From positions 153,134 through 217,133 of the forward strand of contig JACPWO010000001.1 of NCBI GenBank assembly GCA_016197005.1: a stretch of DNA of 64,000 nucleotides, read 5' to 3'. Below the pieces are notes generated by a model. It saw nothing but the letters and a program-made list of their open reading frames with translations, was not told where the DNA came from and did not search any database. The translations under genes were made by a program, and so were the position numbers. This DNA is from Candidatus Anderseniibacteriota bacterium. Its GTDB lineage: Bacteria > Patescibacteriota > Andersenbacteria > UBA10190. Positions 1 to 64,000 of the stretch are shown piece after piece (positions within the stretch are counted from its first letter, which is position 1; every line of letters begins with the position of its first letter).

Positions 1-755
1 TTTTCTGCGCTTTCTCAATAGCAAGAGTGGCCGGCTTGTCAGGATTATTTTTCTGGATATTACTTATTAGCTCGTGGCGTAGTTGCCGGTATTGCGTATA
101 AAACTTCTTTGAGATTTCCTCTTCCTCAATCCTGATGGCCGAGAGGATTCTTTCTGTGTTGCTTTGGCCAGTCTTGGCAATAAAATTTTGGCGGCATAAG
201 AGATAATAGAATTTGCGGAATTGGTAATAATTATCTTTTGGATCAACTAAATCTTTCAGCGTAAATTCTTCGTAGTCGAGTTGGTTATCACGGTAAATAC
301 GCATTTCATAAAAGTTTGTTACCAGCACAAAATCACACCGCGTATATTGTGGCTTGTATTTAAATGCTTGCTGTACGGGGGTTAAATTGCCTTCGCGCTG
401 CTGTGGCTTATCTAACGACGTATTAACGTCTTTAATCTCGCATACAGCGTGTACGTGCTTCGTATCAGGGGAGAAATAGCCCAAAGCAGCATCGGGCTTT
501 TGACCGCTCGTTTCAGTTCGCGCCTTCGGGTCAATCGTATAGGACTCTTTGGGAAAACTAATGTGATCTAAGACTTTAATAAATACATCATTATTAAAAG
601 CCTGTTCGCATTGCGACTCTGTTTTTTGTTGGAGTTCACCACTCTTGTAAGCGTCATACCAACTCGTCAATATTTTGAGCCTTGCATCAAAATCAGAGAT
701 ATCAAAATTCTCTAGTGCTTCCGTGATTGTCCGATCTTTAAAAAGCCGCGCCATA
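1..755 (-). CDS. Restriction endonuclease-like N-terminal domain (MmeI-like Type IIL/IIG or HsdR_N-like). It is partial: the N-terminus starts at 755 and the ORF runs off the window start.
   Basis: Hand translation of the reverse strand from the ATG at 755 gives MARLFKDRTITEAL...KPDAALGYFSPDTKHVHAVCEIKD...RCDFVLVTNFYEMRIY with no stop before position 1. The PD...E-x-K motif and the VLVxxF segment resemble the MmeI N-terminal nuclease domain. The ORF is absent from the track because it is open-ended. Confidence 0.5.
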
Positions 756-945
756 TGTTTAATCGTGGCTCCTTAAAAGCCGGCCTACTGTCTTATAGCC
801 GATTAATTCTTGCTCTTCTTTATTCTCTATATTCACGGACGATATTGTTAGCTAAGTTAACATTTGCTAACAATAATATACTGCACAGATTAGGCTTCTG
901 GCAAAGTTTTATTACGTTTAATTTTCTTCGGAACAGGGGCGTTGG

Positions 946-1224
946 CTACTTAAAATACTTGTCTATCACCGGTTTATCTCGTACCGCGTTCTTTCGTTTC
1001 AGCAATTCCCCTTTTACGACCCTATATGCTATCTGGAATATGTACACTGCGCCGAATATCTCTAGCCCGAATCGTACACCCTCCCAAGTACCACCAAAGA
1101 ACAAGAACATAACTGCTAAGGATAGTAGTATCGCCAATCCAAGCAGAATAGGTACTTGCAAAACTTCAATGACTTTATACATATCCAGCAAATTTCCTAA
1201 AGAGATCAGTAAAGGCAGAAACAA
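946..1224 (-). CDS. Possible small membrane protein (92 aa with a TTG start, or 78 aa from an internal ATG), 2-3 predicted TM helices.
   Basis: It lies on the same strand between the 170-aa gene and the nuclease-domain gene, and its sequence is strongly hydrophobic and helical. The AT-rich DNA could produce such an ORF by chance. Confidence 0.3.
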   Translation of the reverse strand: MFLPLLISLGNLLDMYKVIEVLQVPILLGLAILLSLAVMFLFFGGTWEGVRFGLEIFGAVYIFQIAYRVVKGELLKRKNAVRDKPVIDKYFK

Positions 1225-1687
1225 AAACTAGCTCATTCTCTCGTTTTAGTCCTTGGGCATAGCTAGAAATCTTTTTCCAAATTGGCTTTAAAATTCTTTC
1301 ATCTTTTTTATTAAATTCGTCCATTTCAGTCCACAAAGCATTACATTCGTCAGTACGGTCTAGGGTGGTGATAAAAGTTTCCTTTACGTGATCAGCGTTT
1401 TTAAAATTTACATTCTTTAAACTCAAAATCAGGAATAATATAATTATTTCGTAGAGCACATAAAACGCTTCTCGATTAAACGATTTAACTTTATTTTTGA
1501 TGATGCCGCTATCTGGATGAAATAATATATCTATCCCCTTATTGGCGGTTATGAGCATCTTAATCAATATTTCTTTTTCAGTGGATGCTTCCAAAGCATT
1601 CAGTTGCGAGAAGATATCATTCAATACGGGAACAGCGTTTTGATTGAAGTGGAGAGTATCGCCTTTGAATACTGAAAGTAACCCCAT
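1175..1687 (-). CDS. Hypothetical protein (170 aa)
   Basis: Its ATG lies 6 nt after the stop of the upstream gene at 1694, so the two genes are tightly coupled. I do not recognise the family. Confidence 0.5.
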   Translation of the reverse strand: MGLLSVFKGDTLHFNQNAVPVLNDIFSQLNALEASTEKEILIKMLITANKGIDILFHPDSGIIKNKVKSFNREAFYVLYEIIILFLILSLKNVNFKNADHVKETFITTLDRTDECNALWTEMDEFNKKDERILKPIWKKISSYAQGLKRENELVFVSAFTDLFRKFAGYV

Positions 1688-1693
1688 ACCGAT

Positions 1694-2554
1694 TCACTTA
1701 GTTAGAATCCTAATCGCCGTATCAACCCCGTACTTCGGTGCTTCAAAAATACTTTGTAATTTCGAATAATCACCGACCTCGCGGTAATACTTGGTCATTC
1801 CAGCAATTGATGTAACCAGAAAAAGTAGGGCGGTGTCCGACAAGGATTTAGCCAGATATTGAAAAAACATTACTGTTGAAACAGGGGCATAATACCCTTC
1901 ACCAACAGTATCCATCTGGGTTTGAATGACACGAGTACCGTCCGACTTTTCGTAAAGCTCACCGGCATATGTCTTTGTTACACTGCCGAATCCTGACTTT
2001 ACCAACTCTTGTCCGGAAGATAGTACATTTGCTCGTTTAGGAGAGCCATCATTAAACACAGAAACGCCGGCGGTAGTGATATGTTTAACCAGTGCATCAG
2101 CCGGCTCGCCACGGCCTAGATTAAAGAGCATCTTGGCGTAGTAAAGCGTAAACATTTGTACAAGATCACTTTCCCTGCTTGCATTCGCCATCGCCTCACT
2201 CATATATTCAACTGACGCTTTGTCTTCACCGTAGAATTGGATTATGACCGCGCCTATTTTCTTGGGTGAGCCCGTGTTAGCCTGATCTGGTTTTGGTGCT
2301 GATTCTGGTTGTGATGAAATATGGCGGCCGTATCTTACAAACCAGTAAGCGGCCATAAGCGCAAAGATTATCCCTCCGAGTACAATTACATCAAGGAAGG
2401 TTGAACCAGAAGCACCATCACGCTCTGATTGATTTAGGATTTTGGAGAAAGCGAGTAGAAGAAACCACCAGTTTCGACGTAGAAAACGAGAAAAATTGTA
2501 CGGCTTGTTTTCCTTATTGGTTAATCCAACAATAGCCGGTTCTTTATTCTTCAT
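1694..2554 (-). CDS. Hypothetical membrane protein (286 aa): two N-terminal TM helices and one C-terminal hydrophobic segment.
   Basis: It is a long ORF and the first gene of a co-oriented four-gene set ending in the restriction-like gene. Confidence 0.5.
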   Translation of the reverse strand: MKNKEPAIVGLTNKENKPYNFSRFLRRNWWFLLLAFSKILNQSERDGASGSTFLDVIVLGGIIFALMAAYWFVRYGRHISSQPESAPKPDQANTGSPKKIGAVIIQFYGEDKASVEYMSEAMANASRESDLVQMFTLYYAKMLFNLGRGEPADALVKHITTAGVSVFNDGSPKRANVLSSGQELVKSGFGSVTKTYAGELYEKSDGTRVIQTQMDTVGEGYYAPVSTVMFFQYLAKSLSDTALLFLVTSIAGMTKYYREVGDYSKLQSIFEAPKYGVDTAIRILTK

Positions 2555-2841
2555 ACTTTATTTTCATCAAGGGTTTAAAGCTGGCAGAAAACACAAAGCC
2601 CACCGCCAGCGGTGGCCGGAGCCACCTACGCAAGTTTCCCTGCGTAACCTTGATGAAGGGCTGAACGATGGGTTCAGTATCATCAAGGCTTCTAACACCA
2701 TATCTGTGCTCATTTAAGAGCATCAGGGTTAGGTGCTTGGCACTTATCGTGCCGTATTAAGTTGTTAAGTATGGTTTACAGCGAATATCACCATTAAGCA
2801 AGCGCGGCGCACTGCGCTGGGGCTGTCCTGTCTTACCGGCA

Positions 2842-3051
2842 CTATTTCTTTTTCTGGGCAGCATTAACAAGCTTGATGACATCTGTTTTTCGGAAGCGTC
2901 GATCTTTCCGCACACCAATCCGCACCGCTTTTAAAATTCCCTTCCGATCCCAAGCCCTCAAACTATTAGGGTGGACTTGAAGCAGTTGAGCGGCCTGTTT
3001 GAGAGTAAGAAGTTCGGGCAATTCCAAGTCTTTTAATGTGATCTCTGGCAT
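2842..3051 (-). CDS. Excisionase/MerR-like helix-turn-helix DNA-binding protein (69 aa)
   Basis: The sequence LTLKQAAQLLQVHPNSLRAWDRKGILKAVRIG is typical of the excisionase-family HTH. The gene is small, basic and divergent from a regulator gene. Confidence 0.6.
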   Translation of the reverse strand: MPEITLKDLELPELLTLKQAAQLLQVHPNSLRAWDRKGILKAVRIGVRKDRRFRKTDVIKLVNAAQKKK

Positions 3052-3130
3052 TTGCTTACTAAGTTACCATTAATTACCATTAGCATACAGCCTAGAGTAT
3101 AGGCTGACAATAAAACCTAAAGAATAAAAA
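3052..3130. promoter_or_regulatory. Divergent intergenic switch region with the tandem direct repeat taccatta-at-taccatta and the palindrome cagccta-gagta-taggctg.
   Basis: The repeats are visible in the sequence. The region sits between divergently transcribed excisionase-like and wHTH regulator genes. Confidence 0.35.
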
Positions 3131-3913
3131 ATGTTAGATTTAATCAAACTCAACGAGGAGATTCTTAAAAAAATTCAGATTCTCCTTAGCATAGTGCGTA
3201 GCTCTATCAACCTTGATGGTGGAAAGTTGGAAAGAGTAATCATTCCTAAAGTTAATTTTGAAAACAAAGGCTTATTACTAAGCGACGTTGAAACGCTACT
3301 GAATCGAATTGAACGAGAAGAAAACGAACTGCTTAGTATAGTGCCGCATAGCCCCCGCGATCACCAACCACGCCCATCGTCAAGTGATCACTTAATGATC
3401 GAGGCAATGTATGGCGTTCCCGCTGATGAGCATTATGCAGAGAAGAAGCAAAAATATAATGAAATCTATTCAAAAAGTTTTGAGATAAAAATACCTGATC
3501 ATAAGAGGCTAGATGAATTTGAAGAGTTGATAGATTCCGAGATAAAAAATCAGAGCAATCTTATTTGTGGAGAACTGCGCTTTAATTCTAGTACGGGCGA
3601 GGTTGAGTATTTTGATCTAAAAGATCGATTACTGCCTGGCACAAAAGAATTTTTATTATTGCGTGCATTATTGGCAAAAAAAGGAGAGTGGATCAGTTAT
3701 GAAGAAATCGTTAGGGTTATTGATCGAGATGAGAAAAAGGCGATGGTTAAGTCTGATGGTAAGAGAATTCGTTCTCTAGTTCGTAACATCAAAAATAAAC
3801 TTGGAATGACGGATGCGGGAGCAAAGAAGCTTGGTATTACTCCACCACTGCCCTCCCTTTTTTCAGAAGCTAAACAAAGAACCAGAAATGGTGTCGCGAT
3901 GACGTGCAATTAG
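3131..3913 (+). CDS. Putative transcriptional regulator: unrecognised N-terminal domain plus an OmpR/PhoB-type winged-helix C-terminus, with no receiver domain.
   Basis: The C-terminus LPGTKEFLLLRALLAKKGEWISYEEIVRVI...KRIRSLVRNIKNKLG matches the trans_reg_C pattern (LTxxEFxLLxxL...G.V.SRE.L....W......R.V.V.I..LR.KL). Confidence 0.5.
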   Translation: MLDLIKLNEEILKKIQILLSIVRSSINLDGGKLERVIIPKVNFENKGLLLSDVETLLNRIEREENELLSIVPHSPRDHQPRPSSSDHLMIEAMYGVPADEHYAEKKQKYNEIYSKSFEIKIPDHKRLDEFEELIDSEIKNQSNLICGELRFNSSTGEVEYFDLKDRLLPGTKEFLLLRALLAKKGEWISYEEIVRVIDRDEKKAMVKSDGKRIRSLVRNIKNKLGMTDAGAKKLGITPPLPSLFSEAKQRTRNGVAMTCN

Positions 3914-4089
3914 GGCTTATTTACGGGGCTATTTTTGCGCCTAAAATCAGGCGTTTTTTAGTTATCCACAGCCAGTAGTCCATATCACGTTCCTATCACG
4001 CCTGACGCTATGCGTTCTCCATTATTGATGCCACGACCCATTATAGACCGGCCACGCGCAGGAACGGACAATGAAGGCACGGTACAAAT

Positions 4090-4338
4090 ATGGAGAATCA
4101 AGTCAAACAAACGTGGCAAACAGATGATTTCTACTTATCAGCTTTTTGCCTTGCGTCGGGAGTAAAACTAGCTGATCTCGATAAATCAAATCCTCGACAA
4201 ATTTTCTTTGTCTTTAACGATTTTAAGGGCAGAGAAAATTTAGAGAGGGATTTTATTTTTGGTCGCACCACTGTTGATCCGAAAAAGTACGCAGCCGCGA
4301 TCAAAGAGTTAAAAAATCTAATGTACTCCAATGGTTAG
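4090..4338 (+). CDS. Small hypothetical protein (82 aa), DUF-like and element-associated.
   Basis: Clean ORF. The N-terminus TDDFYLSAFCLASGVKLADL resembles small phage- or plasmid-associated DUF proteins. Only a weak match can be judged by eye. Confidence 0.4.
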   Translation: MENQVKQTWQTDDFYLSAFCLASGVKLADLDKSNPRQIFFVFNDFKGRENLERDFIFGRTTVDPKKYAAAIKELKNLMYSNG

Positions 4339-4481
4339 TCAGGAGTTACTACGGGAGTTACAGATGATTATTCGTGAGGAACGAGGAATCGATTTAGATA
4401 TGAAAACCGTGAGCGCATTTGGCAATACGTGGGTGGATTTCTTCGCAACATTGGCGAAAATAAATCATCGAATAATAAAGT

Positions 4482-4766
4482 ATGAAGAAGATAAATCAAA
4501 ATCATAAATCTCCATTCTTTGAATCTGAATTATCGGAAGATGAGAGGTTAGCACTCACTTTGCTTCGGGATGATCCTCGCATAGCAGAGCATATAAGAAA
4601 AATGTTGAATGAGTATATTCCGATAGCTCCCGTTGATCAACGAACCCTACAAGTAGCCATTGACGCCTACTTGGTACTTTTGGCGGCTAAAGGAAACATA
4701 CGGGAGTGTATTCGGTTACTAAAAGAGGAAGTGGGCGCAGATTGGCCTAGGTTTTTTCAGGTATGA
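4482..4766 (+). CDS. Hypothetical protein (94 aa)
   Basis: Its stop overlaps the start of the primase gene (ATGA overlap), which suggests translational coupling. Confidence 0.4.
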   Translation: MKKINQNHKSPFFESELSEDERLALTLLRDDPRIAEHIRKMLNEYIPIAPVDQRTLQVAIDAYLVLLAAKGNIRECIRLLKEEVGADWPRFFQV

Positions 4767-6676
4767 GCGAATACTTCTTAAAAAAAGAAATCTCGCCGCC
4801 CAACAAGGCAACTACCTTGTTACCTCCTAGTACAAACTATCAACCAACGACTCTTTATGATTGGGCAAAATTCTACCGCGATGAATTACACTGGTCTATC
4901 ATTCCGATTATTAAGCGTACTAAAAAACCACTTGTTGAGTGGAAAGTTTTTCAAACGAGATTAGCAAATGATGAGGAGTTAGACCAATGGTTCAAGGGGA
5001 AAAGCAATCTTGAAGTAGGTATCGGTTTAGTAACTGGAAAATTATCAGGAGTAATTGTTGTCGATGAAGATACATATAAGCAAAAAGAAGGAGCTCCGGC
5101 GATACTATCAACGCTAAAATCAAAAACAGGACGGGGTGGAATTCATCATTTCTTTCAGCTCCACAATGAGTTACGTAATTCTGTAAATGATGAATTGGCT
5201 GTCGACATACGAGCAGAGGGTGGTTTTGTTGTTTTGCCTCCTACAATTCACCCCAACGGAAAGCAGTATGAGTGGATTGATCAAGCGAGGTTCGGCCATA
5301 TTCCAGAGCTACCGCCGGCAATCCTACAGGCAATTTTGCCCGCTAATAAACGGGCAGCCAATAACGGCAACGCTAATTTTAGAGAACCCCTAAAGGCTCA
5401 AGACTTTATTGGACTCAACCAAGGCAGTCGAAATGATCGCTTGCATCAATTCGTATGCTCTCTTTTAAATAAACACCCAGAAGGCGAAGCACGAACCTTA
5501 GCGTGGGCAATGAACCTCACTTTCAACCCACCCTTAGGAGAGAAGGAGTTTAATACGTTGTTTGATTCAGCGATTACTTTCATTAGGGCAAACCCCAAGA
5601 GCAGCTCTTATTCAAACAACAAAAAAGAAATCGATAAGCAACGGGATAAATGGCAATTTTTTAGTGCCGATGACTTAAAGGAGAAGGATTTACCGCCACC
5701 AGAATTTACTGTTACCCCTTTGGCCGTAGAGGACGGAATCAATATGATATCGGGCGATCCGGCATCAATGAAGAGTATGGTACTCGTTCATATGGCTATA
5801 CAAATCACTAAGGGAGAAAAAGTCTTTGGTAAGTTTGACTCCAAACAATCGGGTGTGCTGGTTGTTGATGATGAAAATGGCGAACGTGAATTAAAGAAGC
5901 GGTTTAATAAATTAGGAGCGTTTAGTGCGTCTTTGCCGCTTCACTACATTGCATACCCTGATCCACCAATGGCATTTGAGCTAGCCGATGTTCAATACTT
6001 GATTACCAAATGCAAAGAAATGAAAGCATCGGTTATTATGTTTGACTCTTACGTTCGATTTTTAGATGGGAAAAGTGAGAACGAATCATCTGATACCTCT
6101 GAAATTAACCGGACTTTGAAGGAGTTTGTTAAGACTGGTATCACTGTCATCTTTATTCATCACCATCGCAAAGCCGGTCTTGTTAAGGCTAAGGGTGGCC
6201 AAGAAGCACGTGGTAGCAGCGATCTTCTTGCAGGCGTTAATTCTCACCTAATTGTTTCGAAGAAAAAAGATAGCCTTGTTATTAAACAAGTAAAGCTTAG
6301 AGAGGATAAGGCACTTGAACCATTCGAGGTAATGGCAGTTGATAGTGAAAATAAAACTAAACTTTCATTCGAATACGTTGGGGAAGTAAAGCCAGAAGCA
6401 GACCTTCTCGAAGAAGCCAAAACAGCGATTTTAGATATACTTTCCCAAAGCGATAGACCCTTGTACACAAAAGAAATTAGCGACGCGGTTAGTGAGGCAG
6501 TGGGGATAGGCAAGAAAACGTCAGATAACGCCCTCAAAGAATTAGTTTCTGAAAAGTCAGTTGAGCTAGACCCCAATAAACACGAAAAAAACAGAAATTA
6601 TTACTACCTACCAGACGATAAGCCGAGCAACGATGAACCCGTTGACGAGATTCAGAAGGCACTAGACCAGATATGA
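4763..6676 (+). CDS. Phage/plasmid-type primase-helicase: bifunctional Prim-Pol N-terminal domain plus a P-loop (AAA_25/RepA-like) domain.
   Basis: The N-terminus YDWAKFYRDELHWSIIPI...VIVVDEDTY is the Prim-Pol pattern. The central part has the P-loop-like segment GDPASMKSMVLVHMA and VLVVDDENGE, which is Walker B-like. The gene is long and sits inside the element. Confidence 0.75.
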   Translation: MSEYFLKKEISPPNKATTLLPPSTNYQPTTLYDWAKFYRDELHWSIIPIIKRTKKPLVEWKVFQTRLANDEELDQWFKGKSNLEVGIGLVTGKLSGVIVVDEDTYKQKEGAPAILSTLKSKTGRGGIHHFFQLHNELRNSVNDELAVDIRAEGGFVVLPPTIHPNGKQYEWIDQARFGHIPELPPAILQAILPANKRAANNGNANFREPLKAQDFIGLNQGSRNDRLHQFVCSLLNKHPEGEARTLAWAMNLTFNPPLGEKEFNTLFDSAITFIRANPKSSSYSNNKKEIDKQRDKWQFFSADDLKEKDLPPPEFTVTPLAVEDGINMISGDPASMKSMVLVHMAIQITKGEKVFGKFDSKQSGVLVVDDENGERELKKRFNKLGAFSASLPLHYIAYPDPPMAFELADVQYLITKCKEMKASVIMFDSYVRFLDGKSENESSDTSEINRTLKEFVKTGITVIFIHHHRKAGLVKAKGGQEARGSSDLLAGVNSHLIVSKKKDSLVIKQVKLREDKALEPFEVMAVDSENKTKLSFEYVGEVKPEADLLEEAKTAILDILSQSDRPLYTKEISDAVSEAVGIGKKTSDNALKELVSEKSVELDPNKHEKNRNYYYLPDDKPSNDEPVDEIQKALDQI

Positions 6677-6937
6677 AATCGCATCAATACACCTCACCAG
6701 ACAGTTACGCAGTATTTCTCCCCTATAAGGGGAGGAAATACTGCTCTACTGCTGTGGTTATGAGGCTAAAGAACCAGTTGCGCAGTTCAGTTGCGCACAT
6801 CAATAATCAGAATAAACGGCTTAATCAAGGGTGCAATAGATTCAGTCGCGCAGTAGCGCAAAGAGGAGGTGATCATTAGAAATGAGCCAAAAGATCAAGT
6901 TAGGCTTAAAGCATCGTGAGTTGTATCGTGAGTAAGC

Positions 6938-7336
6938 TTGGTGTGGGATATAATAGAGTTGATGGAAAACAGCACAAAACAGAGCTATGTGTGGCAAGAA
7001 GTGGAATTCATTGAGGCATTTACCAACCCATTATCATCAACATTTGCCAACGGCCGACGATCCGCGCTGCAAGTGGGATATAGCCCTTGGTATGCCCGTA
7101 ATATCCGCTCACACTTCCCACCTCACCGGATTATGAAGCTGCAAAGAATCGTTGAGGCTAGAAGGGCGGTTACAGGCGACGAGCAAGAGAACAAAATAAT
7201 ATTTGAGTACGTTGATAAACCATTGACGCGGCGGATCGTTCGCAAGAATCGACGAGCCCTACCATCACACTTACAGCCTACCCCCTTTGAACAGGTATCG
7301 CGCGAGCTCGATGAACTGCTTGGCCCGATAGAGTGA
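6938..7336 (+). CDS. Hypothetical protein. The ATG at 6962 is the more likely start.
   Basis: The ORF lies between the primase gene and the recombinase gene. I do not recognise the family. Confidence 0.4.
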   Translation: MVWDIIELMENSTKQSYVWQEVEFIEAFTNPLSSTFANGRRSALQVGYSPWYARNIRSHFPPHRIMKLQRIVEARRAVTGDEQENKIIFEYVDKPLTRRIVRKNRRALPSHLQPTPFEQVSRELDELLGPIE

Positions 7337-7514
7337 TTATCACTTATTGACTAGTTTCAAGAGGTCGCTAGAGCCTCTACTAACAGGATATGCTCAAAAA
7401 AGATGGTTAATTTGTAGAGTAATATTAAGTAATGTAGTGCAAAAATGATCAAAATCGCTTCAAAATCAATTAAAATGCCTTCAAAAAGTTACCTTTATGC
7501 GCTATAATATGAAC

Positions 7515-7620
7515 GTGATCCAGCTAAATACAAAAGCCCAGAGTTTTTTATTTGCGTCGCTACCCGTAAAGGGGCAGTCTGCTAGCGACGTATTCCTCTG
7601 GGAGTATATTGCTGGATCAC
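7515..7620 (+). repeat. Nested inverted repeats forming a long imperfect hairpin in the leader of the serine recombinase gene.
   Basis: The pairs are gtgatccagc (7515-7524) with gctggatcac (7611-7620), cccagag (7537-7543) with ctctggg (7596-7602), and cgtcgcta (7555-7562) with tagcgacg (7583-7590). A TATAAT box sits just upstream at 7503-7508. Confidence 0.45.
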
Positions 7621-7651
7621 AACAGGCTGTCCCTTTTAGGTTATTGAAATT

Positions 7652-9346
7652 ATGAAAGTTGTTGGATTGGCTAGGGTATCTTCAAAGGAGCAAGAATCGG
7701 GCTACTCCCTAGATGCACAGGTAAAGCTCAATAAGGAGTATGCCGGCGGCAAGGATTTTACGATTGTTAAGACCTTTAGAATTACTGAATCGGCAAGTGG
7801 CAAGCAGATACGTAAAATCTTCAATGAGATGCTTAACTTTGCTACTGATCACAATATCCCCGTGATTATTTGCGAGAAGATTGATCGTTTAACCCGCAAC
7901 TTGAAAGACGCAAACACAGTTAATGAATGGGTTAGGGAAGATAAAAAGCGAGAGGTTCACTTTATTAAGGAAAACTTTATCCTCAATAGCAATACGAGAG
8001 CGCACGAAAACCTAGTTTGGGATATGAAAGTGGCAATTGCACGTTTCTACTCCAATAATCTTTCAGAGGAAATCCGCAAGGGGCAAAAAGAAAAGATAGC
8101 CCAAGGCGGCTTTCCTACTAAAGCGAAGCCTGGCTACAAAGGCGTCGGAGAAAAAGGCCACAAAGTTGATGTTATTGATGAGGCGGTAGCTCCTTACATT
8201 ATTCAAATGTTTGAGCGGTATGCTACTGGCAACTATTCCCTAAAGGCTTTGGTTAAAGTGATGTACGAGGAGGGGTTAAGAAATAGAAGTGGAAAAAAGA
8301 TAGGTAAAACAAGGATGCACCAATTACTTGCTGATCCGTTCTACTATGGAAAATTGCGCTGGAAGGGCGAAATTTATCAAGGAAACCACCAGCCAATTAT
8401 TTCAAAAGAGCTTTTTGACGCTGTGCAGATCAAATTAGACCGCAACCTTTCTAATCCTCAATATCGGAAACATTTACCTATATTCAAGGCCAAGATTAAA
8501 TGCGAGGAGTGCGGCGGCCTTATAACGTGGGAACTCCAAAAAGGCCACTGGTACGGCCATTGCAATCATTATCGAGATTGCGGTCAAAAGGCTTATACGC
8601 GGCAGGAAAAAGTCGAAGAACAGCTTTTCCCATACTTTGATAAGGTAGCCCCTAAGAGTGATCGGGTATTAAATTGGCTAGAACGAGCCTTAAAAGAAAG
8701 TCATAAAGATAAGATTCAATATCATACCGCCCAGCGAGAGAAACTGAATACGCAGATAGCAACCATTGATCAACGTATGGAAGGGGCGTATGAGGATAAA
8801 TTAGATAAGAGAATCACGGCCGAGAAGTACGATGAACGGAGCCGTAAATGGCAGGAGGATAAAGCAGATTTACTAAAATCACTGCATAACCTAAGCGATG
8901 CTAACCAACAATATTATCAAGTAGGTTTTGCTATTCACGAGTTGGCACTTAAAGCCAAAGCAATCTACCACTCTCAACAAGCAACCACCGATGATAAGCG
9001 ATTATTGTTGAGCAAGCTCTTTGCGGATATGTCTTTAGATGAAGGCAAGCTCACCGGCAATTACTCTGCTGCCTTTGAGTTTTTAATCACTTGGATACCC
9101 AAAGTAAACAAGATTTTCGAACCAGAGCTAAAAGTGGCAAGCAATAAGGCGTTAGCAACCAGTACCGCAAAAGAGCTCCAAAAGGCTATGGCTGGGGTAG
9201 CTGATCAACGACAGGATTTTCGAACCGATAAAAACAAATCTGTTGAGCCACAAAAGGTATTATCAGATGCAGAAACGAATGTATTGTTCCCGGGCAGGGA
9301 TTCGAACCCCGATTCAGAGCTCCAAAGGCTCTTGTCCTGCCGTTAG
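7652..9346 (+). CDS. Large serine recombinase (resolvase/invertase catalytic domain, recombinase domain and zinc ribbon).
   Basis: The N-terminus VGLARVSSKEQESGYSLDAQ carries the catalytic Ser motif. The protein is large and has a Cys cluster CEECGG...HCNHYRDCG. Its last ~19 codons are encoded by the complement of the tRNA-Gln. Confidence 0.85.
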   Translation: MKVVGLARVSSKEQESGYSLDAQVKLNKEYAGGKDFTIVKTFRITESASGKQIRKIFNEMLNFATDHNIPVIICEKIDRLTRNLKDANTVNEWVREDKKREVHFIKENFILNSNTRAHENLVWDMKVAIARFYSNNLSEEIRKGQKEKIAQGGFPTKAKPGYKGVGEKGHKVDVIDEAVAPYIIQMFERYATGNYSLKALVKVMYEEGLRNRSGKKIGKTRMHQLLADPFYYGKLRWKGEIYQGNHQPIISKELFDAVQIKLDRNLSNPQYRKHLPIFKAKIKCEECGGLITWELQKGHWYGHCNHYRDCGQKAYTRQEKVEEQLFPYFDKVAPKSDRVLNWLERALKESHKDKIQYHTAQREKLNTQIATIDQRMEGAYEDKLDKRITAEKYDERSRKWQEDKADLLKSLHNLSDANQQYYQVGFAIHELALKAKAIYHSQQATTDDKRLLLSKLFADMSLDEGKLTGNYSAAFEFLITWIPKVNKIFEPELKVASNKALATSTAKELQKAMAGVADQRQDFRTDKNKSVEPQKVLSDAETNVLFPGRDSNPDSELQRLLSCR

Positions 9347-9358
9347 ACGACCCGGGAA
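9287..9358 (-). tRNA. tRNA-Gln (anticodon TTG)
   Basis: Reverse complement TCCCGGGTCGTCTAACGGCAGGACAAGAGCCTTTGGAGCTCTGAATCGGGGTTCGAATCCCTGCCCGGGAA. The acceptor stem is 7 bp, the anticodon stem AGAGC/GCTCT is perfect, the loop is CTTTGGA, and the T-loop is TTCGAAT. Confidence 0.8.
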
Positions 9359-9401
9359 TGTGGCTCGACAGTACCAAAAATCTGTAGTTTCTACCAGCAT
9401 T

Positions 9402-9441
9402 ACAAAAATAAAATGACCCAATCTCAATTGAGACTGGGTCA
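9402..9441 (-). terminator. Rho-independent terminator for the 174-aa gene.
   Basis: The hairpin gacccaatctca-at-tgagactgggtc has one mismatch. It is followed on the minus strand by ATTTTATTTTTG. Confidence 0.5.
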
Positions 9442-9472
9442 CAAGAAGTCGATAGCAGAGAGCAGTGCGCCA

Positions 9473-9997
9473 CTAGCGCTTTTTCTTGGGTAGGTGAGAG
9501 CCGGTAGCGGCAAATCGAGTCTCCATGGCCCGCTGACGTCGATTGGCTTCGTGCCGCGCACTCTTCTCGCGCTTTCTTTTCTGCTGGCTGGCACGGTACT
9601 CTTCAAAATCAACCATACTCTGAGTGAGATTGGAGAGTTCTTCCGACAGCGCCTCCAATGAAGGAAGCTTCTGCTTCGCCAACGCATGAAGCTCCATACT
9701 TTGGAACTGCTTCAGCAAGTGACCGCATCGAACGGTGTAGCGCTTCACAGCGACGATCCTCTCGTCGGGGTCAGTTCCCCGTTGCTTCAGAATCTCCCGT
9801 GCAGCTTCAATATCTCCACGGATATCGCTGACGAGCTGCTGGGCCTCGTAGTACTGGGCCAATCTTTCACGCATCTGTTCGATCGTCATCTTGGGCTTGT
9901 CGTGTTGACGAGCCGCTTTTTCCTCGACGTGTCGACGTACGTTGGGATCCGCAAATCTTGGGCTCCAACGGAGAGTGGGGGCAACGGCTGAAATCAT
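9473..9997 (-). CDS. Hypothetical basic/coiled-coil protein (174 aa), encoded in a locally GC-rich stretch.
   Basis: AGGAG lies 7 nt upstream of the ATG at 9997 and a terminator follows. The composition is Lys/Arg/Glu-rich. I do not recognise the family. Confidence 0.5.
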   Translation of the reverse strand: MISAVAPTLRWSPRFADPNVRRHVEEKAARQHDKPKMTIEQMRERLAQYYEAQQLVSDIRGDIEAAREILKQRGTDPDERIVAVKRYTVRCGHLLKQFQSMELHALAKQKLPSLEALSEELSNLTQSMVDFEEYRASQQKRKREKSARHEANRRQRAMETRFAATGSHLPKKKR

Positions 9998-10402
9998 GGC
10001 ACTGCTCCTGTTTGAGAAAAGAACGGGTGTACTATCCTACCTCTCACGACCATCGCGAACGATGACCACGAAGGGTAGGAGCCCGTCTGTCTCACGACAG
10101 TCGGGCGTAGTTGGAGGGATCTCTAGGATCTCGGGATGAGCGCCTTGATGAGATCAAACTCGCGCTGAGCGGCAGGTGGTAATTCGCCCCTGAAACCGCT
10201 GTACATGATCCGCTCTCGCAAATCCGGCGAGAAGTGATTCATGCGCCGTCTCGGCATCCGAAATTTGGCGGTCCGGCCAACGTGTGGAGAGGTGCGTAGC
10301 ATTGTAGAATCCTTCCAAGCCTTCCGGGAGAGGCGCTATAGGAGAGGGGACAGATATCGTAAATCCCGTCATTTACGAAACATTGCATATTATCACAATA
10401 CT

Positions 10403-11692
10403 ATGGTAATGTCAAATATGAATACTAATGAGGAAAAATTAGCACTAAAGCTCCCAAACCTTTCATATGACCTCATTGTTATAGGCGGTGGAGCCGCTGG
10501 TATGATGGCTGCCGGCCGAGCAGCTGAACGTGGCAAACATGTGCTCCTCTTGGAAAAGAATAACTATTTAGGAGAGAAACTAAAGATTACAGGTGGGGGG
10601 CGCTGCAATGTTACCAATGCCGAAGAAGACGAGCATACACTTTTACGCCATTATGGGGAGGCAAAGCAATTTCTTCACTCTCCCTTTTCTCAGTTTGGAG
10701 TAAAAGACACATTTTCTTTTTTTGAAAGTCGAGGACTCCCACTGGTAGTGCAAGCAGGGAAGCGAGCTTTTCCGCACACCGAAAAAGCGGTCGATGTATT
10801 TCGTATCCTTAAGTCCTATCTAGACAAAGGCAATGTTGAGATTCGAACAAACAGTGCAGTTACAAGCATAGTACGTAAAGAAGGCCACATTGAAAAAGTT
10901 GTAACGAAAGATGCAGAATTTATTGCGTCAACATATATCCTGGCAACTGGTGGAAAATCTCACCCAGAGACTGGCTCAACAGGTGATGGGTTTTTCTGGC
11001 TCAAAGAACTCGGACATGAAGTGCATGAACCAACTCCCACGATTGTACCGCTGCGAACAAAGGATGCCTGGATTAAAGCACTCGCTGGAGTTTCAGTAGA
11101 GTTTATGAAGATAACGTTCTTTGTGAATGGAAAAAAGAAACTTTCTTTGAAAGGGAAAATACTTTTTACTCACTTTGGTTTATCTGGACCTCTCATTCTA
11201 AATACTGCTGGGAAAGTAGCTGATTTGCTGCATGAAGGAGCAGTCACCGCTCGAATTGATATATTTCCAGATATGGATTTGGGAGCACTTAACAAAAAAG
11301 TAGTAGATACTTTTGATACCAATAAAAATAAACTCCTGAAGAATGTATTTCGGCACATTGCTCCGGCTGGTACCGGGAGTGCTATTCTGGCGCTTCTGGA
11401 AACTATTAACCCAGACAAAAAAGTGCATAGCGTTACAAAAGAGGAACGTAAGCAGATGGTGGATCTTCTCAAGGCACTACCGGTACACATCACGGGACTG
11501 ATGGGATTCGATAAAGCAGTCGTTGCCGATGGGGGAATAGCTCTTTCCGAAGTACACGCTAAAACGATGCAATCACGCCTATTCGATAACTTGTACGTAA
11601 CCGGGGACTTACTGCATATAAACCGACCTTCCGGTGGATACTCGCTTCAGCTTTGTTGGACAACCGGGTATGTAGCTGGAAGTAATGTGTGA
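10403..11692 (+). CDS. HI0933-family (BaiN/YhiN-like) NAD(P)/FAD-dependent flavoprotein oxidoreductase.
   Basis: The motif DLIVIGGGAAGMMAAGRAAERGKHVLLLEKNNYLGEKLKITGGGRCNVTN is characteristic. I take the real start as the ATG at 10403. The longer ORF beginning at 10241 is a spurious extension. Confidence 0.8.
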   Translation: MVMSNMNTNEEKLALKLPNLSYDLIVIGGGAAGMMAAGRAAERGKHVLLLEKNNYLGEKLKITGGGRCNVTNAEEDEHTLLRHYGEAKQFLHSPFSQFGVKDTFSFFESRGLPLVVQAGKRAFPHTEKAVDVFRILKSYLDKGNVEIRTNSAVTSIVRKEGHIEKVVTKDAEFIASTYILATGGKSHPETGSTGDGFFWLKELGHEVHEPTPTIVPLRTKDAWIKALAGVSVEFMKITFFVNGKKKLSLKGKILFTHFGLSGPLILNTAGKVADLLHEGAVTARIDIFPDMDLGALNKKVVDTFDTNKNKLLKNVFRHIAPAGTGSAILALLETINPDKKVHSVTKEERKQMVDLLKALPVHITGLMGFDKAVVADGGIALSEVHAKTMQSRLFDNLYVTGDLLHINRPSGGYSLQLCWTTGYVAGSNV

Positions 11693-11747
11693 TGCACATA
11701 ATTTTACAAAAAAACACCCGTGCGTTTCCGCCGGGTGCTGATTTAAA

Positions 11748-12812
11748 TTACTTCATTGTTTCGTCGACCACCTGCTTGATCGTTAGCCGAAATATTCCGG
11801 ACCGACGAACGAATTCATCCAGTGAGAGTCGACTAGAATCCTCAATGAGATCTAAAAGGCCATCTAGGTCTCCTTCATAGATAGTTGTTGTGTTGTCCGA
11901 GTTCATGTACCGACTGGTGCTAATAAAAGCTCGATGACCAGCGATCTGTGCAGCACTTTCCAGTGATCCTCCGTGCTCTAGAAAAAGCCTAAGGCCCGTG
12001 GCACGAAGCACGCGGGGAGTAATGTCTCTTTTAATTCCAGCGCGACGTGCAATACCTTTGATTGCTCTTTGAACACTCCGCGGGTGTAGACGATCGCCTA
12101 CAACGCCGTTAACTCCTTTCTGGAGTACCGGGAAAAGAGGATCAGACGCCTTATTGAATGGAGTATGCGCTAAATACTCATCAACGTAAGTTTCGACGAG
12201 TGTATTTGCGGGAATGTACCGTTCAAACTTGTTCGTAATATGGAACCACCGTCGATTGTCACGAAATTGATAGTCTGCAACGTTCAATTCAAGCATAGCC
12301 TCTGTCGAAAGAAATCCATGGAGTATCGTGGCCATCATGGCTCGATTTCGCAACTGCACAAGTGATTCTCCATTACTAGCCTTAAGTAGTTGGGCAATCT
12401 CTTGAGCACTCAATCGCGCAGTGGCCCCCTCATCATCCACCTTTGAACGCTTGACTGATGCTACAGGATTTGCCGGAAGGAGCTCACCTTTCACAAACCA
12501 GTCAAAAAAAGTATGGATAGCTGCTAACTGGAAATTCGTATATCGAGGCTTGTACTTTTGATCCACCACTGAAACGAAGGCTTCAACTATTTTGTGATTC
12601 ACTTGCGATAGGACAAAATTCTGCTTATCGCACCACGATAGAAAATGTGAGATGGCTCTTCCGTAAGTATCACGCACTCCATTACTCTGAATACGTTCGT
12701 AGAAATAACTTTGGAATCTGGATACAAACTCGGGACCAGCCCGCGTAACTGATTGGGGACAGTGGGTAAGCAATACCATTACCGTCCTCGGCAATTCTTT
12801 TCGATCGCTCAT
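11748..12812 (-). CDS. Tyrosine site-specific recombinase (XerC/XerD-like).
   Basis: The C-terminus LRATGLRLFLEHGGSLESAAQIAGHRAFISTSRY fits the R..H-R..Y catalytic pattern. GGAG is present upstream of the ATG. Confidence 0.8.
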   Translation of the reverse strand: MSDRKELPRTVMVLLTHCPQSVTRAGPEFVSRFQSYFYERIQSNGVRDTYGRAISHFLSWCDKQNFVLSQVNHKIVEAFVSVVDQKYKPRYTNFQLAAIHTFFDWFVKGELLPANPVASVKRSKVDDEGATARLSAQEIAQLLKASNGESLVQLRNRAMMATILHGFLSTEAMLELNVADYQFRDNRRWFHITNKFERYIPANTLVETYVDEYLAHTPFNKASDPLFPVLQKGVNGVVGDRLHPRSVQRAIKGIARRAGIKRDITPRVLRATGLRLFLEHGGSLESAAQIAGHRAFISTSRYMNSDNTTTIYEGDLDGLLDLIEDSSRLSLDEFVRRSGIFRLTIKQVVDETMK

Positions 12813-12990
12813 TTCTCTATCTCCGGTGAGACTATAGTTTTGTTATCAAGGAACCGTTAATATTATATACATCTAATTTCATAACTAGTCAATAATATTA
12901 AGTTGACAAAGATGGGTAAAGTTGGTAGTAAAGTAATGACCGGGTGCGGTCTTGTTCTGTAACAATTAGAGCAAACCCTAGAATAGGACA

Positions 12991-13884
12991 ATGAGAATGT
13001 CTTCTGCAACACAGCTCTCTCTCCGACGAACCTATCAAGAAATCGATATTGATCTCATTGATGATCCTGATATTGAGCTACGGCAACATATCGAGGAAGA
13101 ATCATTGAATGAATTGTCAGCATCCATCGCAGATCGCGATATGCTTAGTCCAGTGCTTGTAACAACTAGACCAAATCGAAGTCGATATGTTTTGATTGCC
13201 GGCGGGCGTCGTGTCCGAGGTGCCAAAAAGGCGTCTAAAAAGCATGTTCCTGGATACGTCTATGAAGATGTACCAGCTAACGAAGCGCTCGAAATGGCTC
13301 TCATTGAGAACGTACAACGAGACAATCTTGAGCCGATGTGGGAAGCTCGAGCTTATGCAATACTCAAGGAAAAATTCAACACCTCAGTTGAAGACATTGC
13401 GAAGCGATTACGTAAGCGAGTTCAGCATGTAAAGGAACGTTTGGCTTTACTTGGGCTACCCCTCGATATACAACGCAAGATTGAGGAAAAAACAATCCCT
13501 ACAACCTCTGCTGTAGCTATTGCAAAGATCAAGGATGAAAATGTTCAGAGAGCGATGGCAGAGAAAGCCGAGCAAGAACATCTTCCTTACAACGTTGTGA
13601 AAAGAATGGTAGAGGAATCTGTTTCTAAGGTCCGCCGGCGGAAAAAACGGCGACAACAACCGACCAGACAACCTGGTAGCCCTTGGGGAGAGCGCAAGAG
13701 AGATCAAGCAGAACGTCACTTACAGGAGACCGTTCTGAAAGGCGAAGAGTTACTTCGCCAGTTAGGACAAATTGATCTTGCACAGTGGCAGAAATCTGAT
13801 CTTCGAAAGTTGCAATCTGGAGTCAATGCAATCCAACAAGGACTAAGTAAATTCCAAGTTCAAGTTTCAACACTCCTTAAGTGA
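12991..13884 (+). CDS. parB: ParB/Spo0J-like partition protein.
   Basis: VLIAGGRRVRGAKK and ALIENVQRDNLEPMWEARAY match the ParB boxes, and an HTH follows. No parA gene is adjacent. Confidence 0.7.
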   Translation: MRMSSATQLSLRRTYQEIDIDLIDDPDIELRQHIEEESLNELSASIADRDMLSPVLVTTRPNRSRYVLIAGGRRVRGAKKASKKHVPGYVYEDVPANEALEMALIENVQRDNLEPMWEARAYAILKEKFNTSVEDIAKRLRKRVQHVKERLALLGLPLDIQRKIEEKTIPTTSAVAIAKIKDENVQRAMAEKAEQEHLPYNVVKRMVEESVSKVRRRKKRRQQPTRQPGSPWGERKRDQAERHLQETVLKGEELLRQLGQIDLAQWQKSDLRKLQSGVNAIQQGLSKFQVQVSTLLK

Positions 13885-13953
13885 TAGATCATTACCCTCT
13901 CACGGAAGAGGGGGTTTTAATAGTCCACCCTTACCAATAAGTAGGAGGATACG

Positions 13954-15150
13954 ATGATTCAGCAAAGACTACCATACCTTGGTTGGTTAATTCAGCGCGG
14001 TAGAAGAGTTGGGATTATGTGTCCTACGGTCATTTACCTTTATTGGGAGGATGCAAGGCGAAAGAAATCTTTCGTTGAAACGGCACTAACACTGCTCGAA
14101 AGCGAAAAAATACCTGTGATAGCAGACAGGGATTGGAAAACTGCTGTTCCAGAGTCTGAAAAACATGTACATGAGCTTGAACAAAGCTATGGAAGGTCAA
14201 TCCATGGACTGATCCGGAGGTATGGAAAAAGTGGTCGAATTTACATCGACACCATTTCTCGGAAGTACAACTTAACAAGTGATGAAGTTGTCTTCTATTT
14301 GAGAGAGATGTCACTGCCCGTTCGGAAACGTGAACCATTGCTGTTAAGTGACTTCTGGGAAAACCCTAGTAATTTTCCTAAAGCACTTCCACTCCGACAG
14401 ATTCTGGTATTCTTTCGAACACATCGCGCTGGGTCTCGAGAAGCGATAGAGTATTTGACATCTCACCATCTTCGCCTCCCCGCTGGCATGGGGTGGCAAA
14501 CCAAAGAGAGCTGGGGATGGGATAGGAATGACGCCACCCAGGAAGGGTTTCTCGGCTTGCATAAAGCCGCCAAACATTACCGTCCTACGAGGAAGGCGAC
14601 TTTTGGTTCTTATGCAGTCTGGGGAGTGAGACAAGCAATACAAAGAGCGCGTTTTGTTTGGAAACGCAATTCAGGTGAGGAAACCTATAGACTTTCGGGA
14701 ACGTTTCTGTGGGAAGTAAGGAATTATATTAGTATTTTTCCACATCTTCATCATCGCTTTCCACGTCCCACTGACATTGCTGAGAAGTTTGAACTAACCG
14801 TAAACCAAGCGCGGCAACTTCTCGAACCCAAGCTATCTGCCACTACCCCCACCGAATTACGACGACTCCTGGGAAATATTCCTGAACCCTCTTCAAAAGT
14901 AGAAGAGGAAAGTGTTGCCGGGGAAGATCTTGCTTCGCGGATTAATGAATGGCTGCTCATCCTTCATCCAAGATCCCGCGAAATTATAAAGTTGCGTTAT
15001 GGTCTATTAGACGGTCACGCACGCACCCTCGCAGAGGTTGCTCCAATCTATAAACTAACACGGGAGCGCATAAGGCAAATTGAGGAAAAAGCAATTAAAA
15101 AACTCCGACGAAGATTTCGGCAAGAAGGGGTATTGCTAGGCTTTTTCTGA
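13954..15150 (+). CDS. Sigma-70 family RNA polymerase sigma factor with an N-terminal extension of about 190 aa that I do not recognise.
   Basis: Region 2 is QEGFLGLHKAAKHYRPTRKATFGSYAVWGVRQAIQRA. Region 4 is REIIKLRYGLLDGHARTLAEVAPIYKLTRERIRQIEEKAIKKLR. AGGAGG precedes the start. Confidence 0.75.
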   Translation: MIQQRLPYLGWLIQRGRRVGIMCPTVIYLYWEDARRKKSFVETALTLLESEKIPVIADRDWKTAVPESEKHVHELEQSYGRSIHGLIRRYGKSGRIYIDTISRKYNLTSDEVVFYLREMSLPVRKREPLLLSDFWENPSNFPKALPLRQILVFFRTHRAGSREAIEYLTSHHLRLPAGMGWQTKESWGWDRNDATQEGFLGLHKAAKHYRPTRKATFGSYAVWGVRQAIQRARFVWKRNSGEETYRLSGTFLWEVRNYISIFPHLHHRFPRPTDIAEKFELTVNQARQLLEPKLSATTPTELRRLLGNIPEPSSKVEEESVAGEDLASRINEWLLILHPRSREIIKLRYGLLDGHARTLAEVAPIYKLTRERIRQIEEKAIKKLRRRFRQEGVLLGFF

Positions 15151-15221
15151 AATTGCATCAAGCACATTGTCACCAAATGTGCTTTTTTATTATTGTCAGA
15201 AATAAGAAGATAATTATATAG

Positions 15222-15294
15222 GCGCTTGTAGCTCAGTGGATAGAGCATCAGCTTCCGGAGCTGAGGGCCGCAGGTTCGATCCCTGCCAAGCGCA
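15222..15294 (+). tRNA. tRNA-Arg (anticodon CCG)
   Basis: The acceptor GCGCTTG/CAAGCGC is a perfect 7 bp. The D-arm is TAGCTCAGTGGATAGAGCA, the anticodon arm is TCAGC-TTCCGGA-GCTGA, and the T-arm is GCAGG-TTCGATC-CCTGC. Confidence 0.85.
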
Positions 15295-15312
15295 CATTTG
15301 GTATACTAATTA

Positions 15313-15868
15313 TGTGATCGCTTACATTATTATCTTTCATTTAGTTGGTGTTATCCTCGGAGCCGGTGGGGCCGTTCTTTCTGACGCCATGTTTTTCAGC
15401 AGCATTCGCGATCGAAAACTCACGAAGACAGAACTACGTTTTATGCGAATGGGCTCACACTTTGTATGGGCAGGTCTCGCCATTCTGGTTACTACCGGCA
15501 CTATTATCTTTTCCTCCAACCCAGAATTCTATATGGCATCTACAAAATTTTTAGCCAAAGTAACAATTGTCAGCCTGATCATTCTGAACGGTATCTTTAT
15601 TCACATCTGGCATATTCCACGCTTTCGTCGTCATGCTGGTCACCATCTCCCGTCCTCGGATGAATTTATGCGAGCCCGTCCTTATCTTATGGTCAGTGGT
15701 GCCTTGTCGACGACCAGCTGGATATGGGCGTTTGTTTTAGGATCGCTTTCTAGCCTGCCATTTTCCTACAGCCTCATTATGACAGCGTACGGCGCTAATC
15801 TTATTTTTGCTGGGGTGGTGGCTCTCCTCCTCATGAACCATCTTATTCCACATCATCGTCACACATGA
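15313..15868 (+). CDS. Hypothetical integral membrane protein with about 5 TM helices. The GTG start is uncertain.
   Basis: The track ORF start overlaps the tRNA-Arg, so a later start is needed. The sequence is hydrophobic and helical throughout. Confidence 0.45.
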
Positions 15869-17043
15869 GTACTGGTGCCTTATCGGTTACACAATTTATC
15901 GAGCTTGTTAACACTGTCTTTGACCAGGTCGGTGGCGTTACCGTCGAAGGAGAGGTAAGCGAATACAAAGTCATACACAACAAATGGGTGACGTTTCAAC
16001 TGAAGGATGAGACGAGTACGCTGCCGTGTTTTATGACGGTGTGGCAACTTAATACGCAAATTGAAGACGGTATGTTGGTACGAGTTGTGGGTTCACCTAA
16101 GCTTCGCCCGAAGGGATTTTTTAGTTTCGTGGTGCAAACCGTAACCCCGGCCGGGGAAGGTGCTTTGAAGCGAGCATTCGAGCTGCTGCGAAAAAAGTTA
16201 CTCGAGGAAGGACTTTTCTCGCCGGAACGTAAGCGTCCGCTGCCGCTTTTCCCTAAGCACGTTGCGTTAATTACTTCGGAACAAGCGGCTGCGTACAGCG
16301 ACTTTTTAAAAATACTTCGCCAGCGCCAAGGAGGACTTACCATTTCCTTCATTAACAGTCAGGTACAAGGGGAAGACGCACCGGCTCAGCTCATTCAGGC
16401 GCTGGTCGTTGCTAACACTGAACTACAAGATCTCGATGTCATTATTATGGTACGAGGCGGTGGTAGTATGGAGGACTTGCAGGCATTTAATGACGAGCGA
16501 CTTGTGCGAGCGGTGGCCGCTTCTCGAACACCCACTATTGTCGGTATTGGGCACGAACGAGACGTCACGCTTGCTGAGTTAGCTGCCGATGTGCGTGCCT
16601 CTACTCCCAGTAACGCGGCAGAAATACTTGTACGTTCTCGCGACGAACTTTTATCTTCCCTATACAACCTGCAGCAACAATTGGCTGCCGGTGTGCGCGG
16701 CGCCCTGCAGGAACAATCTTCCGCTATCCTGGCTTTTATTCACGCTCTATCCTCTCGTACTGCCCAGGCAACATCTAAAGTAAAAAGTAGAGTAGAAGCC
16801 ATGGAAGCAGCTCGCCGACGTTTTCATGAACGGCTATCTCATGATAGGCAGCGCCTAGCTGCAGCTACCCGCATCTTATCTTCACTTTCACCTCAACAAA
16901 CGCTGAAGCGAGGATACAGCATTAGCCGCAGTAAGGGTGGAAAGGTTATTAAACGCGCGGCTGATCTGACACCAGAGATGGAAATTGTTACTACCGTATC
17001 TGAAGGCGCCTTTACGTCGAAAGTGACGCAGATTGATTCGTAA
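15865..17043 (+). CDS. xseA: Exodeoxyribonuclease VII large subunit
   Basis: The sequence is collinear with XseA: GEVSEYKV..WVTFQLKDE, PKHVALITSEQAAA, VRGGGSMEDLQAFNDE and VGIGHERDVTLAELAADVRASTPSNAAE. Confidence 0.85.
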   Translation: MSTGALSVTQFIELVNTVFDQVGGVTVEGEVSEYKVIHNKWVTFQLKDETSTLPCFMTVWQLNTQIEDGMLVRVVGSPKLRPKGFFSFVVQTVTPAGEGALKRAFELLRKKLLEEGLFSPERKRPLPLFPKHVALITSEQAAAYSDFLKILRQRQGGLTISFINSQVQGEDAPAQLIQALVVANTELQDLDVIIMVRGGGSMEDLQAFNDERLVRAVAASRTPTIVGIGHERDVTLAELAADVRASTPSNAAEILVRSRDELLSSLYNLQQQLAAGVRGALQEQSSAILAFIHALSSRTAQATSKVKSRVEAMEAARRRFHERLSHDRQRLAAATRILSSLSPQQTLKRGYSISRSKGGKVIKRAADLTPEMEIVTTVSEGAFTSKVTQIDS

Positions 17044-17058
17044 GATAAACTTACCTAT

Positions 17059-17289
17059 ATGCCAAAGAAGGAATCTAAAACAGATACGTTTAATTTCGGA
17101 AAAGGATACACCGAGCTCGAAGCAATCGTGCAAGAGTTCGAATCTCGTGAAATCGATCTAGAAAAAGATTTGCCTAAATTTGAGCGGGGATTGGAATTAG
17201 CACAACGGCTCAAACAGCGCTTATCTGAAATTGAAAACAAAGTCGTTAAGATTGAAAGTAAATTTAGCGAACCTGGCACATCCGAATGA
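17059..17289 (+). CDS. xseB: Exodeoxyribonuclease VII small subunit
   Basis: A 76-aa protein with FE..L.ELE.IV..LE...L.L.......ERG. It lies directly downstream of xseA. Confidence 0.8.
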   Translation: MPKKESKTDTFNFGKGYTELEAIVQEFESREIDLEKDLPKFERGLELAQRLKQRLSEIENKVVKIESKFSEPGTSE

Positions 17290-18533
17290 AACGGATCTTG
17301 ATTTTGGGAGGGGGCTTTGCTGGAGTGGAAACATTCCGCCGCCTACATAAGCAACTTCATCCGGCCGGTAAGCACAATGTTGAGCTGCAGCTGATTAATC
17401 GTACCAACTACTTTACGTTTTCTCCCATGTTGCACGAAGTAGCTACCGGAGCGGTTACTCGTGAACAAGTAGTGCAACCTCTACGCGAAATTTTAGCGTG
17501 CTGTGGCAAAGACTTTCACCAAGCATCAGTTAAACAAGTCGACCTTGCTCGAAACGTTGTGGTAACTGATAGCGGGGAGCACCCCTACGATATCCTAGTG
17601 GTCACTCTTGGAGTTGAACAAGGATTCTTCGGTGTAGCCGGTGCTGCTGAAAACGCCTTAGCACTGAAGTGGCTGCCGGGAGCGCTGAACATACGTAACC
17701 GTATTATTAACTCCTTTGAGAAAGCCTCGGAGATGCAAGACCGACATGACACTGCGGGCGTTCGTCGCTTTTTACGTTTCCTCATTATTGGTGGCGGCGC
17801 CACCGGCACTGAACTCGCCGGTCAAATATCTGATCTAGTGGTTCACGAAATGCGATCATTCTACGGCGATGTACCCCAAAGCCTTTGCAGCCTGGAACTC
17901 ATTCATGCCGGGCAGCGGCTACTTGAAGTCTTGTCACCGACCGCTTCCATAAAAGTACAGCGACGCCTGGAAAACCTCGGAGTCGATGTTCGTTTAAACG
18001 CCCGCGTGGTAGAAGTAGGAAAAGATTTCGTTAAGTTAGCAACCGGTGAAAAGGTTGAGAGTAATAACATTTTCTGGACGGCGGGGACTGAAAGTACACT
18101 GCCAGGTATTTTGCCCAAAGAAGTACTAACCGAACGAGGACTCGCTATGATTGAACCAACTTTTCAGCTCACCGGACACGAACATGTATTTGTCCTGGGC
18201 GACTGTGCGCAGATACAAGACAAAGCCTATGCCTTTCCTCCGACTGCTCAAGCGGCCGTCCAGGCCGCTCGTATTACCGCCAAGAATATCTTAGCGCAGC
18301 TTAATGAGAAGCCTTTGGTTAAAAAGAAATACAAAACGAAAGGAGATATTATCCCCATTGGAAATTGGTGGGGATTGTATGAGAAGAAGTTCTTACGCGT
18401 AACGGGCGTAGGAAGTTGGATCCTGCGTCGTATTGTGTTTTTGAAAACGATGTATGGGTGGACGAACCGAATTGAAGTTGCCTTTACCTGGCTCGTGGCA
18501 CTGGTCTTACCACGAGATACTTCAGAATTTTAG
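17286..18533 (+). CDS. ndh: Type II NADH dehydrogenase / pyridine nucleotide-disulfide oxidoreductase
   Basis: KRILILGGGFAGVE, a second dinucleotide fold LIIGGGATGTELAG, and the length all fit the family. Confidence 0.75.
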   Translation: MKRILILGGGFAGVETFRRLHKQLHPAGKHNVELQLINRTNYFTFSPMLHEVATGAVTREQVVQPLREILACCGKDFHQASVKQVDLARNVVVTDSGEHPYDILVVTLGVEQGFFGVAGAAENALALKWLPGALNIRNRIINSFEKASEMQDRHDTAGVRRFLRFLIIGGGATGTELAGQISDLVVHEMRSFYGDVPQSLCSLELIHAGQRLLEVLSPTASIKVQRRLENLGVDVRLNARVVEVGKDFVKLATGEKVESNNIFWTAGTESTLPGILPKEVLTERGLAMIEPTFQLTGHEHVFVLGDCAQIQDKAYAFPPTAQAAVQAARITAKNILAQLNEKPLVKKKYKTKGDIIPIGNWWGLYEKKFLRVTGVGSWILRRIVFLKTMYGWTNRIEVAFTWLVALVLPRDTSEF

Positions 18534-18581
18534 AGACGTGGGCAGATTGCCATTTCAGTACTGCCGGGCCATAATCAGCAC

Positions 18582-19679
18582 ATGAACTACAAAACCCTAT
18601 TAGCCGTATTCGCCGTTTTTACTCTTATTGCGTCGATAGCTCAGCCGTCACTGGCTGCTACGTTCGTACATGACGAACGGGAAGTTACGACCGTCTCTGA
18701 TCCGGTCGCAGATGATCTCTACTTGTTTGGGAATGTGCTGTCTATTGAAGCCCCAATAACGGGAGACGTAACCAGTGCTGGTAAATCGGTAGAAATTACA
18801 GGATCTGTTAGCCAAGATATCTATGCCGCTGGACAGTCAGTTTCGATTATGGGAGCAACTGGTGACGACGTCCATGTAGCCGGCGAATCAGTTCGCATTA
18901 CATCTGAGGTTACGGGAGACGTGTTTGTTGCTGGCCAAAATCTAACCCTTACTGAAGATTCTTCCGTAGGTGACGATCTGTACGCCGGTGGATCCGACAT
19001 CATTATTGCCGGTAAGGTAGGCGGAGATGTGCGCGTAGCTAGTGAACAAGTAACTATTAAAAGCACCGCCCGAATCGATGGGGATGTTCAAGTCGCAAGC
19101 GATAAAGATCCAATCATTGAAGAGGGTGCCATTATCGGTGGCGAACTCAAACGGATCCATAGCGAAGTTGTCCGACCGAAGCCCGTTTTTCAAGCACACC
19201 TGGCTAACTGGGTACGACAAGTAGTCTCTCTGTTTGTTGTCGCCTTACTCCTCCTCCTTATTTTCCCACGAGTAACACAGAACCTGCTCACAACCATGCA
19301 GCAGTCACCACTAAAACGTCTCGGTGTTGGTTTCCTTTGGATGGTTCTCCTTATACCTACTGCAATACTCCTTCTTATTTCAATCATTGGCTGGCCACTC
19401 GCGTTTGCTTTAATTGCTGGCACAGTTGTAGCCGGAATTATTTCTACCGGAGCAGCCGCTTTGCTGGTAGGGCAGTGGGTCATGCGAAAAACTTCACCAA
19501 ACAGCACAAGTAATTTGACCTGGACCCATGCTCTTCTCGGCGCCGTCGTCTACCAAACAATCCAGCTTATTCCAGTAGTGGGTTGGCTGGTTGCCTGTGT
19601 GATCGTACTGATTGCTTTAGGTTCTATTGCTCGCCTTCTTATTCCACAGCGAACATCCACACCGTCACCAACTGTTTAA
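18582..19679 (+). CDS. Secreted and membrane-anchored protein with bactofilin-like GDV repeats and C-terminal TM helices.
   Basis: A signal peptide is followed by tandem degenerate repeats of the form (I/V)TGDV..AG.SV.I, then about four hydrophobic helices. Confidence 0.5.
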   Translation: MNYKTLLAVFAVFTLIASIAQPSLAATFVHDEREVTTVSDPVADDLYLFGNVLSIEAPITGDVTSAGKSVEITGSVSQDIYAAGQSVSIMGATGDDVHVAGESVRITSEVTGDVFVAGQNLTLTEDSSVGDDLYAGGSDIIIAGKVGGDVRVASEQVTIKSTARIDGDVQVASDKDPIIEEGAIIGGELKRIHSEVVRPKPVFQAHLANWVRQVVSLFVVALLLLLIFPRVTQNLLTTMQQSPLKRLGVGFLWMVLLIPTAILLLISIIGWPLAFALIAGTVVAGIISTGAAALLVGQWVMRKTSPNSTSNLTWTHALLGAVVYQTIQLIPVVGWLVACVIVLIALGSIARLLIPQRTSTPSPTV

Positions 19680-19745
19680 AACATTTGTGATACAATAGCG
19701 GAAGGTAACGTGTACCTTCTTTCACTTCAACGAAAAGGAATACGT

Positions 19746-20054
19746 ATGGAGCTGCTAGAAGTAAGGCGAACTGTCAGTTCACCAATGCAGGATCCACGGG
19801 TCATAGGAGTCATTGGAAAGCATCCTCTTCAGACTTGCGGCAGCGGTGCCACAAACCTAGCATATGTGTGCGATCACTATGCAGGAGCTCCACACGAAGA
19901 TTTAGGGCGATATTATTTGGCTCCGGTTCCAGAGCGACAATTCCCCTCTGAACTCACAGCACTCAAGGACCGCACCGACTTGACCATCGCAGAAATTGAG
20001 GAAACTTGCAGTACGATGGAACGTACTCATTTCTACTGGAAGGGTCCTCATTAA
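19746..20054 (+). CDS. Hypothetical protein (about 100 aa)
   Basis: An extended -10 element TGTGATACAAT lies upstream, AAAGGAA is present as an RBS, and a strong terminator follows. I do not recognise the family. Confidence 0.35.
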   Translation: MELLEVRRTVSSPMQDPRVIGVIGKHPLQTCGSGATNLAYVCDHYAGAPHEDLGRYYLAPVPERQFPSELTALKDRTDLTIAEIEETCSTMERTHFYWKGPH

Positions 20055-20081
20055 GAAACTTTTCCTCACTTGATTGCGTCA

Positions 20082-20108
20082 CCCGGCAGCTAGCTGCCGG
20101 TTTTTATT
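20082..20108. terminator. Bidirectional rho-independent terminator between the hypothetical gene and tsaC.
   Basis: The hairpin ccggcagc-ta-gctgccgg is followed by TTTTTATT. Confidence 0.6.
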
Positions 20109-20751
20109 GTAGTTTCAGGGATCCTTCGCGGATAACAATGGGAATACTTTCTTCAAGTCGAATAATTGTGCTTTGTCTGCCCGGTTGTAAATTTCCACCG
20201 TCTAAAATACAGCCAAGAGATAAATCATACGTTGTCTTGCCGGCACGTTTAATATCACCGTGTCGAGTATCTGTTGGATCAAGTAATCCAGGGAATGTAG
20301 TCGTAACACATGTTGTGTCGTAACACGCTTCTTGTCCTGAAACATTTGCACTTGTGGCAGTCAGCGGTACTTCCACTGCTTCCGCTAAACTTGCCATTAG
20401 CGGATGATCAATGACTCGCAATCCTACACGACCATCTTGGGCTATATGTGCAAGTGAATCCTTGGGTGTAAGGATAAGCGTAAGAGCCTGTCCGTCATAT
20501 TTCTGTAGAAACTGTATTTCTTCGTTTGTTATATCAAAAAATTCTTCCCACAAACTTTGCTTGAGGAATACAGTAAACGTTTTTTCGTCAGGTCGATGCT
20601 TCAAATTCCGTACGCGCTGGAGAGCATTCCCCTGAAGCGCATCGGCTGCTAGCCCATATGACGTACCTGTTGGAACAGCCACTACTCGACCCTCAGTAAT
20701 AATATGGACCGCTACCTTTATATCTTTGGTTATGGGGGTGAGATCAGGCAT
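20104..20751 (-). CDS. tsaC: L-threonylcarbamoyladenylate synthase (YrdC/Sua5 family)
   Basis: AVPTGTSYGLAADA, HRPDEKTFTVFL and LTATSANVSGQ match the family. Confidence 0.8.
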   Translation of the reverse strand: MPDLTPITKDIKVAVHIITEGRVVAVPTGTSYGLAADALQGNALQRVRNLKHRPDEKTFTVFLKQSLWEEFFDITNEEIQFLQKYDGQALTLILTPKDSLAHIAQDGRVGLRVIDHPLMASLAEAVEVPLTATSANVSGQEACYDTTCVTTTFPGLLDPTDTRHGDIKRAGKTTYDLSLGCILDGGNLQPGRQSTIIRLEESIPIVIREGSLKLQ

Positions 20752-20763
20752 ACTTAGAACTAA

Positions 20764-21666
20764 ATGAAAATTCCTCGCAGCACGATTATATTCGCTGTCT
20801 TATCCCTCATCTTGGCAGCCTCCACTAGTTTTGTCACCTGGCACTGGTGGTACGCTGAAGACGCTGCGATCGTCCCAGTATCCGACGACAGTATCCAGCT
20901 TGGGTTACCTGGCGTAGGTGGAGCGACCGACGATCGTCGCTTTACGGCTCGGTCAGCTCTCCTGTACGACACAGAAACTGACTCCATTGTCTTTCAGCAA
21001 AACGGATTTGAGCCCCGCCCAATTGCCAGCCTTACTAAACTTATGACGGCAATGGTAGCCCTCGACCACGGTATTACCTGGGAACAGGAAGCAGATATTG
21101 CACTGAACGAATATGGTGTCGGCGGGCAGCTCCTTCTTCATCCTGGTGAGAAGGTAACAATGCGAGATCTGATGGCAGCTTCCCTCGTTAGCTCTGCTAA
21201 TAACGCTACTCGCGCCTATGTTCGTGCTCTTGGGATACCGGAGGAAGTGTTTGTTCAAGAAATGAATCGTAAAGCTATTGCCTTAGGACTGGAGCAAACT
21301 CGTTTTGTCGATGTTACTGGTCTAGATTCAGACAATGTTTCAACTGCTTACGAAGTAGCAATCCTCGCCAAAACAGCCTTTACGCAATATCCTATTATCG
21401 CTGAACTTACATCTCGACCAGACTACACCTTCACCGTTTTAGGATCAGGTCGTGAACATACGATGCGAAATTCAAATAAGATTATCTCTGAATGGGGAGA
21501 TCCGCTCACTGGAAGTAAAACTGGATACATCTACGAAGCTGGATATTGCTTAGTGGCTCGCGGAGCCGGGGAAGCCGCCCATGAAATTTCTGTTATTTTA
21601 GGTAGTCCTAGTGAGAGCGAACATTTCGCGGACACCAAGCGAATCCTGAATTTGCCACAGGTATAA
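20764..21666 (+). CDS. D-alanyl-D-alanine carboxypeptidase (peptidase S11, PBP5-like)
   Basis: SLTKLMT is the SxxK motif, SSAN is the SxN motif, and GSKTGY is the KTG motif. An N-terminal signal/TM segment is present. Confidence 0.75.
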   Translation: MKIPRSTIIFAVLSLILAASTSFVTWHWWYAEDAAIVPVSDDSIQLGLPGVGGATDDRRFTARSALLYDTETDSIVFQQNGFEPRPIASLTKLMTAMVALDHGITWEQEADIALNEYGVGGQLLLHPGEKVTMRDLMAASLVSSANNATRAYVRALGIPEEVFVQEMNRKAIALGLEQTRFVDVTGLDSDNVSTAYEVAILAKTAFTQYPIIAELTSRPDYTFTVLGSGREHTMRNSNKIISEWGDPLTGSKTGYIYEAGYCLVARGAGEAAHEISVILGSPSESEHFADTKRILNLPQV

Positions 21667-21686
21667 AGCAGTGGCACACTAGCACT

Positions 21687-22079
21687 ATGGCTGACTTTAA
21701 GCCGAATATTTATCCGGTGATGTATTGGGCCTTAGCGTATGGGGCACTGGCAGGAGTTCTGCTGTTTGTCGTCTTTCTCCTGTCGCAATACATTACAGTG
21801 ATTTGGTTTCCTGTTTTTCTGGTTGGTCTCATCTTTGGTGGTTTCCGCAATTACCGCACGCAAAAGCGTGCCTTTGAACAAGGCCAAGGATTACCCCTGC
21901 AATCTAAACCGGTTATGCAAGAATTCCGCGAAGCTATTTCAGATATCACAACGGCGTCTCAAGAAATGATGGCGGAGCAGTCAGCGGAAGATCAGGCAGC
22001 AGCACAAACGAATGTCGAGCAGCCGCCAGCACCACCTCTACCACCAACACCGCCACAACCACCACTGCCGCCGCAGTAA
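21687..22079 (+). CDS. Hypothetical membrane protein with a Pro-rich C-terminal tail.
   Basis: Two TM helices are followed by PPAPPLPPTPPQPPLPPQ. Confidence 0.4.
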   Translation: MADFKPNIYPVMYWALAYGALAGVLLFVVFLLSQYITVIWFPVFLVGLIFGGFRNYRTQKRAFEQGQGLPLQSKPVMQEFREAISDITTASQEMMAEQSAEDQAAAQTNVEQPPAPPLPPTPPQPPLPPQ

Positions 22080-22082
22080 CAA

Positions 22083-23360
22083 TTAGCGACGTCGTCCAAT
22101 TCCGCGATAAGTAATTCCGGCAGCTGTAATACTGTCGGCATCGAGTGCATTTTTACCGTCAATGACAATTGAAATTCCTTTTTGAGTAAGCGCTTCAGCC
22201 GTAAGTCCATCCATAAACTCAGCATGGTCAGTTGCTACCATAACGACGTGGGCGCCTTCGAGGGCCTCATCGAGGGACCGTACGGTCGATTGATCCAGTA
22301 CGTGCGGATCAAATACACGTACAACATAACCAGCTTTTTCTAATAAATGTTTAATTTCGAAGGCAGGACTCTCGCGAGTATCATCAATATTCTTCTTATA
22401 GGAAAGCCCAAGCATCGCAACCGTCGTATCTTTCGGTTGTTTTTGGAGAGGAGTAAGTACATCGGATAAAAGAGAAACAGTATAGGCAGGCATACTGTCA
22501 TTAATGTGACGAGCTAGTTTCAAAAACTCGTGATTAAACCCTGCTTGACGACCACGTTCAATCATATAATACGGATCGACACTAATGCAGTGACCACCCA
22601 CACCATTCCCTGGGAAGTGCGGTAGAAAAGAGAATGGTTTGGTCGCAGCCCCGGCAATAACGTGAGTGATATCTATGCCGAGCTTATCAAATGACTTGGC
22701 CATTTCGTTTATGAACGCGATATTCACGTCTCGAAATGTATTTTCCAAAATCTTTACCGCTTCCGCTTCCGTCATCGTTGCCATCTCCTTCACAGGAGCA
22801 TCAAGAATGCTTTCATAGAATTCTCGACCGCGTTTGGTCGCCTGGGGTGTTAGCCCACCAATGACCCGTGGAATATTACGTACTGTCCATTTGGCATCAC
22901 CGGGATTTACTCGCTCCGGGCAATGCACAATATCTACCGCGAGATCAGTACGCGTAGCTAAAATAGGCAAAACTAATGTTTCCATAACACCCGGATTAAT
23001 CGTGGATTCAATGGACAGAAGCTGACCGCTTGTAAGGTGGGGCAGAATAGATTTTACCGAATTAGTAAGAGCAGTGAGGTCTGGCTCCTTCTTTGGCGTC
23101 ACGGGTGTCGGTACAGCCACAACAACTGTGTTTACAGTCGCGACGACCGAAGGGTCAGTAGAGGCAGTAATGAGCCCCGGTGTTAAATCACGGGCAAGCG
23201 TAGCGTCTTCGATAGGAGGAATACCTTGGTTTATGAGATCAACTTTCTTAGCATCAATATCATAGCCAACTACAGTAAAACCCTTTTTAGCCGCCAAAAC
23301 AGCCAAAGGTAATCCGACGTACCCCAGTCCCACGACGGCGATAGAACCCTGTTTTGTCAT
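22083..23360 (-). CDS. Nucleotide-sugar dehydrogenase (UDP-glucose/GDP-mannose dehydrogenase family)
   Basis: GSIAVVGLGYVGLPLAVLAAKKGFTVVGYDID is the Rossmann signature. The start is set at the ATG at 23360, because the longer track ORF adds a non-homologous extension. Confidence 0.8.
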   Translation of the reverse strand: MTKQGSIAVVGLGYVGLPLAVLAAKKGFTVVGYDIDAKKVDLINQGIPPIEDATLARDLTPGLITASTDPSVVATVNTVVVAVPTPVTPKKEPDLTALTNSVKSILPHLTSGQLLSIESTINPGVMETLVLPILATRTDLAVDIVHCPERVNPGDAKWTVRNIPRVIGGLTPQATKRGREFYESILDAPVKEMATMTEAEAVKILENTFRDVNIAFINEMAKSFDKLGIDITHVIAGAATKPFSFLPHFPGNGVGGHCISVDPYYMIERGRQAGFNHEFLKLARHINDSMPAYTVSLLSDVLTPLQKQPKDTTVAMLGLSYKKNIDDTRESPAFEIKHLLEKAGYVVRVFDPHVLDQSTVRSLDEALEGAHVVMVATDHAEFMDGLTAEALTQKGISIVIDGKNALDADSITAAGITYRGIGRRR

Positions 23361-23384
23361 AGCTCTCTTGTGTATACTACCACT

Positions 23385-23633
23385 ATGGCTCAAGTAACAG
23401 TCTACACTACGCAAACGTGCGGGTATTGCAAGGCCACCAAGCAATATTTAGGTGAGCATAATATCCCATATACCGAAATTGACGTCGGGGTAGACCGCGA
23501 CAAAGCACGCGAAATGATTGAGAAATCAGGCCAAATGGGCGTACCAGTTATCATAATTACCAAAGAAGAAAAAGAAGAAACTATTATTGGTTTCGATCAA
23601 GCACGGCTGGCAGGGGCGCTGGGCATCGCATAA
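23385..23633 (+). CDS. Glutaredoxin-like protein (NrdH/Grx family)
   Basis: VTVYTTQTCGYCKATKQYL carries the CxxC motif. The protein is small. Confidence 0.7.
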   Translation: MAQVTVYTTQTCGYCKATKQYLGEHNIPYTEIDVGVDRDKAREMIEKSGQMGVPVIIITKEEKEETIIGFDQARLAGALGIA

Positions 23634-23637
23634 GTCT

Positions 23638-24564
23638 ATGGACAATAAGGAATATGACATCACGATCGTAGGCTATGGGCCGGCGGGAATTACCGCCGCA
23701 ATTTATGCTGCCCGCAAGCGGCTTTCGGTCGCTCTTATTGGTGAATTACCCGGAGGGGAAGTACGTAACTCTGGCGATATTGAAAACTGGCCAGGGGATG
23801 GTGCTACTGACGGCAATACGTTGGCAGATAAACTTATCGCCCATCTCAAAACTCACCTAGATGCAGTTACTATTTTTCAGGAAAAGGTAACAAAAGTTGA
23901 GAAAGCTAAAAATGGTTTTACTACAACAACTGAGAGCGGAAAGACACTGGCAAGTAAAACTATTATTTATACCGCCGGCCGTCACCCCAGACTTTTGAAC
24001 GTACCCGGAGAGGTTGAGTTTAAAAATAGGGGAGTATCATATTGTGCTACCTGTGATGCGCCGCTTTTTCCCGACAAGGATGTCGTAGTTATTGGCGGCG
24101 GAAACACCGGCGCCGAAGCGGTCATTATGTTTCAGAAAATTGCCCGCAAAATATACCTGCTCCACAACACTGACAAACTCGCGGCTGATCCAATTTTAGT
24201 AGATAACTTTAAAGACGATCCGAAAGTTACGATTATATACAATACAAAAACGACGAAGATTAAAGGAAAAGGAATGGTAGCGAGTTTGACGTATGAAAAT
24301 AGTAACGGGAAAGAAGAAACTATTCCCGTTGAAGGAGTGTTTGTAACGATAGGAGCAATTCCCAACACTGCGCCGGTTAAAGAACTTATACCGCTTAATC
24401 CGCTCGGTGCAATTCCCGCTGATCGCTACGGCATAACAAGTATACCGGGCTTTTTTACCGCGGGTGACGTAACCGATATTCGTGATGCCCAAATTGTGGT
24501 CGCCGCCGGTCATGGCTGTTCGGCAGCATTGTCCGCCGGAGATTATATTAGTCGGTTGCAGTAA
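23638..24564 (+). CDS. trxB: Thioredoxin-disulfide reductase
   Basis: YDITIVGYGPAG and the redox centre GVSYCATCDA are present, and a second Rossmann fold VVVIGGGNTGAEA follows. Confidence 0.85.
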   Translation: MDNKEYDITIVGYGPAGITAAIYAARKRLSVALIGELPGGEVRNSGDIENWPGDGATDGNTLADKLIAHLKTHLDAVTIFQEKVTKVEKAKNGFTTTTESGKTLASKTIIYTAGRHPRLLNVPGEVEFKNRGVSYCATCDAPLFPDKDVVVIGGGNTGAEAVIMFQKIARKIYLLHNTDKLAADPILVDNFKDDPKVTIIYNTKTTKIKGKGMVASLTYENSNGKEETIPVEGVFVTIGAIPNTAPVKELIPLNPLGAIPADRYGITSIPGFFTAGDVTDIRDAQIVVAAGHGCSAALSAGDYISRLQ

Positions 24565-24600
24565 TGACTAAAGCTTCTTAGAGTAAGAAGCTTTCTTCGT

Positions 24601-25341
24601 ATGCTTACAAAACGTTTTCCCGCCTTATCTCATCCGCTTCTGTTATCAATCTTTTTCTTTGCGGGTCTTGAAGTGGCATTTGCGTTGCAGCGCCTCGTTA
24701 TTCCCGTCATGCTGACACTTGTTGGTATTGTTATTGCCGGAATTGCTTTCATTCGCTACGAAGAGTTGGGAAGGTTTAAGCCTTACCAAATGATTTTACC
24801 GGGCATTGCGGTAGCTGCGCTCACGGCTTTCACGTTATTTCTCCCCGTAAATGCCTGGCTGCATGTTTACATGCTATTTGCGGCCGCCTGTTTGTACTTG
24901 GTACTTACCCTTGGTGCAAAACAGGCCTACCCAACATGGAACCTTATTATCTCCCTCATTATTTTGCTCATTGCCTTAGCTAGCATCCTAGGCAGTCGCT
25001 TTCATTTATATGTCCCAGTCGTCTTAGCTCTCGGTCTGGCTTTTGCCATTACGACACTTATTGTGGCGCAAACGATGGTTCGTTACCGCGAAAGTTCTCC
25101 CGAAGCGTGGCTCCTGTCATGCGTCATGGGTTTCACCGCAGCGCAGCTGTTGTGGGTGTTGCAATTTTTACCTCTCCACTTCATGGTACAGTCCGGGGTT
25201 ATTCTCGCCGTTCTCTATGTCGGGACGGGACTGGCGGCAGCGCAAGCAGAAGGCGCCTTAACAAAGAAAGTAGTCCTGCAACATATTGGCCTTAGCATTA
25301 CCGCCGTAGCCACGCTATTATTAACAGCACGCTGGCAATAA
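24601..25341 (+). CDS. Hypothetical polytopic membrane protein
   Basis: At least six hydrophobic helices are predicted. Confidence 0.45.
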   Translation: MLTKRFPALSHPLLLSIFFFAGLEVAFALQRLVIPVMLTLVGIVIAGIAFIRYEELGRFKPYQMILPGIAVAALTAFTLFLPVNAWLHVYMLFAAACLYLVLTLGAKQAYPTWNLIISLIILLIALASILGSRFHLYVPVVLALGLAFAITTLIVAQTMVRYRESSPEAWLLSCVMGFTAAQLLWVLQFLPLHFMVQSGVILAVLYVGTGLAAAQAEGALTKKVVLQHIGLSITAVATLLLTARWQ

Positions 25342-25353
25342 ATTCATTGGTAT

Positions 25354-26391
25354 ATGAATCAGCCACAATCTAATACAGTTATTCGTTTGTCACTACGGTG
25401 GGTACTAGTAGCGCTTTTGGCTATGCTGGCCGTCGGTATTTTAGGGGGCATGATTGGTTCACAACTTAACAATCCACGCACGCCCCTAACTCGCCAGCAG
25501 GATCAGTTAGTTACTACGGTTCAAGAAGTTACCATCTCTCCTAGCAAAACTTCACAGACTATTGTGCGCGATCACGAACGATCGGTACTCCTCCTCGCTC
25601 AGGGCAGCTTTGCAAACCCGACTATACTGGGCACCGCTACCGTCATTACAAATGACGGGCTCATCACCGCCTTCCATCCACCGGTGCGCGGAGAAGTATT
25701 CGCCCTGGATAGTGGGGGTAATCGCGTCACACTGGAAGCAATTGGCGCCGATACATTGTTTGGTCTAACGTATTATCGCATCCGTGATGGTGTTATTGCT
25801 CCTCTGAATATTAGTGAGAGCGATCCGGCGGTTGGTGCAGAGCTCCTTTCTTTAAGTCGTTCACCGGAAAGTCTACAACCAGAAGCTGAGCACCATGAGC
25901 TGAGTGAGAAAACACTCGCCGAAACTGGTGACCCTGTTGGCTGGCAGCAAGTTGGTCTCATTTCTATTTCCGAGCAAAACCTAGCCGGCACCATTCTCGT
26001 CGATGATACCGGCGCTATTTCTGGTATATACACTGGCCCACAAAGTAGTGAGGCAGGACGAATTCTTTTACCATCAGATATTCGAGCAAGTTTGAATCGT
26101 ATTGCTTCGGGCAAGCGAGAAGAAAATCCGTTTGCTACCCGTGGATTTAGCGTCCGATCATCCTTTACCAGTAGTGACGAAAGTCAGCCAATTGTGTTTA
26201 CTCTTACCGTTGATAGATTGCAGCCAGGAACGCCCGCATCTGAGCTTCTAGAAGTAGGGGATATCCTTACGGCGATTCAAAACCAGCCAGTATCTTTTAC
26301 CAACAACGCTGCTTCCATGCTTTCAATAGAAGGGGAATTATCCTTAACCGTTAGGCGAGAGGGAAGAGAAGTGGTGGTAACGCTGCCATGA
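25354..26391 (+). CDS. Membrane-anchored trypsin-like fold protein with a C-terminal PDZ domain. It lacks the GNSGGP catalytic Ser motif and may be a pseudo-protease.
   Basis: VITNDGLITAFH is HtrA-like around the His, and LLEVGDILTAIQNQPV is PDZ-like. No GxSGG motif is seen. Confidence 0.45.
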   Translation: MNQPQSNTVIRLSLRWVLVALLAMLAVGILGGMIGSQLNNPRTPLTRQQDQLVTTVQEVTISPSKTSQTIVRDHERSVLLLAQGSFANPTILGTATVITNDGLITAFHPPVRGEVFALDSGGNRVTLEAIGADTLFGLTYYRIRDGVIAPLNISESDPAVGAELLSLSRSPESLQPEAEHHELSEKTLAETGDPVGWQQVGLISISEQNLAGTILVDDTGAISGIYTGPQSSEAGRILLPSDIRASLNRIASGKREENPFATRGFSVRSSFTSSDESQPIVFTLTVDRLQPGTPASELLEVGDILTAIQNQPVSFTNNAASMLSIEGELSLTVRREGREVVVTLP

Positions 26392-26765
26392 CCGTTCGGC
26401 CGTACACCATTGCTGCGATAGCGTCTGTGTTCGTTTTTTTTATCTTGCTCTCACTCGCTCAGGAATTGAATCGACAGTGGCAAGTAGAACGAGAAGTACA
26501 GCGCCTGGAACGAGAAGTAAAACAAATGCAGGCTACAACCGTAGAATTGCAAAACCTCAACCAGTATTTTCAGACTGATGACTTCCAGGAACGTCTCGCT
26601 CGCGAGAAATTAAATTTCCGCGCTCCCGGTGAGCAGGTTGTTCTTATCCCTGAGCAGGAACTACGCAGTGAGAAAGATACCTCACCAGTAGACGAAGAAA
26701 GCGCTGACCTTTCTATTCCTCGTAAATGGTGGGAAGCATTCTTTAGTGAACGTGGGTATTTATGA
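26388..26765 (+). CDS. Septum formation initiator family protein (FtsB/DivIC-like)
   Basis: An N-terminal TM segment is followed by a coiled coil QVEREVQRLEREVKQMQATTVELQNLNQYF and then REKLNFRAPGEQVV. Confidence 0.6.
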   Translation: MTVRPYTIAAIASVFVFFILLSLAQELNRQWQVEREVQRLEREVKQMQATTVELQNLNQYFQTDDFQERLAREKLNFRAPGEQVVLIPEQELRSEKDTSPVDEESADLSIPRKWWEAFFSERGYL

Positions 26766-27337
26766 TGATACGGAAACTATTAATTCGAGGGTTTTTCATT
26801 CTGCTTGGTGTTGTCGCGGCAGCCTGGGTAGGAACATGGGTTTGGCTTGTTACGTCAAAAGATATTTTGAATCACCCACTGGCGAGTCTCCCTATATATC
26901 CACTAGCCTGTACAACTCGAGGCTGTATTACGAGTGCATCCACTTTAAATTTTCACCAACGGGCCGTAGCCTTTAGTTTTGCTTCGCTAACCGATGCGCC
27001 AACTTTTGAAGAATCTCTTTCTACTGTTATTCGTCGTCATCTGGCAAAAGAAGCTTTTCTGCGTTCGCCAGTAACACTGGCTGATGCCAAGAGATACCGA
27101 GAAGAAATTTTACATATTACGAGCGAAGATAAAATAAAAGAGGTTGCAAGTATGTCAGTGGCACAATATGACGAAGATGTGCTAGTACCTTTCTTGCAGC
27201 AAGAAGCACTACGACAACAACATTCTGTAGAATCTACTGAAGAGCTCTACGGTATTTTAAGTTCACAGCGTCGAGTATTTTTATTGCCATACTACTTTCG
27301 CTGGGATACAGATAGGGGACAAGTAGTTTCCAAATAA
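26762..27337 (+). CDS. Hypothetical membrane-anchored protein
   Basis: An N-terminal TM segment is present and the stop overlaps neighbouring genes. Confidence 0.4.
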   Translation: MMIRKLLIRGFFILLGVVAAAWVGTWVWLVTSKDILNHPLASLPIYPLACTTRGCITSASTLNFHQRAVAFSFASLTDAPTFEESLSTVIRRHLAKEAFLRSPVTLADAKRYREEILHITSEDKIKEVASMSVAQYDEDVLVPFLQQEALRQQHSVESTEELYGILSSQRRVFLLPYYFRWDTDRGQVVSK

Positions 27338-27411
27338 GCGGGATTAGTACAGTGGTAGTACGCTAGCTTCCCAAGCTAGATGCACGGGTTCAATTCCCGT
27401 ATCCCGCTCCA
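27338..27411 (+). tRNA. tRNA-Gly (anticodon CCC), with an encoded CCA.
   Basis: GCGGGAT...CTAGC-TTCCCAA-GCTAG...ATCCCGC-T-CCA. Confidence 0.85.
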
Positions 27412-27435
27412 CCCATTATTTGCTATTGACAAGGA

Positions 27436-27465
27436 TAGATAACTTGTGCTATAATAGAACTGTAG
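27436..27465 (+). promoter_or_regulatory. Sigma-70-like promoter: TTGACA, an 18-nt spacer, then TATAAT.
   Basis: ttgaca-aggatagataacttgtgc-tataat lies upstream of a small gene that has the SD AAGGAGG. Confidence 0.5.
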
Positions 27466-27530
27466 GCGTCGTGCCTGCATTTTTGTCCCGAGCTCGCAGA
27501 GCGAGCTTTTAACAAAGCAAGGAGGCTGAA

Positions 27531-27710
27531 ATGAGAGGCTCTTGGAAGAGTATTGCACTTACGCTCGTCCTGGCAGCAATTGGAGTGGGGACATTTGCAT
27601 GGGGATACGAACTAATCCTCAATGATCGCGAGCTCCATCTGCTCATTCCTATTGAGCTTCTGTCCTTGGGAAGTTGGATAAGCTTCGCCTGGACAGTGAC
27701 AAAACCGTAA
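27531..27710 (+). CDS. Small membrane protein (59 aa): MRGSWKSIALTLVLAAIGVGTFAWGYELILNDRELHLLIPIELLSLGSWISFAWTVTKP. It is not in the ORF track.
   Basis: It has a consensus promoter, AAGGAGG 7 nt before the ATG, and a downstream terminator. Two hydrophobic segments are predicted. Confidence 0.5.
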   Translation: MRGSWKSIALTLVLAAIGVGTFAWGYELILNDRELHLLIPIELLSLGSWISFAWTVTKP

Positions 27711-27721
27711 AAACTTCAACG

Positions 27722-27757
27722 ACACGGGTACCCACAAGGTCCCGTGTTTCTTTTTGT
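27722..27757 (+). terminator. Rho-independent terminator
   Basis: The hairpin acacggg...cccgtgt is followed by TTCTTTTTGT. Confidence 0.5.
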
Positions 27758-27814
27758 ACAATCCAACCCGCCCAGGAGTCCTTTTTATATACCGTTGCAG
27801 GAAAAACAAAGTAA

Positions 27815-29035
27815 TTGCACTCTTATATCGATATGCAAAACAATTTTTTCTCAACAATTATTGTCGGTGCTTTAGCCGGCCTGGTTGTAAGTTTAATCGT
27901 TGTGAGAACAGATGGCTTTCGTCAGCCTATCTCTATAGAAACGAATCAGAACACTTCAGGAGAAGCTCTACCTGAGAGTGCACAGCGCAGTACTCACGAA
28001 CGCAGTGTTATTGAAGCGGTAAAAACAGCTGAACCAGCAGTTGTTTCCATTGTTATTACCCAAGATGTTCCAATCGTTGAACAGTATTTCGAAAATGTAC
28101 CTTCGCCTTTTAATAACTTCTTTGGCTTTCCATCCCTTCAGGTACCACGGCTACGCGAGAAGGGAACACAGGAACAAGAAATAGGTGGAGGTTCTGGATT
28201 TCTCATATCTGCTGACGGCATGATTGTGACGAATCGGCACGTAGTTGATCAAACCGAGGCTAGTTACACTGTCTTTTTAAGTGATGGCACAAAACATGAA
28301 GCAACGGTGACTGCTCGAGATCCCGTAAGTGACATTGCTATTATGAAAATAGAGGGAAGTAACTTACCGCACTTAGAATTCAGTGACTCGAGTCATCTAG
28401 TTGTTGGACAAACTGTGATTGCTATTGGAAATGCGTTGGCTGAATTTCAAAATACCGTTTCGGTTGGGGTAGTGTCAGGCCTGGCTCGATCAATTGAAGC
28501 AGGAGATGGCCTAGGACAAACCGAACAACTTGATGAGGTTATTCAAACGGATGCCGCAATTAATCCTGGTAACTCTGGTGGACCTCTTCTCGATCTTACC
28601 GGGAAAGTGATTGGGGTAAATGTGGCTATGGCCCTGGGATCAGAAAACATTGGTTTTGCTATACCCGCCAACTCAGTAAAATCTATTGTCGATTCAGTCC
28701 AAGAAACCGGTAAAATTTCGCGGCCATATATTGGTGTCCGGTATGTAGCGGTAACTCCGGCAGTAAAAGAAGAAAATAACTTATCGGTTGATTCCGGTGT
28801 CGTCATCGCCGGCGGGGACGGCGAGCCAGGAATTGTCCCGAATTCTCCTGCCGCCAAAGCAGGACTCACAGAAGGGGATGTCATCTTAGAAGTAGATGGG
28901 CAGGCAATTACGCTGAGTCGCTCACTAGCCACCATCATCCGTCAAAAAAAAGTAGGCGATAGTGTTTCCCTGAAGGTTTTGAGTAACAAGCAGGAAAAGA
29001 ACGTGCAAGTAACACTAGAGGAGTTTCCGGAATAA
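27815..29035 (+). CDS. htrA: HtrA/DegP-family serine protease with a PDZ domain.
   Basis: GSGFLISADGMIVTNRHVV carries the His motif, GNSGGPLLDLTGKVIGVN carries the Ser motif, and the C-terminal PDZ reads GDVILEVDGQAI. The start may instead be the ATG at 27833. Confidence 0.85.
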   Translation: MHSYIDMQNNFFSTIIVGALAGLVVSLIVVRTDGFRQPISIETNQNTSGEALPESAQRSTHERSVIEAVKTAEPAVVSIVITQDVPIVEQYFENVPSPFNNFFGFPSLQVPRLREKGTQEQEIGGGSGFLISADGMIVTNRHVVDQTEASYTVFLSDGTKHEATVTARDPVSDIAIMKIEGSNLPHLEFSDSSHLVVGQTVIAIGNALAEFQNTVSVGVVSGLARSIEAGDGLGQTEQLDEVIQTDAAINPGNSGGPLLDLTGKVIGVNVAMALGSENIGFAIPANSVKSIVDSVQETGKISRPYIGVRYVAVTPAVKEENNLSVDSGVVIAGGDGEPGIVPNSPAAKAGLTEGDVILEVDGQAITLSRSLATIIRQKKVGDSVSLKVLSNKQEKNVQVTLEEFPE

Positions 29036-29036
29036 T

Positions 29037-29297
29037 ATGCCACGTGATTCTTTTCGGGATCGGGTACTACGTATTGTTCGAGGCATACCCAAAGGACACG
29101 TGATGACTTACAAAGATGTGGCAAAGGCCGCTGGCAGTCCAGGGGCTGCTCGTGCTGTTGGTAGTGTTATGAAGAGTAATTTTGATCCTTCAATTCCATG
29201 TCATAGGGTTATTCGATCTGACGGAACAGTCGGAGAGTATAACCGCGGAAGAAGTAGAAAACGAGAGCTGCTGAAAAAAGAAAAAGCATTGGCATAA
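29037..29297 (+). CDS. MGMT-family methylated-DNA-protein-cysteine methyltransferase DNA-binding domain protein (stand-alone, 86 aa).
   Basis: The PCHRVI active-site motif and the wHTH YKDVAKAAGSPGAARAVGSVM are present. Confidence 0.7.
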   Translation: MPRDSFRDRVLRIVRGIPKGHVMTYKDVAKAAGSPGAARAVGSVMKSNFDPSIPCHRVIRSDGTVGEYNRGRSRKRELLKKEKALA

Positions 29298-29323
29298 AAA
29301 ATGCCCAACACCTGGTGTTGGGC
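29296..29323 (-). terminator. Terminator for the minus-strand gene 29340..29621.
   Basis: The hairpin gcccaacacc-tgg-tgttgggc has an A-run on the plus strand, which is a T-run on the minus strand. Confidence 0.4.
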
Positions 29324-29339
29324 GGAAATGAGCGGGAAT

Positions 29340-29621
29340 CTATTGGTGATTGACAGCATCGACGGCCATTGCGAAGCACGCATAGCGGAAATTTTCGATT
29401 GACCACCCCTGAACTGCTAAGTGACCGCGTGCAGCCATTTCCGTCATGTTGCGGTACTCCCGAAGAAGTAGATCGGTTGCCCGTATGCGAGCGCCCAAGT
29501 ACATCTCCGCGATGTCTGCGTGACTGGACTTTCGCTCAGCAATCTCTATTGCAAGATCTCTTGCTGTCCGACAATACAGATCCGCCAATGAATGAGTTAA
29601 ACTGTCGTTCAAATGGAGCAC
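29340..29621 (-). CDS. Hypothetical protein (93 aa)
   Basis: A terminator lies downstream. I do not recognise the family. Confidence 0.3.
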   Translation of the reverse strand: MLHLNDSLTHSLADLYCRTARDLAIEIAERKSSHADIAEMYLGARIRATDLLLREYRNMTEMAARGHLAVQGWSIENFRYACFAMAVDAVNHQ

Positions 29622-29881
29622 TGATGCCTCCGTGCACGAAGTGATGTGTTAAAGATCCTCTCATGGGAACCATTCCCACCCTCTATTATCTTAAAATATT
29701 TAGTCTTGTCAAAAATTCCTGACAAAAGTGGCACTTGTGAAAGCTGCTAAGTAAATAGCTTGACCCTTCGAAATGTCTTGTTTGCCAAAAAGAAACATCT
29801 CGCCCAGGATAAGGGAAATGGCAGAATAAACGGGGCTTTAAGTAAACGGTACAAAGAAGCCAAAATATTTGTTAAAACCAG

Positions 29882-29952
29882 GCCGGAGTAGCTCAGTGGC
29901 AGAGCAATGCTTTCGTAAAGCAGAGATATGGGTTCGATTCCCGTCTTCGGCT
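29882..29952 (+). tRNA. tRNA-Thr (anticodon CGT)
   Basis: The acceptor is GCCGGAG/CTTCGGC with one G-T pair. The D-arm is TAGCTCAGTGGCAGAGCA, the anticodon loop is TTCGTAA, and the T-arm is ATGGG-TTCGATT-CCCGT. Confidence 0.75.
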
Positions 29953-29975
29953 CACATTCGCGCTATTATATACAT

Positions 29976-31053
29976 ATGCAATCAACCACAGAACATATGA
30001 GGGATCTAACTCGGCGACTAGAACAACTAGTCGACCGTCTTTGACGTTGCGACTCTTACCCAGAAAGAAAAGGAGCTTTCTACTAAACAACAAGCGCCAG
30101 ATTTTTGGAATGACCGAGTAAGTGCTGAAGCACTATCTCGAGAACTAGCAGATATTCAATCTGACCTGAGATTCATTGAAGAAACACAGAAAAAGATTGC
30201 CGACAGCCAAGAACTTTTGACACTAGCAGAAGCAGATAAAGACGAAGCGGCTCAAACCGACGTATCTCGAGAGTTGAGCGAGATAGAGAAAAGTATGGCG
30301 GCAAAAGAACAGCAATTGCGATTCAACGAGCCGTATGACAAACATGACGCTATTATCACTATCCAGGCTGGTGCCGGCGGAACTGACGCGCAAGATTGGG
30401 CGCAGATGCTAGAGCGCATGTATTTACGATTCGCTGAGAATAACAATTGGAAAACTATTATGTATGACCGATCAGCCGCCGAAGAAGCTGGTATAAAATC
30501 GGTTTCTTTTGAAGTTAGAGGAAAGTATGCCTATGGAATTCTTCGCAATGAGCACGGTATTCACCGATTAGTGAGGCAATCACCCTTCAACGCTGACCAT
30601 TTGCGGCAAACTTCTTTTGCTCGGGTAGAAGTAGTACCAAAACTGCCGCCGGCTGAAATGCCTGAGATTGATCCAGAAGACTTAGAGATTAATACCTTTC
30701 GCGCTTCAGGCGCCGGTGGTCAACATGTGAATAAAACAAGCTCGGCTGTCCGGATTACGCATAAACCAACCGGCATTGTGGTACAAAGTCAGGCCCAGCG
30801 CTCACAAGGACAAAATAAGGCACAGGCCATGGCTCACTTATCTGCCAAGCTTCAAATCCTTGTTCAAGAGCAACATGCCTCCCACATCAAAGAACTCAAA
30901 GGAGAGCGTAAAGAAGCGGCCTGGGGTAACCAAATCCGCTCGTACGTACTTCACCCATACAAGCTCGTGAAAGATCATCGCACCAACATTGAGGCAAGTG
31001 ATGTTGAGGGAGTCTTAAACGGCAATCTGGATCCATTTCTTCATGTGGTATAA
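29976..31053 (+). CDS. prfB: Peptide chain release factor 2 with a programmed +1 frameshift. Frame 0 runs 29976..30041, then the +1 frame runs 30043..31053.
   Basis: Frame 0 reads [22 protein letters not shown] and ends at the in-frame TGA inside the canonical CTT TGA C shift site (30039-30045). The +1 frame continues ...[16 protein letters not shown]... through the GGQ motif [19 protein letters not shown]. Confidence 0.85.
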
Positions 31054-31075
31054 TTGAAAAGCTTTACATGGCCCA

Positions 31076-31756
31076 ATGATCAGCTTTTCAAACGTTTCCA
31101 AGCTATATAGCGAAGACGGCGCAGCATTGCGCTCTGTTACGCTGAAAATTCCCACGGGAGACTTTGTTTCTATTGTCGGACAATCCGGGGCAGGGAAGTC
31201 TACATTACTCAAGCTCTTATCCGCTGAAGAGCGTCCAAGTGAAGGCAGCATCATTATTGATGGCTGGGATATCACTCAAATCAAAAAATGGCAGGTGCCA
31301 TATCTCCGGCGCCAAGTTGGTGTTATCTTCCAGGATTTTAAGCTATTACCGAAACGGACTGCTTTTGAAAACGTCGCTTTTGCGATGGAAGTAGGTGGAG
31401 CGAAGACGAAGGAAATTCGCGACAGCGTCCCCCAGATTTTGAAACTAGTAAATCTTTTGGAAAAGGCAGAAATGTATCCAAATGAAATGTCTGGTGGAGA
31501 GCGCCAACGAGTATCCATTGCCCGAGCTCTGGCCTACAAACCACAAATTCTTTTAGCCGATGAGCCGACCGGGAACCTTGATGCTCTACATTCCTGGGAT
31601 ATTGTGCAATTGCTCATTAAGATAAATAAACTTGGGACTACGGTTCTACTGGCAACGCACAATGATGACGTCGTAAATGCGTTAAAGAAACGAGTAGTGA
31701 CGCTTAGCAAAGGTCAGGTTGTATCTGATCAAGAAGCTGGAACGTATAAACTATGA
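31076..31756 (+). CDS. ftsE: Cell division ATP-binding protein FtsE
   Basis: IVGQSGAGKSTLLKLL is the Walker A motif, MSGGERQRVSIARAL is the ABC signature, and LLADEPTGNLD is the Walker B motif. ftsX is adjacent. Confidence 0.85.
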   Translation: MISFSNVSKLYSEDGAALRSVTLKIPTGDFVSIVGQSGAGKSTLLKLLSAEERPSEGSIIIDGWDITQIKKWQVPYLRRQVGVIFQDFKLLPKRTAFENVAFAMEVGGAKTKEIRDSVPQILKLVNLLEKAEMYPNEMSGGERQRVSIARALAYKPQILLADEPTGNLDALHSWDIVQLLIKINKLGTTVLLATHNDDVVNALKKRVVTLSKGQVVSDQEAGTYKL

Positions 31757-32682
31757 CCATGATAAAGACATCTTCTTGGAGAATCCTTCGCAATGCGCTG
31801 CAAAACTTTCAGCGCAACATTTGGCTGTCTCTAGCAACAACAATCATTATGACTCTCACGCTCATCATGACGAGCTTTTTGTATTTCTTAAACGTTTTGG
31901 GTAGCGAAGTGCTTAACACCATCGAAGAAAAAGTGGATCTGTCCGCTACTTTTAAAGACGACATTGCCGAAGATCAAATCTCAATCATTGCGGAAGACAT
32001 CCGCTCTCGTGCTGATGTACAAGAAGCACGTGTTGTTACGAGTGAGCAGGCTTTAGAAGATTTCCGCGCTCGACATGCGGATGACCCCTTTATTGAAGAA
32101 TCTCTGCGGGAGCTAGAAAAGAACCCACTTCCATCCACCCTTTTTATTATCGCGGCTGATCCACGACAGTATCAAACGATTGCCTCGGAGCTCGAAACTG
32201 AACGCTATGAACCATTTATTGAAAGTGTGAACTTTGAAAATTCTCGCACTGTTATCGAGCGTCTTATCGCCGTTATGTCAGGTGTTCGTAACATTGGTCT
32301 CGTTACAACCGTAGTACTGGCTTCACTCGTTATCATGATTATGTTTAATACGATTCGTCTGGCTATTTACAGCTTCCGGGAAGAAATAGATATTATGCGA
32401 TTAGTAGGTGCCTCCAATTGGTTTATTCGTGGTCCCTTTATTATTGAAGCTGTAATGGTGGCGCTTCTCAGCGTCATTGTGAGCACCTTCGTATTGTATC
32501 CCGTCCTCGAAACAATAAACCCTGAAGTACAGCGTTTCTTCTTTAGCGGTCAGGCCGAGCCCTTCAGTATTTATTCTTACGCTTTATCTCATTGGACAAC
32601 GGTTATTGGTCTTGAGGCTCTCCTCGCTGTTGGTCTGGCTGTATTTAGCAGTCTCGTCGCTATTCGTCGCTATTTGCGTTAG
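31753..32682 (+). CDS. ftsX: Cell division permease FtsX
   Basis: It overlaps ftsE by 4 nt. It has one N-terminal TM helix, a periplasmic loop, and three C-terminal TM helices. Confidence 0.8.
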   Translation: MTMIKTSSWRILRNALQNFQRNIWLSLATTIIMTLTLIMTSFLYFLNVLGSEVLNTIEEKVDLSATFKDDIAEDQISIIAEDIRSRADVQEARVVTSEQALEDFRARHADDPFIEESLRELEKNPLPSTLFIIAADPRQYQTIASELETERYEPFIESVNFENSRTVIERLIAVMSGVRNIGLVTTVVLASLVIMIMFNTIRLAIYSFREEIDIMRLVGASNWFIRGPFIIEAVMVALLSVIVSTFVLYPVLETINPEVQRFFFSGQAEPFSIYSYALSHWTTVIGLEALLAVGLAVFSSLVAIRRYLR

Positions 32683-33629
32683 AGCGCTCGCAATATCTCT
32701 GAGAGAGTAACTGGGTGTTCTTCAATTTTGATGAGCGCGGCTTGAGAAATGTGGTCATAAAGAGTTGGGAGATACCGAGAGGACTTCACCACTATTTGCA
32801 GTTTCTGCCCTTCAAATTGATCGGTAGGAATGAGACGAACTTCTACTATTCCCGGCAGCCGGCGCAGTGATCGTAGAACGTCATACCGCAGACTTTCTAC
32901 CCATGCGTACACCGTGCGTTCGCAACCAGCGGCCAATGCCAGCGCATCACGATCGCCAAAGTGAGCAATGGTACCGTTATGTAAAAGCATAAGCGGCATA
33001 TTAAGTGCTTCCGCATCAATAATAGAGCGAGTAGCCAGGAGAACAGTGCGGTCTCGCAGTACTCCATCTAATAGTTGTTTCACTGCCAGTGCACCTAGTT
33101 GGTCAACTACGTCATCAAGTAATAGCAGAGGAGCGGGTGACATAACGGCGCGGGCAATATTTAGTCGCAGTCGTTCCGTCGTAGATAAAATTTCTACTTT
33201 CTTTGTAAGCATGCCGGTAAGTCCCACTTGCTCCGCGATAGCCCCAACTCGAGCGGGTACTCCAGACAAGCTATGACTTATTCCGTAGGCATGGAGTGCA
33301 GCGTGGACAGTATCTCCGCCTGGCTCGCTTTCTTCAACCGACACATATCCCGCGGCCATACCCGGTGCTTCATGTGGAGGTTTTCCGTTTATGAATATTT
33401 TACCGCGAGACGGTGCGAGTGTTCCGGCGAGTGTACGGAGAAGCGTAGATTTTCCTGAACCGGCTCCACCAAAAATGACTACTTGCTGACCAGCGGTTAG
33501 CTGAAAACTTACATCGCGCAAGACAGAGTATGGCTGTGACGTCCGTCCAGTTAACCGGGCAAGAATAGAAGTGGGGGACGCAAGATCAACAAAGACGTGA
33601 CGCACGTCAACGAAGGATGTGGCGCTCAT
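32679..33629 (-). CDS. ABC-type ATPase-like protein with a degenerate signature and Walker B, plus a C-terminal extra domain of about 110 aa.
   Basis: IFGGAGSGKSTLLRTLAG is the Walker A motif. LSTTERLRLNIARAV is a degenerate version of LSGGQ. LLLLDDV is a Walker B motif with D in place of E. Confidence 0.55.
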   Translation of the reverse strand: MSATSFVDVRHVFVDLASPTSILARLTGRTSQPYSVLRDVSFQLTAGQQVVIFGGAGSGKSTLLRTLAGTLAPSRGKIFINGKPPHEAPGMAAGYVSVEESEPGGDTVHAALHAYGISHSLSGVPARVGAIAEQVGLTGMLTKKVEILSTTERLRLNIARAVMSPAPLLLLDDVVDQLGALAVKQLLDGVLRDRTVLLATRSIIDAEALNMPLMLLHNGTIAHFGDRDALALAAGCERTVYAWVESLRYDVLRSLRRLPGIVEVRLIPTDQFEGQKLQIVVKSSRYLPTLYDHISQAALIKIEEHPVTLSEILRAL

Positions 33630-33662
33630 GCAGGCCAGTATATCATCCCGTGTATTTGAGAG

Positions 33663-34163
33663 CTACGAGATGCGCGCTTGTTTCAGCTCCTTAAGGGCTC
33701 GCTCTTTGTTTCTAAAGCCAAGAACTTCAATTTTCTTTTGTTTTTCGCGGGCTAAATCAATAAAAAGTTGTTCTAGGCGTTCTCGGTACTCAGCCGGCAA
33801 GTCTGGCAAATCATGAAAGGCGGCCTGCGTTTGATCAGCCGCTGGAATTGTGAGGAGTTTATTATCTACCTCGCCTCGATCAAGGAGTTCAATCATCCCA
33901 ACCGCTCGTACAGGAACAACGGTTCCTGATTCGATAGCGGAATTAGAAAATACCACCGCATCAAGAGCATCGCCATCACCACCACGCGTCTGTGGCACGT
34001 AGCCGTAGTTGTATGGCCAACGAAAGGTTTCACTAAAGACGAAATCTAAAATAATTTTATCTTGTGCTTCATCATACTCATACTTATTGCGACTACCATC
34101 TGGAATTTCTATGACAACATTAAAGACGTCGAAGGTGCCAAATGGGATATTTTTAAAACTCAT
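33663..34163 (-). CDS. ppa: Inorganic pyrophosphatase (family I)
   Basis: VVIEIPDGSRNKYEYD and GGDGDALDAVV are signature segments. Confidence 0.85.
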   Translation of the reverse strand: MSFKNIPFGTFDVFNVVIEIPDGSRNKYEYDEAQDKIILDFVFSETFRWPYNYGYVPQTRGGDGDALDAVVFSNSAIESGTVVPVRAVGMIELLDRGEVDNKLLTIPAADQTQAAFHDLPDLPAEYRERLEQLFIDLAREKQKKIEVLGFRNKERALKELKQARIS

Positions 34164-34245
34164 TGTTGAAGCTTACGTGTATATATTTCAAAGCACCACT
34201 CCTATAAGAAAAACCAATGCCATCGCTGTTTTTAAATTTTACTAG

Positions 34246-34317
34246 TTCCCGAGTAGGGATTCGAACCCCAATTTCCAGGTTCAGAGCCTGGCGTCCTGCC
34301 GTTAGACGACCCGGGAA
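34246..34317 (-). tRNA. tRNA-Gln (anticodon CTG)
   Basis: The reverse complement is TCCCGGGTCGTCTAACGGCAGGAC-G-CCAGG-CTCTGAA-CCTGG-...GGGGTTCGAATCCCT.... Its 5' half is identical to the tRNA-Gln(TTG) at 9287..9358. Confidence 0.8.
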
Positions 34318-34373
34318 TGTACCTGGGTTATACCTTTTTTGTACTTGCCTCGCAAATGCGGTAAGGTAAAAAA

Positions 34374-34637
34374 ATGACGGAGAACGAGCTAGAAAAAATA
34401 CTTGCACGCCAAGCCGATAGAGTTGCTAAAGAATCTAATGAACGGATGGAGCAGTATGTTGGTGCAATAAAGGAAGATTTTGATCACAAGTTAGATGCAA
34501 TATTGGAAATACTGCCTAATATCCAACGAAAAGTGGATATTACGTTCGATAAGGGTGGAGAAATGGTACCGGATGTTGAGCTGACAAAGGGGATTGTTCA
34601 AAACCACGAGACCAGAATTAGAGCACTGGAAGGATAA
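34374..34637 (+). CDS. Hypothetical protein (87 aa)
   Basis: ORF only. Confidence 0.35.
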   Translation: MTENELEKILARQADRVAKESNERMEQYVGAIKEDFDHKLDAILEILPNIQRKVDITFDKGGEMVPDVELTKGIVQNHETRIRALEG

Positions 34638-34653
34638 ATCACGCATTGGAGAA

Positions 34654-35181
34654 ATGATAAAAATAATACTCAGTATCCTCGTACTGATCGGTATAACCAT
34701 CGGCTTTTTTCATTGGCAGAGTAAGCAGAAAGAAGCTGACATTACCACCTTTGAAGAATGTGGTGCCGCCGGATACCCAATCATGGAGAGCTATCCAGCG
34801 CAGTGTCGTACCGCTGATGGTAAACATTTCGTGCAAGATATTGGGAATGAACTAGAAAAACAAGATCTTATCCAACTATCTGACCCCCGTCCCGGACAAA
34901 CAATTACGCATACAGTACATGTCACCGGACAAGCACGTGGTACGTGGTTTTTTGAAGCTTCTTTTCCCGTTCACCTGCAAGACAGTCAAGGGAATACACT
35001 AGTAACGGCGGTCGCTCAGGCGGAAGGTGAATGGATGACTGAATCATTCGTGCCATTTTCTACTACGCTAACTATTCCACCCTCTTTTAGTGGAAAGGCG
35101 ACGTTAGTTTTAGAAAAAGATAACCCATCCGGCTTGCCAGAACACGCTGACGCCCTACGCGTACCGGTCATTGTTGAATAG
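34654..35181 (+). CDS. Secreted Gmad2 immunoglobulin-like domain protein
   Basis: GTWFFEASFPVHLQDSQGNTLVTAVAQAEGEWMTESFVPF...LEKDNPSGLPEHADALRVPV matches the Gmad2 pattern. An N-terminal signal/TM segment is present and GGAG lies before the ATG. Confidence 0.5.
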   Translation: MIKIILSILVLIGITIGFFHWQSKQKEADITTFEECGAAGYPIMESYPAQCRTADGKHFVQDIGNELEKQDLIQLSDPRPGQTITHTVHVTGQARGTWFFEASFPVHLQDSQGNTLVTAVAQAEGEWMTESFVPFSTTLTIPPSFSGKATLVLEKDNPSGLPEHADALRVPVIVE

Positions 35182-35183
35182 GC

Positions 35184-35819
35184 ATGAAGATTACGAAGAT
35201 TGGACATTGCTGCCTCCTTATTGAGGATCAAGGAAAAGTGATCATGACCGACCCCGGGGCGTGGTCAACCGCTCAAAATGAGGTGCACGGTGTAGATATT
35301 ATTTTAATTACCCACGAACATCCCGATCACTTTCACCTAGAATCCCTAAAAACAGTACTGGCGAATAATCCGCAAGCAGTTGTTATCACAAACAGTCGAG
35401 TTAAAGAGCTACTGGCTGAACAAAACATTCAAGCCACTGTCTTGGAAGACTTACAAAAGAAAAATATTGGAGATATAGAAATAGCTGGGTTTGGAACCGA
35501 ACATGCCACTATTTATTCCACGTTTCCGAATGTGATGAATACTGGCTACTTACTACAAAATCGCTTCTTTTACCCTGGTGATGCATTCACGAATCCGCAT
35601 ATCCCCATTGAAATTCTAGCAATGCCCATTATCGGTCCGTGGATGAAACTATCCGAAGCAATTAATTGGATAAAAGAGATACAGCCAACTGTCTGCTTTC
35701 CAGTACACGACGGTATGTTGCAACCACGAGAGTGGATATATAAAGGACCAACTACTATTTTAAAAGACAGCGGAATTACGTTTGAAGTTATTGAACCAGG
35801 AGTTTCTCGAAATTTCTAA
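35184..35819 (+). CDS. MBL-fold metallo-hydrolase
   Basis: ILITHEHPDHF is the HxHxDH motif. Confidence 0.75.
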   Translation: MKITKIGHCCLLIEDQGKVIMTDPGAWSTAQNEVHGVDIILITHEHPDHFHLESLKTVLANNPQAVVITNSRVKELLAEQNIQATVLEDLQKKNIGDIEIAGFGTEHATIYSTFPNVMNTGYLLQNRFFYPGDAFTNPHIPIEILAMPIIGPWMKLSEAINWIKEIQPTVCFPVHDGMLQPREWIYKGPTTILKDSGITFEVIEPGVSRNF

Positions 35820-35910
35820 TATCTCTCTAGTACTTCAAGGGTAGCTTTTTCTCTTAGGAAGGAGTTTAATAAAGCCATAAGCACTTTGATAAGTTTAGGA
35901 GGTGAGCGAT

Positions 35911-36153
35911 ATGAATAAAGGACTTCACGTAGTAGCATTTGCGCTGGTAATCATCGGCGGGCTTAACTGGCTTGCTGTTGGTCTCTTTGGATGGGACATT
36001 GGCCAAATCTTTGGTGGTATGGAAGCCATGGCATCGCGCGTCATCTACGTACTCGTCGGCGTCGCCGCTGTGTACCTCGCAGCTACTCACAAAAACGATT
36101 GTCGAGCTTGCGGAGGCAGCTCGATGGGTGGCGGAAACATGATGAACAAATAA
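35911..36153 (+). CDS. DUF378-like small membrane protein
   Basis: Two TM helices are predicted, with the segment GGLNWLAVGLFGWD. AGGAGG lies upstream. Confidence 0.5.
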   Translation: MNKGLHVVAFALVIIGGLNWLAVGLFGWDIGQIFGGMEAMASRVIYVLVGVAAVYLAATHKNDCRACGGSSMGGGNMMNK

Positions 36154-36216
36154 TCGAACGAGTAATTAAGAACATCACGCCTTGTATGCACAAGGCGTGA
36201 TTGTTATTGTGAAGCT

Positions 36217-36669
36217 ATGCACATATTTATCGCCGCGGATCATAATGGATTTGCTATGAAAAATGACTTAGCAGAATGGCTCAAAGCAGACGGGCACACA
36301 GTTGAAGACTTCGGCCCAGTCGAATTTAATAAGGATGACGATTATCCAGATTTCGGGATTAAGGTTGCGGAAGCAGTAGCTGAAGACCCAACTAATCGCT
36401 ACGGCATTCTATTATGTGGATCAGGCGTGGGGATGGCCGTAGGAGCCGATAAGGTACCTGGCATTCGTGCTGCCTTAATCCACGATCCGGCTATTGCCGC
36501 CGCCGCCCAGCGCGATGATGACATAAATGTTCTGGCTCTCGGCGCTCAGTATATTGATATCAATACCGCTAAAAAAATAATTACGAACTGGCTCACCACA
36601 CCCTTTTCCGAAGAGGAGCGACACAAGCGTCGGATTGGCAAGATTACACAATATGAAAAGTCACGCTGA
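36217..36669 (+). CDS. rpiB: Ribose-5-phosphate isomerase B
   Basis: IAADHNGFAMK and LLCGSGVGMAVGADKVPGIRAAL match RpiB/LacAB. Confidence 0.85.
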   Translation: MHIFIAADHNGFAMKNDLAEWLKADGHTVEDFGPVEFNKDDDYPDFGIKVAEAVAEDPTNRYGILLCGSGVGMAVGADKVPGIRAALIHDPAIAAAAQRDDDINVLALGAQYIDINTAKKIITNWLTTPFSEEERHKRRIGKITQYEKSR

Positions 36670-37333
36670 TATCGAAATAGTCCCAGCTATTCTTCGAAAA
36701 ACATTTGAGGGAGTAGTGCTTGACTGGGAAAAAGTCAGGAGTGTCGCCGCTCACATTCAAATTGATGTAACTGATGGCATTTTTGCCGGTGATGGAACAT
36801 TTCGAGATATTGCCCGCCTAAAACAGTTACCAGAAAGCCAGAAAATAGAGCTGCACATGATGGTGCAACGCCCGGCTGATTACATGGAAGCAGTCATAGA
36901 TTTACTGCCGGCTCGCTGCATTTTTCACATTGAATCCTTCGCTGGGGGAGAAGATTTGGAAAGTCAGTACGAGATGTTACGGAACAGAACCAGCGGCACT
37001 GAGCTCGGGGTAGCCATTAATCCCGATAGCCCCAGCCAATACCTTGAAGAATACCTACATGTGACTGACTATGTTTTGTTTATGGGCTACAACCCGGGAT
37101 TTGCCGGACAAGTGGTGAATCCGATCGTCTTTAGTAAAATTGGCCAGTTTCGCGGCAAACACCCTGATATTCCCATCGCAGTTGATGGACACGTCGGCTT
37201 TGATACCGTCGAAGATTACGCCAAAGCTGGTGCCCGCATCCTGTATTCCAATTCCGCTATCTTTAAATCTGGTGATCCGCGAGAGAATATTCAGCAATTA
37301 AAATTAAAGGCTCAATCAGCAGTCCTTAAGTAA
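36653..37333 (+). CDS. rpe: Ribulose-phosphate 3-epimerase-like protein
   Basis: IQIDVTDGIFA, LHMMV, VLFMGYNPGFAGQ and IAVDGHV are collinear with the Rpe motifs. Confidence 0.7.
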   Translation: MKSHADIEIVPAILRKTFEGVVLDWEKVRSVAAHIQIDVTDGIFAGDGTFRDIARLKQLPESQKIELHMMVQRPADYMEAVIDLLPARCIFHIESFAGGEDLESQYEMLRNRTSGTELGVAINPDSPSQYLEEYLHVTDYVLFMGYNPGFAGQVVNPIVFSKIGQFRGKHPDIPIAVDGHVGFDTVEDYAKAGARILYSNSAIFKSGDPRENIQQLKLKAQSAVLK

Positions 37334-37372
37334 ACGTCGTGAGCTTTCATTGTTTTTGATATACTAAACGGA

Positions 37373-38227
37373 ATGAAGCGACTTACTGAGGAGGGGGATT
37401 TAATGCGCATGGCGACAACCGTGCGCAAAGATATCATTGAAATGCTGGTAAAAGCTGGCTCAGGTCACAGTGCTGGGCCACTTGATTTAGCAGATATTGC
37501 TGTCGCTCTGTATTTCAACATCCTCAATATTGATCCGAAGAAAAAAAATGATCCGGCACGTGATCGCCTGTATGTTTCTCCCGGCCATACTGCTCCGGTG
37601 TGGTATGCCACACTCGCACGAGCTGGATTTTTCCCGGTTGAGGAATTAAAGACGCTTCGTAAACTTGGCAGTCGCCTTCAAGGACATCTTGATCGCCTCA
37701 CCACACCCGGGGTAGAGAGCTCGGCAGCCAGTTTAGGTCAAGGACTTTCGATTGCCTGCGGTTGCGCGTACGCCGGTAAATTAAATCAGCTGGCGTACCA
37801 AACCTACTGCATTCTCTCTGACGGGGAACATGATGAAGGATCAGTGTGGGAGGCGATCTCTTTTGCTGGACATTACAAATTAGCGCACCTTACCGCAATA
37901 GTTGATCGTAATAACATTCAAATTGATGGACCAACTGAACAAGTGATGACAAAAGAACCACTACGGGAGCGATACGAGGCGTTCGGGTGGCACGTCATAG
38001 ATATTGATGGACATAACATGGAAGCAATTCTTGATGCCTGCAGTGAAGCCAAAGCAATAGTTGAAAAGCCGGTATGTATCATTGCTCACACCATTCCAGG
38101 TAAGGGCGTCGACTACATGGAATTTGATTACAAATGGCATGGCACTCCACCAGATAAGAAACAGGCCAGGGAGGCATTGAAACAACTGCGTACGCTTGGT
38201 GGGAAAATAGAATCTTCAGATATCTAA
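37373..38227 (+). CDS. Transketolase, N-terminal (thiamine diphosphate-binding) subunit
   Basis: GHSAGPLDLADIAVALYF, GHTAP and GSVWEA are present. It forms a split gene pair with the next ORF. Confidence 0.85.
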   Translation: MKRLTEEGDLMRMATTVRKDIIEMLVKAGSGHSAGPLDLADIAVALYFNILNIDPKKKNDPARDRLYVSPGHTAPVWYATLARAGFFPVEELKTLRKLGSRLQGHLDRLTTPGVESSAASLGQGLSIACGCAYAGKLNQLAYQTYCILSDGEHDEGSVWEAISFAGHYKLAHLTAIVDRNNIQIDGPTEQVMTKEPLRERYEAFGWHVIDIDGHNMEAILDACSEAKAIVEKPVCIIAHTIPGKGVDYMEFDYKWHGTPPDKKQAREALKQLRTLGGKIESSDI

Positions 38228-38229
38228 CT

Positions 38230-39222
38230 ATGCCTATACCTAAATCTGCACATCTTAAGAGAGACACCCTGAGCCCTGACATTGATCAAGTACCAACTCG
38301 TGACGGCTATGGTATTGGGTTGGTTGAGTTAGGAGAAGCAAATGAGGACGTCGTGGTTCTGTGTGGCGATCTATCTGAATCTACCCGCAGTAATAAATTC
38401 CAGGAAAAATTTCCTCGTCGGTTTATTCAAATGGGAGTAGCAGAACAAAACATGGCGGCCGTAGCAGTGGGACTTGCTCTTAATGGAAAAATTCCTTTCG
38501 TATCTACCTATGCCGTATTTTCTCCTGGTCGAAACTGGGATCAAATTCGTATTTCTGCATGTTATAACAACGCTAACGTAAAATTCGCTGGTGCCCACAC
38601 TGGCGTTTCCGTGGGTCCAGATGGCGCCACCCACCAAGCGCTGGAAGATATTGCCTTGACGCGTGTATTACCGCGCATGAAAGTATTTGCGCCGTGTGAC
38701 GTGGAAGAGGCCCGCAAAGTAATACACCTAGCGGCGCAACTTGAGGGGCCGATATATTTCCGCCTGTCCCGCGCTCCAACAGCTGCTTTCACCAGCGAGA
38801 AGACACCGTTTGCACCTGGCAAAGCGCCGGTATTTTACGACGGCAAGGATGTTGCCATTATTGCCGCTGGACCCATTCTGCATTCCGCTCTTCTGGCCGC
38901 TGACCGATTAATCGAGCGTGGAATATCCTGTCGGGTTATTAACGCCGTCAGTATTAAGCCCCTGGATGAAAAGACAATCCAAGATGCTGCTCGACAGTGC
39001 GGGGCAGTGGTGACATGCGAAGAACATCAAATATATGGTGGGCTGGGAAGTGCGGTCGCGGAGTTTCTTGCGACCACCCATCCGGTGCCAATAGAATTCG
39101 TCGGAATGAAAGATTCCTTTGGAGAATCGGGTACGCCCGAACAGTTGCTCAAGAAATACAAAATGGACACTGAGGCAATTGTAGATGCAGTGCGCAGAGT
39201 TGTTCGTCGCAAACGGAGCTAA
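38230..39222 (+). CDS. Transketolase, C-terminal (pyrimidine-binding) subunit
   Basis: QMGVAEQNMAAVAVGLALNGKIPFVSTYAVF is the Pyr-binding signature, followed by the C-terminal domain. Confidence 0.85.
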   Translation: MPIPKSAHLKRDTLSPDIDQVPTRDGYGIGLVELGEANEDVVVLCGDLSESTRSNKFQEKFPRRFIQMGVAEQNMAAVAVGLALNGKIPFVSTYAVFSPGRNWDQIRISACYNNANVKFAGAHTGVSVGPDGATHQALEDIALTRVLPRMKVFAPCDVEEARKVIHLAAQLEGPIYFRLSRAPTAAFTSEKTPFAPGKAPVFYDGKDVAIIAAGPILHSALLAADRLIERGISCRVINAVSIKPLDEKTIQDAARQCGAVVTCEEHQIYGGLGSAVAEFLATTHPVPIEFVGMKDSFGESGTPEQLLKKYKMDTEAIVDAVRRVVRRKRS

Positions 39223-39722
39223 TGGCCGCCACTTCATCAAAAATTATTGCTAGCCTTCTTGCTTTAGCCGTCATTGCCGGTATTCTCGGCGCACAGTGGC
39301 TATCAAAGCGCGATGCCCAAATTGTCGATGAACCAATTGCCAATGTTCAAACTATCATTACGGAAATTCTACTGGCTCGTCTGGCCGATCCAACGCAACG
39401 TGAAGAGCCTAATCCCGTCTTAACCAGAGAGCTACGGTATACTACCGCTGATCTACTGGCTCTGCGCGTAACTACTCGTCCAGATATTATCCAACCAATC
39501 CAGATAGGCGCCCGGCTCCTCACTCCTGAAGGACGTATCGTCGAACTTGATCCGCCCTCAATGACGCTCGCACCCGGACAAAGTACGTTTTGCTGTTGGC
39601 AGGTAGCAGAACCGGCAATATATACGCTGCAACTTTTCCGACCCGAGGGAATCGTGAGTACGATTCCGCTTGAAGTAAGAAAAGCACCAACGACGACTGT
39701 TCCAAAAGCAAATCTCTTTTAA
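39222..39722 (+). CDS. Hypothetical membrane-anchored protein
   Basis: An N-terminal TM segment is present. Confidence 0.4.
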   Translation: MAATSSKIIASLLALAVIAGILGAQWLSKRDAQIVDEPIANVQTIITEILLARLADPTQREEPNPVLTRELRYTTADLLALRVTTRPDIIQPIQIGARLLTPEGRIVELDPPSMTLAPGQSTFCCWQVAEPAIYTLQLFRPEGIVSTIPLEVRKAPTTTVPKANLF

Positions 39723-39969
39723 TATGTTTGTCGAAAAACAAGCTAGTCGGTTCTCGCGAAGTCACCGCCAGAAGGTGCAGCTTATAACCTTGCTAGTGCT
39801 GCTGGTCATTCTCTGTTTAGATAGGTTGTACTGAACCATATTACAACATCAAAGTGATCACTACACAAGAGCCGCTGCTCTTGACAATACGACTATTGTT
39901 TCTACACTCTTTTATATAGAAATATTTCTGGCCCGCCTCTCGCGGGCTTTCTTAATGTCTTAATTACGT

Positions 39970-40290
39970 ATGGATACATTACTTACGAAAGTGAAATCCG
40001 TTGAAGCGGAAGCGGCAAAAATGATTGAAGCCTTACAGCAGGCAGAGCATGCCAAGCTTGCCTCGCTGCGGTCAGCAGAAGAAACCGTTATTGAAGAAAC
40101 ACGCCAGGAGGCGGAAAAGGAAGCTCGCGCAATTGTGAAGGAAAAAATGGATACTATGACTGACGAGGTAAACACGATTAAGCAGCAAAGCGAGGGGGCT
40201 ACGCGCGCTGTACATGAAGCGGCGGAAAAGAATCGAAAGGATGTACTAACCCTTTCTCATAACCTATTTAAGAAAGAATACAACGTATGA
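39970..40290 (+). CDS. atpH: V/A-type ATPase small coiled-coil subunit (subunit H/G-like)
   Basis: It is the first gene of the operon. It is about 100 aa and reads as a charged coiled coil. Confidence 0.5.
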   Translation: MDTLLTKVKSVEAEAAKMIEALQQAEHAKLASLRSAEETVIEETRQEAEKEARAIVKEKMDTMTDEVNTIKQQSEGATRAVHEAAEKNRKDVLTLSHNLFKKEYNV

Positions 40291-42266
40291 TAACCCCGAT
40301 GACGAAAATCCAGATTGCTGTTCCTCGAAAAGACAAGGAGGCATTATTGCAATTCCTCCAGGAAGAAGAAGTAATCCATATTGCTGAAAACGAAGAGTCA
40401 GCTCCACCAATTGCCAGCGACACGGCTTACCAATTAGCTCAAGTACAATTCGGTCTTGAGTTTGTTGATCGTATTCGCCGACGACTTAATGAATACCCGA
40501 AGCGAAGTCTAAAAACGATGTTTTCCTCAAAACCAGCGGCTACCTTACCAGAGCTTGAATTACGCCTGAAGACAGTACGAAGTGCGGATCTGCTACTACA
40601 AATACAGAAAAGTAGTGATGAGTTGGTTGAACTCGATGGCAAAGTTACTGCCTTATCTCAGCACATTTCCAGCCTTACTCCTTGGCAAGCCTTACGACTT
40701 CGAGCGGAGGACTTGGGCATTACCGTGCCAGTTGAACACGCACTCGTTTCAATTATCACACACGAAGAGTCATATATTTACGACGAACTGAGTAATATTC
40801 CAACAAGCTTGTGGCAGGAAGTCGGCCGTATTCAAGAAGGTAAACAAGTACGATTATACGGAGAAGTTATTGTGCACAAAAAAGACGCTATCGCTCTCCA
40901 AAAGTTTCTCCAAATGCCTGGAGTTGAGCAAGTGGAACTGGCAATTAATGGCTCTACTTTTGCCGAGGAACTACAAAAACTGCGGAAGGGGAAAACGACG
41001 GCGGAGGAAAAAATCCAGCAGATCCTAAAAGGATCCCGACAGTTCTTAACGAAAGAAGACGATCTGAAATTCGCCTACGATGCGTTACTGCACCAACAGG
41101 AGCGAGAAAATGTCGAGCAACATATGGCAGTGATGGACCACTCGGTGGTACTTACCGGCTGGCTGCCAAAACCATGGCTCGCGAGTTTCAGCAAACGCAC
41201 CAGTGCTCGTATTGCCGACATTGCTATCTCAGAAGTACCACTCACTAAACAAGACATACCACCAGTAGCACTGACCAACCGCTCATCAATCCGTCCTTTT
41301 GAAGTTGTAACCAATATTTACGGCAAGCCCGCCTATCATGAAATTGACCCAACCCCAGCCTTATCCATCTTCTTCTTGTTAGCTTTTGGTTTGGCGCTAA
41401 CTGATGCAGGGTATGGCTTAGTAATGGTAGTTAGTATGTTTGCTGCCGAGCGTTTCTTCCGGCTTAAGAAAGAAATGCGAAAAATGGTTCGTCTCTTGTG
41501 TTATGGTGGTATTTCAACAACCATTCTTGGTGCACTTACCGGTGGCTGGTTCAGTATCGACCTAAATACACTGCCAGCTGGAACTATAAAGGATGTATTA
41601 CTAGGCATAAAGGTTATTGATCCAATTGCTCAACCTATGGTTCTCCTCGGAGTTGCGCTTGGTCTTGGTATTCTACAACTCCTGACTGCATGGGGTGTCC
41701 GCGGATATTACAACTGGAAACAAGGAGAAATTACAAAGGTACTAGTTGATGATCTTTCTTGGATTACGATGGTAGTTTTCCTCCTAGGATGGATTGCAGC
41801 AAAACAACAGATTATTCCCGCTGGAGAAGACTTGCTTCGCTGGGCAGCAATCGCGAATGCTACGTTTCTTGTCGTAACACAGGGTCGCTCATATAAAAAC
41901 CCTCTCCTTAAACTGGGATCCGGCGCAATCAGTTTGTACGGTCTCGTCAGCTTCTTATCTGATACCCTAAGCTACTCTCGTCTCTTAGCACTCGGTCTCG
42001 CAACCGGTATTATTGGGTTGGTTGTGAATCTAGTCGCCTCCCTGGCCTTTGAATCAGTACCAGTTGTTGGCATTCTTCTTGGTATCGGCGTGTTGCTTGT
42101 CGGACACATCTTCAATCTAGGCATTAATGCCCTGGGCGCATTCATTCATTCCGGTCGTCTGCAGTTCGTAGAATTCTTTCCGAAATTTATAGAAGGTGGG
42201 GGAGTACCATATATGCCTTTTGGACGAATCAGCCACTATGTTGATAATCCAAGGGAATTCGCTTAG
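40287..42266 (+). CDS. atpI: V/A-type ATPase subunit I (membrane a-subunit)
   Basis: A soluble N-terminal half of about 320 aa is followed by a polytopic C-terminal half. This matches the position and size of subunit I. Confidence 0.8.
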   Translation: MITPMTKIQIAVPRKDKEALLQFLQEEEVIHIAENEESAPPIASDTAYQLAQVQFGLEFVDRIRRRLNEYPKRSLKTMFSSKPAATLPELELRLKTVRSADLLLQIQKSSDELVELDGKVTALSQHISSLTPWQALRLRAEDLGITVPVEHALVSIITHEESYIYDELSNIPTSLWQEVGRIQEGKQVRLYGEVIVHKKDAIALQKFLQMPGVEQVELAINGSTFAEELQKLRKGKTTAEEKIQQILKGSRQFLTKEDDLKFAYDALLHQQERENVEQHMAVMDHSVVLTGWLPKPWLASFSKRTSARIADIAISEVPLTKQDIPPVALTNRSSIRPFEVVTNIYGKPAYHEIDPTPALSIFFLLAFGLALTDAGYGLVMVVSMFAAERFFRLKKEMRKMVRLLCYGGISTTILGALTGGWFSIDLNTLPAGTIKDVLLGIKVIDPIAQPMVLLGVALGLGILQLLTAWGVRGYYNWKQGEITKVLVDDLSWITMVVFLLGWIAAKQQIIPAGEDLLRWAAIANATFLVVTQGRSYKNPLLKLGSGAISLYGLVSFLSDTLSYSRLLALGLATGIIGLVVNLVASLAFESVPVVGILLGIGVLLVGHIFNLGINALGAFIHSGRLQFVEFFPKFIEGGGVPYMPFGRISHYVDNPREFA

Positions 42267-42312
42267 TGTAGAAAGTTATTAAATTATTTAACTCATAACT
42301 ACTTAAAAACAT

Positions 42313-42786
42313 ATGCCTTACGGAATACTTTTGGCACTGGCAGGCGCGGGTATCGCCGCAGTTCTTGCTGGAGTCGGTTCAATTCTTGGAGTGCGCACCG
42401 CTGGTCAAGCCAGCGCCGGTGTTGTATCTGAGGATCCAGATAAATTTGGTAAAGTTCTGTTGCTCACGGCCTTGCCGGGATCACAGGGAATTTACGGCTT
42501 CTTGGCCGCAATCATTATTGCTAATAAGATTGGTCTTCTAGCAGGAAACGTTGTCGACCTTACGGTTGGCCACGGTTGGCAAATCGTCGTGGCCGCATTG
42601 CCGGTCGGAATTACATGTTTGCTTTCTGCTCTCTATCAGGGACGGGTAGCTGCAGCTGCTGTTAACATCGTTGCTAAGAAACCTGAAGCTGCCGGTAAAG
42701 GTGTCATCTTGGCAGCAATCGTTGAGACATATGCAGTATTGGGTCTGCTCGTCACGATTCTACTCGTGAACGGTCTGACATTCTAG
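42313..42786 (+). CDS. atpK: V/A-type ATPase proteolipid subunit K (c)
   Basis: It is a 157-aa hydrophobic four-helix protein sitting between the I and E subunits. Confidence 0.75.
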   Translation: MPYGILLALAGAGIAAVLAGVGSILGVRTAGQASAGVVSEDPDKFGKVLLLTALPGSQGIYGFLAAIIIANKIGLLAGNVVDLTVGHGWQIVVAALPVGITCLLSALYQGRVAAAAVNIVAKKPEAAGKGVILAAIVETYAVLGLLVTILLVNGLTF

Positions 42787-42793
42787 TAACCTT

Positions 42794-43339
42794 ATGTCGT
42801 TCGAAGAGCTGCGAGAAGCGATTTTAAAAGAAGCTCAGCAAGAAGCTGAGCGAACTGCCGCGTCGCTAAAAAAGACAACTACAGCTGAACAAGACCGTAT
42901 TATTCAGCGAGCAAAAGCGCTCGAAGAGACTATCTTGCACAATGCCGAACTCGAGGGAGGACGACAGGCTCAACAACTACGACAGACGGTTGAGCTAGAG
43001 AGCAGGTCTCATGTCCTTGAAGGCAAAGAGGAAGAGCTTAAGAAAACGCAGCAAGTCTTCTTACAGGAGATACTCGTTCAAGATGGTGACGACCTCGTTG
43101 CCGCTCTTCTTACGCTTGTACCTGAAGAAGATGGTGTCATTACACCAGGAGAAAAACATGCCACGCTCGTCAAAAAGCTTGCGCGAGGCAAAAAAATTGC
43201 CGATGAAACTATTCCGAACGAGGGTGGGTTTATCTTCCGTGGTAAAACAACGGAACTCAACGTTACCACCAGTCACTTAGTTGAACGTCTCTTTAAAAAA
43301 CACCGAGCGCAGATTGCCTCGATGCTTTTTAGCTCCTAG
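42794..43339 (+). CDS. atpE: V/A-type ATPase subunit E
   Basis: Its size, coiled-coil N-terminus and operon position fit subunit E. Confidence 0.65.
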   Translation: MSFEELREAILKEAQQEAERTAASLKKTTTAEQDRIIQRAKALEETILHNAELEGGRQAQQLRQTVELESRSHVLEGKEEELKKTQQVFLQEILVQDGDDLVAALLTLVPEEDGVITPGEKHATLVKKLARGKKIADETIPNEGGFIFRGKTTELNVTTSHLVERLFKKHRAQIASMLFSS

Positions 43340-43344
43340 CTTCT

Positions 43345-44172
43345 ATGCCGCAGGCAGATATCCCTTACATTATTGGTGTTATCCGAGAGAAAGAAAAAGA
43401 ACTCTTGGAAGACGACGAGTATGTCCGCGTTATTGACGCGCCAACAATGAAAGAAGCATATCATGCACTGGCGGACACGCCGTACGGCATTCACCTGGCG
43501 CAACATCCGGATCCGAGTCGAGCACTACCAGGGCGGCTACTGACAGAATACGACTGGCTTAAGGAAATGCTTGGTGACAGCCACCCGATTATTACCTTCA
43601 TCTCCGCTCCCTATGACGCGCTGCACCTGGCCAGTGCCTTACTTGATCTGCCACAAACAACGCACTTTGGCAGCGGCGAGAAAAGACTCGGCACCATGAG
43701 TGACGAGCTCCTCACAACAACACTGTGGCATGATACTGCCTTTGATAGCATTCCTGAAGAATGGCGAGAATTTCTTAAAGAAAGTCGAAGCAAGAGCAAG
43801 CGAATGAAAACGGAGATCATTGAGAGTGTTCAAGCACAACTCATACACGTTATGCAAAACCTTGCCACCACGCCGCTAACACAAAAGCTTACGGAATTGT
43901 ATGCCAAGCGAATTGCAGAAGAAACGAGCATTCGACCGGACAACCTGCCGGAGGACCTTAGTAAATATGAACTCCAGCACGACAAAGTCGTGCTAGACGC
44001 CGTAAGACCTTGGAGAGCTGACCCAATTAACAGTGACGCTATTATCGCTTGGTGGTATGCCCTGGCAGTTGAAGTAAAGACCCTTCGTCTTCTTTTGTCT
44101 GCAAAAGCCAGTGGCTTTGCGCCTGAGCACCTACGAACACTCACTCGACCTGTATACCTACAAACTGTATGA
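43345..44172 (+). CDS. atpC: V/A-type ATPase subunit C
   Basis: Its position and size fit subunit C, and it is helical. Confidence 0.6.
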   Translation: MPQADIPYIIGVIREKEKELLEDDEYVRVIDAPTMKEAYHALADTPYGIHLAQHPDPSRALPGRLLTEYDWLKEMLGDSHPIITFISAPYDALHLASALLDLPQTTHFGSGEKRLGTMSDELLTTTLWHDTAFDSIPEEWREFLKESRSKSKRMKTEIIESVQAQLIHVMQNLATTPLTQKLTELYAKRIAEETSIRPDNLPEDLSKYELQHDKVVLDAVRPWRADPINSDAIIAWWYALAVEVKTLRLLLSAKASGFAPEHLRTLTRPVYLQTV

Positions 44173-44492
44173 GTACATCACAAGCAATTGCATACTTAGG
44201 ACCAGTTGGAGCCGGATTCGGCTTCCAGCTCGCTGGTATTTCCGTATACGAGTTTGAATCTGGTGGTACCATGCTGACGCGCCTCAAAAAACTTATAACT
44301 GAAGGCCGCACCGACATTTTATTTGTCGACGAACAGTTGGCCAGCGATCACCTCGACGCTATTGCACGACTTAACGAGAATCCTCGACCAGCAATTATCT
44401 TGCTGCCAAACCCGACCAATCCTCAACAGATCGCATCTACCAGTCTTCGGCGTATGATGGTGAGAGCTATTGGTTCAGATATTTTTTCCTAA
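44169..44492 (+). CDS. atpF: V/A-type ATPase subunit F
   Basis: It is 107 aa. IAYLGPVGAGFGFQLAGI is typical of subunit F. Confidence 0.65.
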   Translation: MSTSQAIAYLGPVGAGFGFQLAGISVYEFESGGTMLTRLKKLITEGRTDILFVDEQLASDHLDAIARLNENPRPAIILLPNPTNPQQIASTSLRRMMVRAIGSDIFS

Positions 44493-44513
44493 ATTATTAT
44501 TAACCTTCTGCAT

Positions 44514-46316
44514 ATGAAAAAGAATTTGATCAAAGGCACAATCGTGAAAATATCCGGACCACTAGTAACTGCCGACAATATGAGCGGTGCTAAAATGTTC
44601 GACGTTATTCAGGTTGGCCACCAGAATTTAGTTGGCGAGATTATTGAATTAAAAGAGGACACTGCCTCTATCCAGGTCTATGAGGAAACATCTGGTTTGA
44701 AACCAGGAGATCCGGTGGTCTCTACCGGTGAGGCACTATCGCTAACACTTGGGCCAGGAATGCTTAACTCCATTTATGATGGTATTCAACGGCCACTCGA
44801 TGTAGTACGAGACCAAGTTGGCGCTTTTATTACGCGCGGTGTTCAAGCTGATCCACTTAATATTGAGACGCAGTGGGAATTCACTCCGGTTATAGAGGCA
44901 GGAAGTCAGGTAAACGGTGGTGATATCTTGGGCACCGTGAAGGAACAAGGCATTTTTGATCATAAAATCATGGTATCGCCGACTTTATCGGGAACACTGA
45001 AGACTATTGAGACCGGAAGCTTTACGGTTCGGGAGACAATTGCGACTATCGTGGACGCAGACGGTACGGAGCACGCAGTTACCCTCGCACAACGGTGGCC
45101 GATCCGCCGACCGCGACCTGTCCGTGAAAAATTAATTCCAACGATTCCACTTTTGACCGGACAACGCGTTATTGACACCTTCTTTCCAATTGCGAAAGGT
45201 GGCACTGCTGCTATTCCTGGGCCATTCGGATCAGGTAAATCCGTAACACAGCAACAGCTGGCTAAATGGTCTGATGCTGACATTATTGTGTACATCGGTT
45301 GCGGTGAGCGAGGAAATGAGATGACGGACGTACTCCTTGAGTTCCCAGAATTAGAAGATCCTCGAACTGGCCAAGCCCTCATGAAGCGCACCATTTTAAT
45401 TGCGAATACTTCAAATATGCCCGTGGCGGCTCGTGAAGCGTCGGTATACACGGGTATGACGATGGCTGAATACTACCGAGATATGGGATATTCCGTGGCA
45501 CTGATGGCAGATTCCACTTCTCGTTGGGCAGAAGCATTGCGCGAAATGTCTGGTCGTCTCGAGGAAATGCCAGGCGATGAAGGCTATCCAGCTTATCTTG
45601 GCTCTCGCACAGCTCAGTTTTACGAACGAGCAGGAATTGCCAGACTCCTCGGTTCGGATGACCGCGTAGGATCACTTACTGCTATTGGTGCCGTTAGCCC
45701 TCCTGGTGGTGACTTGTCTGAACCAGTTACGCAAAACACACTGTCCGTAGTAAAAGTATTCTGGGGCCTTGAAGAACGATTGGCATATCGCCGTCACTAT
45801 CCAGCTATTAACTGGCTCACCAGCTATACCTTGTACGGCGAGCAACTTGCACCATTCTTCCAAAAAGAAGCCAGCGAACAATGGGCGATTATGCGTACGA
45901 GGGCAATGGAAATCTTGCAGAAGGAAGCAGCTTTAGAAGAAATTGTTCGTTTAGTTGGTGTTGAGGCGCTATCAAAGGAAGAGCAGATTCTCTTGCATGT
46001 TGCTCGCATCATCCGCGAAGACTTCTTGCAGCAAAATGCCTTCGACAAAGTAGACACCTACACTTCTCTTAAGAAACAGGGACGGCTCCTGAGCAGTATT
46101 ATTCGCCTGTACGACTTAGCTTTAGCACGCCTTAAGGAAGTAGAACTAGAAGTAGCAGATTTCCTTGGGCTATCTGTACTGTCGGAAATTGCTCAGGCGA
46201 AGTTCATTCCGGAAGAAGAAGTTCAGAAGAAATATGACGAGCTAGACAAGAAGATTGCCACTGACGTTCAGAGTCTTACTGGCGATCCAGTTAAAAAAGA
46301 GGCAGTAGCCGCTTAA
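44514..46316 (+). CDS. atpA: V/A-type ATPase catalytic subunit A
   Basis: GPFGSGKSV is the Walker A motif. The protein is 600 aa and carries the non-homologous insert region typical of A subunits. Confidence 0.9.
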
Positions 46317-46332
46317 CTTTTAGAAGACCTTT

Positions 46333-47712
46333 ATGCTTAAAGAATACAAAACAACAACAGAGGTTACAGGACCACTCCTTATCGTTAATAAGGTAAGCGG
46401 AGTGGCATATGACGAGTTGGTAGAAGTTGAGCTGCCAAGCAAAGAGATTCGTCGCGGCAAGGTACTCGAAATTGATGGTGATACTGCCGTTATTCAGATG
46501 TTTGAAGGAACTTCTGGTCTTGATGTCCCAAATACCAAAGTTCGTTTTCAGGGAGACGTCCTCAAACTTCCTGTATCCCGCGACCTCCTTGGTCGAACCT
46601 TTTCTGGATCGGGAACCCCCATCGACGGTCAGCCAGCTATTGTCCCCGACGAAGAGCGAGATATTAATGGTGCCCCGATTAATCCAGCTGCGCGCGCCTA
46701 TCCTGACGACTTCATTCAAACCGGTATATCAACCATCGATGGCATGAACACATTGGTGTTGGGTCAGAAACTCCCAATCTTCTCCGGCGCTGGGTTGCCA
46801 CACAACCAATTGGCAGCACAAATTGCTCGTCAGGCTACTGTGCCATCAGCTGCGGGCAAGATTGAATTTGCCATCGTATTTGCGGCTATGGGGATTACCT
46901 TTGAGGAAGCAAAATTCTTTATCAACGACTTTACCAATCGTGGCGCTATTGAACGCTCAGTGCTGTTTATTAACCTCGCTGATGACCCAGCCGTAGAACG
47001 TATTGCTACCCCACGCATGGCCCTAACTGCTGCCGAATACTTGGCCTACAACCAGCACATGCACGTGCTCGTTATCATGACGGATATGACAAAGTACGCT
47101 GATGCCTTGCGTGAAATCTCTTCTGCTCGCCGAGAGGTGCCGGGACGACGAGGATATCCTGGGTATCTGTATTCTGATTTAGCAACTTTGTACGAACGAG
47201 CCGGAAGAATTCAAGGAGAAGAAGGTTCCATTACGCAGCTACCTATTCTCTCTATGCCAGAAGACGACAAAACCCATCCGATCCCTGACCTTACCGGGTA
47301 TATCACCGAAGGACAGATTGTATTGAATCGTGACCTCTACCAGAAGGGAACATACCCACCGGTCCAAGTACTAGGCTCGCTGTCACGCCTCATGCCAAAA
47401 GGTATTGGCGAAGGTAAAACTAGAGAGGATCATTCCGGCGTAGCTAACCAGCTATTTGCTTCCTATGCCCGCGGACAGGAAGTGCGAGACCTGGCCACCA
47501 TCTTAGGCGAAGCGGCTTTGTCAGCAACAGATAAAAAATATTTGGAATTCGTAAAACGCTTTGAAGAAGAATTTGTAAAGCAGGGCCGTGAAGTAAACCG
47601 GACCATTGAAGACACCTTGAGTATCGGTTGGAAGCTACTGTCAATTCTGCCGAAGAGTGAGCTGAAGCGTGTTAAACCAGAGCACATAGGTAAGTATGGC
47701 CAGTCGAGTTAA
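46333..47712 (+). CDS. atpB: V/A-type ATPase subunit B
   Basis: It is 459 aa, has a degenerate P-loop, and is collinear with B subunits. Confidence 0.9.
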
Positions 47713-48310
47713 TCCAACTCGCATGGAGCTGCTGCGCTCCAAGAAACGCAGCACACTCGCTAAGAAAGGACACAAACTGCTTAAAGACAAGCGCGATGGT
47801 CTTATGCAGGAGTTTATGAAGATCGTCCGGGAAGCACGGCAGCTACGTGATCAAGTTGATGCCAAGCTGGCTGAGGCAATGCAACATTTCGTATTGGCGC
47901 AAAGCACTATGCTGCCAGAAGCAGTGGCGCTGGTTCGACGTCTAAAGCCTTATGGTATTGAGCTATCGGTAGCCGAGAAGAACGTGATGGGCGTACGCAT
48001 TCCTGAATTTGACATTACCCTGACTGAGACTGATGAAAAATACAGCAATTGGGAAACGTCCGTCGAACTTGATGCCGCCATGAAGCTATTCCGCGATCTG
48101 TTGCCGCTATTACTCAAGCTGGCCTCGATTGAAAAAGCAGCTGAACTGCTGGCGCAGGAAATTGAACGGACGAGACGGCGAGTAAATGCGCTTGAGTATG
48201 TCTTAATTCCACAACTCAAGGACACAATAAAATACATTCGCATGAAACTCGATGAGCAGGAGCGGTCCGCCATTATCACCAGCATGGCACTGAAGGAAAA
48301 ATTAGACTAA
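47696..48310 (+). CDS. atpD: V/A-type ATPase subunit D
   Basis: [29 protein letters not shown] is the hallmark of subunit D. Confidence 0.85.
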
Positions 48311-48384
48311 GTGCACAGGCAGTAAAGCTATTTGCATAACCAGCACCATACTCAGACGACGGAGTGTTGGTTATTTTAAGAAGT

Positions 48385-48421
48385 AAAAAATACTCCTATC
48401 ATCTGGATAGGAGTAAAAATC
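48385..48421. terminator. Bidirectional rho-independent terminator
   Basis: AAAAAA, the hairpin tactcctatc-atctg-gataggagta, then AAAAAT. Confidence 0.6.
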
Positions 48422-48434
48422 CTGTTCTAAATAC

Positions 48435-48923
48435 TTACGCCGATGCACGAGTGAGTACGGGCGACGGATGACAGGGAAACTTGAGCCAGTTCGCTGGAAG
48501 ATCAAGTGATTTTACTGACTGCTGAAGCACTTCAACGTTGCGGACATACACCCAATTTCGATCTACTGCTACGCGGTCCACATCCGTTGCGACCTCTAAA
48601 GCAGAGAGTAGTTCATTCTTACCGCGCTGACGCACTACTTTCTTGGTATACATTTGTTGCGGGGAGAGCTGGCTCCATTTATGCAACCAGACAGTGTACG
48701 TAAATGCTCCCATGCGCCATCGTCCGTCGCTAAATCGCTCTATGGTCCCAGTGTGCTCACAGATGATCCAGGCCGCGCTCAGGGAAGCGTGATCGATGGC
48801 AGAACTTACGATCACCGACGGAACCTGGAAGAGCGGATCGTATCCGTTTCCATTCAGCATGTGCTGCTTCCACGCCTTGACGTCATCGACAAACTCACTG
48901 ATCATCTCGCCCCAAGTACTCAT
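48435..48923 (-). CDS. Hypothetical protein (162 aa)
   Basis: GAAGGAGAA lies before the ATG and a terminator lies downstream. Confidence 0.45.
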   Translation of the reverse strand: MSTWGEMISEFVDDVKAWKQHMLNGNGYDPLFQVPSVIVSSAIDHASLSAAWIICEHTGTIERFSDGRWRMGAFTYTVWLHKWSQLSPQQMYTKKVVRQRGKNELLSALEVATDVDRVAVDRNWVYVRNVEVLQQSVKSLDLPANWLKFPCHPSPVLTRASA

Positions 48924-48952
48924 GTATTCTCCTTCAGTTGTAAGGTGCGGGT

Positions 48953-48979
48953 AAAAAAACAGCCCGCTTATGCGGGCTG
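48953..48979 (-). terminator. Terminator for the PriA-like gene
   Basis: The hairpin cagcccgc-ttat-gcgggctg has an A-run on the plus strand. Confidence 0.45.
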
Positions 48980-49080
48980 CTCTAAATGCACTTCGGTTTT
49001 TTATGTGTAGGCATTTTAACGAATATTATAGACTCGCCCGAGACGGTCAATTCGATTTATTCACATCCCGCATTCCGACG

Positions 49081-50505
49081 CTATAATACTCGCTCCGGAT
49101 CAACATCAACAACATCCGCTTTTAGACTACTATATGCAGATACGAGCTCTTCGATCTGGCCAAACAGAAGTATGTGTTGCTCGTGAACTTTTGGCTTCTT
49201 ATCTTTCTCTAAACTTTGATACGGACCCAGCGCCCTTGCTGGCGCCTGAAGCTTTTTATCCAGTAACGTACGAGCAATTTCCGCTCGTTGTCTTGCCTTC
49301 GTCTTTGTTTTTTCCCTAAACGTCAGTCGCACCATATCGGAAAAGGGAGGATAAAAATATTTTTTCCTCTCCACCAAAATATCCGCATATATGTTTTTCA
49401 CGGTGCCCGTAAGAGAACGCTGCACGAGGTTTTCTTGGCGAGTAACGATTATTACTTTTCGCCGAGGTTTCAACAGACTTTGCAAACGACCCAGAAAAAT
49501 AACAGCTCGTTCGCTACTCCGAAAATCTGGGAAGGAAAGTGTGCCTTCGGGAAACATCCAGATTACTCGATCGAACACGGTGTCACCGACAGCTGCAAAC
49601 AGGCCACTTGTACCAATAAGAATATTTTTGCGAACAAGCCGCAGTGTCTTTAGTGCTTTGGCGACTGAACTCTGTTTTTGGTTATGTAAAATCAAAATGT
49701 TTTCCTTATGTCGCGCCCAACTGTGAAGATCATGTACTAGTGCAGTGGGTAAAAGAAAATTCTTACGCTGATCATTCAGTGAGAGCGTTAGGATTCTTGG
49801 GCTCAGTGGAATATTTCGCCTGGCACTCGACAGACGGTGCCACATCTCAACCGAAGGGAATGATCCTTTTTCGTCTAGATCAGCGCCCGTCTCTTCGGCC
49901 AAGATACGTACCAGACGCCTATTATCTTCCCGTGGGTATTGATCCCATAGTTTATGTGTTGGTAACTGCGGTTCTTCCACCGTTATAGATGCGAGATTAC
50001 GCCAGGGCAAAAAGAGTGCCTTTTGGGTACCAACTATAGTGAGAGCGTTGCCGGCAGCTACTTCTTGCCAAATAGTATTCCGCGTTTTCACTCCTAAGCC
50101 AGCATGGTAAAAAGTCGCTTTCGGAAAACGATTCATCATCCAGCGTTCTGGTACGAGAATAAGATGTTGTCTTCCTCTAGTAGGCTTAGCTACGGTAAGC
50201 GTTAAGGAAGCCGGTAAGAAAAGGCGAAGGGTATACCCTAAGCCACCTCCGGCCATTGCTGAGATCCTGGCTCCAACCGCTAGTTGCTGGGGAACGAGCT
50301 CGGTCGAAAATATTTTGTGTACTGCCTTTGTTGGATACGGCGGCTTCGTAGTAGGAGAGATAACTATCCCGACAACTGTTTGTCGACCAAATGGTACTGA
50401 GATAACTGCACCTGCTTTTAGTTTTTTAGTGGTTGAGTACGTAAATACTTGCCTCCCTCGTGACAGCGGAATGGCCGGAGCTACTTCAACATACATACTA
50501 GTCAA
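49081..50505 (-). CDS. PriA-like primosomal protein N' with degenerate helicase motifs.
   Basis: The N-terminus VEVAPAIPLSRGRQVFTYS...VPFGRQTVVGIV and the C-terminus YFYPPFSDMVRLTF are PriA-like. The Walker A motif GSGKT is absent, and the DEEH box reads VEEP. Confidence 0.5.
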   Translation of the reverse strand: MTSMYVEVAPAIPLSRGRQVFTYSTTKKLKAGAVISVPFGRQTVVGIVISPTTKPPYPTKAVHKIFSTELVPQQLAVGARISAMAGGGLGYTLRLFLPASLTLTVAKPTRGRQHLILVPERWMMNRFPKATFYHAGLGVKTRNTIWQEVAAGNALTIVGTQKALFLPWRNLASITVEEPQLPTHKLWDQYPREDNRRLVRILAEETGADLDEKGSFPSVEMWHRLSSARRNIPLSPRILTLSLNDQRKNFLLPTALVHDLHSWARHKENILILHNQKQSSVAKALKTLRLVRKNILIGTSGLFAAVGDTVFDRVIWMFPEGTLSFPDFRSSERAVIFLGRLQSLLKPRRKVIIVTRQENLVQRSLTGTVKNIYADILVERKKYFYPPFSDMVRLTFREKTKTKARQRAEIARTLLDKKLQAPARALGPYQSLEKDKKPKVHEQHILLFGQIEELVSAYSSLKADVVDVDPERVL

Positions 50506-51028
50506 AATAGCTGACAGAAAATCGGTACATGGTCACAGCTTCTCCTGAACCTATATTCGCTTCTCGCCAGGCAGTCGACAGTTGCTCTTCACCTGTTTCA
50601 ATACCAGACCGTTGCGGCAAGAGCGTGGCAGATTTACTTTTATCCGAGACAATATGTAAGCCATAGAGAGCAGGGTTTAAGTGCTTGTCACTCGTAATAC
50701 GTTCTAGTGGACCTAAAATAGCAACCGAGTAAGACAGGGAAGCTAAGTCGCCCCGACTAATGTTTCCACCCCGGACATGTGACTGAATGGCAGCAATCGT
50801 ATTCATAATAATTTCTTGGGCCAACATAGACTGCTTTGGAAGTGGCGTGCCGTACATAGCTCGTAGGCGTCGACCTGGACTTTCGTACAGGGTTACGTAA
50901 CACGCCCGTTGCAATTGCAAGAGCGTAGGGAGTGGGTACGGAATAGCGACCACCTCGCCATGTAATACGAAATGTTCGGTGGCTTCCTGGGCGAGGCGGA
51001 GAGCTGAAGTAGCAGGGAAAACGGTCAT
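50498..51028 (-). CDS. AMMECR1-like domain protein
   Basis: CYVTLYESPGRRLRAMYGT resembles the AMMECR1 core (FVTL...LRGCIG). I read this match loosely. Confidence 0.4.
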   Translation of the reverse strand: MTVFPATSALRLAQEATEHFVLHGEVVAIPYPLPTLLQLQRACYVTLYESPGRRLRAMYGTPLPKQSMLAQEIIMNTIAAIQSHVRGGNISRGDLASLSYSVAILGPLERITSDKHLNPALYGLHIVSDKSKSATLLPQRSGIETGEEQLSTAWREANIGSGEAVTMYRFSVSYFD

Positions 51029-51151
51029 CTAGTAAGAGTACGAAGAGGAAAGGGGTTTGAAAACTCTATTTAGCTTCCGTACGCTAGTACTATGACGATT
51101 GCCCCTTCAGCTCGAGCTCTCCATATCCGCACCACGGCGGCTGTCCCCGAA

Positions 51152-51670
51152 ATGTCTCGTATCTTTTTAGCCATCCCCATTCCAGCTGCAGCTTCTACGG
51201 TTTTAACGAATGCGACGGAATCATATTTATCCGAAGTTAAAGATATAATGCCGAACGAAAAGTGGCATATAACCATGACGTTTTTAGGAGAAGTAAAAGA
51301 CTTTAGTCAGTACTTACCAGAGATTACGGCAAGCCTGCCCCAAGAGTATGTCTCAGTTGTGAGCGTGACACATATTGGACGCGGAAAGAAAAGCGACCAG
51401 CTGTGGGCTTACGTATACAAGACACCGGCATTGGAACATATTCGTGTCAGCATAGAAGAGCGTCTTATCAGTCTTGGAATTTCCATAACTAACCAGGAGC
51501 AACAATTTATTCCACATATTAACCTGGCTCACCTGAAAAAAGCAGGAAAAGTTACTGATACCCCGTGCTCGCTTACATTTCCGGTGCATGAAATAGGTAT
51601 TTATCAGTCAATTCCCGACGGACAGACAGTTCAGTACAACCGTCTCGGTGACATTGCCCTCACTCCATGA
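51152..51670 (+). CDS. thpR: RNA 2',3'-cyclic phosphodiesterase (2H phosphoesterase, ThpR/LigT family)
   Basis: Two H-x-T/S-x motifs are present: WHITMTF and PHINLAH. Confidence 0.65.
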   Translation: MSRIFLAIPIPAAASTVLTNATESYLSEVKDIMPNEKWHITMTFLGEVKDFSQYLPEITASLPQEYVSVVSVTHIGRGKKSDQLWAYVYKTPALEHIRVSIEERLISLGISITNQEQQFIPHINLAHLKKAGKVTDTPCSLTFPVHEIGIYQSIPDGQTVQYNRLGDIALTP

Positions 51671-52461
51671 TAGAGCGCTTGCCAATTGGTAAAACGACGT
51701 GTGACTACCTCGAAGCAGAAGAGTTTTACCGACTAGCCAACGGATGGCTGGGAAGCAATAAATTTACTCACGTCGTAACACTGAATCCGGAAATGGTCAT
51801 GGAAGCAGAAAAAAATATTTCTTTCCGTGAAGCGCTAAACCGCGCTGATATTCGCATACCAGATGGTTCCGGTCTTATTTGGGCACGCTGGTACCTGCGC
51901 TCGTCATACTGGAATCTTCTGCCTAGTCTATTTGGATTCTTGCGTCGTCCGGCACAACGTATTACTGGAGTCGATGCGTTGTTTGAGTTATCTCGTCTGG
52001 CTCACGCGCATCATAAGACTGTGTATTTATTAGGGGGAACAATGGGACAAGCAGAGAGCACAAAAAAACTCTTAGAAAAAAAACTACCTGGTATTGTCGT
52101 CTTTGTCGCCGCTCCGCATGCATTCGATATGGCTGGACCGAAAACTATTTTGGCTGACATTGTTGCCAAAAAACCGGACCTTCTATTTGTTGCGTATGGT
52201 GCCCCAAAACAAACGGAGTGGATTGAACGCCATCGATCCGACCTCGCTACTATTCGCTTGGCCGTAGGGATCGGCGGAGCCTTCGCTATCTTAAGCGAAG
52301 ACACTCCAAGAGCTCCGAGAGTATTACATGAACTGAATTTAGAATGGCTGTGGCGTCTACTACTTCAGCCCGCTCGTTTACCTCGAATTTGGCAGGCAGT
52401 TGTGAAATTTCCGCTCCTAATGCAGAAGCAAAAAGAGCGTGCTGTGCATAACTCGTTCTGA
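51667..52461 (+). CDS. WecB/TagA/CpsF-family glycosyltransferase
   Basis: VVTLNPEMVMEAEKNISFREALNRADIRIPDGSGLIWA and VYLLGG are family signatures. Confidence 0.7.
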   Translation: MIERLPIGKTTCDYLEAEEFYRLANGWLGSNKFTHVVTLNPEMVMEAEKNISFREALNRADIRIPDGSGLIWARWYLRSSYWNLLPSLFGFLRRPAQRITGVDALFELSRLAHAHHKTVYLLGGTMGQAESTKKLLEKKLPGIVVFVAAPHAFDMAGPKTILADIVAKKPDLLFVAYGAPKQTEWIERHRSDLATIRLAVGIGGAFAILSEDTPRAPRVLHELNLEWLWRLLLQPARLPRIWQAVVKFPLLMQKQKERAVHNSF

Positions 52462-52612
52462 CGGCACAATCCGTCCAGAGCTGCATGTGATAGTATGGGA
52501 ATTACTGTACTTCCCATCCTTCATACACTCTTTTCCACGTCCCTTCTTCTTTTCCTAGTTGGGGGTTTTTAGAGCATCAATTTTTTAATCCTTAGCAAAC
52601 AAACACCTGGGT

Positions 52613-55297
52613 ATGCCCATCGAAAAAGTAAAAAAACGTAACGGAAACATCGTCGATTTTGATCGTGATCGCATACAGACTGCTGTTCATAAAGCATTCA
52701 GTGCGATTCATAAAGAAAAGCAAGACGAGTCTGATGTTATCACTAATGAAGTGGTGCGAACGCTAGAAGCATCGTTCCCAGGCGCCAGTATTCCGAACGT
52801 CGAAGACATTCAAGATGTTGTCGAAAAGAAAATTGCCGAGCGTGGATATTTTGATGTCGCCAAGTCATACATTTTGTACCGCAAAGAGCACGAACAGAAG
52901 CGAGAAGATGAACAACATGAACTCCTTAGTAAAATTAGTGCGCGAAAAATTTCTGTTACGAAGCGTGATGGAACAAAAGTTGCCTTTGATTTAACTCAAG
53001 TTCGAGCAGCGATTGAGCGCTACTGCGGCGATGACCTTAAGCCTTCGGTTATTGATCAGATTATTAGTGAGGCACTAACGAACGTATACGACGGTATCTC
53101 CACATCTGAGATTAACCAGGCTCTTATTATGTCACTGCGGGCCCGTATTGAGCGTGATCCACTCTATTCCTATCTAGCTGCTCGCGTTCTCTTAAATGAC
53201 CTCTACCGCGATATTATTCGCACTGACGAAGCTGATAAGAACTTTGAAGAAACCTACCGCCGTGGCCTTATAGACAGCCTCAAGCTTGGAATTGCTGCAG
53301 AACGGCTAGATAAACACCTCCTCGACTTTAATCTGAAGAAGTTATCTGCTGCGATTGACGTTTCGCGTGACCGACTCTTTAACTACATGAGTATTGAAAC
53401 ACTGCGCGGTCGTTACCTTATTCGTGACCTCGCACAAAACATACTAGAAGTACCGCAATATTTCTGGATGCGGGTAGCGATGGGTCTCGCAATGGGGGAG
53501 AAGGCAGAGGTACGAGACGCGAAAGCAATTGAGTTCTACAACGTGTTGTCCTCCTTGCGCTATGTTGCGTCTACTCCAACTTTATTCCACTCCGGAACGA
53601 ATCATCCTCAGATGAGTTCCTGCTATCTCACCACCGTTGAAGATGATCTTGATCATATTTTCAAAAGCATCGGCGATAACGCTCAGCTTTCTAAGTGGTC
53701 AGGTGGACTAGGAAATGACTGGACGAATATTCGAGCTACTGGTGCCCAAATTAAAAGCACCAATGTTGGTAGTCAAGGAGTAGTTCCATTCCTCAAGATT
53801 TCTGATGCCACCACAGCCGCTATTAACCGTAGCGGTAAACGTCGCGGTGCTACTTGTGTCTACCTCGAAACATGGCACTACGATATTGAAGACTTTTTAG
53901 AACTACGTAAGAATACCGGCGACGAACGACGTCGCACCCACGACACCAACACCGCCAATTGGATTCCAGATTTGTTTATGAAGCGAGTGTTGCAAGGCGG
54001 GGAGTGGACACTGTTCTCACCAGACGAGACGCCAGAGTTACATCATTTGTACGGCCGAAAGTTTGAAGAGAAATACGAAGCATATGAAAAGATGGCTGAC
54101 GAAGGCAAAATCCGTTTATGGAAACGGGTACCGGCCGCTCATATGTGGCGCCAGATGATCAACATGTTGTTCTCAACCGGACACCCTTGGATGACGTGGA
54201 AAGATGCTTCGAACATCCGTTCACCGCAAGATCATGTCGGGGTTGTCCACAGTTCAAACTTGTGTACTGAGATCACATTAAATACATCGCGTGATGAAAC
54301 AGCAGTGTGTAATCTTGGCTCTATTAACCTAGTAAGACACGTTCGCGACGGGCAAGTAGATAAAGCCATGCTGGCTGAGACGACCACTACCGCCATGCGC
54401 ATGCTTGATAACGTTATTGATCTCAACTTCTATCCAACCAAAGAAGCGAAAAACTCTAACATGAAGCATCGTCCCGTGGGACTCGGAATTATGGGTTGGC
54501 AGGATATGTTGTACGACTTAGGTATGCAGTTCGACAGCGAAGAGGCAGTTGAGCTATCTGATGAGATCATGGAATTTATTTCCTACCATTCCATTGGAGC
54601 CTCCTCACAGTTGGCGAAAGAAAAAGGAACCTATGAGTCATACAAAGGATCGAAATGGGACCGCAATCTGTTTCCAATTGATACCGTTGACGTTCTAGAA
54701 GCCGAACGTGGCGTAAAGATAGAAGTTGATCGCACCGCTCGCATGGACTGGTCTCCAGTCCGAGCACATGTCAAAGAATATGGTATGCGTAACTCTAACT
54801 GCATGGCTATCGCGCCGACTGCCACTATCTCGACTATTGCCGGCTGCCTACCTTCAATTGAGCCGATCTACAAGAATATTTATACCAAGTCGAACGTAAC
54901 TGGTGAGTTCACGGTGGTTAATCACAAACTTATAGTTGAACTAAAGAAACTAAACCTGTGGAACAGGGAGATGCTCGAGAAGATTAAGCATTATGAAGGT
55001 AGTATTCAAGATATCCCAGAAATTCCTCAGCGCATTAAAGACAGATATAAGGAAGTGTTTGAGATTAATTGGGACTGGATCATCCGACATGCTGCTAAGC
55101 GAAGCAAGTGGATTGATCAAAGTCAGTCACTTAATCTATTCATCCGCACCGAATCTGGTAAATCTATTTCCGACATGTATCTAGCAGCTTGGAAAGCGGG
55201 ATTGAAAACGACCTATTATCTTCGCACACTAGCAGCATCCGGAGTCGAGCAGAGCACCATCGACATTAATAAGAAATTCGCCGCTCCCACCGCTTAA
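52613..55297 (+). CDS. nrdA: Ribonucleoside-diphosphate reductase alpha subunit (class I), with two N-terminal ATP-cone-like segments.
   Basis: VKKRNGNIVDFDRDRI and VTKRDGTKVAFDLTQV are two ATP-cone segments. NLCTEITL carries the active-site Cys. The C-terminal tail is AASGVEQ. Confidence 0.9.
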   Translation: MPIEKVKKRNGNIVDFDRDRIQTAVHKAFSAIHKEKQDESDVITNEVVRTLEASFPGASIPNVEDIQDVVEKKIAERGYFDVAKSYILYRKEHEQKREDEQHELLSKISARKISVTKRDGTKVAFDLTQVRAAIERYCGDDLKPSVIDQIISEALTNVYDGISTSEINQALIMSLRARIERDPLYSYLAARVLLNDLYRDIIRTDEADKNFEETYRRGLIDSLKLGIAAERLDKHLLDFNLKKLSAAIDVSRDRLFNYMSIETLRGRYLIRDLAQNILEVPQYFWMRVAMGLAMGEKAEVRDAKAIEFYNVLSSLRYVASTPTLFHSGTNHPQMSSCYLTTVEDDLDHIFKSIGDNAQLSKWSGGLGNDWTNIRATGAQIKSTNVGSQGVVPFLKISDATTAAINRSGKRRGATCVYLETWHYDIEDFLELRKNTGDERRRTHDTNTANWIPDLFMKRVLQGGEWTLFSPDETPELHHLYGRKFEEKYEAYEKMADEGKIRLWKRVPAAHMWRQMINMLFSTGHPWMTWKDASNIRSPQDHVGVVHSSNLCTEITLNTSRDETAVCNLGSINLVRHVRDGQVDKAMLAETTTTAMRMLDNVIDLNFYPTKEAKNSNMKHRPVGLGIMGWQDMLYDLGMQFDSEEAVELSDEIMEFISYHSIGASSQLAKEKGTYESYKGSKWDRNLFPIDTVDVLEAERGVKIEVDRTARMDWSPVRAHVKEYGMRNSNCMAIAPTATISTIAGCLPSIEPIYKNIYTKSNVTGEFTVVNHKLIVELKKLNLWNREMLEKIKHYEGSIQDIPEIPQRIKDRYKEVFEINWDWIIRHAAKRSKWIDQSQSLNLFIRTESGKSISDMYLAAWKAGLKTTYYLRTLAASGVEQSTIDINKKFAAPTA

Positions 55298-55324
55298 AAA
55301 CTCTAAACCACTAAATCAAAACCT

Positions 55325-56338
55325 ATGGTAGTAAATACAGACGACAAACGCATTCTTAATTGCGGTACCACTGATCCTAACAAGATCTTACCGATGAAAT
55401 ACTTGTGGGCTCGTGAGCACTACAAGAAAGGCGTATCTAATAACTGGGTGCCAGAAGAAGTAAACATGCAGAAAGATGTTGAAACCTGGAAGAGTAAAGA
55501 CGCACTAACGGAAGACGAGCGTCGCCTCATCATGTGGAATATGGGTTTCTTCTCCACGGCCGAGAGCCTAACGGCGAATAACCTCGTACTTACAATCTAC
55601 AGTCACATTACTAATCCGGAGTGTCGTCAATATTTACTGCGCCAAGCATATGAAGAAGCAGTCCACACTGATACCTTCATTTATTGCTGTGATACCTTAG
55701 GACTTGATCCACGCGAGGTATACAACATGTACAACACCATCCCCAGCATCAAACGGAAGGATGAGTTTGTAGTAAATATGACCAAGTCTCTCCTTGAACC
55801 TAACTTCTCGACCGAGGGAACAGAAAACATTCAACGTTTTGTCCACGATCTCGTTGGTTTTTACGTCATTATGGAAGGTATTTTCTTTTACGCTGGGTTC
55901 GTCGCTATGCTGTCATTCCTGCGTCGTAACAAAATGGTTGGTGTAGGAGAACAATTCCAATTTATCCTTCGTGACGAGTCCGTTCATTTGGCTTTCGGCA
56001 CCGACTTAATTAACACTATTGTGACTGAAAATCCAGAAATTTGGACCGAGCAATTCAAAACAACTATCACGGAAAATATTAAGCAGGGGGTAGAGCTGGA
56101 AACGGCCTATGCCTTTGATAGTCTACCGCGTGGCATTTTGGGCCTGAATGCTGACACGATCGCCGAATACCTAAAGTACATCGCCGACAGACGTCTTGAA
56201 CGCATTAACCTCAAGAAAGTGTACGGGACAGAGAATCCATTCCCATGGATGAGTGAAATTATTGACCTGCGTAAAGAGAAAAATTTCTTCGAAACGCGCG
56301 TGACGGAGTACCAGACCGCTGGAAACTTAAAGTGGTAG
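55325..56338 (+). CDS. nrdB: Ribonucleoside-diphosphate reductase beta subunit
   Basis: The ferritin-like di-iron motifs are EEAVHTDTFIYC and RDESVHLAFG. Confidence 0.85.
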   Translation: MVVNTDDKRILNCGTTDPNKILPMKYLWAREHYKKGVSNNWVPEEVNMQKDVETWKSKDALTEDERRLIMWNMGFFSTAESLTANNLVLTIYSHITNPECRQYLLRQAYEEAVHTDTFIYCCDTLGLDPREVYNMYNTIPSIKRKDEFVVNMTKSLLEPNFSTEGTENIQRFVHDLVGFYVIMEGIFFYAGFVAMLSFLRRNKMVGVGEQFQFILRDESVHLAFGTDLINTIVTENPEIWTEQFKTTITENIKQGVELETAYAFDSLPRGILGLNADTIAEYLKYIADRRLERINLKKVYGTENPFPWMSEIIDLRKEKNFFETRVTEYQTAGNLKW

Positions 56339-56570
56339 GAAATCATGTTGGACTACCCTGACAAAGTGGATAAGTTTGGCCTACAGAATAGTACGGGTAG
56401 GAGTATACTTAAAAGATCATTTATTCTTAAACACAAACACTCCGATATGGAGGGCAACAATAAAAATCAGCCGCACCGGGATGATGATTGGAAGCTCGAA
56501 GGCCAAGGCCAAGAGGGCGATCCAAACCTCAACGTTTGCGAAAGCTGTCAGTAAGTTTTTTCCTTACTAC

Positions 56571-56605
56571 CCAAATACCCCGCTTCACGTAAGCGGGGTA
56601 TTTGG
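56571..56605 (+). terminator. Strong hairpin with a 13-bp perfect stem downstream of nrdB and a small ORF.
   Basis: ccaaataccccgc-ttcacgtaa-gcggggtatttgg. Confidence 0.45.
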
Positions 56606-56617
56606 CATACTAAGGGG

Positions 56618-57205
56618 ATGACTCACCGCGCACCCCGCATCCCAACCCACGCTACAAAAGCGTTTGAAGGGACCATCTTTACTACCTGGCAATGGGAGCA
56701 GGAAATGTTTGATGGTACCACTCAGATATTTGAGGGGGTAACGAGACCAGATTACGGCACCGCTGTGGGAGTGCTACCAGATAAAAATATTTTACTTGTG
56801 TGGGATGAACAGCCTGATCGCAAAGGCGTTCTTACTTCTGCCGGGGGACGACTGGAAATAGGAGAGAGTGCAGAAGAGGGGACAAAGCGAGAATTTCTGG
56901 AGGAGACTGGCTACGAGGTAGGCAAACTTACCGCCTGGTTTAAATACCGACAGGGAGGAAAAGTAGAATACTATAATCACTTTTTTATCGCTTGCGACCT
57001 CACGAAGGTGGCGGAGATGAAACTGGACGCTGGAGAAAGGATCGAACTTAAAACATTTTCGTTTGAAGACTTTCTGCGACTTGGAAGTGACGACTCAAAA
57101 GATATAGGCGGTCCAGTGCGAGATCCAATACTGCGTATTCATTTACTTGAAGCTAGCCTCGACAAGGATAAGCGAAACAAGCTATACAGCCTATTATATG
57201 ATTAA
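56618..57205 (+). CDS. NUDIX hydrolase
   Basis: The Nudix box is GGRLEIGESAEEGTKREFLEETGYEV. Confidence 0.75.
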   Translation: MTHRAPRIPTHATKAFEGTIFTTWQWEQEMFDGTTQIFEGVTRPDYGTAVGVLPDKNILLVWDEQPDRKGVLTSAGGRLEIGESAEEGTKREFLEETGYEVGKLTAWFKYRQGGKVEYYNHFFIACDLTKVAEMKLDAGERIELKTFSFEDFLRLGSDDSKDIGGPVRDPILRIHLLEASLDKDKRNKLYSLLYD

Positions 57206-58535
57206 CATTCGCGTTCGAGTTGCCCCGAGCCCTACCGGTAATCTGCATGTTGGTACAGCACGCACGGCATTGTTTAATGAACTCCTCGCGCGCCAGCAAG
57301 GTGGAAAATTTATTATTCGTCTAGAAGATACGGACAAGGAACGTTCGAAGAAAGAGTTTGAAGAAAATATTCTCGAGGGACTTAGGTGGCTAGGACTGAC
57401 GTGGGATGAAGGCCCAGATATTGGCGGAGATTTTGGCCCGTATAGACAATCAGAACGAACCGCTGTGTACACCGCTGCTCTTCAGCAATTATTAGATCAA
57501 GGTAAGGCTAAAAAGGGAGAAGGCGAGACGATTGTACTGCTAGTTGAACCTCAAGAAGTAGTATTTAAAGATGAAGTTCGCGGAGAAGTAAAAGTACATA
57601 CCGATAGCTTCGGCGGCAATTTCATTATTGCTCGCTCACTGACCGATCCGCTTTTTCACCTGGCGGTAGTCGTTGATGACGAAGCCATGAAGATAACCCA
57701 TGTTATTCGCGGTGAGGATCACCTCCACAACACTGTAAAACATATCCTCATTCAACGCGCCCTAGGGTACGCCACCCCTAGCTATGCCCACTTACCACTC
57801 TTACTTGATGAGAAGCGAGCCAAACTTTCTAAGCGTTCGGGCGAGACAAGTCTGCTCGTGTATCGCGATCGAGGTTATCTGCCTGAGGCAATGCTCAACT
57901 ACTTAGCACTGCTTGGTTGGAACCCCAAAAACGATCGAGAATTTTTTAGTCACCAAGAATTAGTAGAAGCCTTCAATCTAAGCGGCGTCCAAAAAGCCGG
58001 TGCAGTATTTTCGATGCACAAACTAGATTCTGTTAACAAATATTACTTACAAAAGCTATCCCCCCAGGAGCTATGCCTGGCTTCACTCCCATTTCTTGAG
58101 AAGGCAGGCATTACTACGAGTGACACTCAACGACTTGAACAAGCACTCACCGCTGAACAGCCCCGCGCCGCACATCTAACTGATCTTGCGAGTGCGGTAG
58201 AGTGGGTGGCTGACAGTTGGCCAGGAAATTATGAGACGGCACTTCTGATATGGAAGAAAAGTGATGCCGCAACAACGAAAACGCTTCTGGAAAAAATGAC
58301 TGCGAAGATGCAAGAGATATCAGAAGAAAAGTTTACAGAGAACGATTTAGAAAAAATACTTTTAGAATGGATTGACGAAGAAGATATGGGTAGGGGAGAC
58401 ACTCTCTGGCCCCTGCGAGTAGCACTCACGGGCCGCAAGCATTCACCTGGTCCCTTTGAAGTAGCATCAATTCTTGGAAAGGGAGAAGTAGCTCGACGCC
58501 TACTGCTTGCTCAAGAGAAATTTGGTAGTCTGTAA
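57198..58535 (+). CDS. gltX: Glutamate--tRNA ligase
   Basis: VRVAPSPTGNLHVGTARTALFN is the HIGH region. KLSKRSG is the KMSKS motif. Confidence 0.85.
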   Translation: MINIRVRVAPSPTGNLHVGTARTALFNELLARQQGGKFIIRLEDTDKERSKKEFEENILEGLRWLGLTWDEGPDIGGDFGPYRQSERTAVYTAALQQLLDQGKAKKGEGETIVLLVEPQEVVFKDEVRGEVKVHTDSFGGNFIIARSLTDPLFHLAVVVDDEAMKITHVIRGEDHLHNTVKHILIQRALGYATPSYAHLPLLLDEKRAKLSKRSGETSLLVYRDRGYLPEAMLNYLALLGWNPKNDREFFSHQELVEAFNLSGVQKAGAVFSMHKLDSVNKYYLQKLSPQELCLASLPFLEKAGITTSDTQRLEQALTAEQPRAAHLTDLASAVEWVADSWPGNYETALLIWKKSDAATTKTLLEKMTAKMQEISEEKFTENDLEKILLEWIDEEDMGRGDTLWPLRVALTGRKHSPGPFEVASILGKGEVARRLLLAQEKFGSL

Positions 58536-58537
58536 CT

Positions 58538-58633
58538 ATGGCTGTACATCACCGAAGTCGAATCGTGCGGGCAATTTATATCTTTATTGTCCTCTTCCTG
58601 TTGATTGGAATGGTCGGTTTTTCATTAGTTTGA
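58538..58633 (+). CDS. Possible 31-aa hydrophobic micro-protein (MAVHHRSRIVRAIYIFIVLFLLIGMVGFSLV)
   Basis: Its ATG lies 2 nt after the gltX stop. It contains a single TM-like segment. It is speculative. Confidence 0.2.
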   Translation: MAVHHRSRIVRAIYIFIVLFLLIGMVGFSLV

Positions 58634-58657
58634 CCAAACCGCGTTTCCTGTGGCCTA

Positions 58658-59869
58658 ATGAGGGTAATGAGACGGGGTTTTAGTATCCTTCTTGCGATTT
58701 TAGTAGTTGCTGGCACTACCAGTCCTGTTTTATCGAACGCAAAAACAATTGAAGAGCTACGAGACGAATTGAAAGGGAAACGGGACTCCTTGAAAGCTAC
58801 TGAAGACAGAATTAAGGCTTTTCAGTCAGAAATTCAGGAAAAGAAACACCAGGCTCGTACCTTAGCCGATCAAATTGAACTGATTGACGATAGTGTTGAA
58901 GAAATGGAGCTAGACATAACAAAAACAGAACAGGAGATTGAAAAAACTCAGGTTGAAGTTGAGTCAGTAGAAGAAGAGATCCGGCTTAAAGAAGAGGAGA
59001 TAGCTCACCAAAAAGAAATTCTGTCTGAATATATTCGGCAACTGTACCGACTTGACCAACAGTCGACGGTAACAGTGCTTCTTAAATACCAAACATTTTC
59101 CGAAGCGATGAATGAAGCAGCCACTATTCAAGAATTGCAGAACCGGGCACAACAGACACTGGTGACTATCCAAAGCCTTCACGAAGAGCTGGTTACAAAG
59201 AAACGGGAACTTGAAGACTTTAAACAATCCCTTGAAGCACTCCATACTCGTCAACAAAGACAGCAAGATATTTTAGCTACTCAGCGTGAATCAAAGCAAC
59301 GAATACTTAGTCTGACGAATCAACAGGAAGCGCAATATCACAACTTGTTGCAAGAAGCACAACAAGCTCATCAAGAGGCTGAGGCTTCTATTAAAGAACT
59401 CGATTCGAAGATCCGAGAAGAACTGAAACGGCAGGGAATTGGTAACTTACCTTCAATTGGTACTCTCGACTGGCCGATCGAACCGATCTTTGGCATCTCG
59501 TGTGGGTTCCACTGCGCTGGCTATCCATATGAATACTTAATTGGTCCGCACTCCGCTATAGATATTCCAACCCATGTTGGCACCTCAATCAAAGCTCCAG
59601 CCGATGGATATGTCGCGCGCACTCATGACTCAGGAGGACCGGGGTACAGCTACATCCTTATTATTCACGGAGACAACATCTCTACTGTATACGGACACGT
59701 CTCCGGATTCGCGGTTAACGAAGGACAGCTTATCACTCGAGGAACGGTGATTGGATACACGGGTGGCGCTGCCGGAAGCAGGGGCTCTGGCTTATCTTCT
59801 GGTCCTCATCTACATTTTGAAGTACGACAGAATAACGTACCGGTTAATCCAATGAATTTCTTAAACTAG
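58658..59869 (+). CDS. M23-family metallopeptidase with an N-terminal coiled coil (EnvC-like murein hydrolase)
   Basis: A signal/TM segment is followed by a long coiled coil and then the C-terminal M23 motifs HSAIDIP...GHVS...GPHLHFEV. Confidence 0.8.
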   Translation: MRVMRRGFSILLAILVVAGTTSPVLSNAKTIEELRDELKGKRDSLKATEDRIKAFQSEIQEKKHQARTLADQIELIDDSVEEMELDITKTEQEIEKTQVEVESVEEEIRLKEEEIAHQKEILSEYIRQLYRLDQQSTVTVLLKYQTFSEAMNEAATIQELQNRAQQTLVTIQSLHEELVTKKRELEDFKQSLEALHTRQQRQQDILATQRESKQRILSLTNQQEAQYHNLLQEAQQAHQEAEASIKELDSKIREELKRQGIGNLPSIGTLDWPIEPIFGISCGFHCAGYPYEYLIGPHSAIDIPTHVGTSIKAPADGYVARTHDSGGPGYSYILIIHGDNISTVYGHVSGFAVNEGQLITRGTVIGYTGGAAGSRGSGLSSGPHLHFEVRQNNVPVNPMNFLN

Positions 59870-60533
59870 TCTCTATGAGTACTGATCCAGATGATGTATT
59901 CGAATCAATCTTTATGTGGACCTTACCATTTTGGGGTCCATTCTACGGGATTTACTACATCATTCGTTTTATATGGAAGGAAACTCACTCCAAACGACCA
60001 TAAGTCTATAAACAGATAATAAGTACCCTTCAGCGCTCTAAAAGAGCGCTGAGAGCGTTTAAATGCTCTCGTATGGCTCTAGGTACTTAAAAGCCCTTAT
60101 AGAAGCACATAGAGGGTTAAAAGAAGCTAGATGCTAGGTACGAAAGAGGTATGTAGAGATATCAAAATTAAAATAAATTAATGAATATTCAATACATAAA
60201 GGCGAGTGTAAGTACAAAATTATTTAGCAGAGAAGGGAAGATGACGGAGAGAAGTATATATGACTCGGAATGACGATGCGCATAACATGCGCAAAGGTCA
60301 AAAACAGTGTGACGGAGGGGTAGAGGAAAGAACTGAACATAGTCGCACAATGTATATTTTACGACAAGAACATCCGTGAAACTTATCCACAGGTTAGACC
60401 ATGTTTCACTGTTTGTGGCAATAACTTCTCAAAATGAATTTTGGAATTCATTCTTTGCTTTATACAGGCCACTGTAACAATTGCGGAGTAGTACAAAGTA
60501 CTCCCTCCTCTTCCCCACTTTTGGAGGTAGGGG

Positions 60534-60974
60534 TCATTCCCCTATTTTCTCTTTGGCGCAGGCACTTGGTTCATATCCTGCCTCCTCCGCTTCCCTACTA
60601 GAAGCAAACCATACTTTATTTTCCTCGTTTATCCTGGCCGCCGTAGAACACGTGACGTGGTGATATAAGTTTGAGTTAACACTGGCAACAAACTGACCCT
60701 GCTGAGCACCAGCTACGGCGGGCGTAGTGATGCGAGAGGGCTCCTTTAAGGCAACTCCTTCCGCCTGGAGCGCTTGAAGCTCCGTGAGCGATCCACCCGA
60801 ACTGGCACAGTCTGTACACTGCCGATCCTGGAAAATGATGGGTTGGGCGGTGGCATATGGCGAGGTAGTACGACCAATTAATATGCCAGCTAAGAAGAGG
60901 CAAAGCCCCGCCATGATGCTGCCAATTTCTTGCCGGTGCTGCTGAAGGGTGATCCAAACTTTTGTCAGATCCAT
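60534..60974 (-). CDS. Membrane-anchored protein with a C-terminal Cys/His motif that resembles the Ada-type zinc-binding domain.
   Basis: An N-terminal TM segment is present. The C-terminus reads YHHVTCSTAARINEENKVWFASSREAEEAGYEPSACA. Compare the Ada N-terminal domain pattern Y..V.TTGIYCRPSC........V.FF.S..EA..AGFRPC.RC. Confidence 0.4.
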   Translation of the reverse strand: MDLTKVWITLQQHRQEIGSIMAGLCLFLAGILIGRTTSPYATAQPIIFQDRQCTDCASSGGSLTELQALQAEGVALKEPSRITTPAVAGAQQGQFVASVNSNLYHHVTCSTAARINEENKVWFASSREAEEAGYEPSACAKEKIGE

Positions 60975-62200
60975 ACGATTCAGTGTACCTTAGACCCCGT
61001 ATGCATATCTATTACTTTCAGCTTGGTACTCATTTCCAGCTATCTCGCTTGGAAATCGAGAAAGTACTCCTGAAACTCAAGGTAGAGGCAACTCCTGATA
61101 TGGTTGGGCAGTTTTTACGCGTCTCTACTCCTACTGAACTTCCGGACACATTATTGAGTCAATTAGGGGGCACCGAGCGGATTCTAAAACATATGGCAAC
61201 GTTTTCTCATCAACCCGAGCCAAACGACATCCTGGAGGCTCTCGCTCCCCTACCGCCGAAGTGGAAGATTGGACTGAGCGTACTCGGCGCTTCCAGTCCG
61301 CTGAATTTACAGCGTTTGGGAATAGATATTAAAAAAGCTGCGAGGGAACAGGAATCTAAAGTAGCCTTCATTATTCCTGCTGGACGGAGCACTCACCTTA
61401 ACGCCGCCCAGGTCATATTTAACCGTCTCACGAAGGATTCCAACGTTGAACTCTTTTTGTTTCCACATAAAGACGAGTGGGTAGCGGCAAAGACGCTCCA
61501 CGTTCAAGACATTCAAGCCTACGAAAAGCGAGATACCAGACGTCCGGTCCGAGATCCAAAGGCGGGAATGCTGCCACCGAAACTGGCTCAAATTATGATC
61601 AATATTGCCACTGGAAGTTTGCCTCCAGATTCTGAAGAAATAACAATTCTCGACCCATTTTGTGGAGCCGGGACTGTTTTGCAAGAGGGTTGGCTTATGA
61701 GATACCGCATGCTCGGCAGCGATGCGGACACAAAGATGATCGACGCCTCCGAAGCGAACTTGCGATGGCTGGCAGACAATTTTTCGGTAGATACTACTAT
61801 TCCCCCACTTCTCCGAATTCATGATGTACAACATCCGTTTCCAGTTGACTACAACGGGATTGTCTCTGCTATTGTCACTGAACCATATCTGGGGAAGGCA
61901 CGGAGCACTCCCCTACTCCAGCAAATTGCTGACCGCGACATCAAAAAGCTTATTAAAATGTACAAGCTGTTTTACAAAAATATGCATTCCGCCCTTATGC
62001 CAGAAGGCCTTATTTTAGCCGCGCTGCCACAAATAAAGACGTCTTCGGGGTGGGCATATTTCCCACCGGAGTTTATTGACGAAATAAGCAGAATCGGTTA
62101 CCGTCTACAGCAGCTCTCCTCTACCCCTCGCGGAACTTTAGTGTATAAACGTCCAGATGCGGTAGTTGCTCGAGAGCTTATAATGTTTCGTAAGGCGTAA
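60962..62200 (+). CDS. Putative class I SAM-dependent methyltransferase (RlmL/Trm11-like RNA m2G or N6A type)
   Basis: Motif I is [15 protein letters not shown]. Motif IV-like is AIVTEPYLG. An N-terminal domain of about 200 aa is also present. Confidence 0.5.
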
Positions 62201-62235
62201 GACTGCCTACAATATACTCACTCCTAACTAGATAT

Positions 62236-62514
62236 ATGGCACATAAAAAAGCAGGTGGCTCAACAAAACTCGGACGCGATTCAGCTAGTAAACGACTAGG
62301 TGTTAAGATTTACGGTGGTCAGCCGGCTAATCCTGGTGAAGTTATTATTCGCCAGCGTGGCACCCGTTATCGTCCTGGCGTAAATGTCCGCCGAGCTGGA
62401 GATGATACTCTGTACGCTGTTACGGCTGGTACCGTTGAATTTTCCCATCGCAAGGTTAAAAAATTTACCGGTAAACTCGAACAAGCTACATTCGTGAGCG
62501 TGCAAAGCAAGTAG
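62236..62514 (+). CDS. rpmA: 50S ribosomal protein L27
   Basis: [29 protein letters not shown]...[10 protein letters not shown]. Confidence 0.9.
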
Positions 62515-62530
62515 TAGCACCTAAACTACG

Positions 62531-63058
62531 GTGCCGCCACTTCTTGGCACCCTGACAATTTCCTTTCCCCCAGATACGGAGGATCCCGTGTACGAGAACG
62601 TAGACCCTGGCTTTGTGCAACGCATGGAAGACATGGCTCTCCAATGCTACACAATGAAGGTTAATAAGGTCGAGTCGCGGACAATACGTAATGTTTTCTT
62701 GTGCGTTACAGTCGGAGCTCTTGTTTTCACTAAGACCATCTCTCTTTTGTTTCAACCGCCGGTTAATCTAGAGCCGTTTATCTTTGGTGCCTGCGCTCTC
62801 TGTCTAATTCAAGTTGCCTACGGAATACAAAGGGTTATGTCAAACAAGGAATCAATAAAAACCTTGTCGGATATCAAAGTGTATCTACGTACGTGTGTAC
62901 TATCTCAGGATGATTCCGCTCTTCTCGAGCAACTGGCCGATTTCGTCGCTCGAGGAAATACCAAGGCCATTGCCAGTACTCTCAAGAGAGCAAACGACAG
63001 ACCCGCTTTGCAAAAATCTCCCCTTCTGACACTGATGTCAGAAACGTTCCTTTCTTAG
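62531..63058 (+). CDS. Hypothetical membrane protein
   Basis: Two central TM helices are predicted. Confidence 0.35.
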   Translation: MPPLLGTLTISFPPDTEDPVYENVDPGFVQRMEDMALQCYTMKVNKVESRTIRNVFLCVTVGALVFTKTISLLFQPPVNLEPFIFGACALCLIQVAYGIQRVMSNKESIKTLSDIKVYLRTCVLSQDDSALLEQLADFVARGNTKAIASTLKRANDRPALQKSPLLTLMSETFLS

Positions 63059-63120
63059 CCGCCCCACTAGCGGCTTTTTTCTTATTAAACGCTGGTTACT
63101 AATGAATCCCGGATGATTTG

Positions 63121-64000
63121 TCAGTTCTTTTTGCTGTGTTTCTTAGCAGCAGCAATAAATGCATTAAATAAAGGATGTCCGTCGAGAGGACGAGAGGTAA
63201 ATTCAGGATGAAATTGAACCCCAACAAACCAAGGATGATCGGCTAACTCAATAATTTCCACTAGTCGCTTATCTGGCGTTGTGCCAGCAATTACGAGACC
63301 AGCTTGTTCTAGTTTTTCACGGTATTCATTGTTAAATTCGTACCGGTGTCGATGCCGTTCCCGAATTTTCTTTTGACCGTATGCAGCAAAAGTTTGTGTA
63401 TTTAGTTTAAGCACACAATCCCACCCTCCAAGGCGCATAGTCCCACCCTTATCGGTAATTGTTTTCTGATCATCCATAATATGGATAACGCAGGTATGTT
63501 CCGGAAAGGTATTGGCATTTTTTCGCACTCCCCTACTTCCCTTTTCCCGGTTGTCTACAAATTCTTCGCTTGTTGCTTGCGGGAAACCAGCAACGTTACG
63601 AGCAAATTCAATTGTGGCCAGCTGCATCCCCAGACATAAACCAAAGTATGGGATTTTATTTTCCCGGGCATACGTAATAGCGGTTATCTTCCCTTCGGTA
63701 CCGCGCACTCCAAATCCTCCCGGAACAACGATACCCGCTACATCTTTTAACATCTCAGAAGATTTTTCTACTTTCTCCGCATCTATCCAGCGTAAATCTA
63801 AATCAACACCGTTTTGCCAACAGGCTGCTTTAAGAGCTTCAACCAAACTCGCATACGTGTCCAGCATGGTGGTGTACTTACCCACCATCGCAATAGGTAG
63901 TTTCGCTTTTTTCTTTTTGATCGTTTTTATAAGAGTATTCCAACGGGTGTGATTGCGTCGCTTTGGCTTGAGTGCCAATTTTTTCATAATGGCTTTATCC
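63121..64000 (-). CDS. pyrG: CTP synthase, C-terminal glutamine amidotransferase domain. It is partial: the N-terminal synthetase domain lies beyond the window end.
   Basis: GLCLGMQLATIEFARNVAG carries the GATase Cys. HPWFVGVQFHPEF carries the His. The ORF is open past 64000. Confidence 0.85.
   Translation of the reverse strand, partial: DKAIMKKLALKPKRRNHTRWNTLIKTIKKKKAKLPIAMVGKYTTMLDTYASLVEALKAACWQNGVDLDLRWIDAEKVEKSSEMLKDVAGIVVPGGFGVRGTEGKITAITYARENKIPYFGLCLGMQLATIEFARNVAGFPQATSEEFVDNREKGSRGVRKNANTFPEHTCVIHIMDDQKTITDKGGTMRLGGWDCVLKLNTQTFAAYGQKKIRERHRHRYEFNNEYREKLEQAGLVIAGTTPDKRLVEIIELADHPWFVGVQFHPEFTSRPLDGHPLFNAFIAAAKKHSKKN

Follow-up and report, generated by a model that had tools for sequence, protein, structure and literature searches.

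A 15,446-bp (15.4-kb) integrative element in the genome of a Candidatus Andersenbacteria organism, a tiny groundwater bacterium of the candidate phyla radiation (CPR), adjoins the 3' end of a tRNA-Gln(UUG) gene, and we consider it very probable (roughly 85%) that it was inserted there by a large serine recombinase (LSR) whose open reading frame contains attP and is split upon integration. The features on which this reading rests, namely the domain content of the recombinase, the two junctions, a conserved in-frame tail at the far junction, purifying selection acting on it, a 5-bp shift between half-sites and a pattern that recurs across the family, were all established by computation.

The 64,000-nt window (the whole stretch of DNA analysed) contains the right-hand 9.3 kb of the element (Table 1). 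For the left 6.2 kb, with attL, the sequence is that of a sister MAG contig (GCA_016178385.1) and not of the window's own contig; the two show 1 difference in 11,687 overlapping bases (window position = 11688 minus the L001 position; the L004 offset is 2349). The element has a lower GC content (0.412) than the host portion of the window (0.465; Mann-Whitney p = 8e-8 over 1-kb windows). In tetranucleotide usage it lies 0.021-0.023 from the host centroid, versus 0.010-0.012 for host chunks, and the low-GC block ends where the attL and attR junctions place the element boundary. These data bear out a preliminary description of this DNA, which had proposed a mobile element with a serine recombinase integrated at tRNA-Gln(UUG), AT-richer than the core and with a left boundary outside the window; the distance from the far core to the window start is about 6.16 kb.

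Table 1. Features of the element within the window.
Feature	Position	Strand	Evidence or remark
MmeI-like type IIG restriction-methyltransferase, first 251 of 1023 codons	1..754	-	Remainder left of the window
170-aa cargo protein	1175..1687	-	ORF; called gene on all contigs bearing it
286-aa protein	1694..2554	-	ORF; TPR_5 match sub-threshold only
LOOT RNA (Rfam RF03000)	2611..2735	-	64.2 bits vs gathering score 46.4, E 2.9e-10
HTH_17/MerR-type excisionase-like protein, 69 aa	2842..3051	-	Pfam HTH_17 1.3e-10
Putative regulator, C-terminal winged helix, 260 aa	3131..3913	+	Trans_reg_C 8e-4, under the curated cut-off
DUF5659 protein, 82 aa, conserved core module	4090..4338	+	Pfam PF18903 5e-10; syntenic in L087 and L088
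58-aa small ORF, core module	4331..4507	+	Called gene L004 6680-6856
94-aa core-module protein	4482..4766	+	ORF; 91-94-aa gene likewise placed in L087 and L088
Primase-polymerase + RepA/AAA_25-type helicase fusion, 637 aa, replication module	4763..6676	+	Pfam
About 131-aa protein, upstream of the integrase	6938..7336	+	ORF; called gene on contigs
Large serine recombinase (rec1), integrated-state form, 564 aa	7652..9346	+	Pfam
First internal GATTTTCGAACC motif (encodes ..IFEP..), end of the family-conserved core	9112..9123	+	
Second internal GATTTTCGAACC motif (encodes DFRT, different frame)	9215..9226	+	
attR core TGTTC	9285..9289	.	attL vs attR comparison; sole sequence common to both
tRNA-Gln(UUG), intact	9286..9357	-	ARAGORN (ttg); Rfam 58 bits

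The recombinase ORF was found exactly as first described, 564 codons that read into the tRNA complement; the tRNA had also been recognised correctly, albeit one base off (9287..9358) relative to the ARAGORN call. The two genes overlap by 61 nt. Residues 1-546, which keep every recognisable domain, are encoded by the element and residues 547-564 by the tRNA-Gln complement: past the shared 5-bp core, the 18 terminal codons (PGRDSNPDSELQRLLSCR) are tRNA antisense, with their stop codon in the complement of the D-loop. This read-through is not a matter of chance, because 33 of the 71 relatives' recombinase ORFs that have their stop inside the fetched DNA (from 79 genome loci) likewise terminate within a tRNA on the opposite strand, whose T loop keeps a constant distance from the conserved W.P..N motif. 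Most of the family appears to be linked in this manner to tRNA-Asn or tRNA-Gln genes.

The attR core corresponds to tRNA positions of about 71-75 (G71 A72, the discriminator A73 and two trailer bases), and its second copy lies 15,446 bp to the left (L001 17845-17849; window -6161..-6157). The right junction reads ..gaatgtatTGTTCccgggcagggattcgaacc and the left ..gaaataagTGTTCacttggcgggacgcgtttagaacc, and the predicted products of excision are attP (..GAATGTATTGTTCACTTGGCGGGAC..) and attB (..GAAATAAGTGTTCCCGGGCAGGGA..). We infer the crossover dinucleotide to lie within TGTTC, where any exact choice is putative.

The preliminary description had the element integrating into the tRNA 3' end and rebuilding it, called this geometry typical of such elements, and suggested that a direct-repeat search with the tRNA-Gln 3' segment ttcccgggcagggattcgaacccc would locate attL. 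Under such a model the insertion occurs within the tRNA (T loop/3' half), the element carries its own 3' segment, and the displaced fragment marks attL. The tRNA is indeed intact, with perfect pairing in its T-stem and acceptor stem, T-loop-like TTCGAACC motifs lie near both element ends, and at one related locus (L034) the left GC boundary bears 19 nt that repeat the tRNA-Asn 3' end, with an identity that stops inside the T loop. That repeat would be compatible with a crossover further into the tRNA, or with another history; no tail fragment was detectable at L034. At the present locus, however, the suggested search gave no match in 8.8 kb upstream and could not have located attL, the 18 kb next to the tRNA (L001 2403-20513, 3 mismatches allowed) contained no copy of the segment, and no significant local alignment was obtained either. 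In 8 loci, the identity between attL and attR amounts to merely 4-7 bp at the tRNA terminus. Locus L015 contains a perfect 9,662-bp repeat with an internal P|P' junction, and its terminal repeat copy diverges at precisely the predicted base, such that the repeat unit stops at the tRNA terminus and not at the T loop. P arms that resemble each other closely (..KTGLLQPVSSSML) adjoin tRNA-Gln, tRNA-Asn or a P' arm, so that different tRNAs meet near-identical element arms. Finally, the T-stems of this locus and of its closest relative, L087, show compensatory differences, as expected if the whole tRNA is the host's. The tRNA-rebuilding model is thus largely refuted here, and we give it very little credence: exchange falls at the extreme 3' end, only the 5 bp of TGTTC are shared, and the supposedly typical geometry belongs to tyrosine-integrase islands, not to serine integrases.

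The far core also shows what became of the integrase gene. There, 32 codons (TWRDAFRTFNWSKAIPYPAVELGQIRHLLALV followed by a stop) adjoin the core in frame with the recombinase, and fusing the window up to 9289 to L001 from 17844 downward yields an open frame of 578 aa ending in this peptide and stop. The same peptide ends the intact homologues P0034, P0038, P0042, P0090 and P0101. These 32 conserved in-frame codons place attP inside the integrase ORF and imply that integration swaps the true tail for tRNA antisense. The tRNA-encoded stretch, initially taken for the integrase's C-terminus, in fact stands in for a conserved tail of 32 residues, the codons of which are found at attL at a distance of 15.4 kb. 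At seven further loci, with elements of 7.2-11.6 kb, the far end likewise bears a core (4-7 bp) and the fragment of the tail. The predicted structure of the tail is of moderate confidence (pLDDT 55-77).

The detached tail is under purifying, protein-level selection: a comparison with L087 (integrase P0002, 81% identical) shows differences in 11 of 33 codons, 10 synonymous and 1 non-synonymous, a pattern which demands that the fragment was translated as part of the protein in the recent past. This bears on the possibility of a dead, decaying island, in which the ORF would enter the tRNA complement by chance and the far-end tail would be a meaningless remnant. Consistent with decay, the recombinase is left uncalled in the NCBI annotation of the sister contig, where it carries R116S, a substitution within a conserved motif, and we found no convincing terminator hairpin behind the tRNA in this element, unlike in short-tail relatives. 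In addition, searches for an empty attB or an excised attP junction of this element found none, and there was no circular contig among the loci; present-day mobility is therefore putative. Yet the core-module ORFs are all intact, as are the 5-bp cores, and the tail, in frame and with its family-typical stop, differs from that of L087 in the largely synonymous manner given above. We therefore regard decay as improbable.

The half-sites follow a pattern known from serine integrases. The T-arm motif GGATTCGAACC (9298-9308) lies 5 bp nearer the core in B' (the tRNA) than its counterpart in P', and the best match between B' and P' occurs at a register shift of +5 (52 of 112 positions versus 13-40 at other shifts). 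This agrees with the rule for LI integrase, in which the motif occupies positions 16-24 in attP and 11-19 in attB (PMC3783163). The tRNA acceptor/T-arm would then serve as the B' half-site, with its T-loop sequence as the zinc-ribbon-domain motif, and the P' arm would carry that motif 5 bp further out, the hallmark of an LSR attP relative to attB. The left half-sites, P and B, showed no convincing symmetry. In many relatives, the offset between the W.P..N anchor and a TTCGAA within the ORF is fixed at 24; the second internal GATTTTCGAACC motif, 82 nt ahead of the T-loop TTCGAA of the tRNA, is similar to the T-loop-like motif of P', and '(N/Y/D)FRT(D/S)' is kept across the long-tail subfamily.

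Two other recombinase genes lie nearby. One encodes a 429-aa serine recombinase (rec2) that ends 113 nt outside attL and is followed by TTCGAA-containing sequence; the other, a gene of the Phage_integrase family (11748..12812), is found 2.4 kb rightward of the tRNA. It is scarcely credible that either moves the island: both are outside the 5-bp cores and the low-GC block, and only rec1 has an ORF broken by the junction with its tail at the far end. Moreover, rec2 shares only 26% identity with rec1, its homologues, which occur not at tRNAs but at protein-gene 3' ends or in prophage-like contexts, have tails devoid of the tRNA signature, while the tyrosine recombinase adjoins parB in host-like DNA.

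The assignment of rec1 to the LSRs is based on several lines of evidence. The 564-aa ORF matches Pfam Resolvase (2e-22, residues 3-152) and Recombinase (3e-16). In an alignment of 22 homologues, R8, S10 and other catalytic-motif residues are invariant, as are Cys284, Cys287 and Cys310, with Cys304 nearly so, and Zn_ribbon_recom is on record for several homologues. An AlphaFold 2 model of the intact homologue P0042, on which the structure comparison was made instead of the window protein, contains long antiparallel helices across residues 360-448, and Foldseek matched it to SPbeta, phiC31, Bxb1 and LI integrase structures with E values from 6e-18 (full-length SPbeta integrase) to 2e-10 (LI integrase, 4KIS). 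Sequence searches gave weak matches to the catalytic domains of the TP901-1 and C. difficile recombinases (E about 1e-4). Rec1 thus has the serine catalytic domain, the Recombinase domain and zinc ribbon with coiled coil (the latter on the homologue), and the short att sites, small core and zinc-ribbon-domain motif 5 bp nearer the centre in attB that define LSRs. It belongs to a very large and undescribed family, with homologues (55-65% identity) that number more than 2,500 and come mostly from CPR bacteria, across which the layout of attP in the ORF at a tRNA is family-wide; in relatives, the tRNA terminator is embedded antisense within the integrase coding region.

The cargo includes a type IIG restriction enzyme, PDC-S11, a Cas4-like nuclease, the PrimPol-helicase and a LOOT RNA. 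The excisionase-like, regulator, primase-helicase and restriction-like genes first noted from the sequence were all found by Pfam, PHROG or PADLOC matches. The full type IIG gene (L001 10934-14005) matches Pfam Eco57I (2e-43), TaqI_C, N6_Mtase, MmeI_Mtase and MmeI_N, and PADLOC REase_MTase_IIG (2e-114). The 170-aa protein had no match in Pfam, PHROG or PADLOC, and the approximately 131-aa protein none in Pfam or PHROG; a weak TPR_5 gene occupies the place of the 286-aa gene in L087. The LOOT RNA, a full-length model match (L001 8953-9077), lies between the excisionase-like and 286-aa genes on the same strand as both, and is also present in four related elements (80-85 bits); to our knowledge it has so far been an orphan motif. 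LSRs integrate unidirectionally and need a directionality factor for excision. The HTH_17 protein, which matches PHROG 66 'excisionase and transcriptional regulator' (4e-9) and keeps its position in L087, is by sequence a candidate for this role. Syntenic counterparts of the winged-helix regulator (241-254 aa) and of the 58-aa ORF (54-58 aa) occur in both L087 and L088. The 637-aa fusion matches Pfam Prim-Pol (1e-23) and AAA_25 (6e-22) and PHROG DNA polymerase/primase (4e-30); in L087 and L088 a D5_N/DUF5906 primase takes its place.

Taken together, these data suggest a model in which the phage-type site attP lies within the integrase ORF, 32 codons ahead of the stop, and strand exchange with the tRNA site would take place inside the TGTTC core. 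Integration leaves the mature tRNA sequence unchanged and replaces its 3' trailer with element DNA; codons 1-546 remain beside the tRNA and continue through 18 tRNA-antisense codons, and the true last 32 codons are moved to attL. Excision would reunite the gene to encode the 578-aa protein, and the excised element might replicate via its PrimPol-helicase. The tail swap may also have a functional effect. One tentative and rather doubtful possibility is that it acts as a built-in state switch in a CPR-wide family, with the LOOT RNA as the elements' regulatory RNA. In that event, the free element would make the 578-aa enzyme with its conserved helical C-terminal peptide and the integrated element a different enzyme with a tRNA-antisense tail, and these enzymes would not be alike in activity or directionality; one might, for instance, be integration-competent and the other excision-competent or silenced.

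Like the LI/A118, SPbeta SprA, phiC31, Bxb1 and TP901-1 integrases, this enzyme combines resolvase and recombinase domains with a zinc ribbon that has an inserted coiled coil, although its sequence identity to the solved LSRs is very low, with the catalytic domain alone detectable. The short cores, the motif 5 bp nearer the centre in the host half-site and the integrase gene beside attP are likewise shared with phage and ICE LSRs. Unlike in those systems, the target is the terminus of a tRNA gene instead of an intergenic site or a protein-coding gene, the integrase ORF contains attP so that the C-terminus is altered on integration, and the coding region holds, in relatives, an antisense tRNA terminator. 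Of 297 S-Int islands, 14 were predicted by Mageeney et al. (2020) to lie in t(m)RNA genes, a use they called unreported and in need of experimental proof (PMC7192596).

The element resembles Islander-type tyrosine-integrase islands (the sublocation classes of Williams 2002) in its position on the tRNA 3' side with tRNA function kept, in the integrase at the tRNA-proximal end and in cargo that includes defence genes. It differs from them in the enzyme family, in an identity of only 5 bp and in supplying a trailer/terminator instead of the tRNA 3' half. Of the two marks of such islands, a tyrosine recombinase was not found between the cores (the only Phage_integrase gene nearby is the host-side one described above), nor was a displaced tRNA fragment (roughly at least 15 nt), a 24-nt 3' segment giving no match with up to 3 mismatches. 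Judged by description only, as far as the accessible part of the source goes, Prochlorococcus tycheposons and cryptic elements are similar in being small and tRNA-associated with primase/helicase modules and cargo, but their host phylum differs and they mostly use tyrosine recombinases, with a minority, 27 of 937, carrying an LSR; that part of the preprint makes no mention of a split integrase ORF or 5-bp-core geometry (bioRxiv 10.1101/2020.12.28.424599).

The closest parallel in gene organisation is with the SSV-type 'suicidal' integrases, which, in the accessible part of their description, have attP in the ORF and are partitioned between the element ends by integration into a tRNA gene (PMC7253208). 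As in those self-splitting systems, the ORF spans the core and its final 32 codons lie in frame at attL. However, the SSV-type enzymes are tyrosine recombinases that are split into two inactive parts, whereas the serine integrase described here loses only its last 32 residues and gains a tRNA-antisense tail.

The large serine recombinase (LSR) of the element, rec1, possesses Resolvase and Recombinase domains (Pfam) and, as stated in the preliminary description, runs into the complement of a tRNA-Gln(ttg) gene, with which its final 61 nt overlap. The excisionase-like, regulator, primase-helicase and restriction-like genes named there were likewise present in the window when the element's genes were searched for domains and against PADLOC and PHROG. 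The block is AT-richer, as had been noted, with a GC content of 0.412 vs 0.465 for the host (1-kb windows, p = 8e-8), and in tetranucleotide composition it lies about twice as far from the host centroid as host chunks do. The finding is genuine and concerns a well-defined element; it is correctly pictured as an LSR reaction of the typical kind whose target is atypical, with the attP site lying within the integrase ORF itself. No other LSRs or occupied sites were found within the window.

Exact-protein look-ups also identified the element on Logan contigs from SRR121134xx and on a 492-kb contig of a sister MAG (GCA_016178385.1; locus L001), which reaches 8.8 kb further left than the window. Over the 11,687 bases in which L001 and the window overlap, there is a single difference, an A/T SNP at window 7999 that leads to R116S in the integrase's conserved NTRAHENLVWDM motif; the NCBI annotation of this contig has no gene called at the integrase position. 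Because its left stretch brings together the type IIG enzyme, a match to a PADLOC candidate defence system and a Cas4-like nuclease, the island can be described as a small defence island.

Features of the element, its surroundings and related loci (negative window coordinates lie left of the window start and are read on L001)
Feature	Position	Strand	Remarks
MmeI-like type IIG restriction-methyltransferase	window left edge		first 251 codons
LOOT RNA (Rfam RF03000)	window 2611-2735	-	orphan motif
HTH_17/excisionase-like gene	window 2842..3051	-	
Winged-helix regulator	window 3131..3913		weak match
DUF5659 gene	window, within element		
PrimPol-AAA_25 primase-helicase	window 4763..6676		
rec1, LSR	window 7652..9346	+	564 aa
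tRNA-Gln(ttg)	window 9286..9357	-	ARAGORN; Rfam agrees
Tyrosine recombinase (Phage_integrase family)	window 11748-12812	-	host side, 2.4 kb right of tRNA
tRNA-Gln(CUG)	window 34245-34316	-	
Type IIG enzyme, remainder	L001 left stretch		
Proteins of 107 aa and 514 aa	L001 left stretch		
DUF4268 protein	within L001 14002-15695 (~window -4007..-2314)		PDC-S11 match, 3e-126; beside type IIG
Cas4-like PD-(D/E)XK nuclease	within L001 14002-15695 (~window -4007..-2314)		
rec2, second large serine recombinase	L001 17958-19247 (~window -7559..-6270)	-	429 aa; GC ~0.50
RNA ligase gene and two tRNA-Ala genes	L001 19456-20151 and 20297-20444		follow rec2; GC-rich DNA, 0.54-0.56
LOOT RNA	L030 7486-7617	+	within mapped element
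LOOT RNA	L033 7541-7660	+	within mapped element
LOOT RNA	L036 2959-3081	+	within mapped element
LOOT RNA	L088 125-249	-	beside element's core module
Group I intron of target tRNA	L036 10726-10969	-	Rfam Intron_gpI, 58 bits

The low-GC block stops just short of rec2, which is 26% identical to rec1 and ends 113 nt outside the left junction, attL. The homologues of rec2 make up a further CPR family of very large size (at least 8,000 matches at E <= 1e-20), whose members sit at the 3' ends of protein genes or beside terminase genes, not at tRNAs. The rec2 region may be a neighbouring prophage or island, and in the layout before insertion rec2 would have been convergent to the tRNA-Gln gene.

Homologues of rec1 number more than 2,500 at E < 1e-10, the closest being 55-65% identical and carrying mostly names such as Parcubacteria, Moranbacteria, Pacebacteria and similar; since IMG/VR yielded only two close relatives, the family is not recognisably viral. 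Alignment revealed that the conserved core stops at W.P..N..FEP, which includes the anchor motif W.P..N, and that many tails then continue as ..LLRRQDSNL.. or ..LGDRDSNP.., where DSN is encoded by GAT TCG AAC, the complement of the T loop. Such tRNA-antisense tails are found in at least 83 of the 120 closest proteins. Across 79 genome loci, the recombinase ORF reaches a stop in 71, and 33 of these terminate within an opposite-strand tRNA (ARAGORN: 17 tRNA-Asn(GTT), 15 tRNA-Gln and 1 tRNA-Glu), with the T-loop TTCGAA at an invariant 107 nt from the W codon in Asn- and Gln-joined members. Several further loci abut tRNAs with group I introns. Low-threshold ARAGORN runs gave intron calls in L009, L014, L021, L022, L061, L064, L065, L067, L070 and L076; in CPR MAGs, such runs repeatedly report introns of 180-300 nt in tRNA-Asn and tRNA-Thr. 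In L036, the intron of the target tRNA was detected with Rfam.

A direct repeat of the tRNA-Gln 3' segment had been proposed as the mark of attL. Exact searches, searches allowing 3 mismatches and local alignment found no copy in the window or the 8.8 kb upstream, the sole other match in the window being the separate tRNA-Gln(CUG) gene at 34245; the missing repeat is what is expected of a serine integrase. Among 33 related loci, a repeat of the tRNA 3' segment of at least 11 nt was found only in L034, where 19 nt of the tRNA-Asn 3' end are directly repeated (4168-4188 vs 11535-11557) at the left GC boundary of its 7.4-kb island (GC 0.40, host 0.60). Identity between the two copies ends within the T loop, a tail-peptide fragment was not detected at the left boundary, and the locus is at odds with the model built on the others.

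The left junction could be read on L001. From L001 17844, reading downward (the window's plus strand), the sequence ACTTGGCGGGACGCGTTTAGAACC.., when joined after window 9289, keeps the recombinase frame and yields a 578-aa protein ending in TWRDAFRTFNWSKAIPYPAVELGQIRHLLALV and a stop. attL reads ..gaaataagTGTTCacttggcgggacgcgtttagaacc and attR, the right junction, ..gaatgtatTGTTCccgggcagggattcgaacc; the only sequence common to the two is TGTTC, at a distance of 15,446 bp, and the element therefore extends from approximately window -6157 to 9289. The idea that insertion rebuilds the tRNA 3' half and leaves a long direct repeat was thus wrong in detail, the shared core being 5 bp. In tRNA terms, this core comprises G71, A72 and the discriminator A73 together with two bases of the trailer; insertion leaves the mature tRNA unaltered, and CCA is encoded at neither junction.

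The same layout was found in the closest relative, L087 (integrase P0002, 81% identical), in an element of 11.6 kb. When its 33-codon tail fragment is compared with that of the window element, 11 codons differ, 10 of them synonymously, which demonstrates selection on the translated tail despite its detachment in the integrated state. In six more loci (sizes 7.2-11.5 kb), a tail fragment and a core of 4-7 bp were identified at the far end. In this model, the excised circle would carry the attP junction GAATGTATTGTTCACTTGGCGGGACGCG, the empty site would carry the attB junction GAGAAATAAGTGTTCCCGGGCAGGGATTCG, and both ..AAATAAGTGTTCACTTGGCGGGACGCGTTTAGAACC.. and the 32-codon tail are predicted on the window's own contig, ~6.1-6.3 kb left of the window. 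Exact searches of JGI metagenome contigs for the attP and attB junctions were both empty; no empty site was found among contigs with the flanking host gene, and terminal overlaps, as of an excised circle, were seen in no locus examined.

The position of the crossover was read from the short-tail members of the family, in which DNA alignment revealed an invariant GCT|C at the tRNA terminus, at offsets of 92-95 after the anchor. Past this point there are two sequence classes: the first continues the tRNA antisense, while the second is non-tRNA sequence in which a T-loop-like TTCGAA is displaced outward by exactly 5 bp, and codes for the conserved peptide (A/T)W.D.FRT(F/Y).W....P.P......LLALV at the end of the ORF. 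In L015, positions 1-1874 are 100% identical to 9663-11536 (repeat unit 9,662 bp). The first copy reads ..TTTGTAC|ACTTGGCGGGACGCGTTTCAAACC.., a class 2, attP-type junction between half-sites P and P', and the second departs at that exact base with an attR-type-looking end; the contig itself ends one base beyond the point of divergence. The repeat is either a tandem dimer or the product of assembly through coexisting circular and integrated forms. In close relatives of L015, tRNA-Glu is attached at this very point, which, together with the divergence base, places the exchange at the tRNA terminus and not in the T loop; on the crossover point this locus is decisive. Near-identical element arms (..KTGLLQPVSSSML) lead into tRNA-Gln in L055, L063 and L083 and into P'-type sequence in L058, whose second recombinase has a related arm (..STSML) joined to tRNA-Asn. 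We also considered a crossover in the T loop with the left junction at the 3' end of rec2 (L001 ~17,945), where 17/24 positions agree with the tRNA sequence beginning at the T loop; this was rejected, the real P' arm and tail lying 100 nt further in.

In LI integrase, the zinc-ribbon-domain motif lies at 16-24 in attP half-sites and at 11-19 in attB half-sites (PMC3783163). When B' (the tRNA side) was compared with P' across 8 loci, a shift of +5 gave 52/112 matches and other shifts 13-40; with the centre set in the core, the T-arm GGATTCGAA falls at ~11-19 and the P' CGTTTAGAA at ~16-24. Sequence similarity of the family to solved LSRs is remote. An AlphaFold 2 model of an intact homologue, P0042 (pLDDT 80), matches the full-length SPbeta, phiC31, Bxb1 and LI integrase structures; its C-terminal tail is predicted to be helical, with moderate confidence only.

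In short-tail relatives, the 35 nt that precede the tRNA terminus make up, on the tRNA-sense strand, an 8-bp hairpin whose loop is of GAAA type and then a T tract (L005-L083, offsets of 46-96 nt past the W.P..N codon; e.g. L034 11493-11542 and L017 11487-11536). Pairing is kept in 84.6% of cells, with compensatory changes in 8/8 pairs (32 sequences); the covariation score is 0.69 vs 0.29 for shuffled alignments (0/500 reach 0.69) and 0.12-0.28 for slid controls, and folding z-scores are ~-5. Hairpin and T tract constitute a replacement intrinsic terminator directly 3' of the target tRNA, antisense within the integrase C-terminal coding region, and explain why the peptide ..KGKE.TF..SHP.LL is conserved. 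At several attL sites, visual inspection of the B side showed native host terminators. Behind the tRNA in the window's element, and in its subfamily, no convincing hairpin was found.

The window element also encodes a LOOT RNA, between the excisionase-like gene and a 286-aa gene and on the same strand as both. LOOT RNAs in five elements score 64-85 bits (gathering score 46.4), and LOOT may be a component of these serine-integrase elements.

Several other features of the window were noted. The 144 nt before the tRNA (9142-9285) weakly resemble it in register with a 72-nt period (identities of 29/72 and 27/72; background 17.7 +/- 3.7) and contain three copies of GAGC(T/C)(C/A)CAAA(A)GG spaced exactly 72 nt apart. 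These identities are suggestive but of insufficient significance to establish that degenerate tRNA copies stand in tandem within the 3' part of the integrase gene. Two ATTTTCGAACC motifs within the same integrase gene, at 9112 (9112-9123) and 9215 (9215-9226), are translated in different frames as IFEP and DFRT. Both features might be relics of att sites or of tRNAs, or serve for accessory binding. The tRNA-Gln(CUG) gene, whose 3' end differs from that of tRNA-Gln(UUG) at only 2/24 positions, is unoccupied, with no recombinase nearby and AGTTC instead of the TGTTC core; mildly AT-rich DNA lies on its right (GC 0.417-0.427 in 34001-36000). The tyrosine recombinase adjoins parB and a sigma-70 gene, has a called length that varies between assemblies (284 aa vs 343 aa), and may be a housekeeping recombinase of the Xer type.

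For the insertion of large DNA, serine integrases are the principal tools, and to our knowledge tRNA genes are generally not regarded as their targets; the present family, whose close homologues exceed 2,500 and are mostly integrated and tRNA-joined, does use them. The T arm, a universally conserved feature of an RNA gene, would serve the family as a DNA recognition motif. Since nature provides, according to integration state, paired enzymes distinguished by the C-terminal tail alone, what the extreme C-terminus contributes to directionality is directly testable, and attB/attP pairs are readable from genomes for dozens of orthologues. The analysis also identifies a common type of mobile element, carrying defence cargo, in CPR bacteria, whose mobilome is poorly known, and, in five related elements, places the orphan LOOT RNA with an integrative element.

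In the literature available outside subscription journals, we found no description of this CPR family, of its target at the tRNA terminus or of its split ORF, nor of any serine integrase whose ORF runs across attP at a tRNA gene. Mageeney et al. predicted 14 of 297 S-Int islands to lie in t(m)RNA genes, and stated that use of such genes had not been reported and calls for experimental proof (PMC7192596). A few tycheposons carry LSRs (bioRxiv 10.1101/2020.12.28.424599), and partitioning of the integrase gene on integration is the hallmark of the SSV-type integrases of archaea, which are tyrosine recombinases (PMC7253208).

What the first reader, a model, noticed from the sequence alone, without database searches (positions are those of the whole stretch)
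1..2554. Co-oriented four-gene cargo operon ending in an MmeI-like nuclease domain: candidate unrecognised defence or accessory module
A 286-aa membrane protein, a 170-aa protein, a possible 92-aa small membrane protein, and a restriction-type PD-(D/E)xK N-terminal domain protein are transcribed in the same direction. The first two genes have a 6-nt gap. I do not recognise any of the three upstream proteins. MmeI-like enzymes are normally stand-alone, so a membrane-protein partnership would be unusual and could represent a new RM-associated or abortive-infection-like arrangement.
Basis: partly seen in the sequence, partly recalled or inferred. Interest (0 to 1): 0.6.

Follow-up and report, generated by a model that had tools for sequence, protein, structure and literature searches.

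The report
Restriction gene beside orphan membrane module
A complete MmeI-type restriction-modification gene on an integrated mobile element of a Candidatus Andersenbacteria genome lies next to a small membrane-anchored gene module of unknown function; that module recurs in other Patescibacteria almost always without a restriction gene, so the two are neighbours rather than a proven new defence system.

Summary
The ORFs are real and co-oriented. The source contig (GCA_016178385.1) shows that the partial ORF continues into a complete 1023-aa MmeI-family enzyme (nuclease, N6A methyltransferase, TRD). The RM-membrane partnership is not conserved. The 286-aa protein is a fusion of a small, probably 2-TM, anchor, a free-standing 62-85-aa gene elsewhere, with an orphan ~200-aa soluble domain. 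The anchor is the constant part of a Patescibacteria module. In 12 of 13 motif-bearing loci, the window included, the gene after it starts 1-10 nt downstream or overlaps, and encodes one of several proteins beginning MG[LF]F. The two families compared are unrelated. Of about 27 other loci, about 11 with at least 4 kb on one side, only L034 holds an RM gene: a 47%-identical MmeI on the opposite strand in its own HTH_17 operon. In the window a 191-nt gap with a promoter-like site and a 13-nt-arm palindrome separates MmeI from the trio. Sequence, profile and fold searches gave no informative match for the three upstream proteins. A LOOT RNA (RF03000) ends 56 nt upstream of the module's first gene in the window and in L034. 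Verdict: an ordinary RM gene beside an independent uncharacterised module; moderate-low interest.

The parts
1..754 (-). First 251 codons of a 1023-aa MmeI-family (Type IIL/IIG) restriction-modification enzyme: the PD-ExK nuclease domain (P87-D88 ... E106-I-K108) and the start of the helical spacer
   Evidence: Translation; Pfam MmeI_N 8.7e-6 and PADLOC REase_MTase_IIG 4e-16. The full gene was recovered in L001 11801-14872 with Eco57I 2e-43, TaqI_C 2e-19, N6_Mtase and MmeI_Mtase and PADLOC 2e-114.
755..945 (-). 191-nt intergenic region upstream of the MmeI gene. It holds a promoter-like site (TTGCCA-18-TATATT, 904-875), an operator-like palindrome with 13-nt arms (843-855/863-875), and AAGGAG 14 nt before the ATG
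   Evidence: These are consensus matches only. They fit a separately controlled MmeI transcription unit but do not prove one.
946..1182 (-). Its ATG overlaps the 170-aa stop by 8 nt
   Evidence: called as 78 aa in L003; 13 homologues, motif FFGGTWEGVRFGLE; hydrophobic stretch 1-36. It was not found in any other module locus.
1175..1687 (-). 170-aa 'family A' partner protein. It has an MGLLS N-terminal peptide, a conserved HFNxNAVPxxN segment, a 7-helix bundle fold, and a very hydrophobic helix at 72-95
1697..2281 (-). C-terminal soluble domain of the 286-aa protein (residues ~92-286). This is orphan 'family B', elsewhere a free-standing ~200-aa protein starting MGFFSNLMGQK
2324..2509 (-). N-terminal membrane anchor of the 286-aa protein (residues ~16-77, motif RNWWFLLLAF ... 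GGIIFALMAAYWFVRYGR). Elsewhere this is a separate 62-85-aa gene
   Evidence: BLASTP/tblastn 44-74% identity to free-standing genes in L005, L009, L010, L012, L013, L016-L024, L027, L028, L033, L034, L036-L038. AF2 predicts a helical hairpin, 21-45 and 50-79.
2580..2735 (-). LOOT RNA (Rfam RF03000, 2611-2735) plus a further conserved hairpin (2580-2610). It ends 56 nt upstream of the 286-aa start codon, on the same strand
   Evidence: 64.2 bits against a gathering score of 46.4. MFE z-score -7.6. 14 compensatory pairs against the L034 copy (85.5 bits), which shows the same 56-nt spacing.
2842..3051 (-). 69-aa HTH_17/MerR-type DNA-binding protein (excisionase- or controller-like), co-oriented upstream of LOOT and the module
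   Evidence: Pfam HTH_17 1.3e-10. In L034 an HTH_17 gene sits 6 nt upstream of the MmeI orthologue.

Best explanation
Positions 1-2554 hold two independent units that happen to be neighbours. Both are cargo of a roughly 17-kb integrative element with serine recombinases and PrimPol, in a Candidatus Andersenbacteria (Patescibacteria) chromosome.

Unit 1 is a complete single-polypeptide MmeI-family restriction-modification enzyme. It probably has its own promoter and operator. Outside the window it heads a tight run of defence-type genes (PDC-S11/DUF4268, a Cas4-like nuclease and two unknown genes). It should work like other MmeI-family enzymes, as an ordinary stand-alone RM.

Unit 2 is a self-contained Patescibacteria module. 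It comprises the LOOT RNA leader, the 286-aa and 170-aa genes, and in this locus the 78-aa gene. Its constant part is a small helical-hairpin membrane protein. Directly after it come one to three interchangeable cytoplasmic proteins. The two families compared are unrelated, but all share a short, disordered N-terminal peptide, M-G-[LF]-F-[ST].

Inferred mechanism: the peptide docks each partner onto the anchor at the inner face of the membrane. In this genome one partner (family B) has been fused to the anchor, and the fusion replaces the peptide with a linker. The next partner (family A, 170 aa) still docks.

Shown: the gene architecture, the fusion, the conservation pattern, and the lack of an RM requirement.
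Inferred: docking, the N-in/C-in topology, regulation by LOOT or HTH, and the biological role. My leaning for the role, about one in three, is a mobile-element accessory or conflict cassette that acts at the membrane.
For: MmeI
- The full-length gene and its domains were recovered.
- Motif I (DPACGSGAF) and GNPPYV are visible in the alignment.
- PD...ExK is present in the window.
- Upstream lie a 191-nt gap, a promoter-like site and a palindrome.
- No flanking gene gave a methyltransferase domain hit, and there are no BREX or DISARM partners.
- Morgan 2009 found no consistent flanking genes in this family.

Module independence
- A tblastn census plus Pfam and PADLOC censuses of 139 neighbour proteins in 16 loci found a single RM protein, in L034. 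Otherwise the neighbours are mostly housekeeping genes: RecA, aminoacyl-tRNA synthetases, GroES/EL, TsaD, pilus genes.
- L009 carries the module on an element of similar layout (serine recombinase, DUF5659, divergent cargo) with no RM gene.

Anchor plus partner
- In 12 of 13 motif-bearing loci, the window included, the gene after the anchor starts 1-10 nt after its stop or overlaps it (two loci). It begins MG[LF]F or MSIF.
- The partner family varies: A, B, D, E or a 206-aa protein.
- Families A and B are unrelated by hhalign (probability 0.7%).
- Their predicted folds differ: all-alpha against alpha/beta.

Peptide and fusion
- Residues 1-9 of the 170-aa model have pLDDT below 50.
- In the fusion, the MGFFSNL peptide of free family-B proteins is replaced by a low-confidence linker, residues 74-94.
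- The fusion ORF is identical in a MAG and three separate run assemblies.

LOOT
- It has the same strand and the same 56-nt spacing in the window and in L034, with 14 compensatory pairs.
Against: - L034 shares four features with the window: an HTH_17-type gene (domain-level match only), an MmeI orthologue (47% identity), LOOT and the anchor (about 70%). tblastn detected no other shared gene. These features may therefore travel together in one sub-lineage.
- Many comparison contigs are short, so absence of an RM gene is informative in only about 10 loci.
- No terminator was predicted between the small ORF and MmeI, so read-through co-transcription is possible.
- Docking of the peptide on the anchor is untested. 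The peptide is not amphipathic (muH 0.02-0.43), so direct insertion into the membrane is not supported either.
- The first hydrophobic segment of the anchor is weak, so the hairpin topology is uncertain.
- The 170-aa protein has one very hydrophobic helix and could itself be membrane-inserted.
- The function remains unknown.
Confidence: 0.6

Rival explanations
1. One reading: the membrane proteins are functional partners of the MmeI enzyme. This would be a new RM-associated or abortive-infection-like system in which a membrane component senses or executes and the RM enzyme restricts.
For: - All genes are co-oriented, with no predicted terminator before MmeI.
- A second locus, L034, again combines the anchor module, LOOT, an HTH_17 gene and a 47%-identical MmeI within 5 kb, with no other detectable shared genes.
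- The window's element is rich in defence genes (PDC-S11, a Cas4-like nuclease).
Against: - In L034 the MmeI gene is on the opposite strand, 1.7 kb away, and forms its own operon with HTH_17.
- About 10 other loci with at least 4 kb of flank have the module and no RM gene.
- The partner next to the anchor differs between the two MmeI-linked loci: family B fusion plus A in the window, family E in L034.
- The 78-aa gene is unique to the window.
- The MmeI gene has its own promoter-like site and palindrome.
- The family is described as having no consistent flanking genes.
Confidence: 0.12
2. The module is a stand-alone abortive-infection or toxin-like cassette. The conserved small membrane protein is a membrane-disrupting effector, and the variable MG[LF]F proteins are interchangeable sensors or antidotes. 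The logic resembles that of 2-TM effectors in other conflict systems.
For: - A constant membrane component with variable soluble partners, and a fusion of partner to membrane component.
- The module is rare and patchy: 2 loci among 185,579 species genomes for family B, and tens of metagenome contigs.
- It lies on mobile elements in the window and L009, and probably L034.
- tRNA genes or HTH regulators are often adjacent (XRE-type in L005 and L038).
Against: - No PADLOC hit and no Pfam match of any kind to the anchor region, so none to a known 2-TM effector family.
- Most loci are embedded among housekeeping genes, not in defence islands.
- The anchor is strongly conserved (50-87% identity), unlike many fast-evolving defence effectors.
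- No relatives were found on viral contigs.
- There is no experimental evidence of toxicity.
Confidence: 0.25
3. The module is a lineage-specific envelope or membrane-biogenesis function of Patescibacteria, not conflict-related. The copy in this element is a hitch-hiking paralogue.
For: - Neighbours in most loci are housekeeping genes (RecA, aminoacyl-tRNA synthetases, GroES/EL, TsaD, type IV pilus genes).
- The anchor sequence is highly conserved across different candidate phyla, including Andersenbacteria and Saccharibacteria.
Against: - It is too rare to be a core function.
- The partner set varies from locus to locus.
- It occurs as cargo on integrative elements.
Confidence: 0.15

Closest known systems
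MmeI family of Type IIL (IIG/IIS) restriction-modification enzymes (Morgan et al. 2009, PMC2731913; Callahan et al. 2016, PMC4833311)
   Same: A single ~1000-aa polypeptide with an N-terminal PD-ExK nuclease domain, a helical spacer, a gamma-class N6-adenine methyltransferase (motif I DPACGSGAF, motif IV NPPY) and a TaqI_C-type TRD. No second methyltransferase lies nearby.
   Different: The match to Pfam MmeI_N is just below the curated cut-off (26.6 against 27 bits for the fragment). The recognition sequence, cleavage distance and single-strand modification are untested. It heads a run of further defence-type genes (PDC-S11, a Cas4-like nuclease) and sits behind an unrelated membrane module.
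LOOT RNA motif (Rfam RF03000; a metagenome-derived family from the Weinberg/Breaker ZWD collection, typed 'sRNA'; PMC7779021)
   Same: A full-length match to the covariance model above the gathering score in the window (64.2 bits) and in L034 (85.5 bits), with compensatory changes between the two.
   Different: Here it sits in a fixed position, 56 nt upstream of and co-oriented with the first gene of the anchor module, followed by an extra conserved hairpin. That looks more like a 5' leader than a free-standing sRNA. It is absent from the other module loci.
Psp-type membrane stress systems: small membrane proteins PspB/PspC recruit peripheral PspA, whose N terminus MGIFSRF forms an amphipathic helix (recalled from memory; a lead only)
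   Same: A small membrane protein plus soluble, largely helical partners of about 170-200 aa whose N termini read MG[LFI]F.
2-TM effector modules of conflict systems, such as SLATT-type and other small transmembrane effectors fused or adjacent to sensor domains (recalled from memory)
   Same: A small helical-hairpin membrane component that is either adjacent to or fused with variable soluble domains, sometimes on mobile elements.
   Different: There is no detectable sequence similarity (Pfam and PADLOC negative). The genomic surroundings are mostly housekeeping. No nucleotide-signalling or other sensor enzymes are nearby.

Membership tests
MmeI family (Type IIL RM) | N-terminal PD-ExK nuclease motif (D70, E80, K82 in MmeI; PMC2731913) | tested here: met
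   P87-D88 ... E106-I-K108 in the window ORF, conserved in the L034 orthologue. Pfam MmeI_N 8.7e-6, 0.4 bits below the cut-off; PADLOC REase_MTase_IIG 4e-16. Whether D88 or D97 corresponds to D70 was not resolved.
MmeI family (Type IIL RM) | Fused gamma-class N6-adenine methyltransferase and C-terminal TRD in the same polypeptide | tested here: met
   In the source contig L001 11801-14872: Eco57I 2.4e-43, N6_Mtase 8.7e-19, MmeI_Mtase 1.2e-14, TaqI_C 2.4e-19. DPACGSGAF and GNPPYV are visible. This part lies outside the window.
MmeI family (Type IIL RM) | No separate methyltransferase or specificity gene, and no consistent partner genes | tested here: met
   No flanking gene in L001 or L034 gave a methyltransferase or S-subunit domain hit. 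Only one of about 11 informative module loci has an MmeI gene.
MmeI family (Type IIL RM) | Cleavage about 20/18 nt from an asymmetric site; protection by methylating one strand only | not testable with these tools
   Needs biochemistry or methylome data.
BREX (PglX) / DISARM (DrmMI) | An MmeI-like methyltransferase accompanied by PglZ, BrxC and BrxL, or by DrmA/B/C | tested here: not met
   PglX and DrmMI models score far below the Type IIG models (3e-33 and 2e-39 against 2e-114). None of the partner families is among the neighbours.
LOOT RNA (RF03000) | Score at or above the Rfam gathering threshold, with the helices supported | tested here: met
   64.2 bits (gathering 46.4) over model positions 1-121. 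14 pairs are kept through double changes against L034. z-score -7.6.
Known anti-phage defence proteins (PADLOC-DB 2.0) | A significant match of the 286-, 170- or 78/92-aa protein to any defence model | tested here: not met
PspA/IM30-ESCRT-III | The family's Pfam domain or fold, and an amphipathic N-terminal helix | tested here: not met
Small 2-TM conflict effectors (e.g. SLATT) | A profile match to the family | tested here: not met
   The Pfam scan of the 286-aa protein at E<=0.1 gave only a sub-threshold TPR_5 hit in the soluble domain. NCBIfam and PHROGs gave nothing.

The most novel reading that the evidence does not exclude
The LOOT RNA, the small hairpin membrane anchor and the exchangeable MG[LF]F-tagged cytoplasmic proteins together form a previously undescribed, Patescibacteria-specific system that acts at the membrane. 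LOOT serves as its cis-acting leader. In the LOOT-bearing sub-lineage the system travels with, and may cooperate with, an HTH-controlled MmeI-type RM enzyme. This would give the orphan LOOT RNA both a host lineage and a function.
Probability: 0.2. Interest if true: 0.65.

Novelty: new member of a known kind. Interest (0 to 1): 0.35.

Why it matters
- For the finding as posed, the result is mostly negative. The MmeI-type gene is an ordinary stand-alone RM enzyme on a mobile element. The proposed membrane partnership is not a conserved arrangement, so it should not be catalogued as a new RM-associated defence system.
- The side products have modest value. A small membrane anchor followed by interchangeable proteins that share only a five-residue N-terminal tag is a clean, testable example of modular recruitment, supported by one natural fusion. 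It occurs in an uncultivated phylum where much of the gene content is uncharacterised.
- The LOOT RNA was described as a metagenome-based family (PMC7779021). Here it is placed in a Candidatus Andersenbacteria MAG, on an integrative element, at a fixed distance upstream of this module in two loci. That gives a concrete hypothesis for its role.

Tried and rejected
- **Family scans.** Pfam, PADLOC, PHROGs and NCBIfam scans of the three upstream proteins and of the partner families gave nothing credible.
- **PspA/Vipp1-like amphipathic N-terminal helix.** Rejected on the low hydrophobic moment.
- **Are families A and B distant paralogues?** Rejected by hhalign.
- **LOOT as a general companion of the module.** Rejected: it is absent from all other module loci scanned.
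- **LOOT 3' hairpin and terminator as an attenuator.** The terminator-like hit at 2615-2600 overlaps the last LOOT stem. The minimum-free-energy folds instead give a further conserved hairpin with no U-tract. Attenuation is therefore not supported.
- **Phage origin.** There are no relatives of family A, family B, the anchor or the PrimPol in IMG/VR contigs. An exact LOOT-derived DNA pattern found one viral contig, but it is not LOOT by Rfam.
- **Element ends.** No convincing att direct repeats were found, so the boundaries are undetermined.
- **Combined anchor plus family-B alignment.** It could not be used to scan genomes.
- **Alternative start at M67 of the 286-aa ORF.** This would remove the anchor. 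Rejected, because residues 16-77 are conserved in frame with the free-standing anchor genes.
- **Antisense 158-aa ORF at 755-1231 (+).** One assembly calls it as a gene. I treated it as spurious because the 78-aa and 170-aa genes on the other strand have homologues.
Full report
**1. Observation**

The minus strand of window 1-2554 carries four ORFs:
- a 286-aa ORF at 1694-2554;
- a 170-aa ORF at 1175-1687, 6 nt downstream of the first;
- a small ORF at 946-1224, which is 92 aa from a TTG start or 78 aa from the ATG at 1182 (that ATG overlaps the 170-aa stop by 8 nt);
- an ORF starting at ATG 754 that runs off the window start.

The last ORF has a PD...ExK signature (P87-D88, E106-I-K108). It matches Pfam MmeI_N (8.7e-6, 26.6 bits against a cut-off of 27) and PADLOC REase_MTase_IIG (4e-16).

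The 78-aa reading of the small ORF is preferred for two reasons. An independent assembly calls it that way (L003). The protein also has 13 homologues at E<=1e-3 with a conserved FFGGTWEGVRFGLE core.

**2. Where the window comes from, and the rest of the MmeI gene**

An exact-protein look-up of the 286-aa product found the source: GCA_016178385.1, contig JACOTL010000006.1, 492 kb. It is a MAG named Candidatus Andersenbacteria. The same sequence is present in three separate run assemblies.

In the source contig the partial ORF continues to 1023 aa. It carries Eco57I (2e-43), N6_Mtase, MmeI_Mtase and TaqI_C (2e-19) domains, and PADLOC REase_MTase_IIG scores 2e-114. Motif I (DPACGSGAF) and GNPPYV are visible in the alignment.

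BREX and DISARM are excluded. PglX and DrmMI models score far lower, and none of their partner genes is nearby.

Downstream, outside the window, the MmeI gene is followed by four close-packed genes, two of which overlap their upstream neighbour:
- DUF4268, which matches PADLOC candidate PDC-S11 at 3e-126;
- a Cas4-like PD-(D/E)xK protein;
- a 107-aa ORF;
- a 514-aa ORF.

A second serine recombinase gene follows these.

**3. Setting**

Window 1 to about 9357 is part of an integrated element. The evidence:
- a 564-aa large serine recombinase (7652-9346) abuts tRNA-Gln(ttg) at 9286-9357;
- there is a PrimPol-AAA_25 protein (4763-6676), DUF5659 (4090-4338) and an HTH_17/MerR-type protein (2842-3051);
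- GC is 0.415, against 0.465 for the rest of the window.

I found no att repeats, and no relatives on IMG/VR viral contigs. 'Cargo of a mobile element' is therefore supported.

**4. What the 286-aa protein is**

Only 10 homologues were found among 5.8 billion clusters. All are 176-202 aa and cover only the C-terminal two-thirds.

Residues ~16-77 instead match free-standing 62-85-aa membrane proteins in other loci at 44-74% identity. Their motif is RNWWFLLLAFAKIFNQSE...GGIILIIMFAYWFIRYGRK.

The 286-aa protein is therefore a fusion of a small membrane anchor with an orphan soluble domain, 'family B'.
- AF2 (pLDDT 75 overall, mostly 85-95 in the soluble domain) predicts a helical hairpin at 21-45 and 50-79, a disordered linker at 74-94, and an alpha/beta domain.
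- Hydropathy gives one strong transmembrane segment (47-75) and a weaker one (28-40).
- Basic residues on both flanks and an acidic loop suggest an N-in/C-in topology. This is an inference.
- An alternative start at M67 would delete the anchor. I reject it because the upstream residues are conserved in frame.

**5. The conserved unit is anchor plus partner, not trio plus MmeI**

The 170-aa protein ('family A') has 16 homologues at 38-67% identity. I fetched 18 metagenome loci for it, plus contexts from exact-protein look-ups.

In a tblastn census the anchor gene lies directly upstream of the family-A gene in 17 of the 21 family-A loci. In 12 of 13 motif-bearing loci, the window included, the next gene begins MG[LF]F or MSIF. 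It starts 1-10 nt after the anchor's stop in ten of them and overlaps it by 23 nt in two (L019, L021).

The partner varies:
- family A in most loci;
- family D (MGFFSKYNEIEK) in L037;
- family E (MGLFTKKKIT) in L034;
- a 206-aa MGFFSNLGD protein in L005;
- family B, fused to the anchor, in the window.

Further MG[LF]F or MS[LIF]FKKK proteins flank the pair.

Families A and B are unrelated by profile comparison (hhalign probability 0.7%). Their predicted folds also differ. Family A is a 7-helix bundle (pLDDT 85, pTM 0.82) whose residues 1-9 are disordered.

In the fusion, the MGFFSNL peptide of free family-B proteins is replaced by the linker. This fits the peptide being a tether that a covalent link makes redundant. 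The peptide is not amphipathic: muH is 0.02-0.43, against 0.57-0.83 for the PspA and Vipp1 N termini, which I quote from memory. I therefore favour docking onto the anchor over direct insertion into the membrane.

**6. Test of the RM partnership**

There are about 27 non-redundant loci other than the window. About 11 of them have at least 4 kb on one side of the module.

I scanned 139 neighbour proteins from 16 loci against Pfam and PADLOC. Exactly one RM protein turned up. The other neighbours are mostly housekeeping genes: RecA, aminoacyl-tRNA synthetases, GroES/EL, TsaD, deformylase, pilus genes.

L009 carries the module on an element of similar layout (serine recombinase, DUF5659, divergent cargo) but has no RM gene.

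The exception is L034. It has an MmeI orthologue, 47% identical over the full length with a divergent TRD, 1.7 kb from the anchor module. That gene is on the opposite strand and forms its own operon with an HTH_17 gene 6 nt upstream. By tblastn, only the anchor and MmeI are shared between L034 and the window element. LOOT and an HTH_17-type gene are also common to both.

In the window, the 191-nt gap before MmeI carries:
- a promoter-like site, TTGCCA-18-TATATT, at 904-875;
- a palindrome with 13-nt arms, 92% complementary, at 843-855/863-875;
- AAGGAG.

No terminator is predicted there.

The paper describing the family reports that no particular genes consistently flank PD-ExK MmeI homologues (PMC2731913).

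Taken together, the module does not need an RM enzyme, and the enzyme is of a stand-alone kind. A loose linkage in one sub-lineage cannot be excluded; I give it about 0.12.

**7. Searches for function**

- Pfam, PADLOC, PHROGs and NCBIfam gave no credible hit for the three proteins or for partner families C, D and E.
- Foldseek against BFVD gave nothing.
- afdb50 was not available.

The biological role stays open. The pattern is a constant membrane part with variable partners, in a rare and patchy module that is often next to tRNA or HTH-regulator genes and is three times on mobile elements. That leans towards an accessory or conflict function, at about one in three. The housekeeping neighbourhoods and the well-conserved anchor argue the other way.

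**8. LOOT RNA (found in passing, partly followed up)**

Rfam finds a full-length LOOT RNA (RF03000) at 2611-2735 (-), scoring 64.2 bits against a gathering score of 46.4. It lies between the HTH_17 gene and the 286-aa gene. L034 has one too, at 85.5 bits.

In both loci the RNA is on the module's strand and ends exactly 56 nt before the first module gene. It is followed by an additional hairpin conserved between the two (window 2580-2610). The two copies differ by 14 compensatory pair changes, and their folds have z-scores of -7.6 and -10.2.

LOOT is described as a metagenome-based family and is typed as an sRNA (PMC7779021). Here it looks like a 5' leader. It is absent from all the other module loci, so it is not a general part of the module.

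**9. Verdict**

Its core idea, a conserved RM-membrane partnership, is not supported.

What is there is a new member of the MmeI family lying next to an independent, uncharacterised Patescibacteria membrane-anchor module that begins with a LOOT RNA. Interest is moderate-low for the finding as posed. The module and the LOOT placement are worth a short follow-up.

Noticed in passing
window 2580-2735 (-); L034 9422-9600 (+): A LOOT RNA (Rfam RF03000, known as a metagenome-based family) sits 56 nt upstream of, and co-oriented with, the first gene of the anchor module in both loci. An extra conserved hairpin follows it, and the two copies differ by 14 compensatory pair changes. This suggests a 5' leader rather than a free sRNA, and places LOOT in a Candidatus Andersenbacteria MAG.
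   Followed up: partly
window 1-9357; L001 3198-20114: An integrative element of about 17 kb next to tRNA-Gln(ttg). It has a 564-aa large serine recombinase whose ORF overlaps the tRNA, PrimPol-AAA_25, DUF5659, HTH_17 and a second serine recombinase at the far end. GC is 0.415 against 0.465 for the rest of the window. No att repeats were found, and there are no IMG/VR relatives. L009 holds an element of similar layout with different cargo.
   Followed up: partly
L001 14869-18448 (outside the window, beyond position 1): The MmeI gene is followed by four close-packed genes, two of which overlap their upstream neighbour: DUF4268 (PADLOC candidate PDC-S11, 3e-126), a Cas4-like PD-(D/E)xK protein (251 aa), a 107-aa ORF and a 514-aa ORF with no family hit. 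If the enzyme has real co-transcribed partners, they are here.
   Followed up: partly
window 843-904 (-): A promoter-like site (TTGCCA-18-TATATT) is followed at once by a palindrome with 13-nt arms (TATTGTTAGCTAA/TTTGCTAACAATA) upstream of the MmeI start. It resembles a controller-protein operator. In L034 an HTH_17 gene lies 6 nt upstream of the MmeI orthologue.
   Followed up: partly
L005, L009, L013, L016, L022, L027, L034, L036-L038 (module loci): Several protein families encoded around the anchor gene share only a short N-terminal tag, M-G/S-[LFI]-[FL]-[STK]; the two families compared (A and B) are unrelated. Of 215 ORFs called in 22 loci, 22 match the tag, and only 2 lie outside the module.
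   Followed up: partly
L005, L012, L018, L019, L021, L025, L029, L031, L036, L039: tRNA genes lie within a few hundred bases of the module in many loci. XRE-type HTH genes directly precede it in L005 and L038. This hints at small tRNA-associated islands or a conserved synteny.
   Followed up: no
window 755-1231 (+): A 158-aa ORF antisense to the 78-aa and 170-aa genes is called as a gene in one assembly (L002). It is probably spurious, because the genes on the opposite strand have homologues.
   Followed up: partly
window 11748-13884: A tyrosine integrase (354 aa, minus strand) lies next to a ParB-like gene about 2.4 kb beyond the tRNA-Gln. This may be a second mobile-element remnant or a Xer/ParB chromosomal pair.
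   Followed up: no
window 1175-1687 (-), residues 72-95: The 170-aa protein contains a very hydrophobic, conserved helix (FYVLYEIIILFLILSL, KD 1.93). AF2 buries it in the bundle, but it could also be a membrane-inserting segment. It explains the weak PHROGs 'membrane protein' hit.
   Followed up: partly

Follow-up and report, generated by a model that had tools for sequence, protein, structure and literature searches.

Cis-acting pseudoknots located at the ribosome-binding region of a 5′ leader, with compensatory changes in their helices, are found in the rpsO (S15) and alpha-operon (S4) mRNAs of E. coli and in the gene 32 mRNA of T4. In these systems the encoded protein binds the pseudoknot, trapping or excluding the 30S subunit. 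In SAM-II and preQ1-II, riboswitches in which a pseudoknot hides the ribosome-binding site, the start codon comes just after the 3′ strand of that pseudoknot, while in the c-di-GMP-II aptamer the hairpin is bent back and its apical loop pairs with the 3′ tail. Structured RNAs are also known directly upstream of the recombinase genes of mobile elements, with which they are conserved, as the bridge RNA of IS110 and the seekRNA of IS1111; and Rfam contains Lacto-int and other integrase-associated motifs, candidate structured RNAs, derived from comparative genomics, that lie upstream of the integrase genes of phages or other elements. In IS10 and IS50 (fold-back inhibition) and in hok-type mRNAs, a structure in the 5′ leader, sometimes a metastable co-transcriptional fold, curbs the synthesis of a potentially harmful DNA-rearranging or toxic protein.

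Large serine recombinases (LSRs) drive the integration of many phages and islands and are widely used tools of genome engineering; current thinking attributes their control to protein and DNA alone. To our knowledge no RNA-level control of an LSR has been described, and none was found in the literature searched. The region presented here lies immediately upstream of an LSR gene in a 64,000-nucleotide stretch of a Candidatus Anderseniibacteriota contig, the whole of which is referred to as the window. A preliminary description had noted a three-tier nested inverted repeat in this region and offered two readings of it, an attP-like site or a leader RNA that controls translation of the recombinase. 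Judged from comparative sequence analysis, the region represents an RNA family that had not been catalogued before and is strongly supported; its general kind, the cis-regulatory pseudoknotted leader, is known.

The leader resembles each of the systems above in some respects and departs from it in others. It is far larger than the operator pseudoknots (a hairpin of ~106 nt with a pseudoknot of 14 bp), it starts exactly at the predicted 5′ end of the transcript, and it serves the recombinase of a mobile element in hosts that are poor in Shine-Dalgarno (SD) sequences; binding by the recombinase or another protein, as in those operators, would here be a conjecture. Its topology is like that of c-di-GMP-II, but it matches none of the Rfam models of SAM-II, preQ1-II and c-di-GMP-II, its conserved bases lie mostly within a helix, and the recombinase context is unrelated to metabolite pathways. 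The partner gene encodes a serine recombinase (Resolvase and Recombinase domains), whereas the partner of the IS110 bridge RNA has DEDD (RuvC-like) and Tnp domains; unlike the bridge RNA, the leader showed no variable loops complementary to target or donor in a comparison with the junction at the recombinase 3′ end, and it is continuous with the ORF, from which it is set off by a short, fixed spacing. Motifs of the Lacto-int type accompany tyrosine integrases and differ in sequence, structure and taxa. The structures of IS10, IS50 and hok are simple hairpins or 5′-3′ pairings specific to one element, in contrast with the complex pseudoknotted fold seen here, which is kept across recombinase clades that are 22-30% identical.

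None of the 4227 models of Rfam 15, among them those of riboswitches, ribozymes, 6S and leaders, matches over the motif in the window at gathering thresholds, and in five homologous loci the motif has no Rfam 15 match at E-values up to 5. The best Rfam match over the motif, SpF44 (21.7 bits against a gathering threshold of 70, E = 0.49), was dismissed as chance. No description of the leader motif was found in the literature searched, and a 2017 catalogue of 224 motifs mentions none that is associated with a recombinase.

Architecture of the leader and its promoter

The predicted fold is a long, interrupted hairpin, the apical loop of which forms a pseudoknot of 11-14 bp with the sequence immediately 3′ of the hairpin. 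All elements of the leader are on the forward (+) strand. The three perfect inverted repeats are present as first described, nesting over 106 nt (7515-7620) between a TATAAT box (7503-7508) and the recombinase ATG (7652). The outermost helix, P1, has perfect arms of 10 bp (GTGATCCAGC, 7515-7524; GCTGGATCAC, 7611-7620) and an imperfect extension to 17 nt, in which the 5′ strand 7515-7531 pairs with the 3′ strand 7604-7620 (88% complementary). P2 is formed by CCCAGAG (7537-7543) and CTCTGGG (7596-7602), and P3 by CGTCGCTA (7555-7562) and TAGCGACG (7583-7590), both of them inverted repeats that show covariation. The junction between these two helices, J2/3 (7544-7554, TTTTTTATTTG), is U-rich and single-stranded, and the U-rich tract is kept in all variants in the alignments. 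The apical loop comprises 20 nt (7563-7582, CCCGTAAAGGGGCAGTCTGC), and its family consensus is CCYnnAAAGGGGCrGTCTGCC.

A fourth pairing, overlooked in the preliminary description, crosses the other three and makes the structure a pseudoknot: AAAGGGGCAGTCTG (7568-7581) in the apical loop pairs with CAGGCTGTCCCTTT (7623-7636) through 14 pairs, two of them G-U. The 3′ strand begins 2 nt past P1, and in the window the ATG lies 18 nt past the CCC of the pseudoknot; the spacer to the start codon (7637-7651) is short and A/U-rich and has no SD sequence. In the apical loop of the window sequence, the local mini-hairpins CCC..GGG and GCA..UGC can compete for the 5′ strand of the pseudoknot. RNA folding, one of the checks proposed at the outset, gave a z-score of -4.3 for a 151-nt segment, none of 200 dinucleotide shuffles being as stable. 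The minimum-free-energy (MFE) fold, calculated with a program that handles nested pairs only, favours the pseudoknot helix at the cost of P1 and P3.

Just upstream of the leader is a series of 21-nt tandem A-tract repeats (7440-7481). Membership of the leader in a repeat family or MITE was rejected, as there is a single copy within the window and the 10-mer arms occur no more often than expected by chance. A coding explanation was set aside: the small ORF concerned (7497-7655, 52 aa) begins upstream of the -10 box, and the conservation takes the form of base-pair covariation and is not codon-like. Pairing with the neighbouring LOOT sRNA was set aside, the duplex energy being no better than that of shuffled sequence.

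The TATAAT box is the -10 element of a sigma-70-type promoter (7480-7508), with TTCAAA at -35 (7480-7485) and a 17-nt spacer, 10 of the 12 positions matching. A -10 hexamer is found in 108 of 115 distinct homologous instances, and in 89 of these 108 it is located at one fixed distance, ending 4 nt before position 1 of the covariance model described below and 6 nt ahead of the first P1 pair. A TG extension or a -35 box accompanies the hexamer in about half of the instances. Because the -10 box is at a fixed distance from P1, the transcript should begin flush with the first P1 pair, at ~7513-7515 in the window; a start site downstream of 7620 had been named beforehand as counter-evidence, and the predicted site is well upstream of that position. 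Conservation of the promoter sets both the strand of the RNA and its predicted 5′ end.

The position of this 5′ end bears on whether the motif could be a self-cleaving ribozyme or a processing element that trims the 5′ end of the mRNA. Self-cleaving ribozymes are often found among small pseudoknotted RNAs that lie beside integrase genes, and the sequence core of the leader is conserved. However, with an RNA that already starts at its first helix there would be nothing at the 5′ end to trim; no unpaired junction resembling a catalytic core is conserved, and no Rfam ribozyme family matches at E-values up to 10. A ribozyme is, in our judgement, highly improbable.

At the other end of the leader, the succession of an A-tract, a G+C-rich stem and a T-tract (AAAGGGGC...GUCCCUUUU) could be read as a transcription attenuator, the pseudoknot helix and T-run making up an intrinsic terminator that would abort most transcripts before the ORF; the MFE fold of the window segment, in which this helix displaces P1 and P3, fits such a reading. 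Intrinsic terminators, however, are compact G+C-rich hairpins with a loop of 3-8 nt followed by at least five U, and the leader does not have this form: the ‘loop’ would be 41 nt long and is itself paired to upstream strands, and only 3-5 T are seen past the helix before a conserved RAGU. A terminator scan of 6900-7900 found none. Moreover, the ATG often lies 8-11 nt past the helix, which would put termination inside the initiation region, and attenuation needs no such constraint. We consider it very improbable that the leader is an attenuator.

Covariation and distribution of the motif

Relatives of the recombinase are encoded in 80 loci that were fetched from contigs of a one-genome-per-species collection, nearly all of them from Patescibacteria/CPR MAGs. 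In many of these loci the region upstream of the gene shares the architecture of the window leader, although the sequence differs in every stem. A covariance model built on the nested helices (P1-P3) matches ~38 of the 80 loci, every real match being on the recombinase strand, and in the window it finds one copy (7513-7642, 117 bits). A protein-independent scan of metagenome contigs, using a DNA pattern made from the pseudoknot strands alone, yielded at least 120 loci, and 98 of the 100 metagenomic loci searched contain the full P1-P2-P3 motif (E ~1e-9 or lower). The architecture is seen in about 120 distinct sequences, upstream of LSRs in Patescibacteria/CPR genomes and metagenomes. The repeats are present in homologous elements; their absence there was the second observation that the preliminary description had named as counting against it.

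The covariation analysis that had been proposed was run, for the nested helices, on 92 distinct metagenomic sequences. On the raw alignment MAFFT and RNAalifold gave only P1, and alignment of P2 and P3 needed the covariance model. All 26 nested pairs show double-sided compensatory changes (10 of 10 pairs in P1, 7 of 7 in P2 and 9 of the 9 modelled in P3). Standard pairs occupy 91.8% of the cells of the nested helices, compared with 65.0% for shuffled partners (a value as high was seen in 0 of 500 shuffles) and no more than 46.5% for partners slid by 1-3 columns; for P2 the observed figure is 93.6%. The covariation score is 0.670, against 0.205 shuffled and no more than 0.106 slid. G-U pairs (97) exceed A-C pairs (65) only modestly in these helices.

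Because the metagenomic set was chosen by its pseudoknot sequence, the pseudoknot was tested on the protein-retrieved set. In this set cognate loop-tail duplexes average -21.2 kcal/mol, compared with -14.7 kcal/mol for non-cognate ones. From the GGG:CCC anchor outward, helix positions 4-11 form pairs in 91.4% of cases; shuffled partners give 56.9%, and the highest value in 2000 shuffles is 68.1%. Divergent pseudoknot helices occur (GGGTAACCATG/CATGGTTGCCC, GGGGCTAATTG/CGGTTAGTCCC and GGGGCAATCTAC/GTAGGTTGCCCC). The inner part of the helix is mostly invariant, with one covarying pair (GC in 13, AU in 10) and one conserved G-U, which becomes an A-C mismatch if read on the opposite strand. The linkers are very short, 0-2 nt from P1 to the 3′ strand of the pseudoknot and 1-2 nt from its 5′ strand to P3, so that three helix ends must meet at a single junction. 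The predicted structure, including the pseudoknot, is established by covariation.

A serine recombinase is found downstream of almost all metagenomic copies of the motif that have enough sequence. When distinct copies of the genome and metagenome sets are pooled, 98 of 120 first ORFs encode a catalytic serine-recombinase N-terminus, and of the remainder most are small ORFs with a recombinase downstream; the leader is linked exclusively to recombinase operons. The small element proteins encoded after some copies of the motif have 66-86 aa. The recombinases that carry it fall into four clades at ≥40% identity. Short variants (L001-3, L008, L022 and L023) lack P3, and in other variants the pseudoknot is longer. 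In a sister group of recombinases (L073-L080) there is a conserved upstream block that is free of structural covariation. BLAST found no match to the leader in annotated phage and plasmid records. Among the viral contigs of IMG/VR a narrow pattern gave 0 matches and a broader one only 2, indicating that the elements are not typical catalogued viruses.

The leader could also be read as a ligand-sensing riboswitch, in which P1-P3 and the pseudoknot would form the aptamer, and a small molecule or ion would shift the pseudoknot and couple recombinase synthesis to a signal. The fold is complex, covarying and pseudoknotted, it includes conserved single-stranded tracts (the U-rich J2/3, the CCY of the loop and a CC past the pseudoknot strand) and competing local hairpins in the apical loop, and the pseudoknot abuts the start codon as in riboswitches that sequester the ribosome-binding site by a pseudoknot; the likeness to c-di-GMP-II may be counted here too. 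However, most of the invariant nucleotides are inside the pseudoknot helix and not in junction pockets, and P3 is dispensable in the short variants, which would be unusual for a ligand pocket. Known riboswitch families do not match, and the genes downstream, which are only recombinases or small element ORFs, give no metabolic clue to a ligand. A riboswitch is an unlikely interpretation of the leader.

The tRNA junction and the attachment site

The LSR gene (7652-9346, + strand; TAG at 9344-9346) encodes a protein of 564 aa, recognized by its matches to the Pfam domains Resolvase (PF00239, E = 2.2e-22) and Recombinase (PF07508, E = 2.8e-16) and to the integrase family PHROG 95 (E = 5.7e-78). 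The final 61 nt of the ORF are overlapped by a tRNA-Gln(UUG) gene on the reverse strand (9286-9357; ARAGORN; Rfam tRNA, 58 bits). Genes for tRNA-Gln, -Asn, -Arg or -Glu adjoin the recombinase gene at its 3′ end in at least 22 related loci, and their distance from it hardly varies. This constancy places the junction between element and chromosome at the 3′ end of the gene, ~1.7 kb from the repeats; the tRNA-Gln overlap is the real attachment region of the window element, and the family belongs to tRNA-targeting integrative elements of CPR bacteria.

A 9,662-bp unit, which has a DUF5659 gene in common with the window element, occurs in tandem on one contig (loci L010 and L011) with 100% identity and no tRNA. 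A circular form that was assembled as a concatemer would account for the arrangement, and the architecture of the leader in it is unchanged. Since integration would split a crossover site, a leader that is intact in both the integrated and the apparently circular copies is not that site. Together with the location of the junction at the tRNA, this disposes of the attP-like site proposed in the preliminary description.

A wider class of DNA-level sites may be considered, comprising an attP, a pseudo-att or an operator for the recombinase or a repressor, with the repeats serving as protein half-sites. The region has dyad symmetry and adjoins the recombinase gene, the place of attP in some phages (the argument made originally), and the A-tract repeats at 7440-7481 could be an operator. 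Against this, it is at the opposite end of the gene that the tRNA marks the chromosome junction, and the region is whole in both the integrated and the apparently circular copies. The attP of an LSR is a duplex of ~40-60 bp, with two imperfect half-sites and a central dinucleotide, and the leader does not fit this pattern; a region of ~125 nt with compensatory changes in four helices, one of which crosses the others, is unlike protein half-sites in general. Furthermore, the conserved G-U would turn into an A-C mismatch if the other strand formed a DNA hairpin, and the fixed promoter position and the spacing to the ATG both indicate RNA. A DNA site is scarcely credible on these grounds.

The junction also provides a means of evaluating a further RNA-based possibility. 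By analogy with the IS110 bridge RNA, the leader could be released from the 5′ end of the mRNA and act in trans as a guide, scaffold or directionality cofactor of the recombinase. Its position directly upstream of the gene is that of the bridge RNAs, its association with LSRs is exclusive and ancient, spanning clades that are 22-30% identical, and its strongly conserved sequence core suggests a macromolecular partner. A guide was rejected in a test of 22 loci that covered the junction at the recombinase 3′ end: the leader had no identity or complementarity to the tRNA/attachment region that was specific to the cognate locus, and the longest word that the two shared, directly or as complement, averaged 7.86 nt for cognate and 7.98 nt for non-cognate combinations. 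In addition, helices take up nearly all variable positions and leave no loop that could be programmed, neither a terminator nor a processing signal separates the RNA from the ORF, and the close spacing of the ATG favours a role in cis. Characterised LSRs recognise their att sites by protein alone, which also counts against such a partner. We regard a trans-acting RNA as improbable.

Coupling to the start codon and proposed function

In 65 of 118 instances (55%) the first ORF has its ATG 7-12 nt past the CCC of the pseudoknot; in 103 (87%) the distance is within 30 nt, and in only 3 does it exceed 60 nt. This tight spacing is kept even where the first ORF is a small protein ahead of the recombinase. 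The spacer of the family is A/U-rich (consensus UUURAGUUW) and has no SD sequence. Across the window, a weak SD-like motif at best is seen in ~9 of 59 ORFs, indicating that SD-independent initiation is the norm for the host.

The promoter, the ATG spacing, the spacer devoid of an SD sequence and the negative terminator scan together identify the region as a sense-strand 5′ leader RNA that is tied to the translation initiation region. The leader has what a cis-regulatory RNA of this type should have, namely a place in the 5′ UTR on the sense strand, a promoter at a fixed distance and a structure adjoining the initiation region. The second of the two original readings, that of a leader RNA, stands in its main features, given the conserved promoter at the outer stem, the compensatory changes in all helices and the tight spacing to the start codon.

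We propose that 7513-7651 is a cis-acting 5′ leader of the LSR mRNA that gates initiation of translation and probably affects mRNA stability, a reading to which we would assign a probability of roughly two in three. Transcription from the TATAAT promoter would start flush with the P1-P2-P3 hairpin, and the apical loop and the 14 nt just 3′ of P1 would close the leader into a compact pseudoknot, with its 3′ edge predicted to lie a few nucleotides upstream of the start codon. In an SD-poor host, loading of the 30S subunit would depend on an unstructured landing pad, and for this reason a pseudoknot beside the ATG should limit initiation. The pseudoknot most likely limits or gates 30S loading at the recombinase start codon, which would hold synthesis of a potentially harmful recombinase low, and the 5′-terminal helix most likely shields the mRNA from decay that depends on the 5′ end. 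It is the effect on translation, its repressive sign and the existence of a trigger that we infer here.

Simple steric occlusion of the ATG cannot be universal, since the spacer is 18 nt in the window and longer than 30 nt in ~13% of instances. A helix located at an SD-like spacing could even aid docking of the ribosome instead of hindering it. The leader may also alternate between two states, one closed by the pseudoknot and one open, the latter formed through the local hairpins of the apical loop; the open state might be transient during transcription (a kinetic switch), or it might be selected by a bound protein or ligand. The stability of the pseudoknot (~-20 kcal/mol) greatly exceeds that of the local hairpins, so that a thermodynamic switch is not apparent unless a cofactor takes part.

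The core of the pseudoknot (AAAGGGGC/GUCCCUUU) is near-invariant across divergent recombinases, which hints at a specific partner, be it the ribosome, a protein or a ligand. It is conceivable, and we put it forward tentatively, that the leader does more than act as a passive damper. It may be a sensor, a ligand- or protein-binding RNA that decides the timing of integrase synthesis in a CPR integrative element. Alternatively, it may be a mimic: the inner AAAGGGG:UCCCUUU helix resembles an SD:anti-SD duplex at an SD-like spacing and could dock an mRNA that lacks an SD sequence on the platform of the 30S subunit. Finally, the recombinase itself might bind the leader, for autoregulation or for control of directionality. 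If any of these is true, it would be the first time that a control or cofactor at the RNA level is described for an LSR.

As a new and well-supported family, the leader can be probed by RNA biologists for ligand or protein binding, and it offers a test case for the initiation of translation in SD-poor bacteria. It may also be used as an annotation marker for tRNA-targeting integrative elements of this class. The Patescibacteria are a huge and poorly understood bacterial radiation, and it is in their mobile elements that the leader would operate; its presence across four divergent clades and at least 120 metagenomic loci suggests an RNA layer that sets when, and how much, integrase is made.

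tRNA genes at the 3′ end of the recombinase gene

The 3′ coding part of the large serine recombinase gene (9283–9346, + strand) overlaps a tRNA-Gln(UUG) gene on the opposite strand (9286–9357, −), the putative junction between element and chromosome. The final ~20 codons of the recombinase are an antisense reading of this tRNA gene, and the same arrangement is seen in L028, L036, L047 and others (around 7533–7607) among the loci encoding relatives of the recombinase. The identity of the tRNA gene differs by locus, being Gln, Asn, Arg or Glu. tRNA genes are the targets of this serine recombinase family, a mode of integration that is more usual for tyrosine integrases than for serine recombinases, and the C-terminus of the recombinase is probably altered by integration. 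At one related locus (L009), the position of the tRNA, directly downstream of the recombinase gene, is taken by a group I intron (Rfam RF00028; 3273–3468, − strand, 52.9 bits). Intron-containing tRNA genes have been reported from Patescibacteria, and the intron may be part of such a gene.

The C-terminal coding region also contains two copies of the repeat ACA(A/G)GATTTTCGAACC (9108–9123 and 9211–9226), spaced 103 nt apart and similar to the T-arm of the adjoining tRNA (CAGGGATTCGAACCCC, 9296–9311). The copies may be remnants of the attachment region.

Sequences upstream of the recombinase

A-tract repeats of 21 nt, arranged in tandem (CAAAAATGATCAAAATCGCTT / CAAAATCAATTAAAATGCCTT, followed by CAAAAAGTT), occupy positions 7440–7490 and extend into the −35 box of the promoter of the leader, the pseudoknotted RNA that precedes the recombinase gene; a related 29-mer is found at 3451–3479. 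Possible roles for the repeats are those of an operator or of a bent-DNA/UP-like element. In a sister group (L073–L080) the recombinases lack the leader and are preceded by another sequence-conserved block, ~150 nt upstream of the genes (TGTGGGCAACT..GCTTAGC..TTAGTATAGGGTG..GGTACCAAAGGTCGCATTCGAACC), in which no structural covariation was detected and which ends in a tRNA T-arm-like sequence.

In some elements a small ORF lies between the leader and the recombinase (recombinase relatives L036, L039, L040 and L047, and further leader-bearing loci L117, L122, L127, L129 and L137). These ORFs, of 66–86 amino acids, belong to two unrelated families (examples, ‘..KFHIKNEDYFGTLATILDLFR..’ and ‘..LLNMAEALNEIRLDFELPDEH..’), neither of which has a match in Pfam or PHROG; they are candidate directionality or regulatory factors. 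Shine-Dalgarno sequences are scarce in the window as a whole: of 59 ORFs, ~9 have a match, however weak, no more than 20 nt from the start; on sequence grounds, initiation in the host is mainly SD-independent.

Forms of the element and its neighbours

The left portion of the putative integrative element contains a LOOT RNA (Rfam RF03000; 2611–2735, − strand), which scores 64.2 bits, above the gathering score of 46.4, and is flanked by two unannotated ORFs. LOOT is a small RNA motif of unknown function, known from TM7/Saccharibacteria, and on this basis a Saccharibacterium is the probable host; no special pairing was found between it and the recombinase leader in the window.

In contig CAYUBE010000010.1 (L010/L011), a 9,662-bp unit is repeated at 100% identity over 29,155 bp, the length of the contig. 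The unit comprises a DUF5659 gene together with the recombinase and its leader, and lacks a tRNA; it probably represents a circular element that the assembly rendered as a concatemer. In the window, a tyrosine-type integrase (Phage_integrase domain; 11748–12812, − strand) is located on the far side of tRNA-Gln, 2.4 kb from the right-hand end of the serine recombinase gene, and may reflect either a second mobile element or a hotspot for integration.
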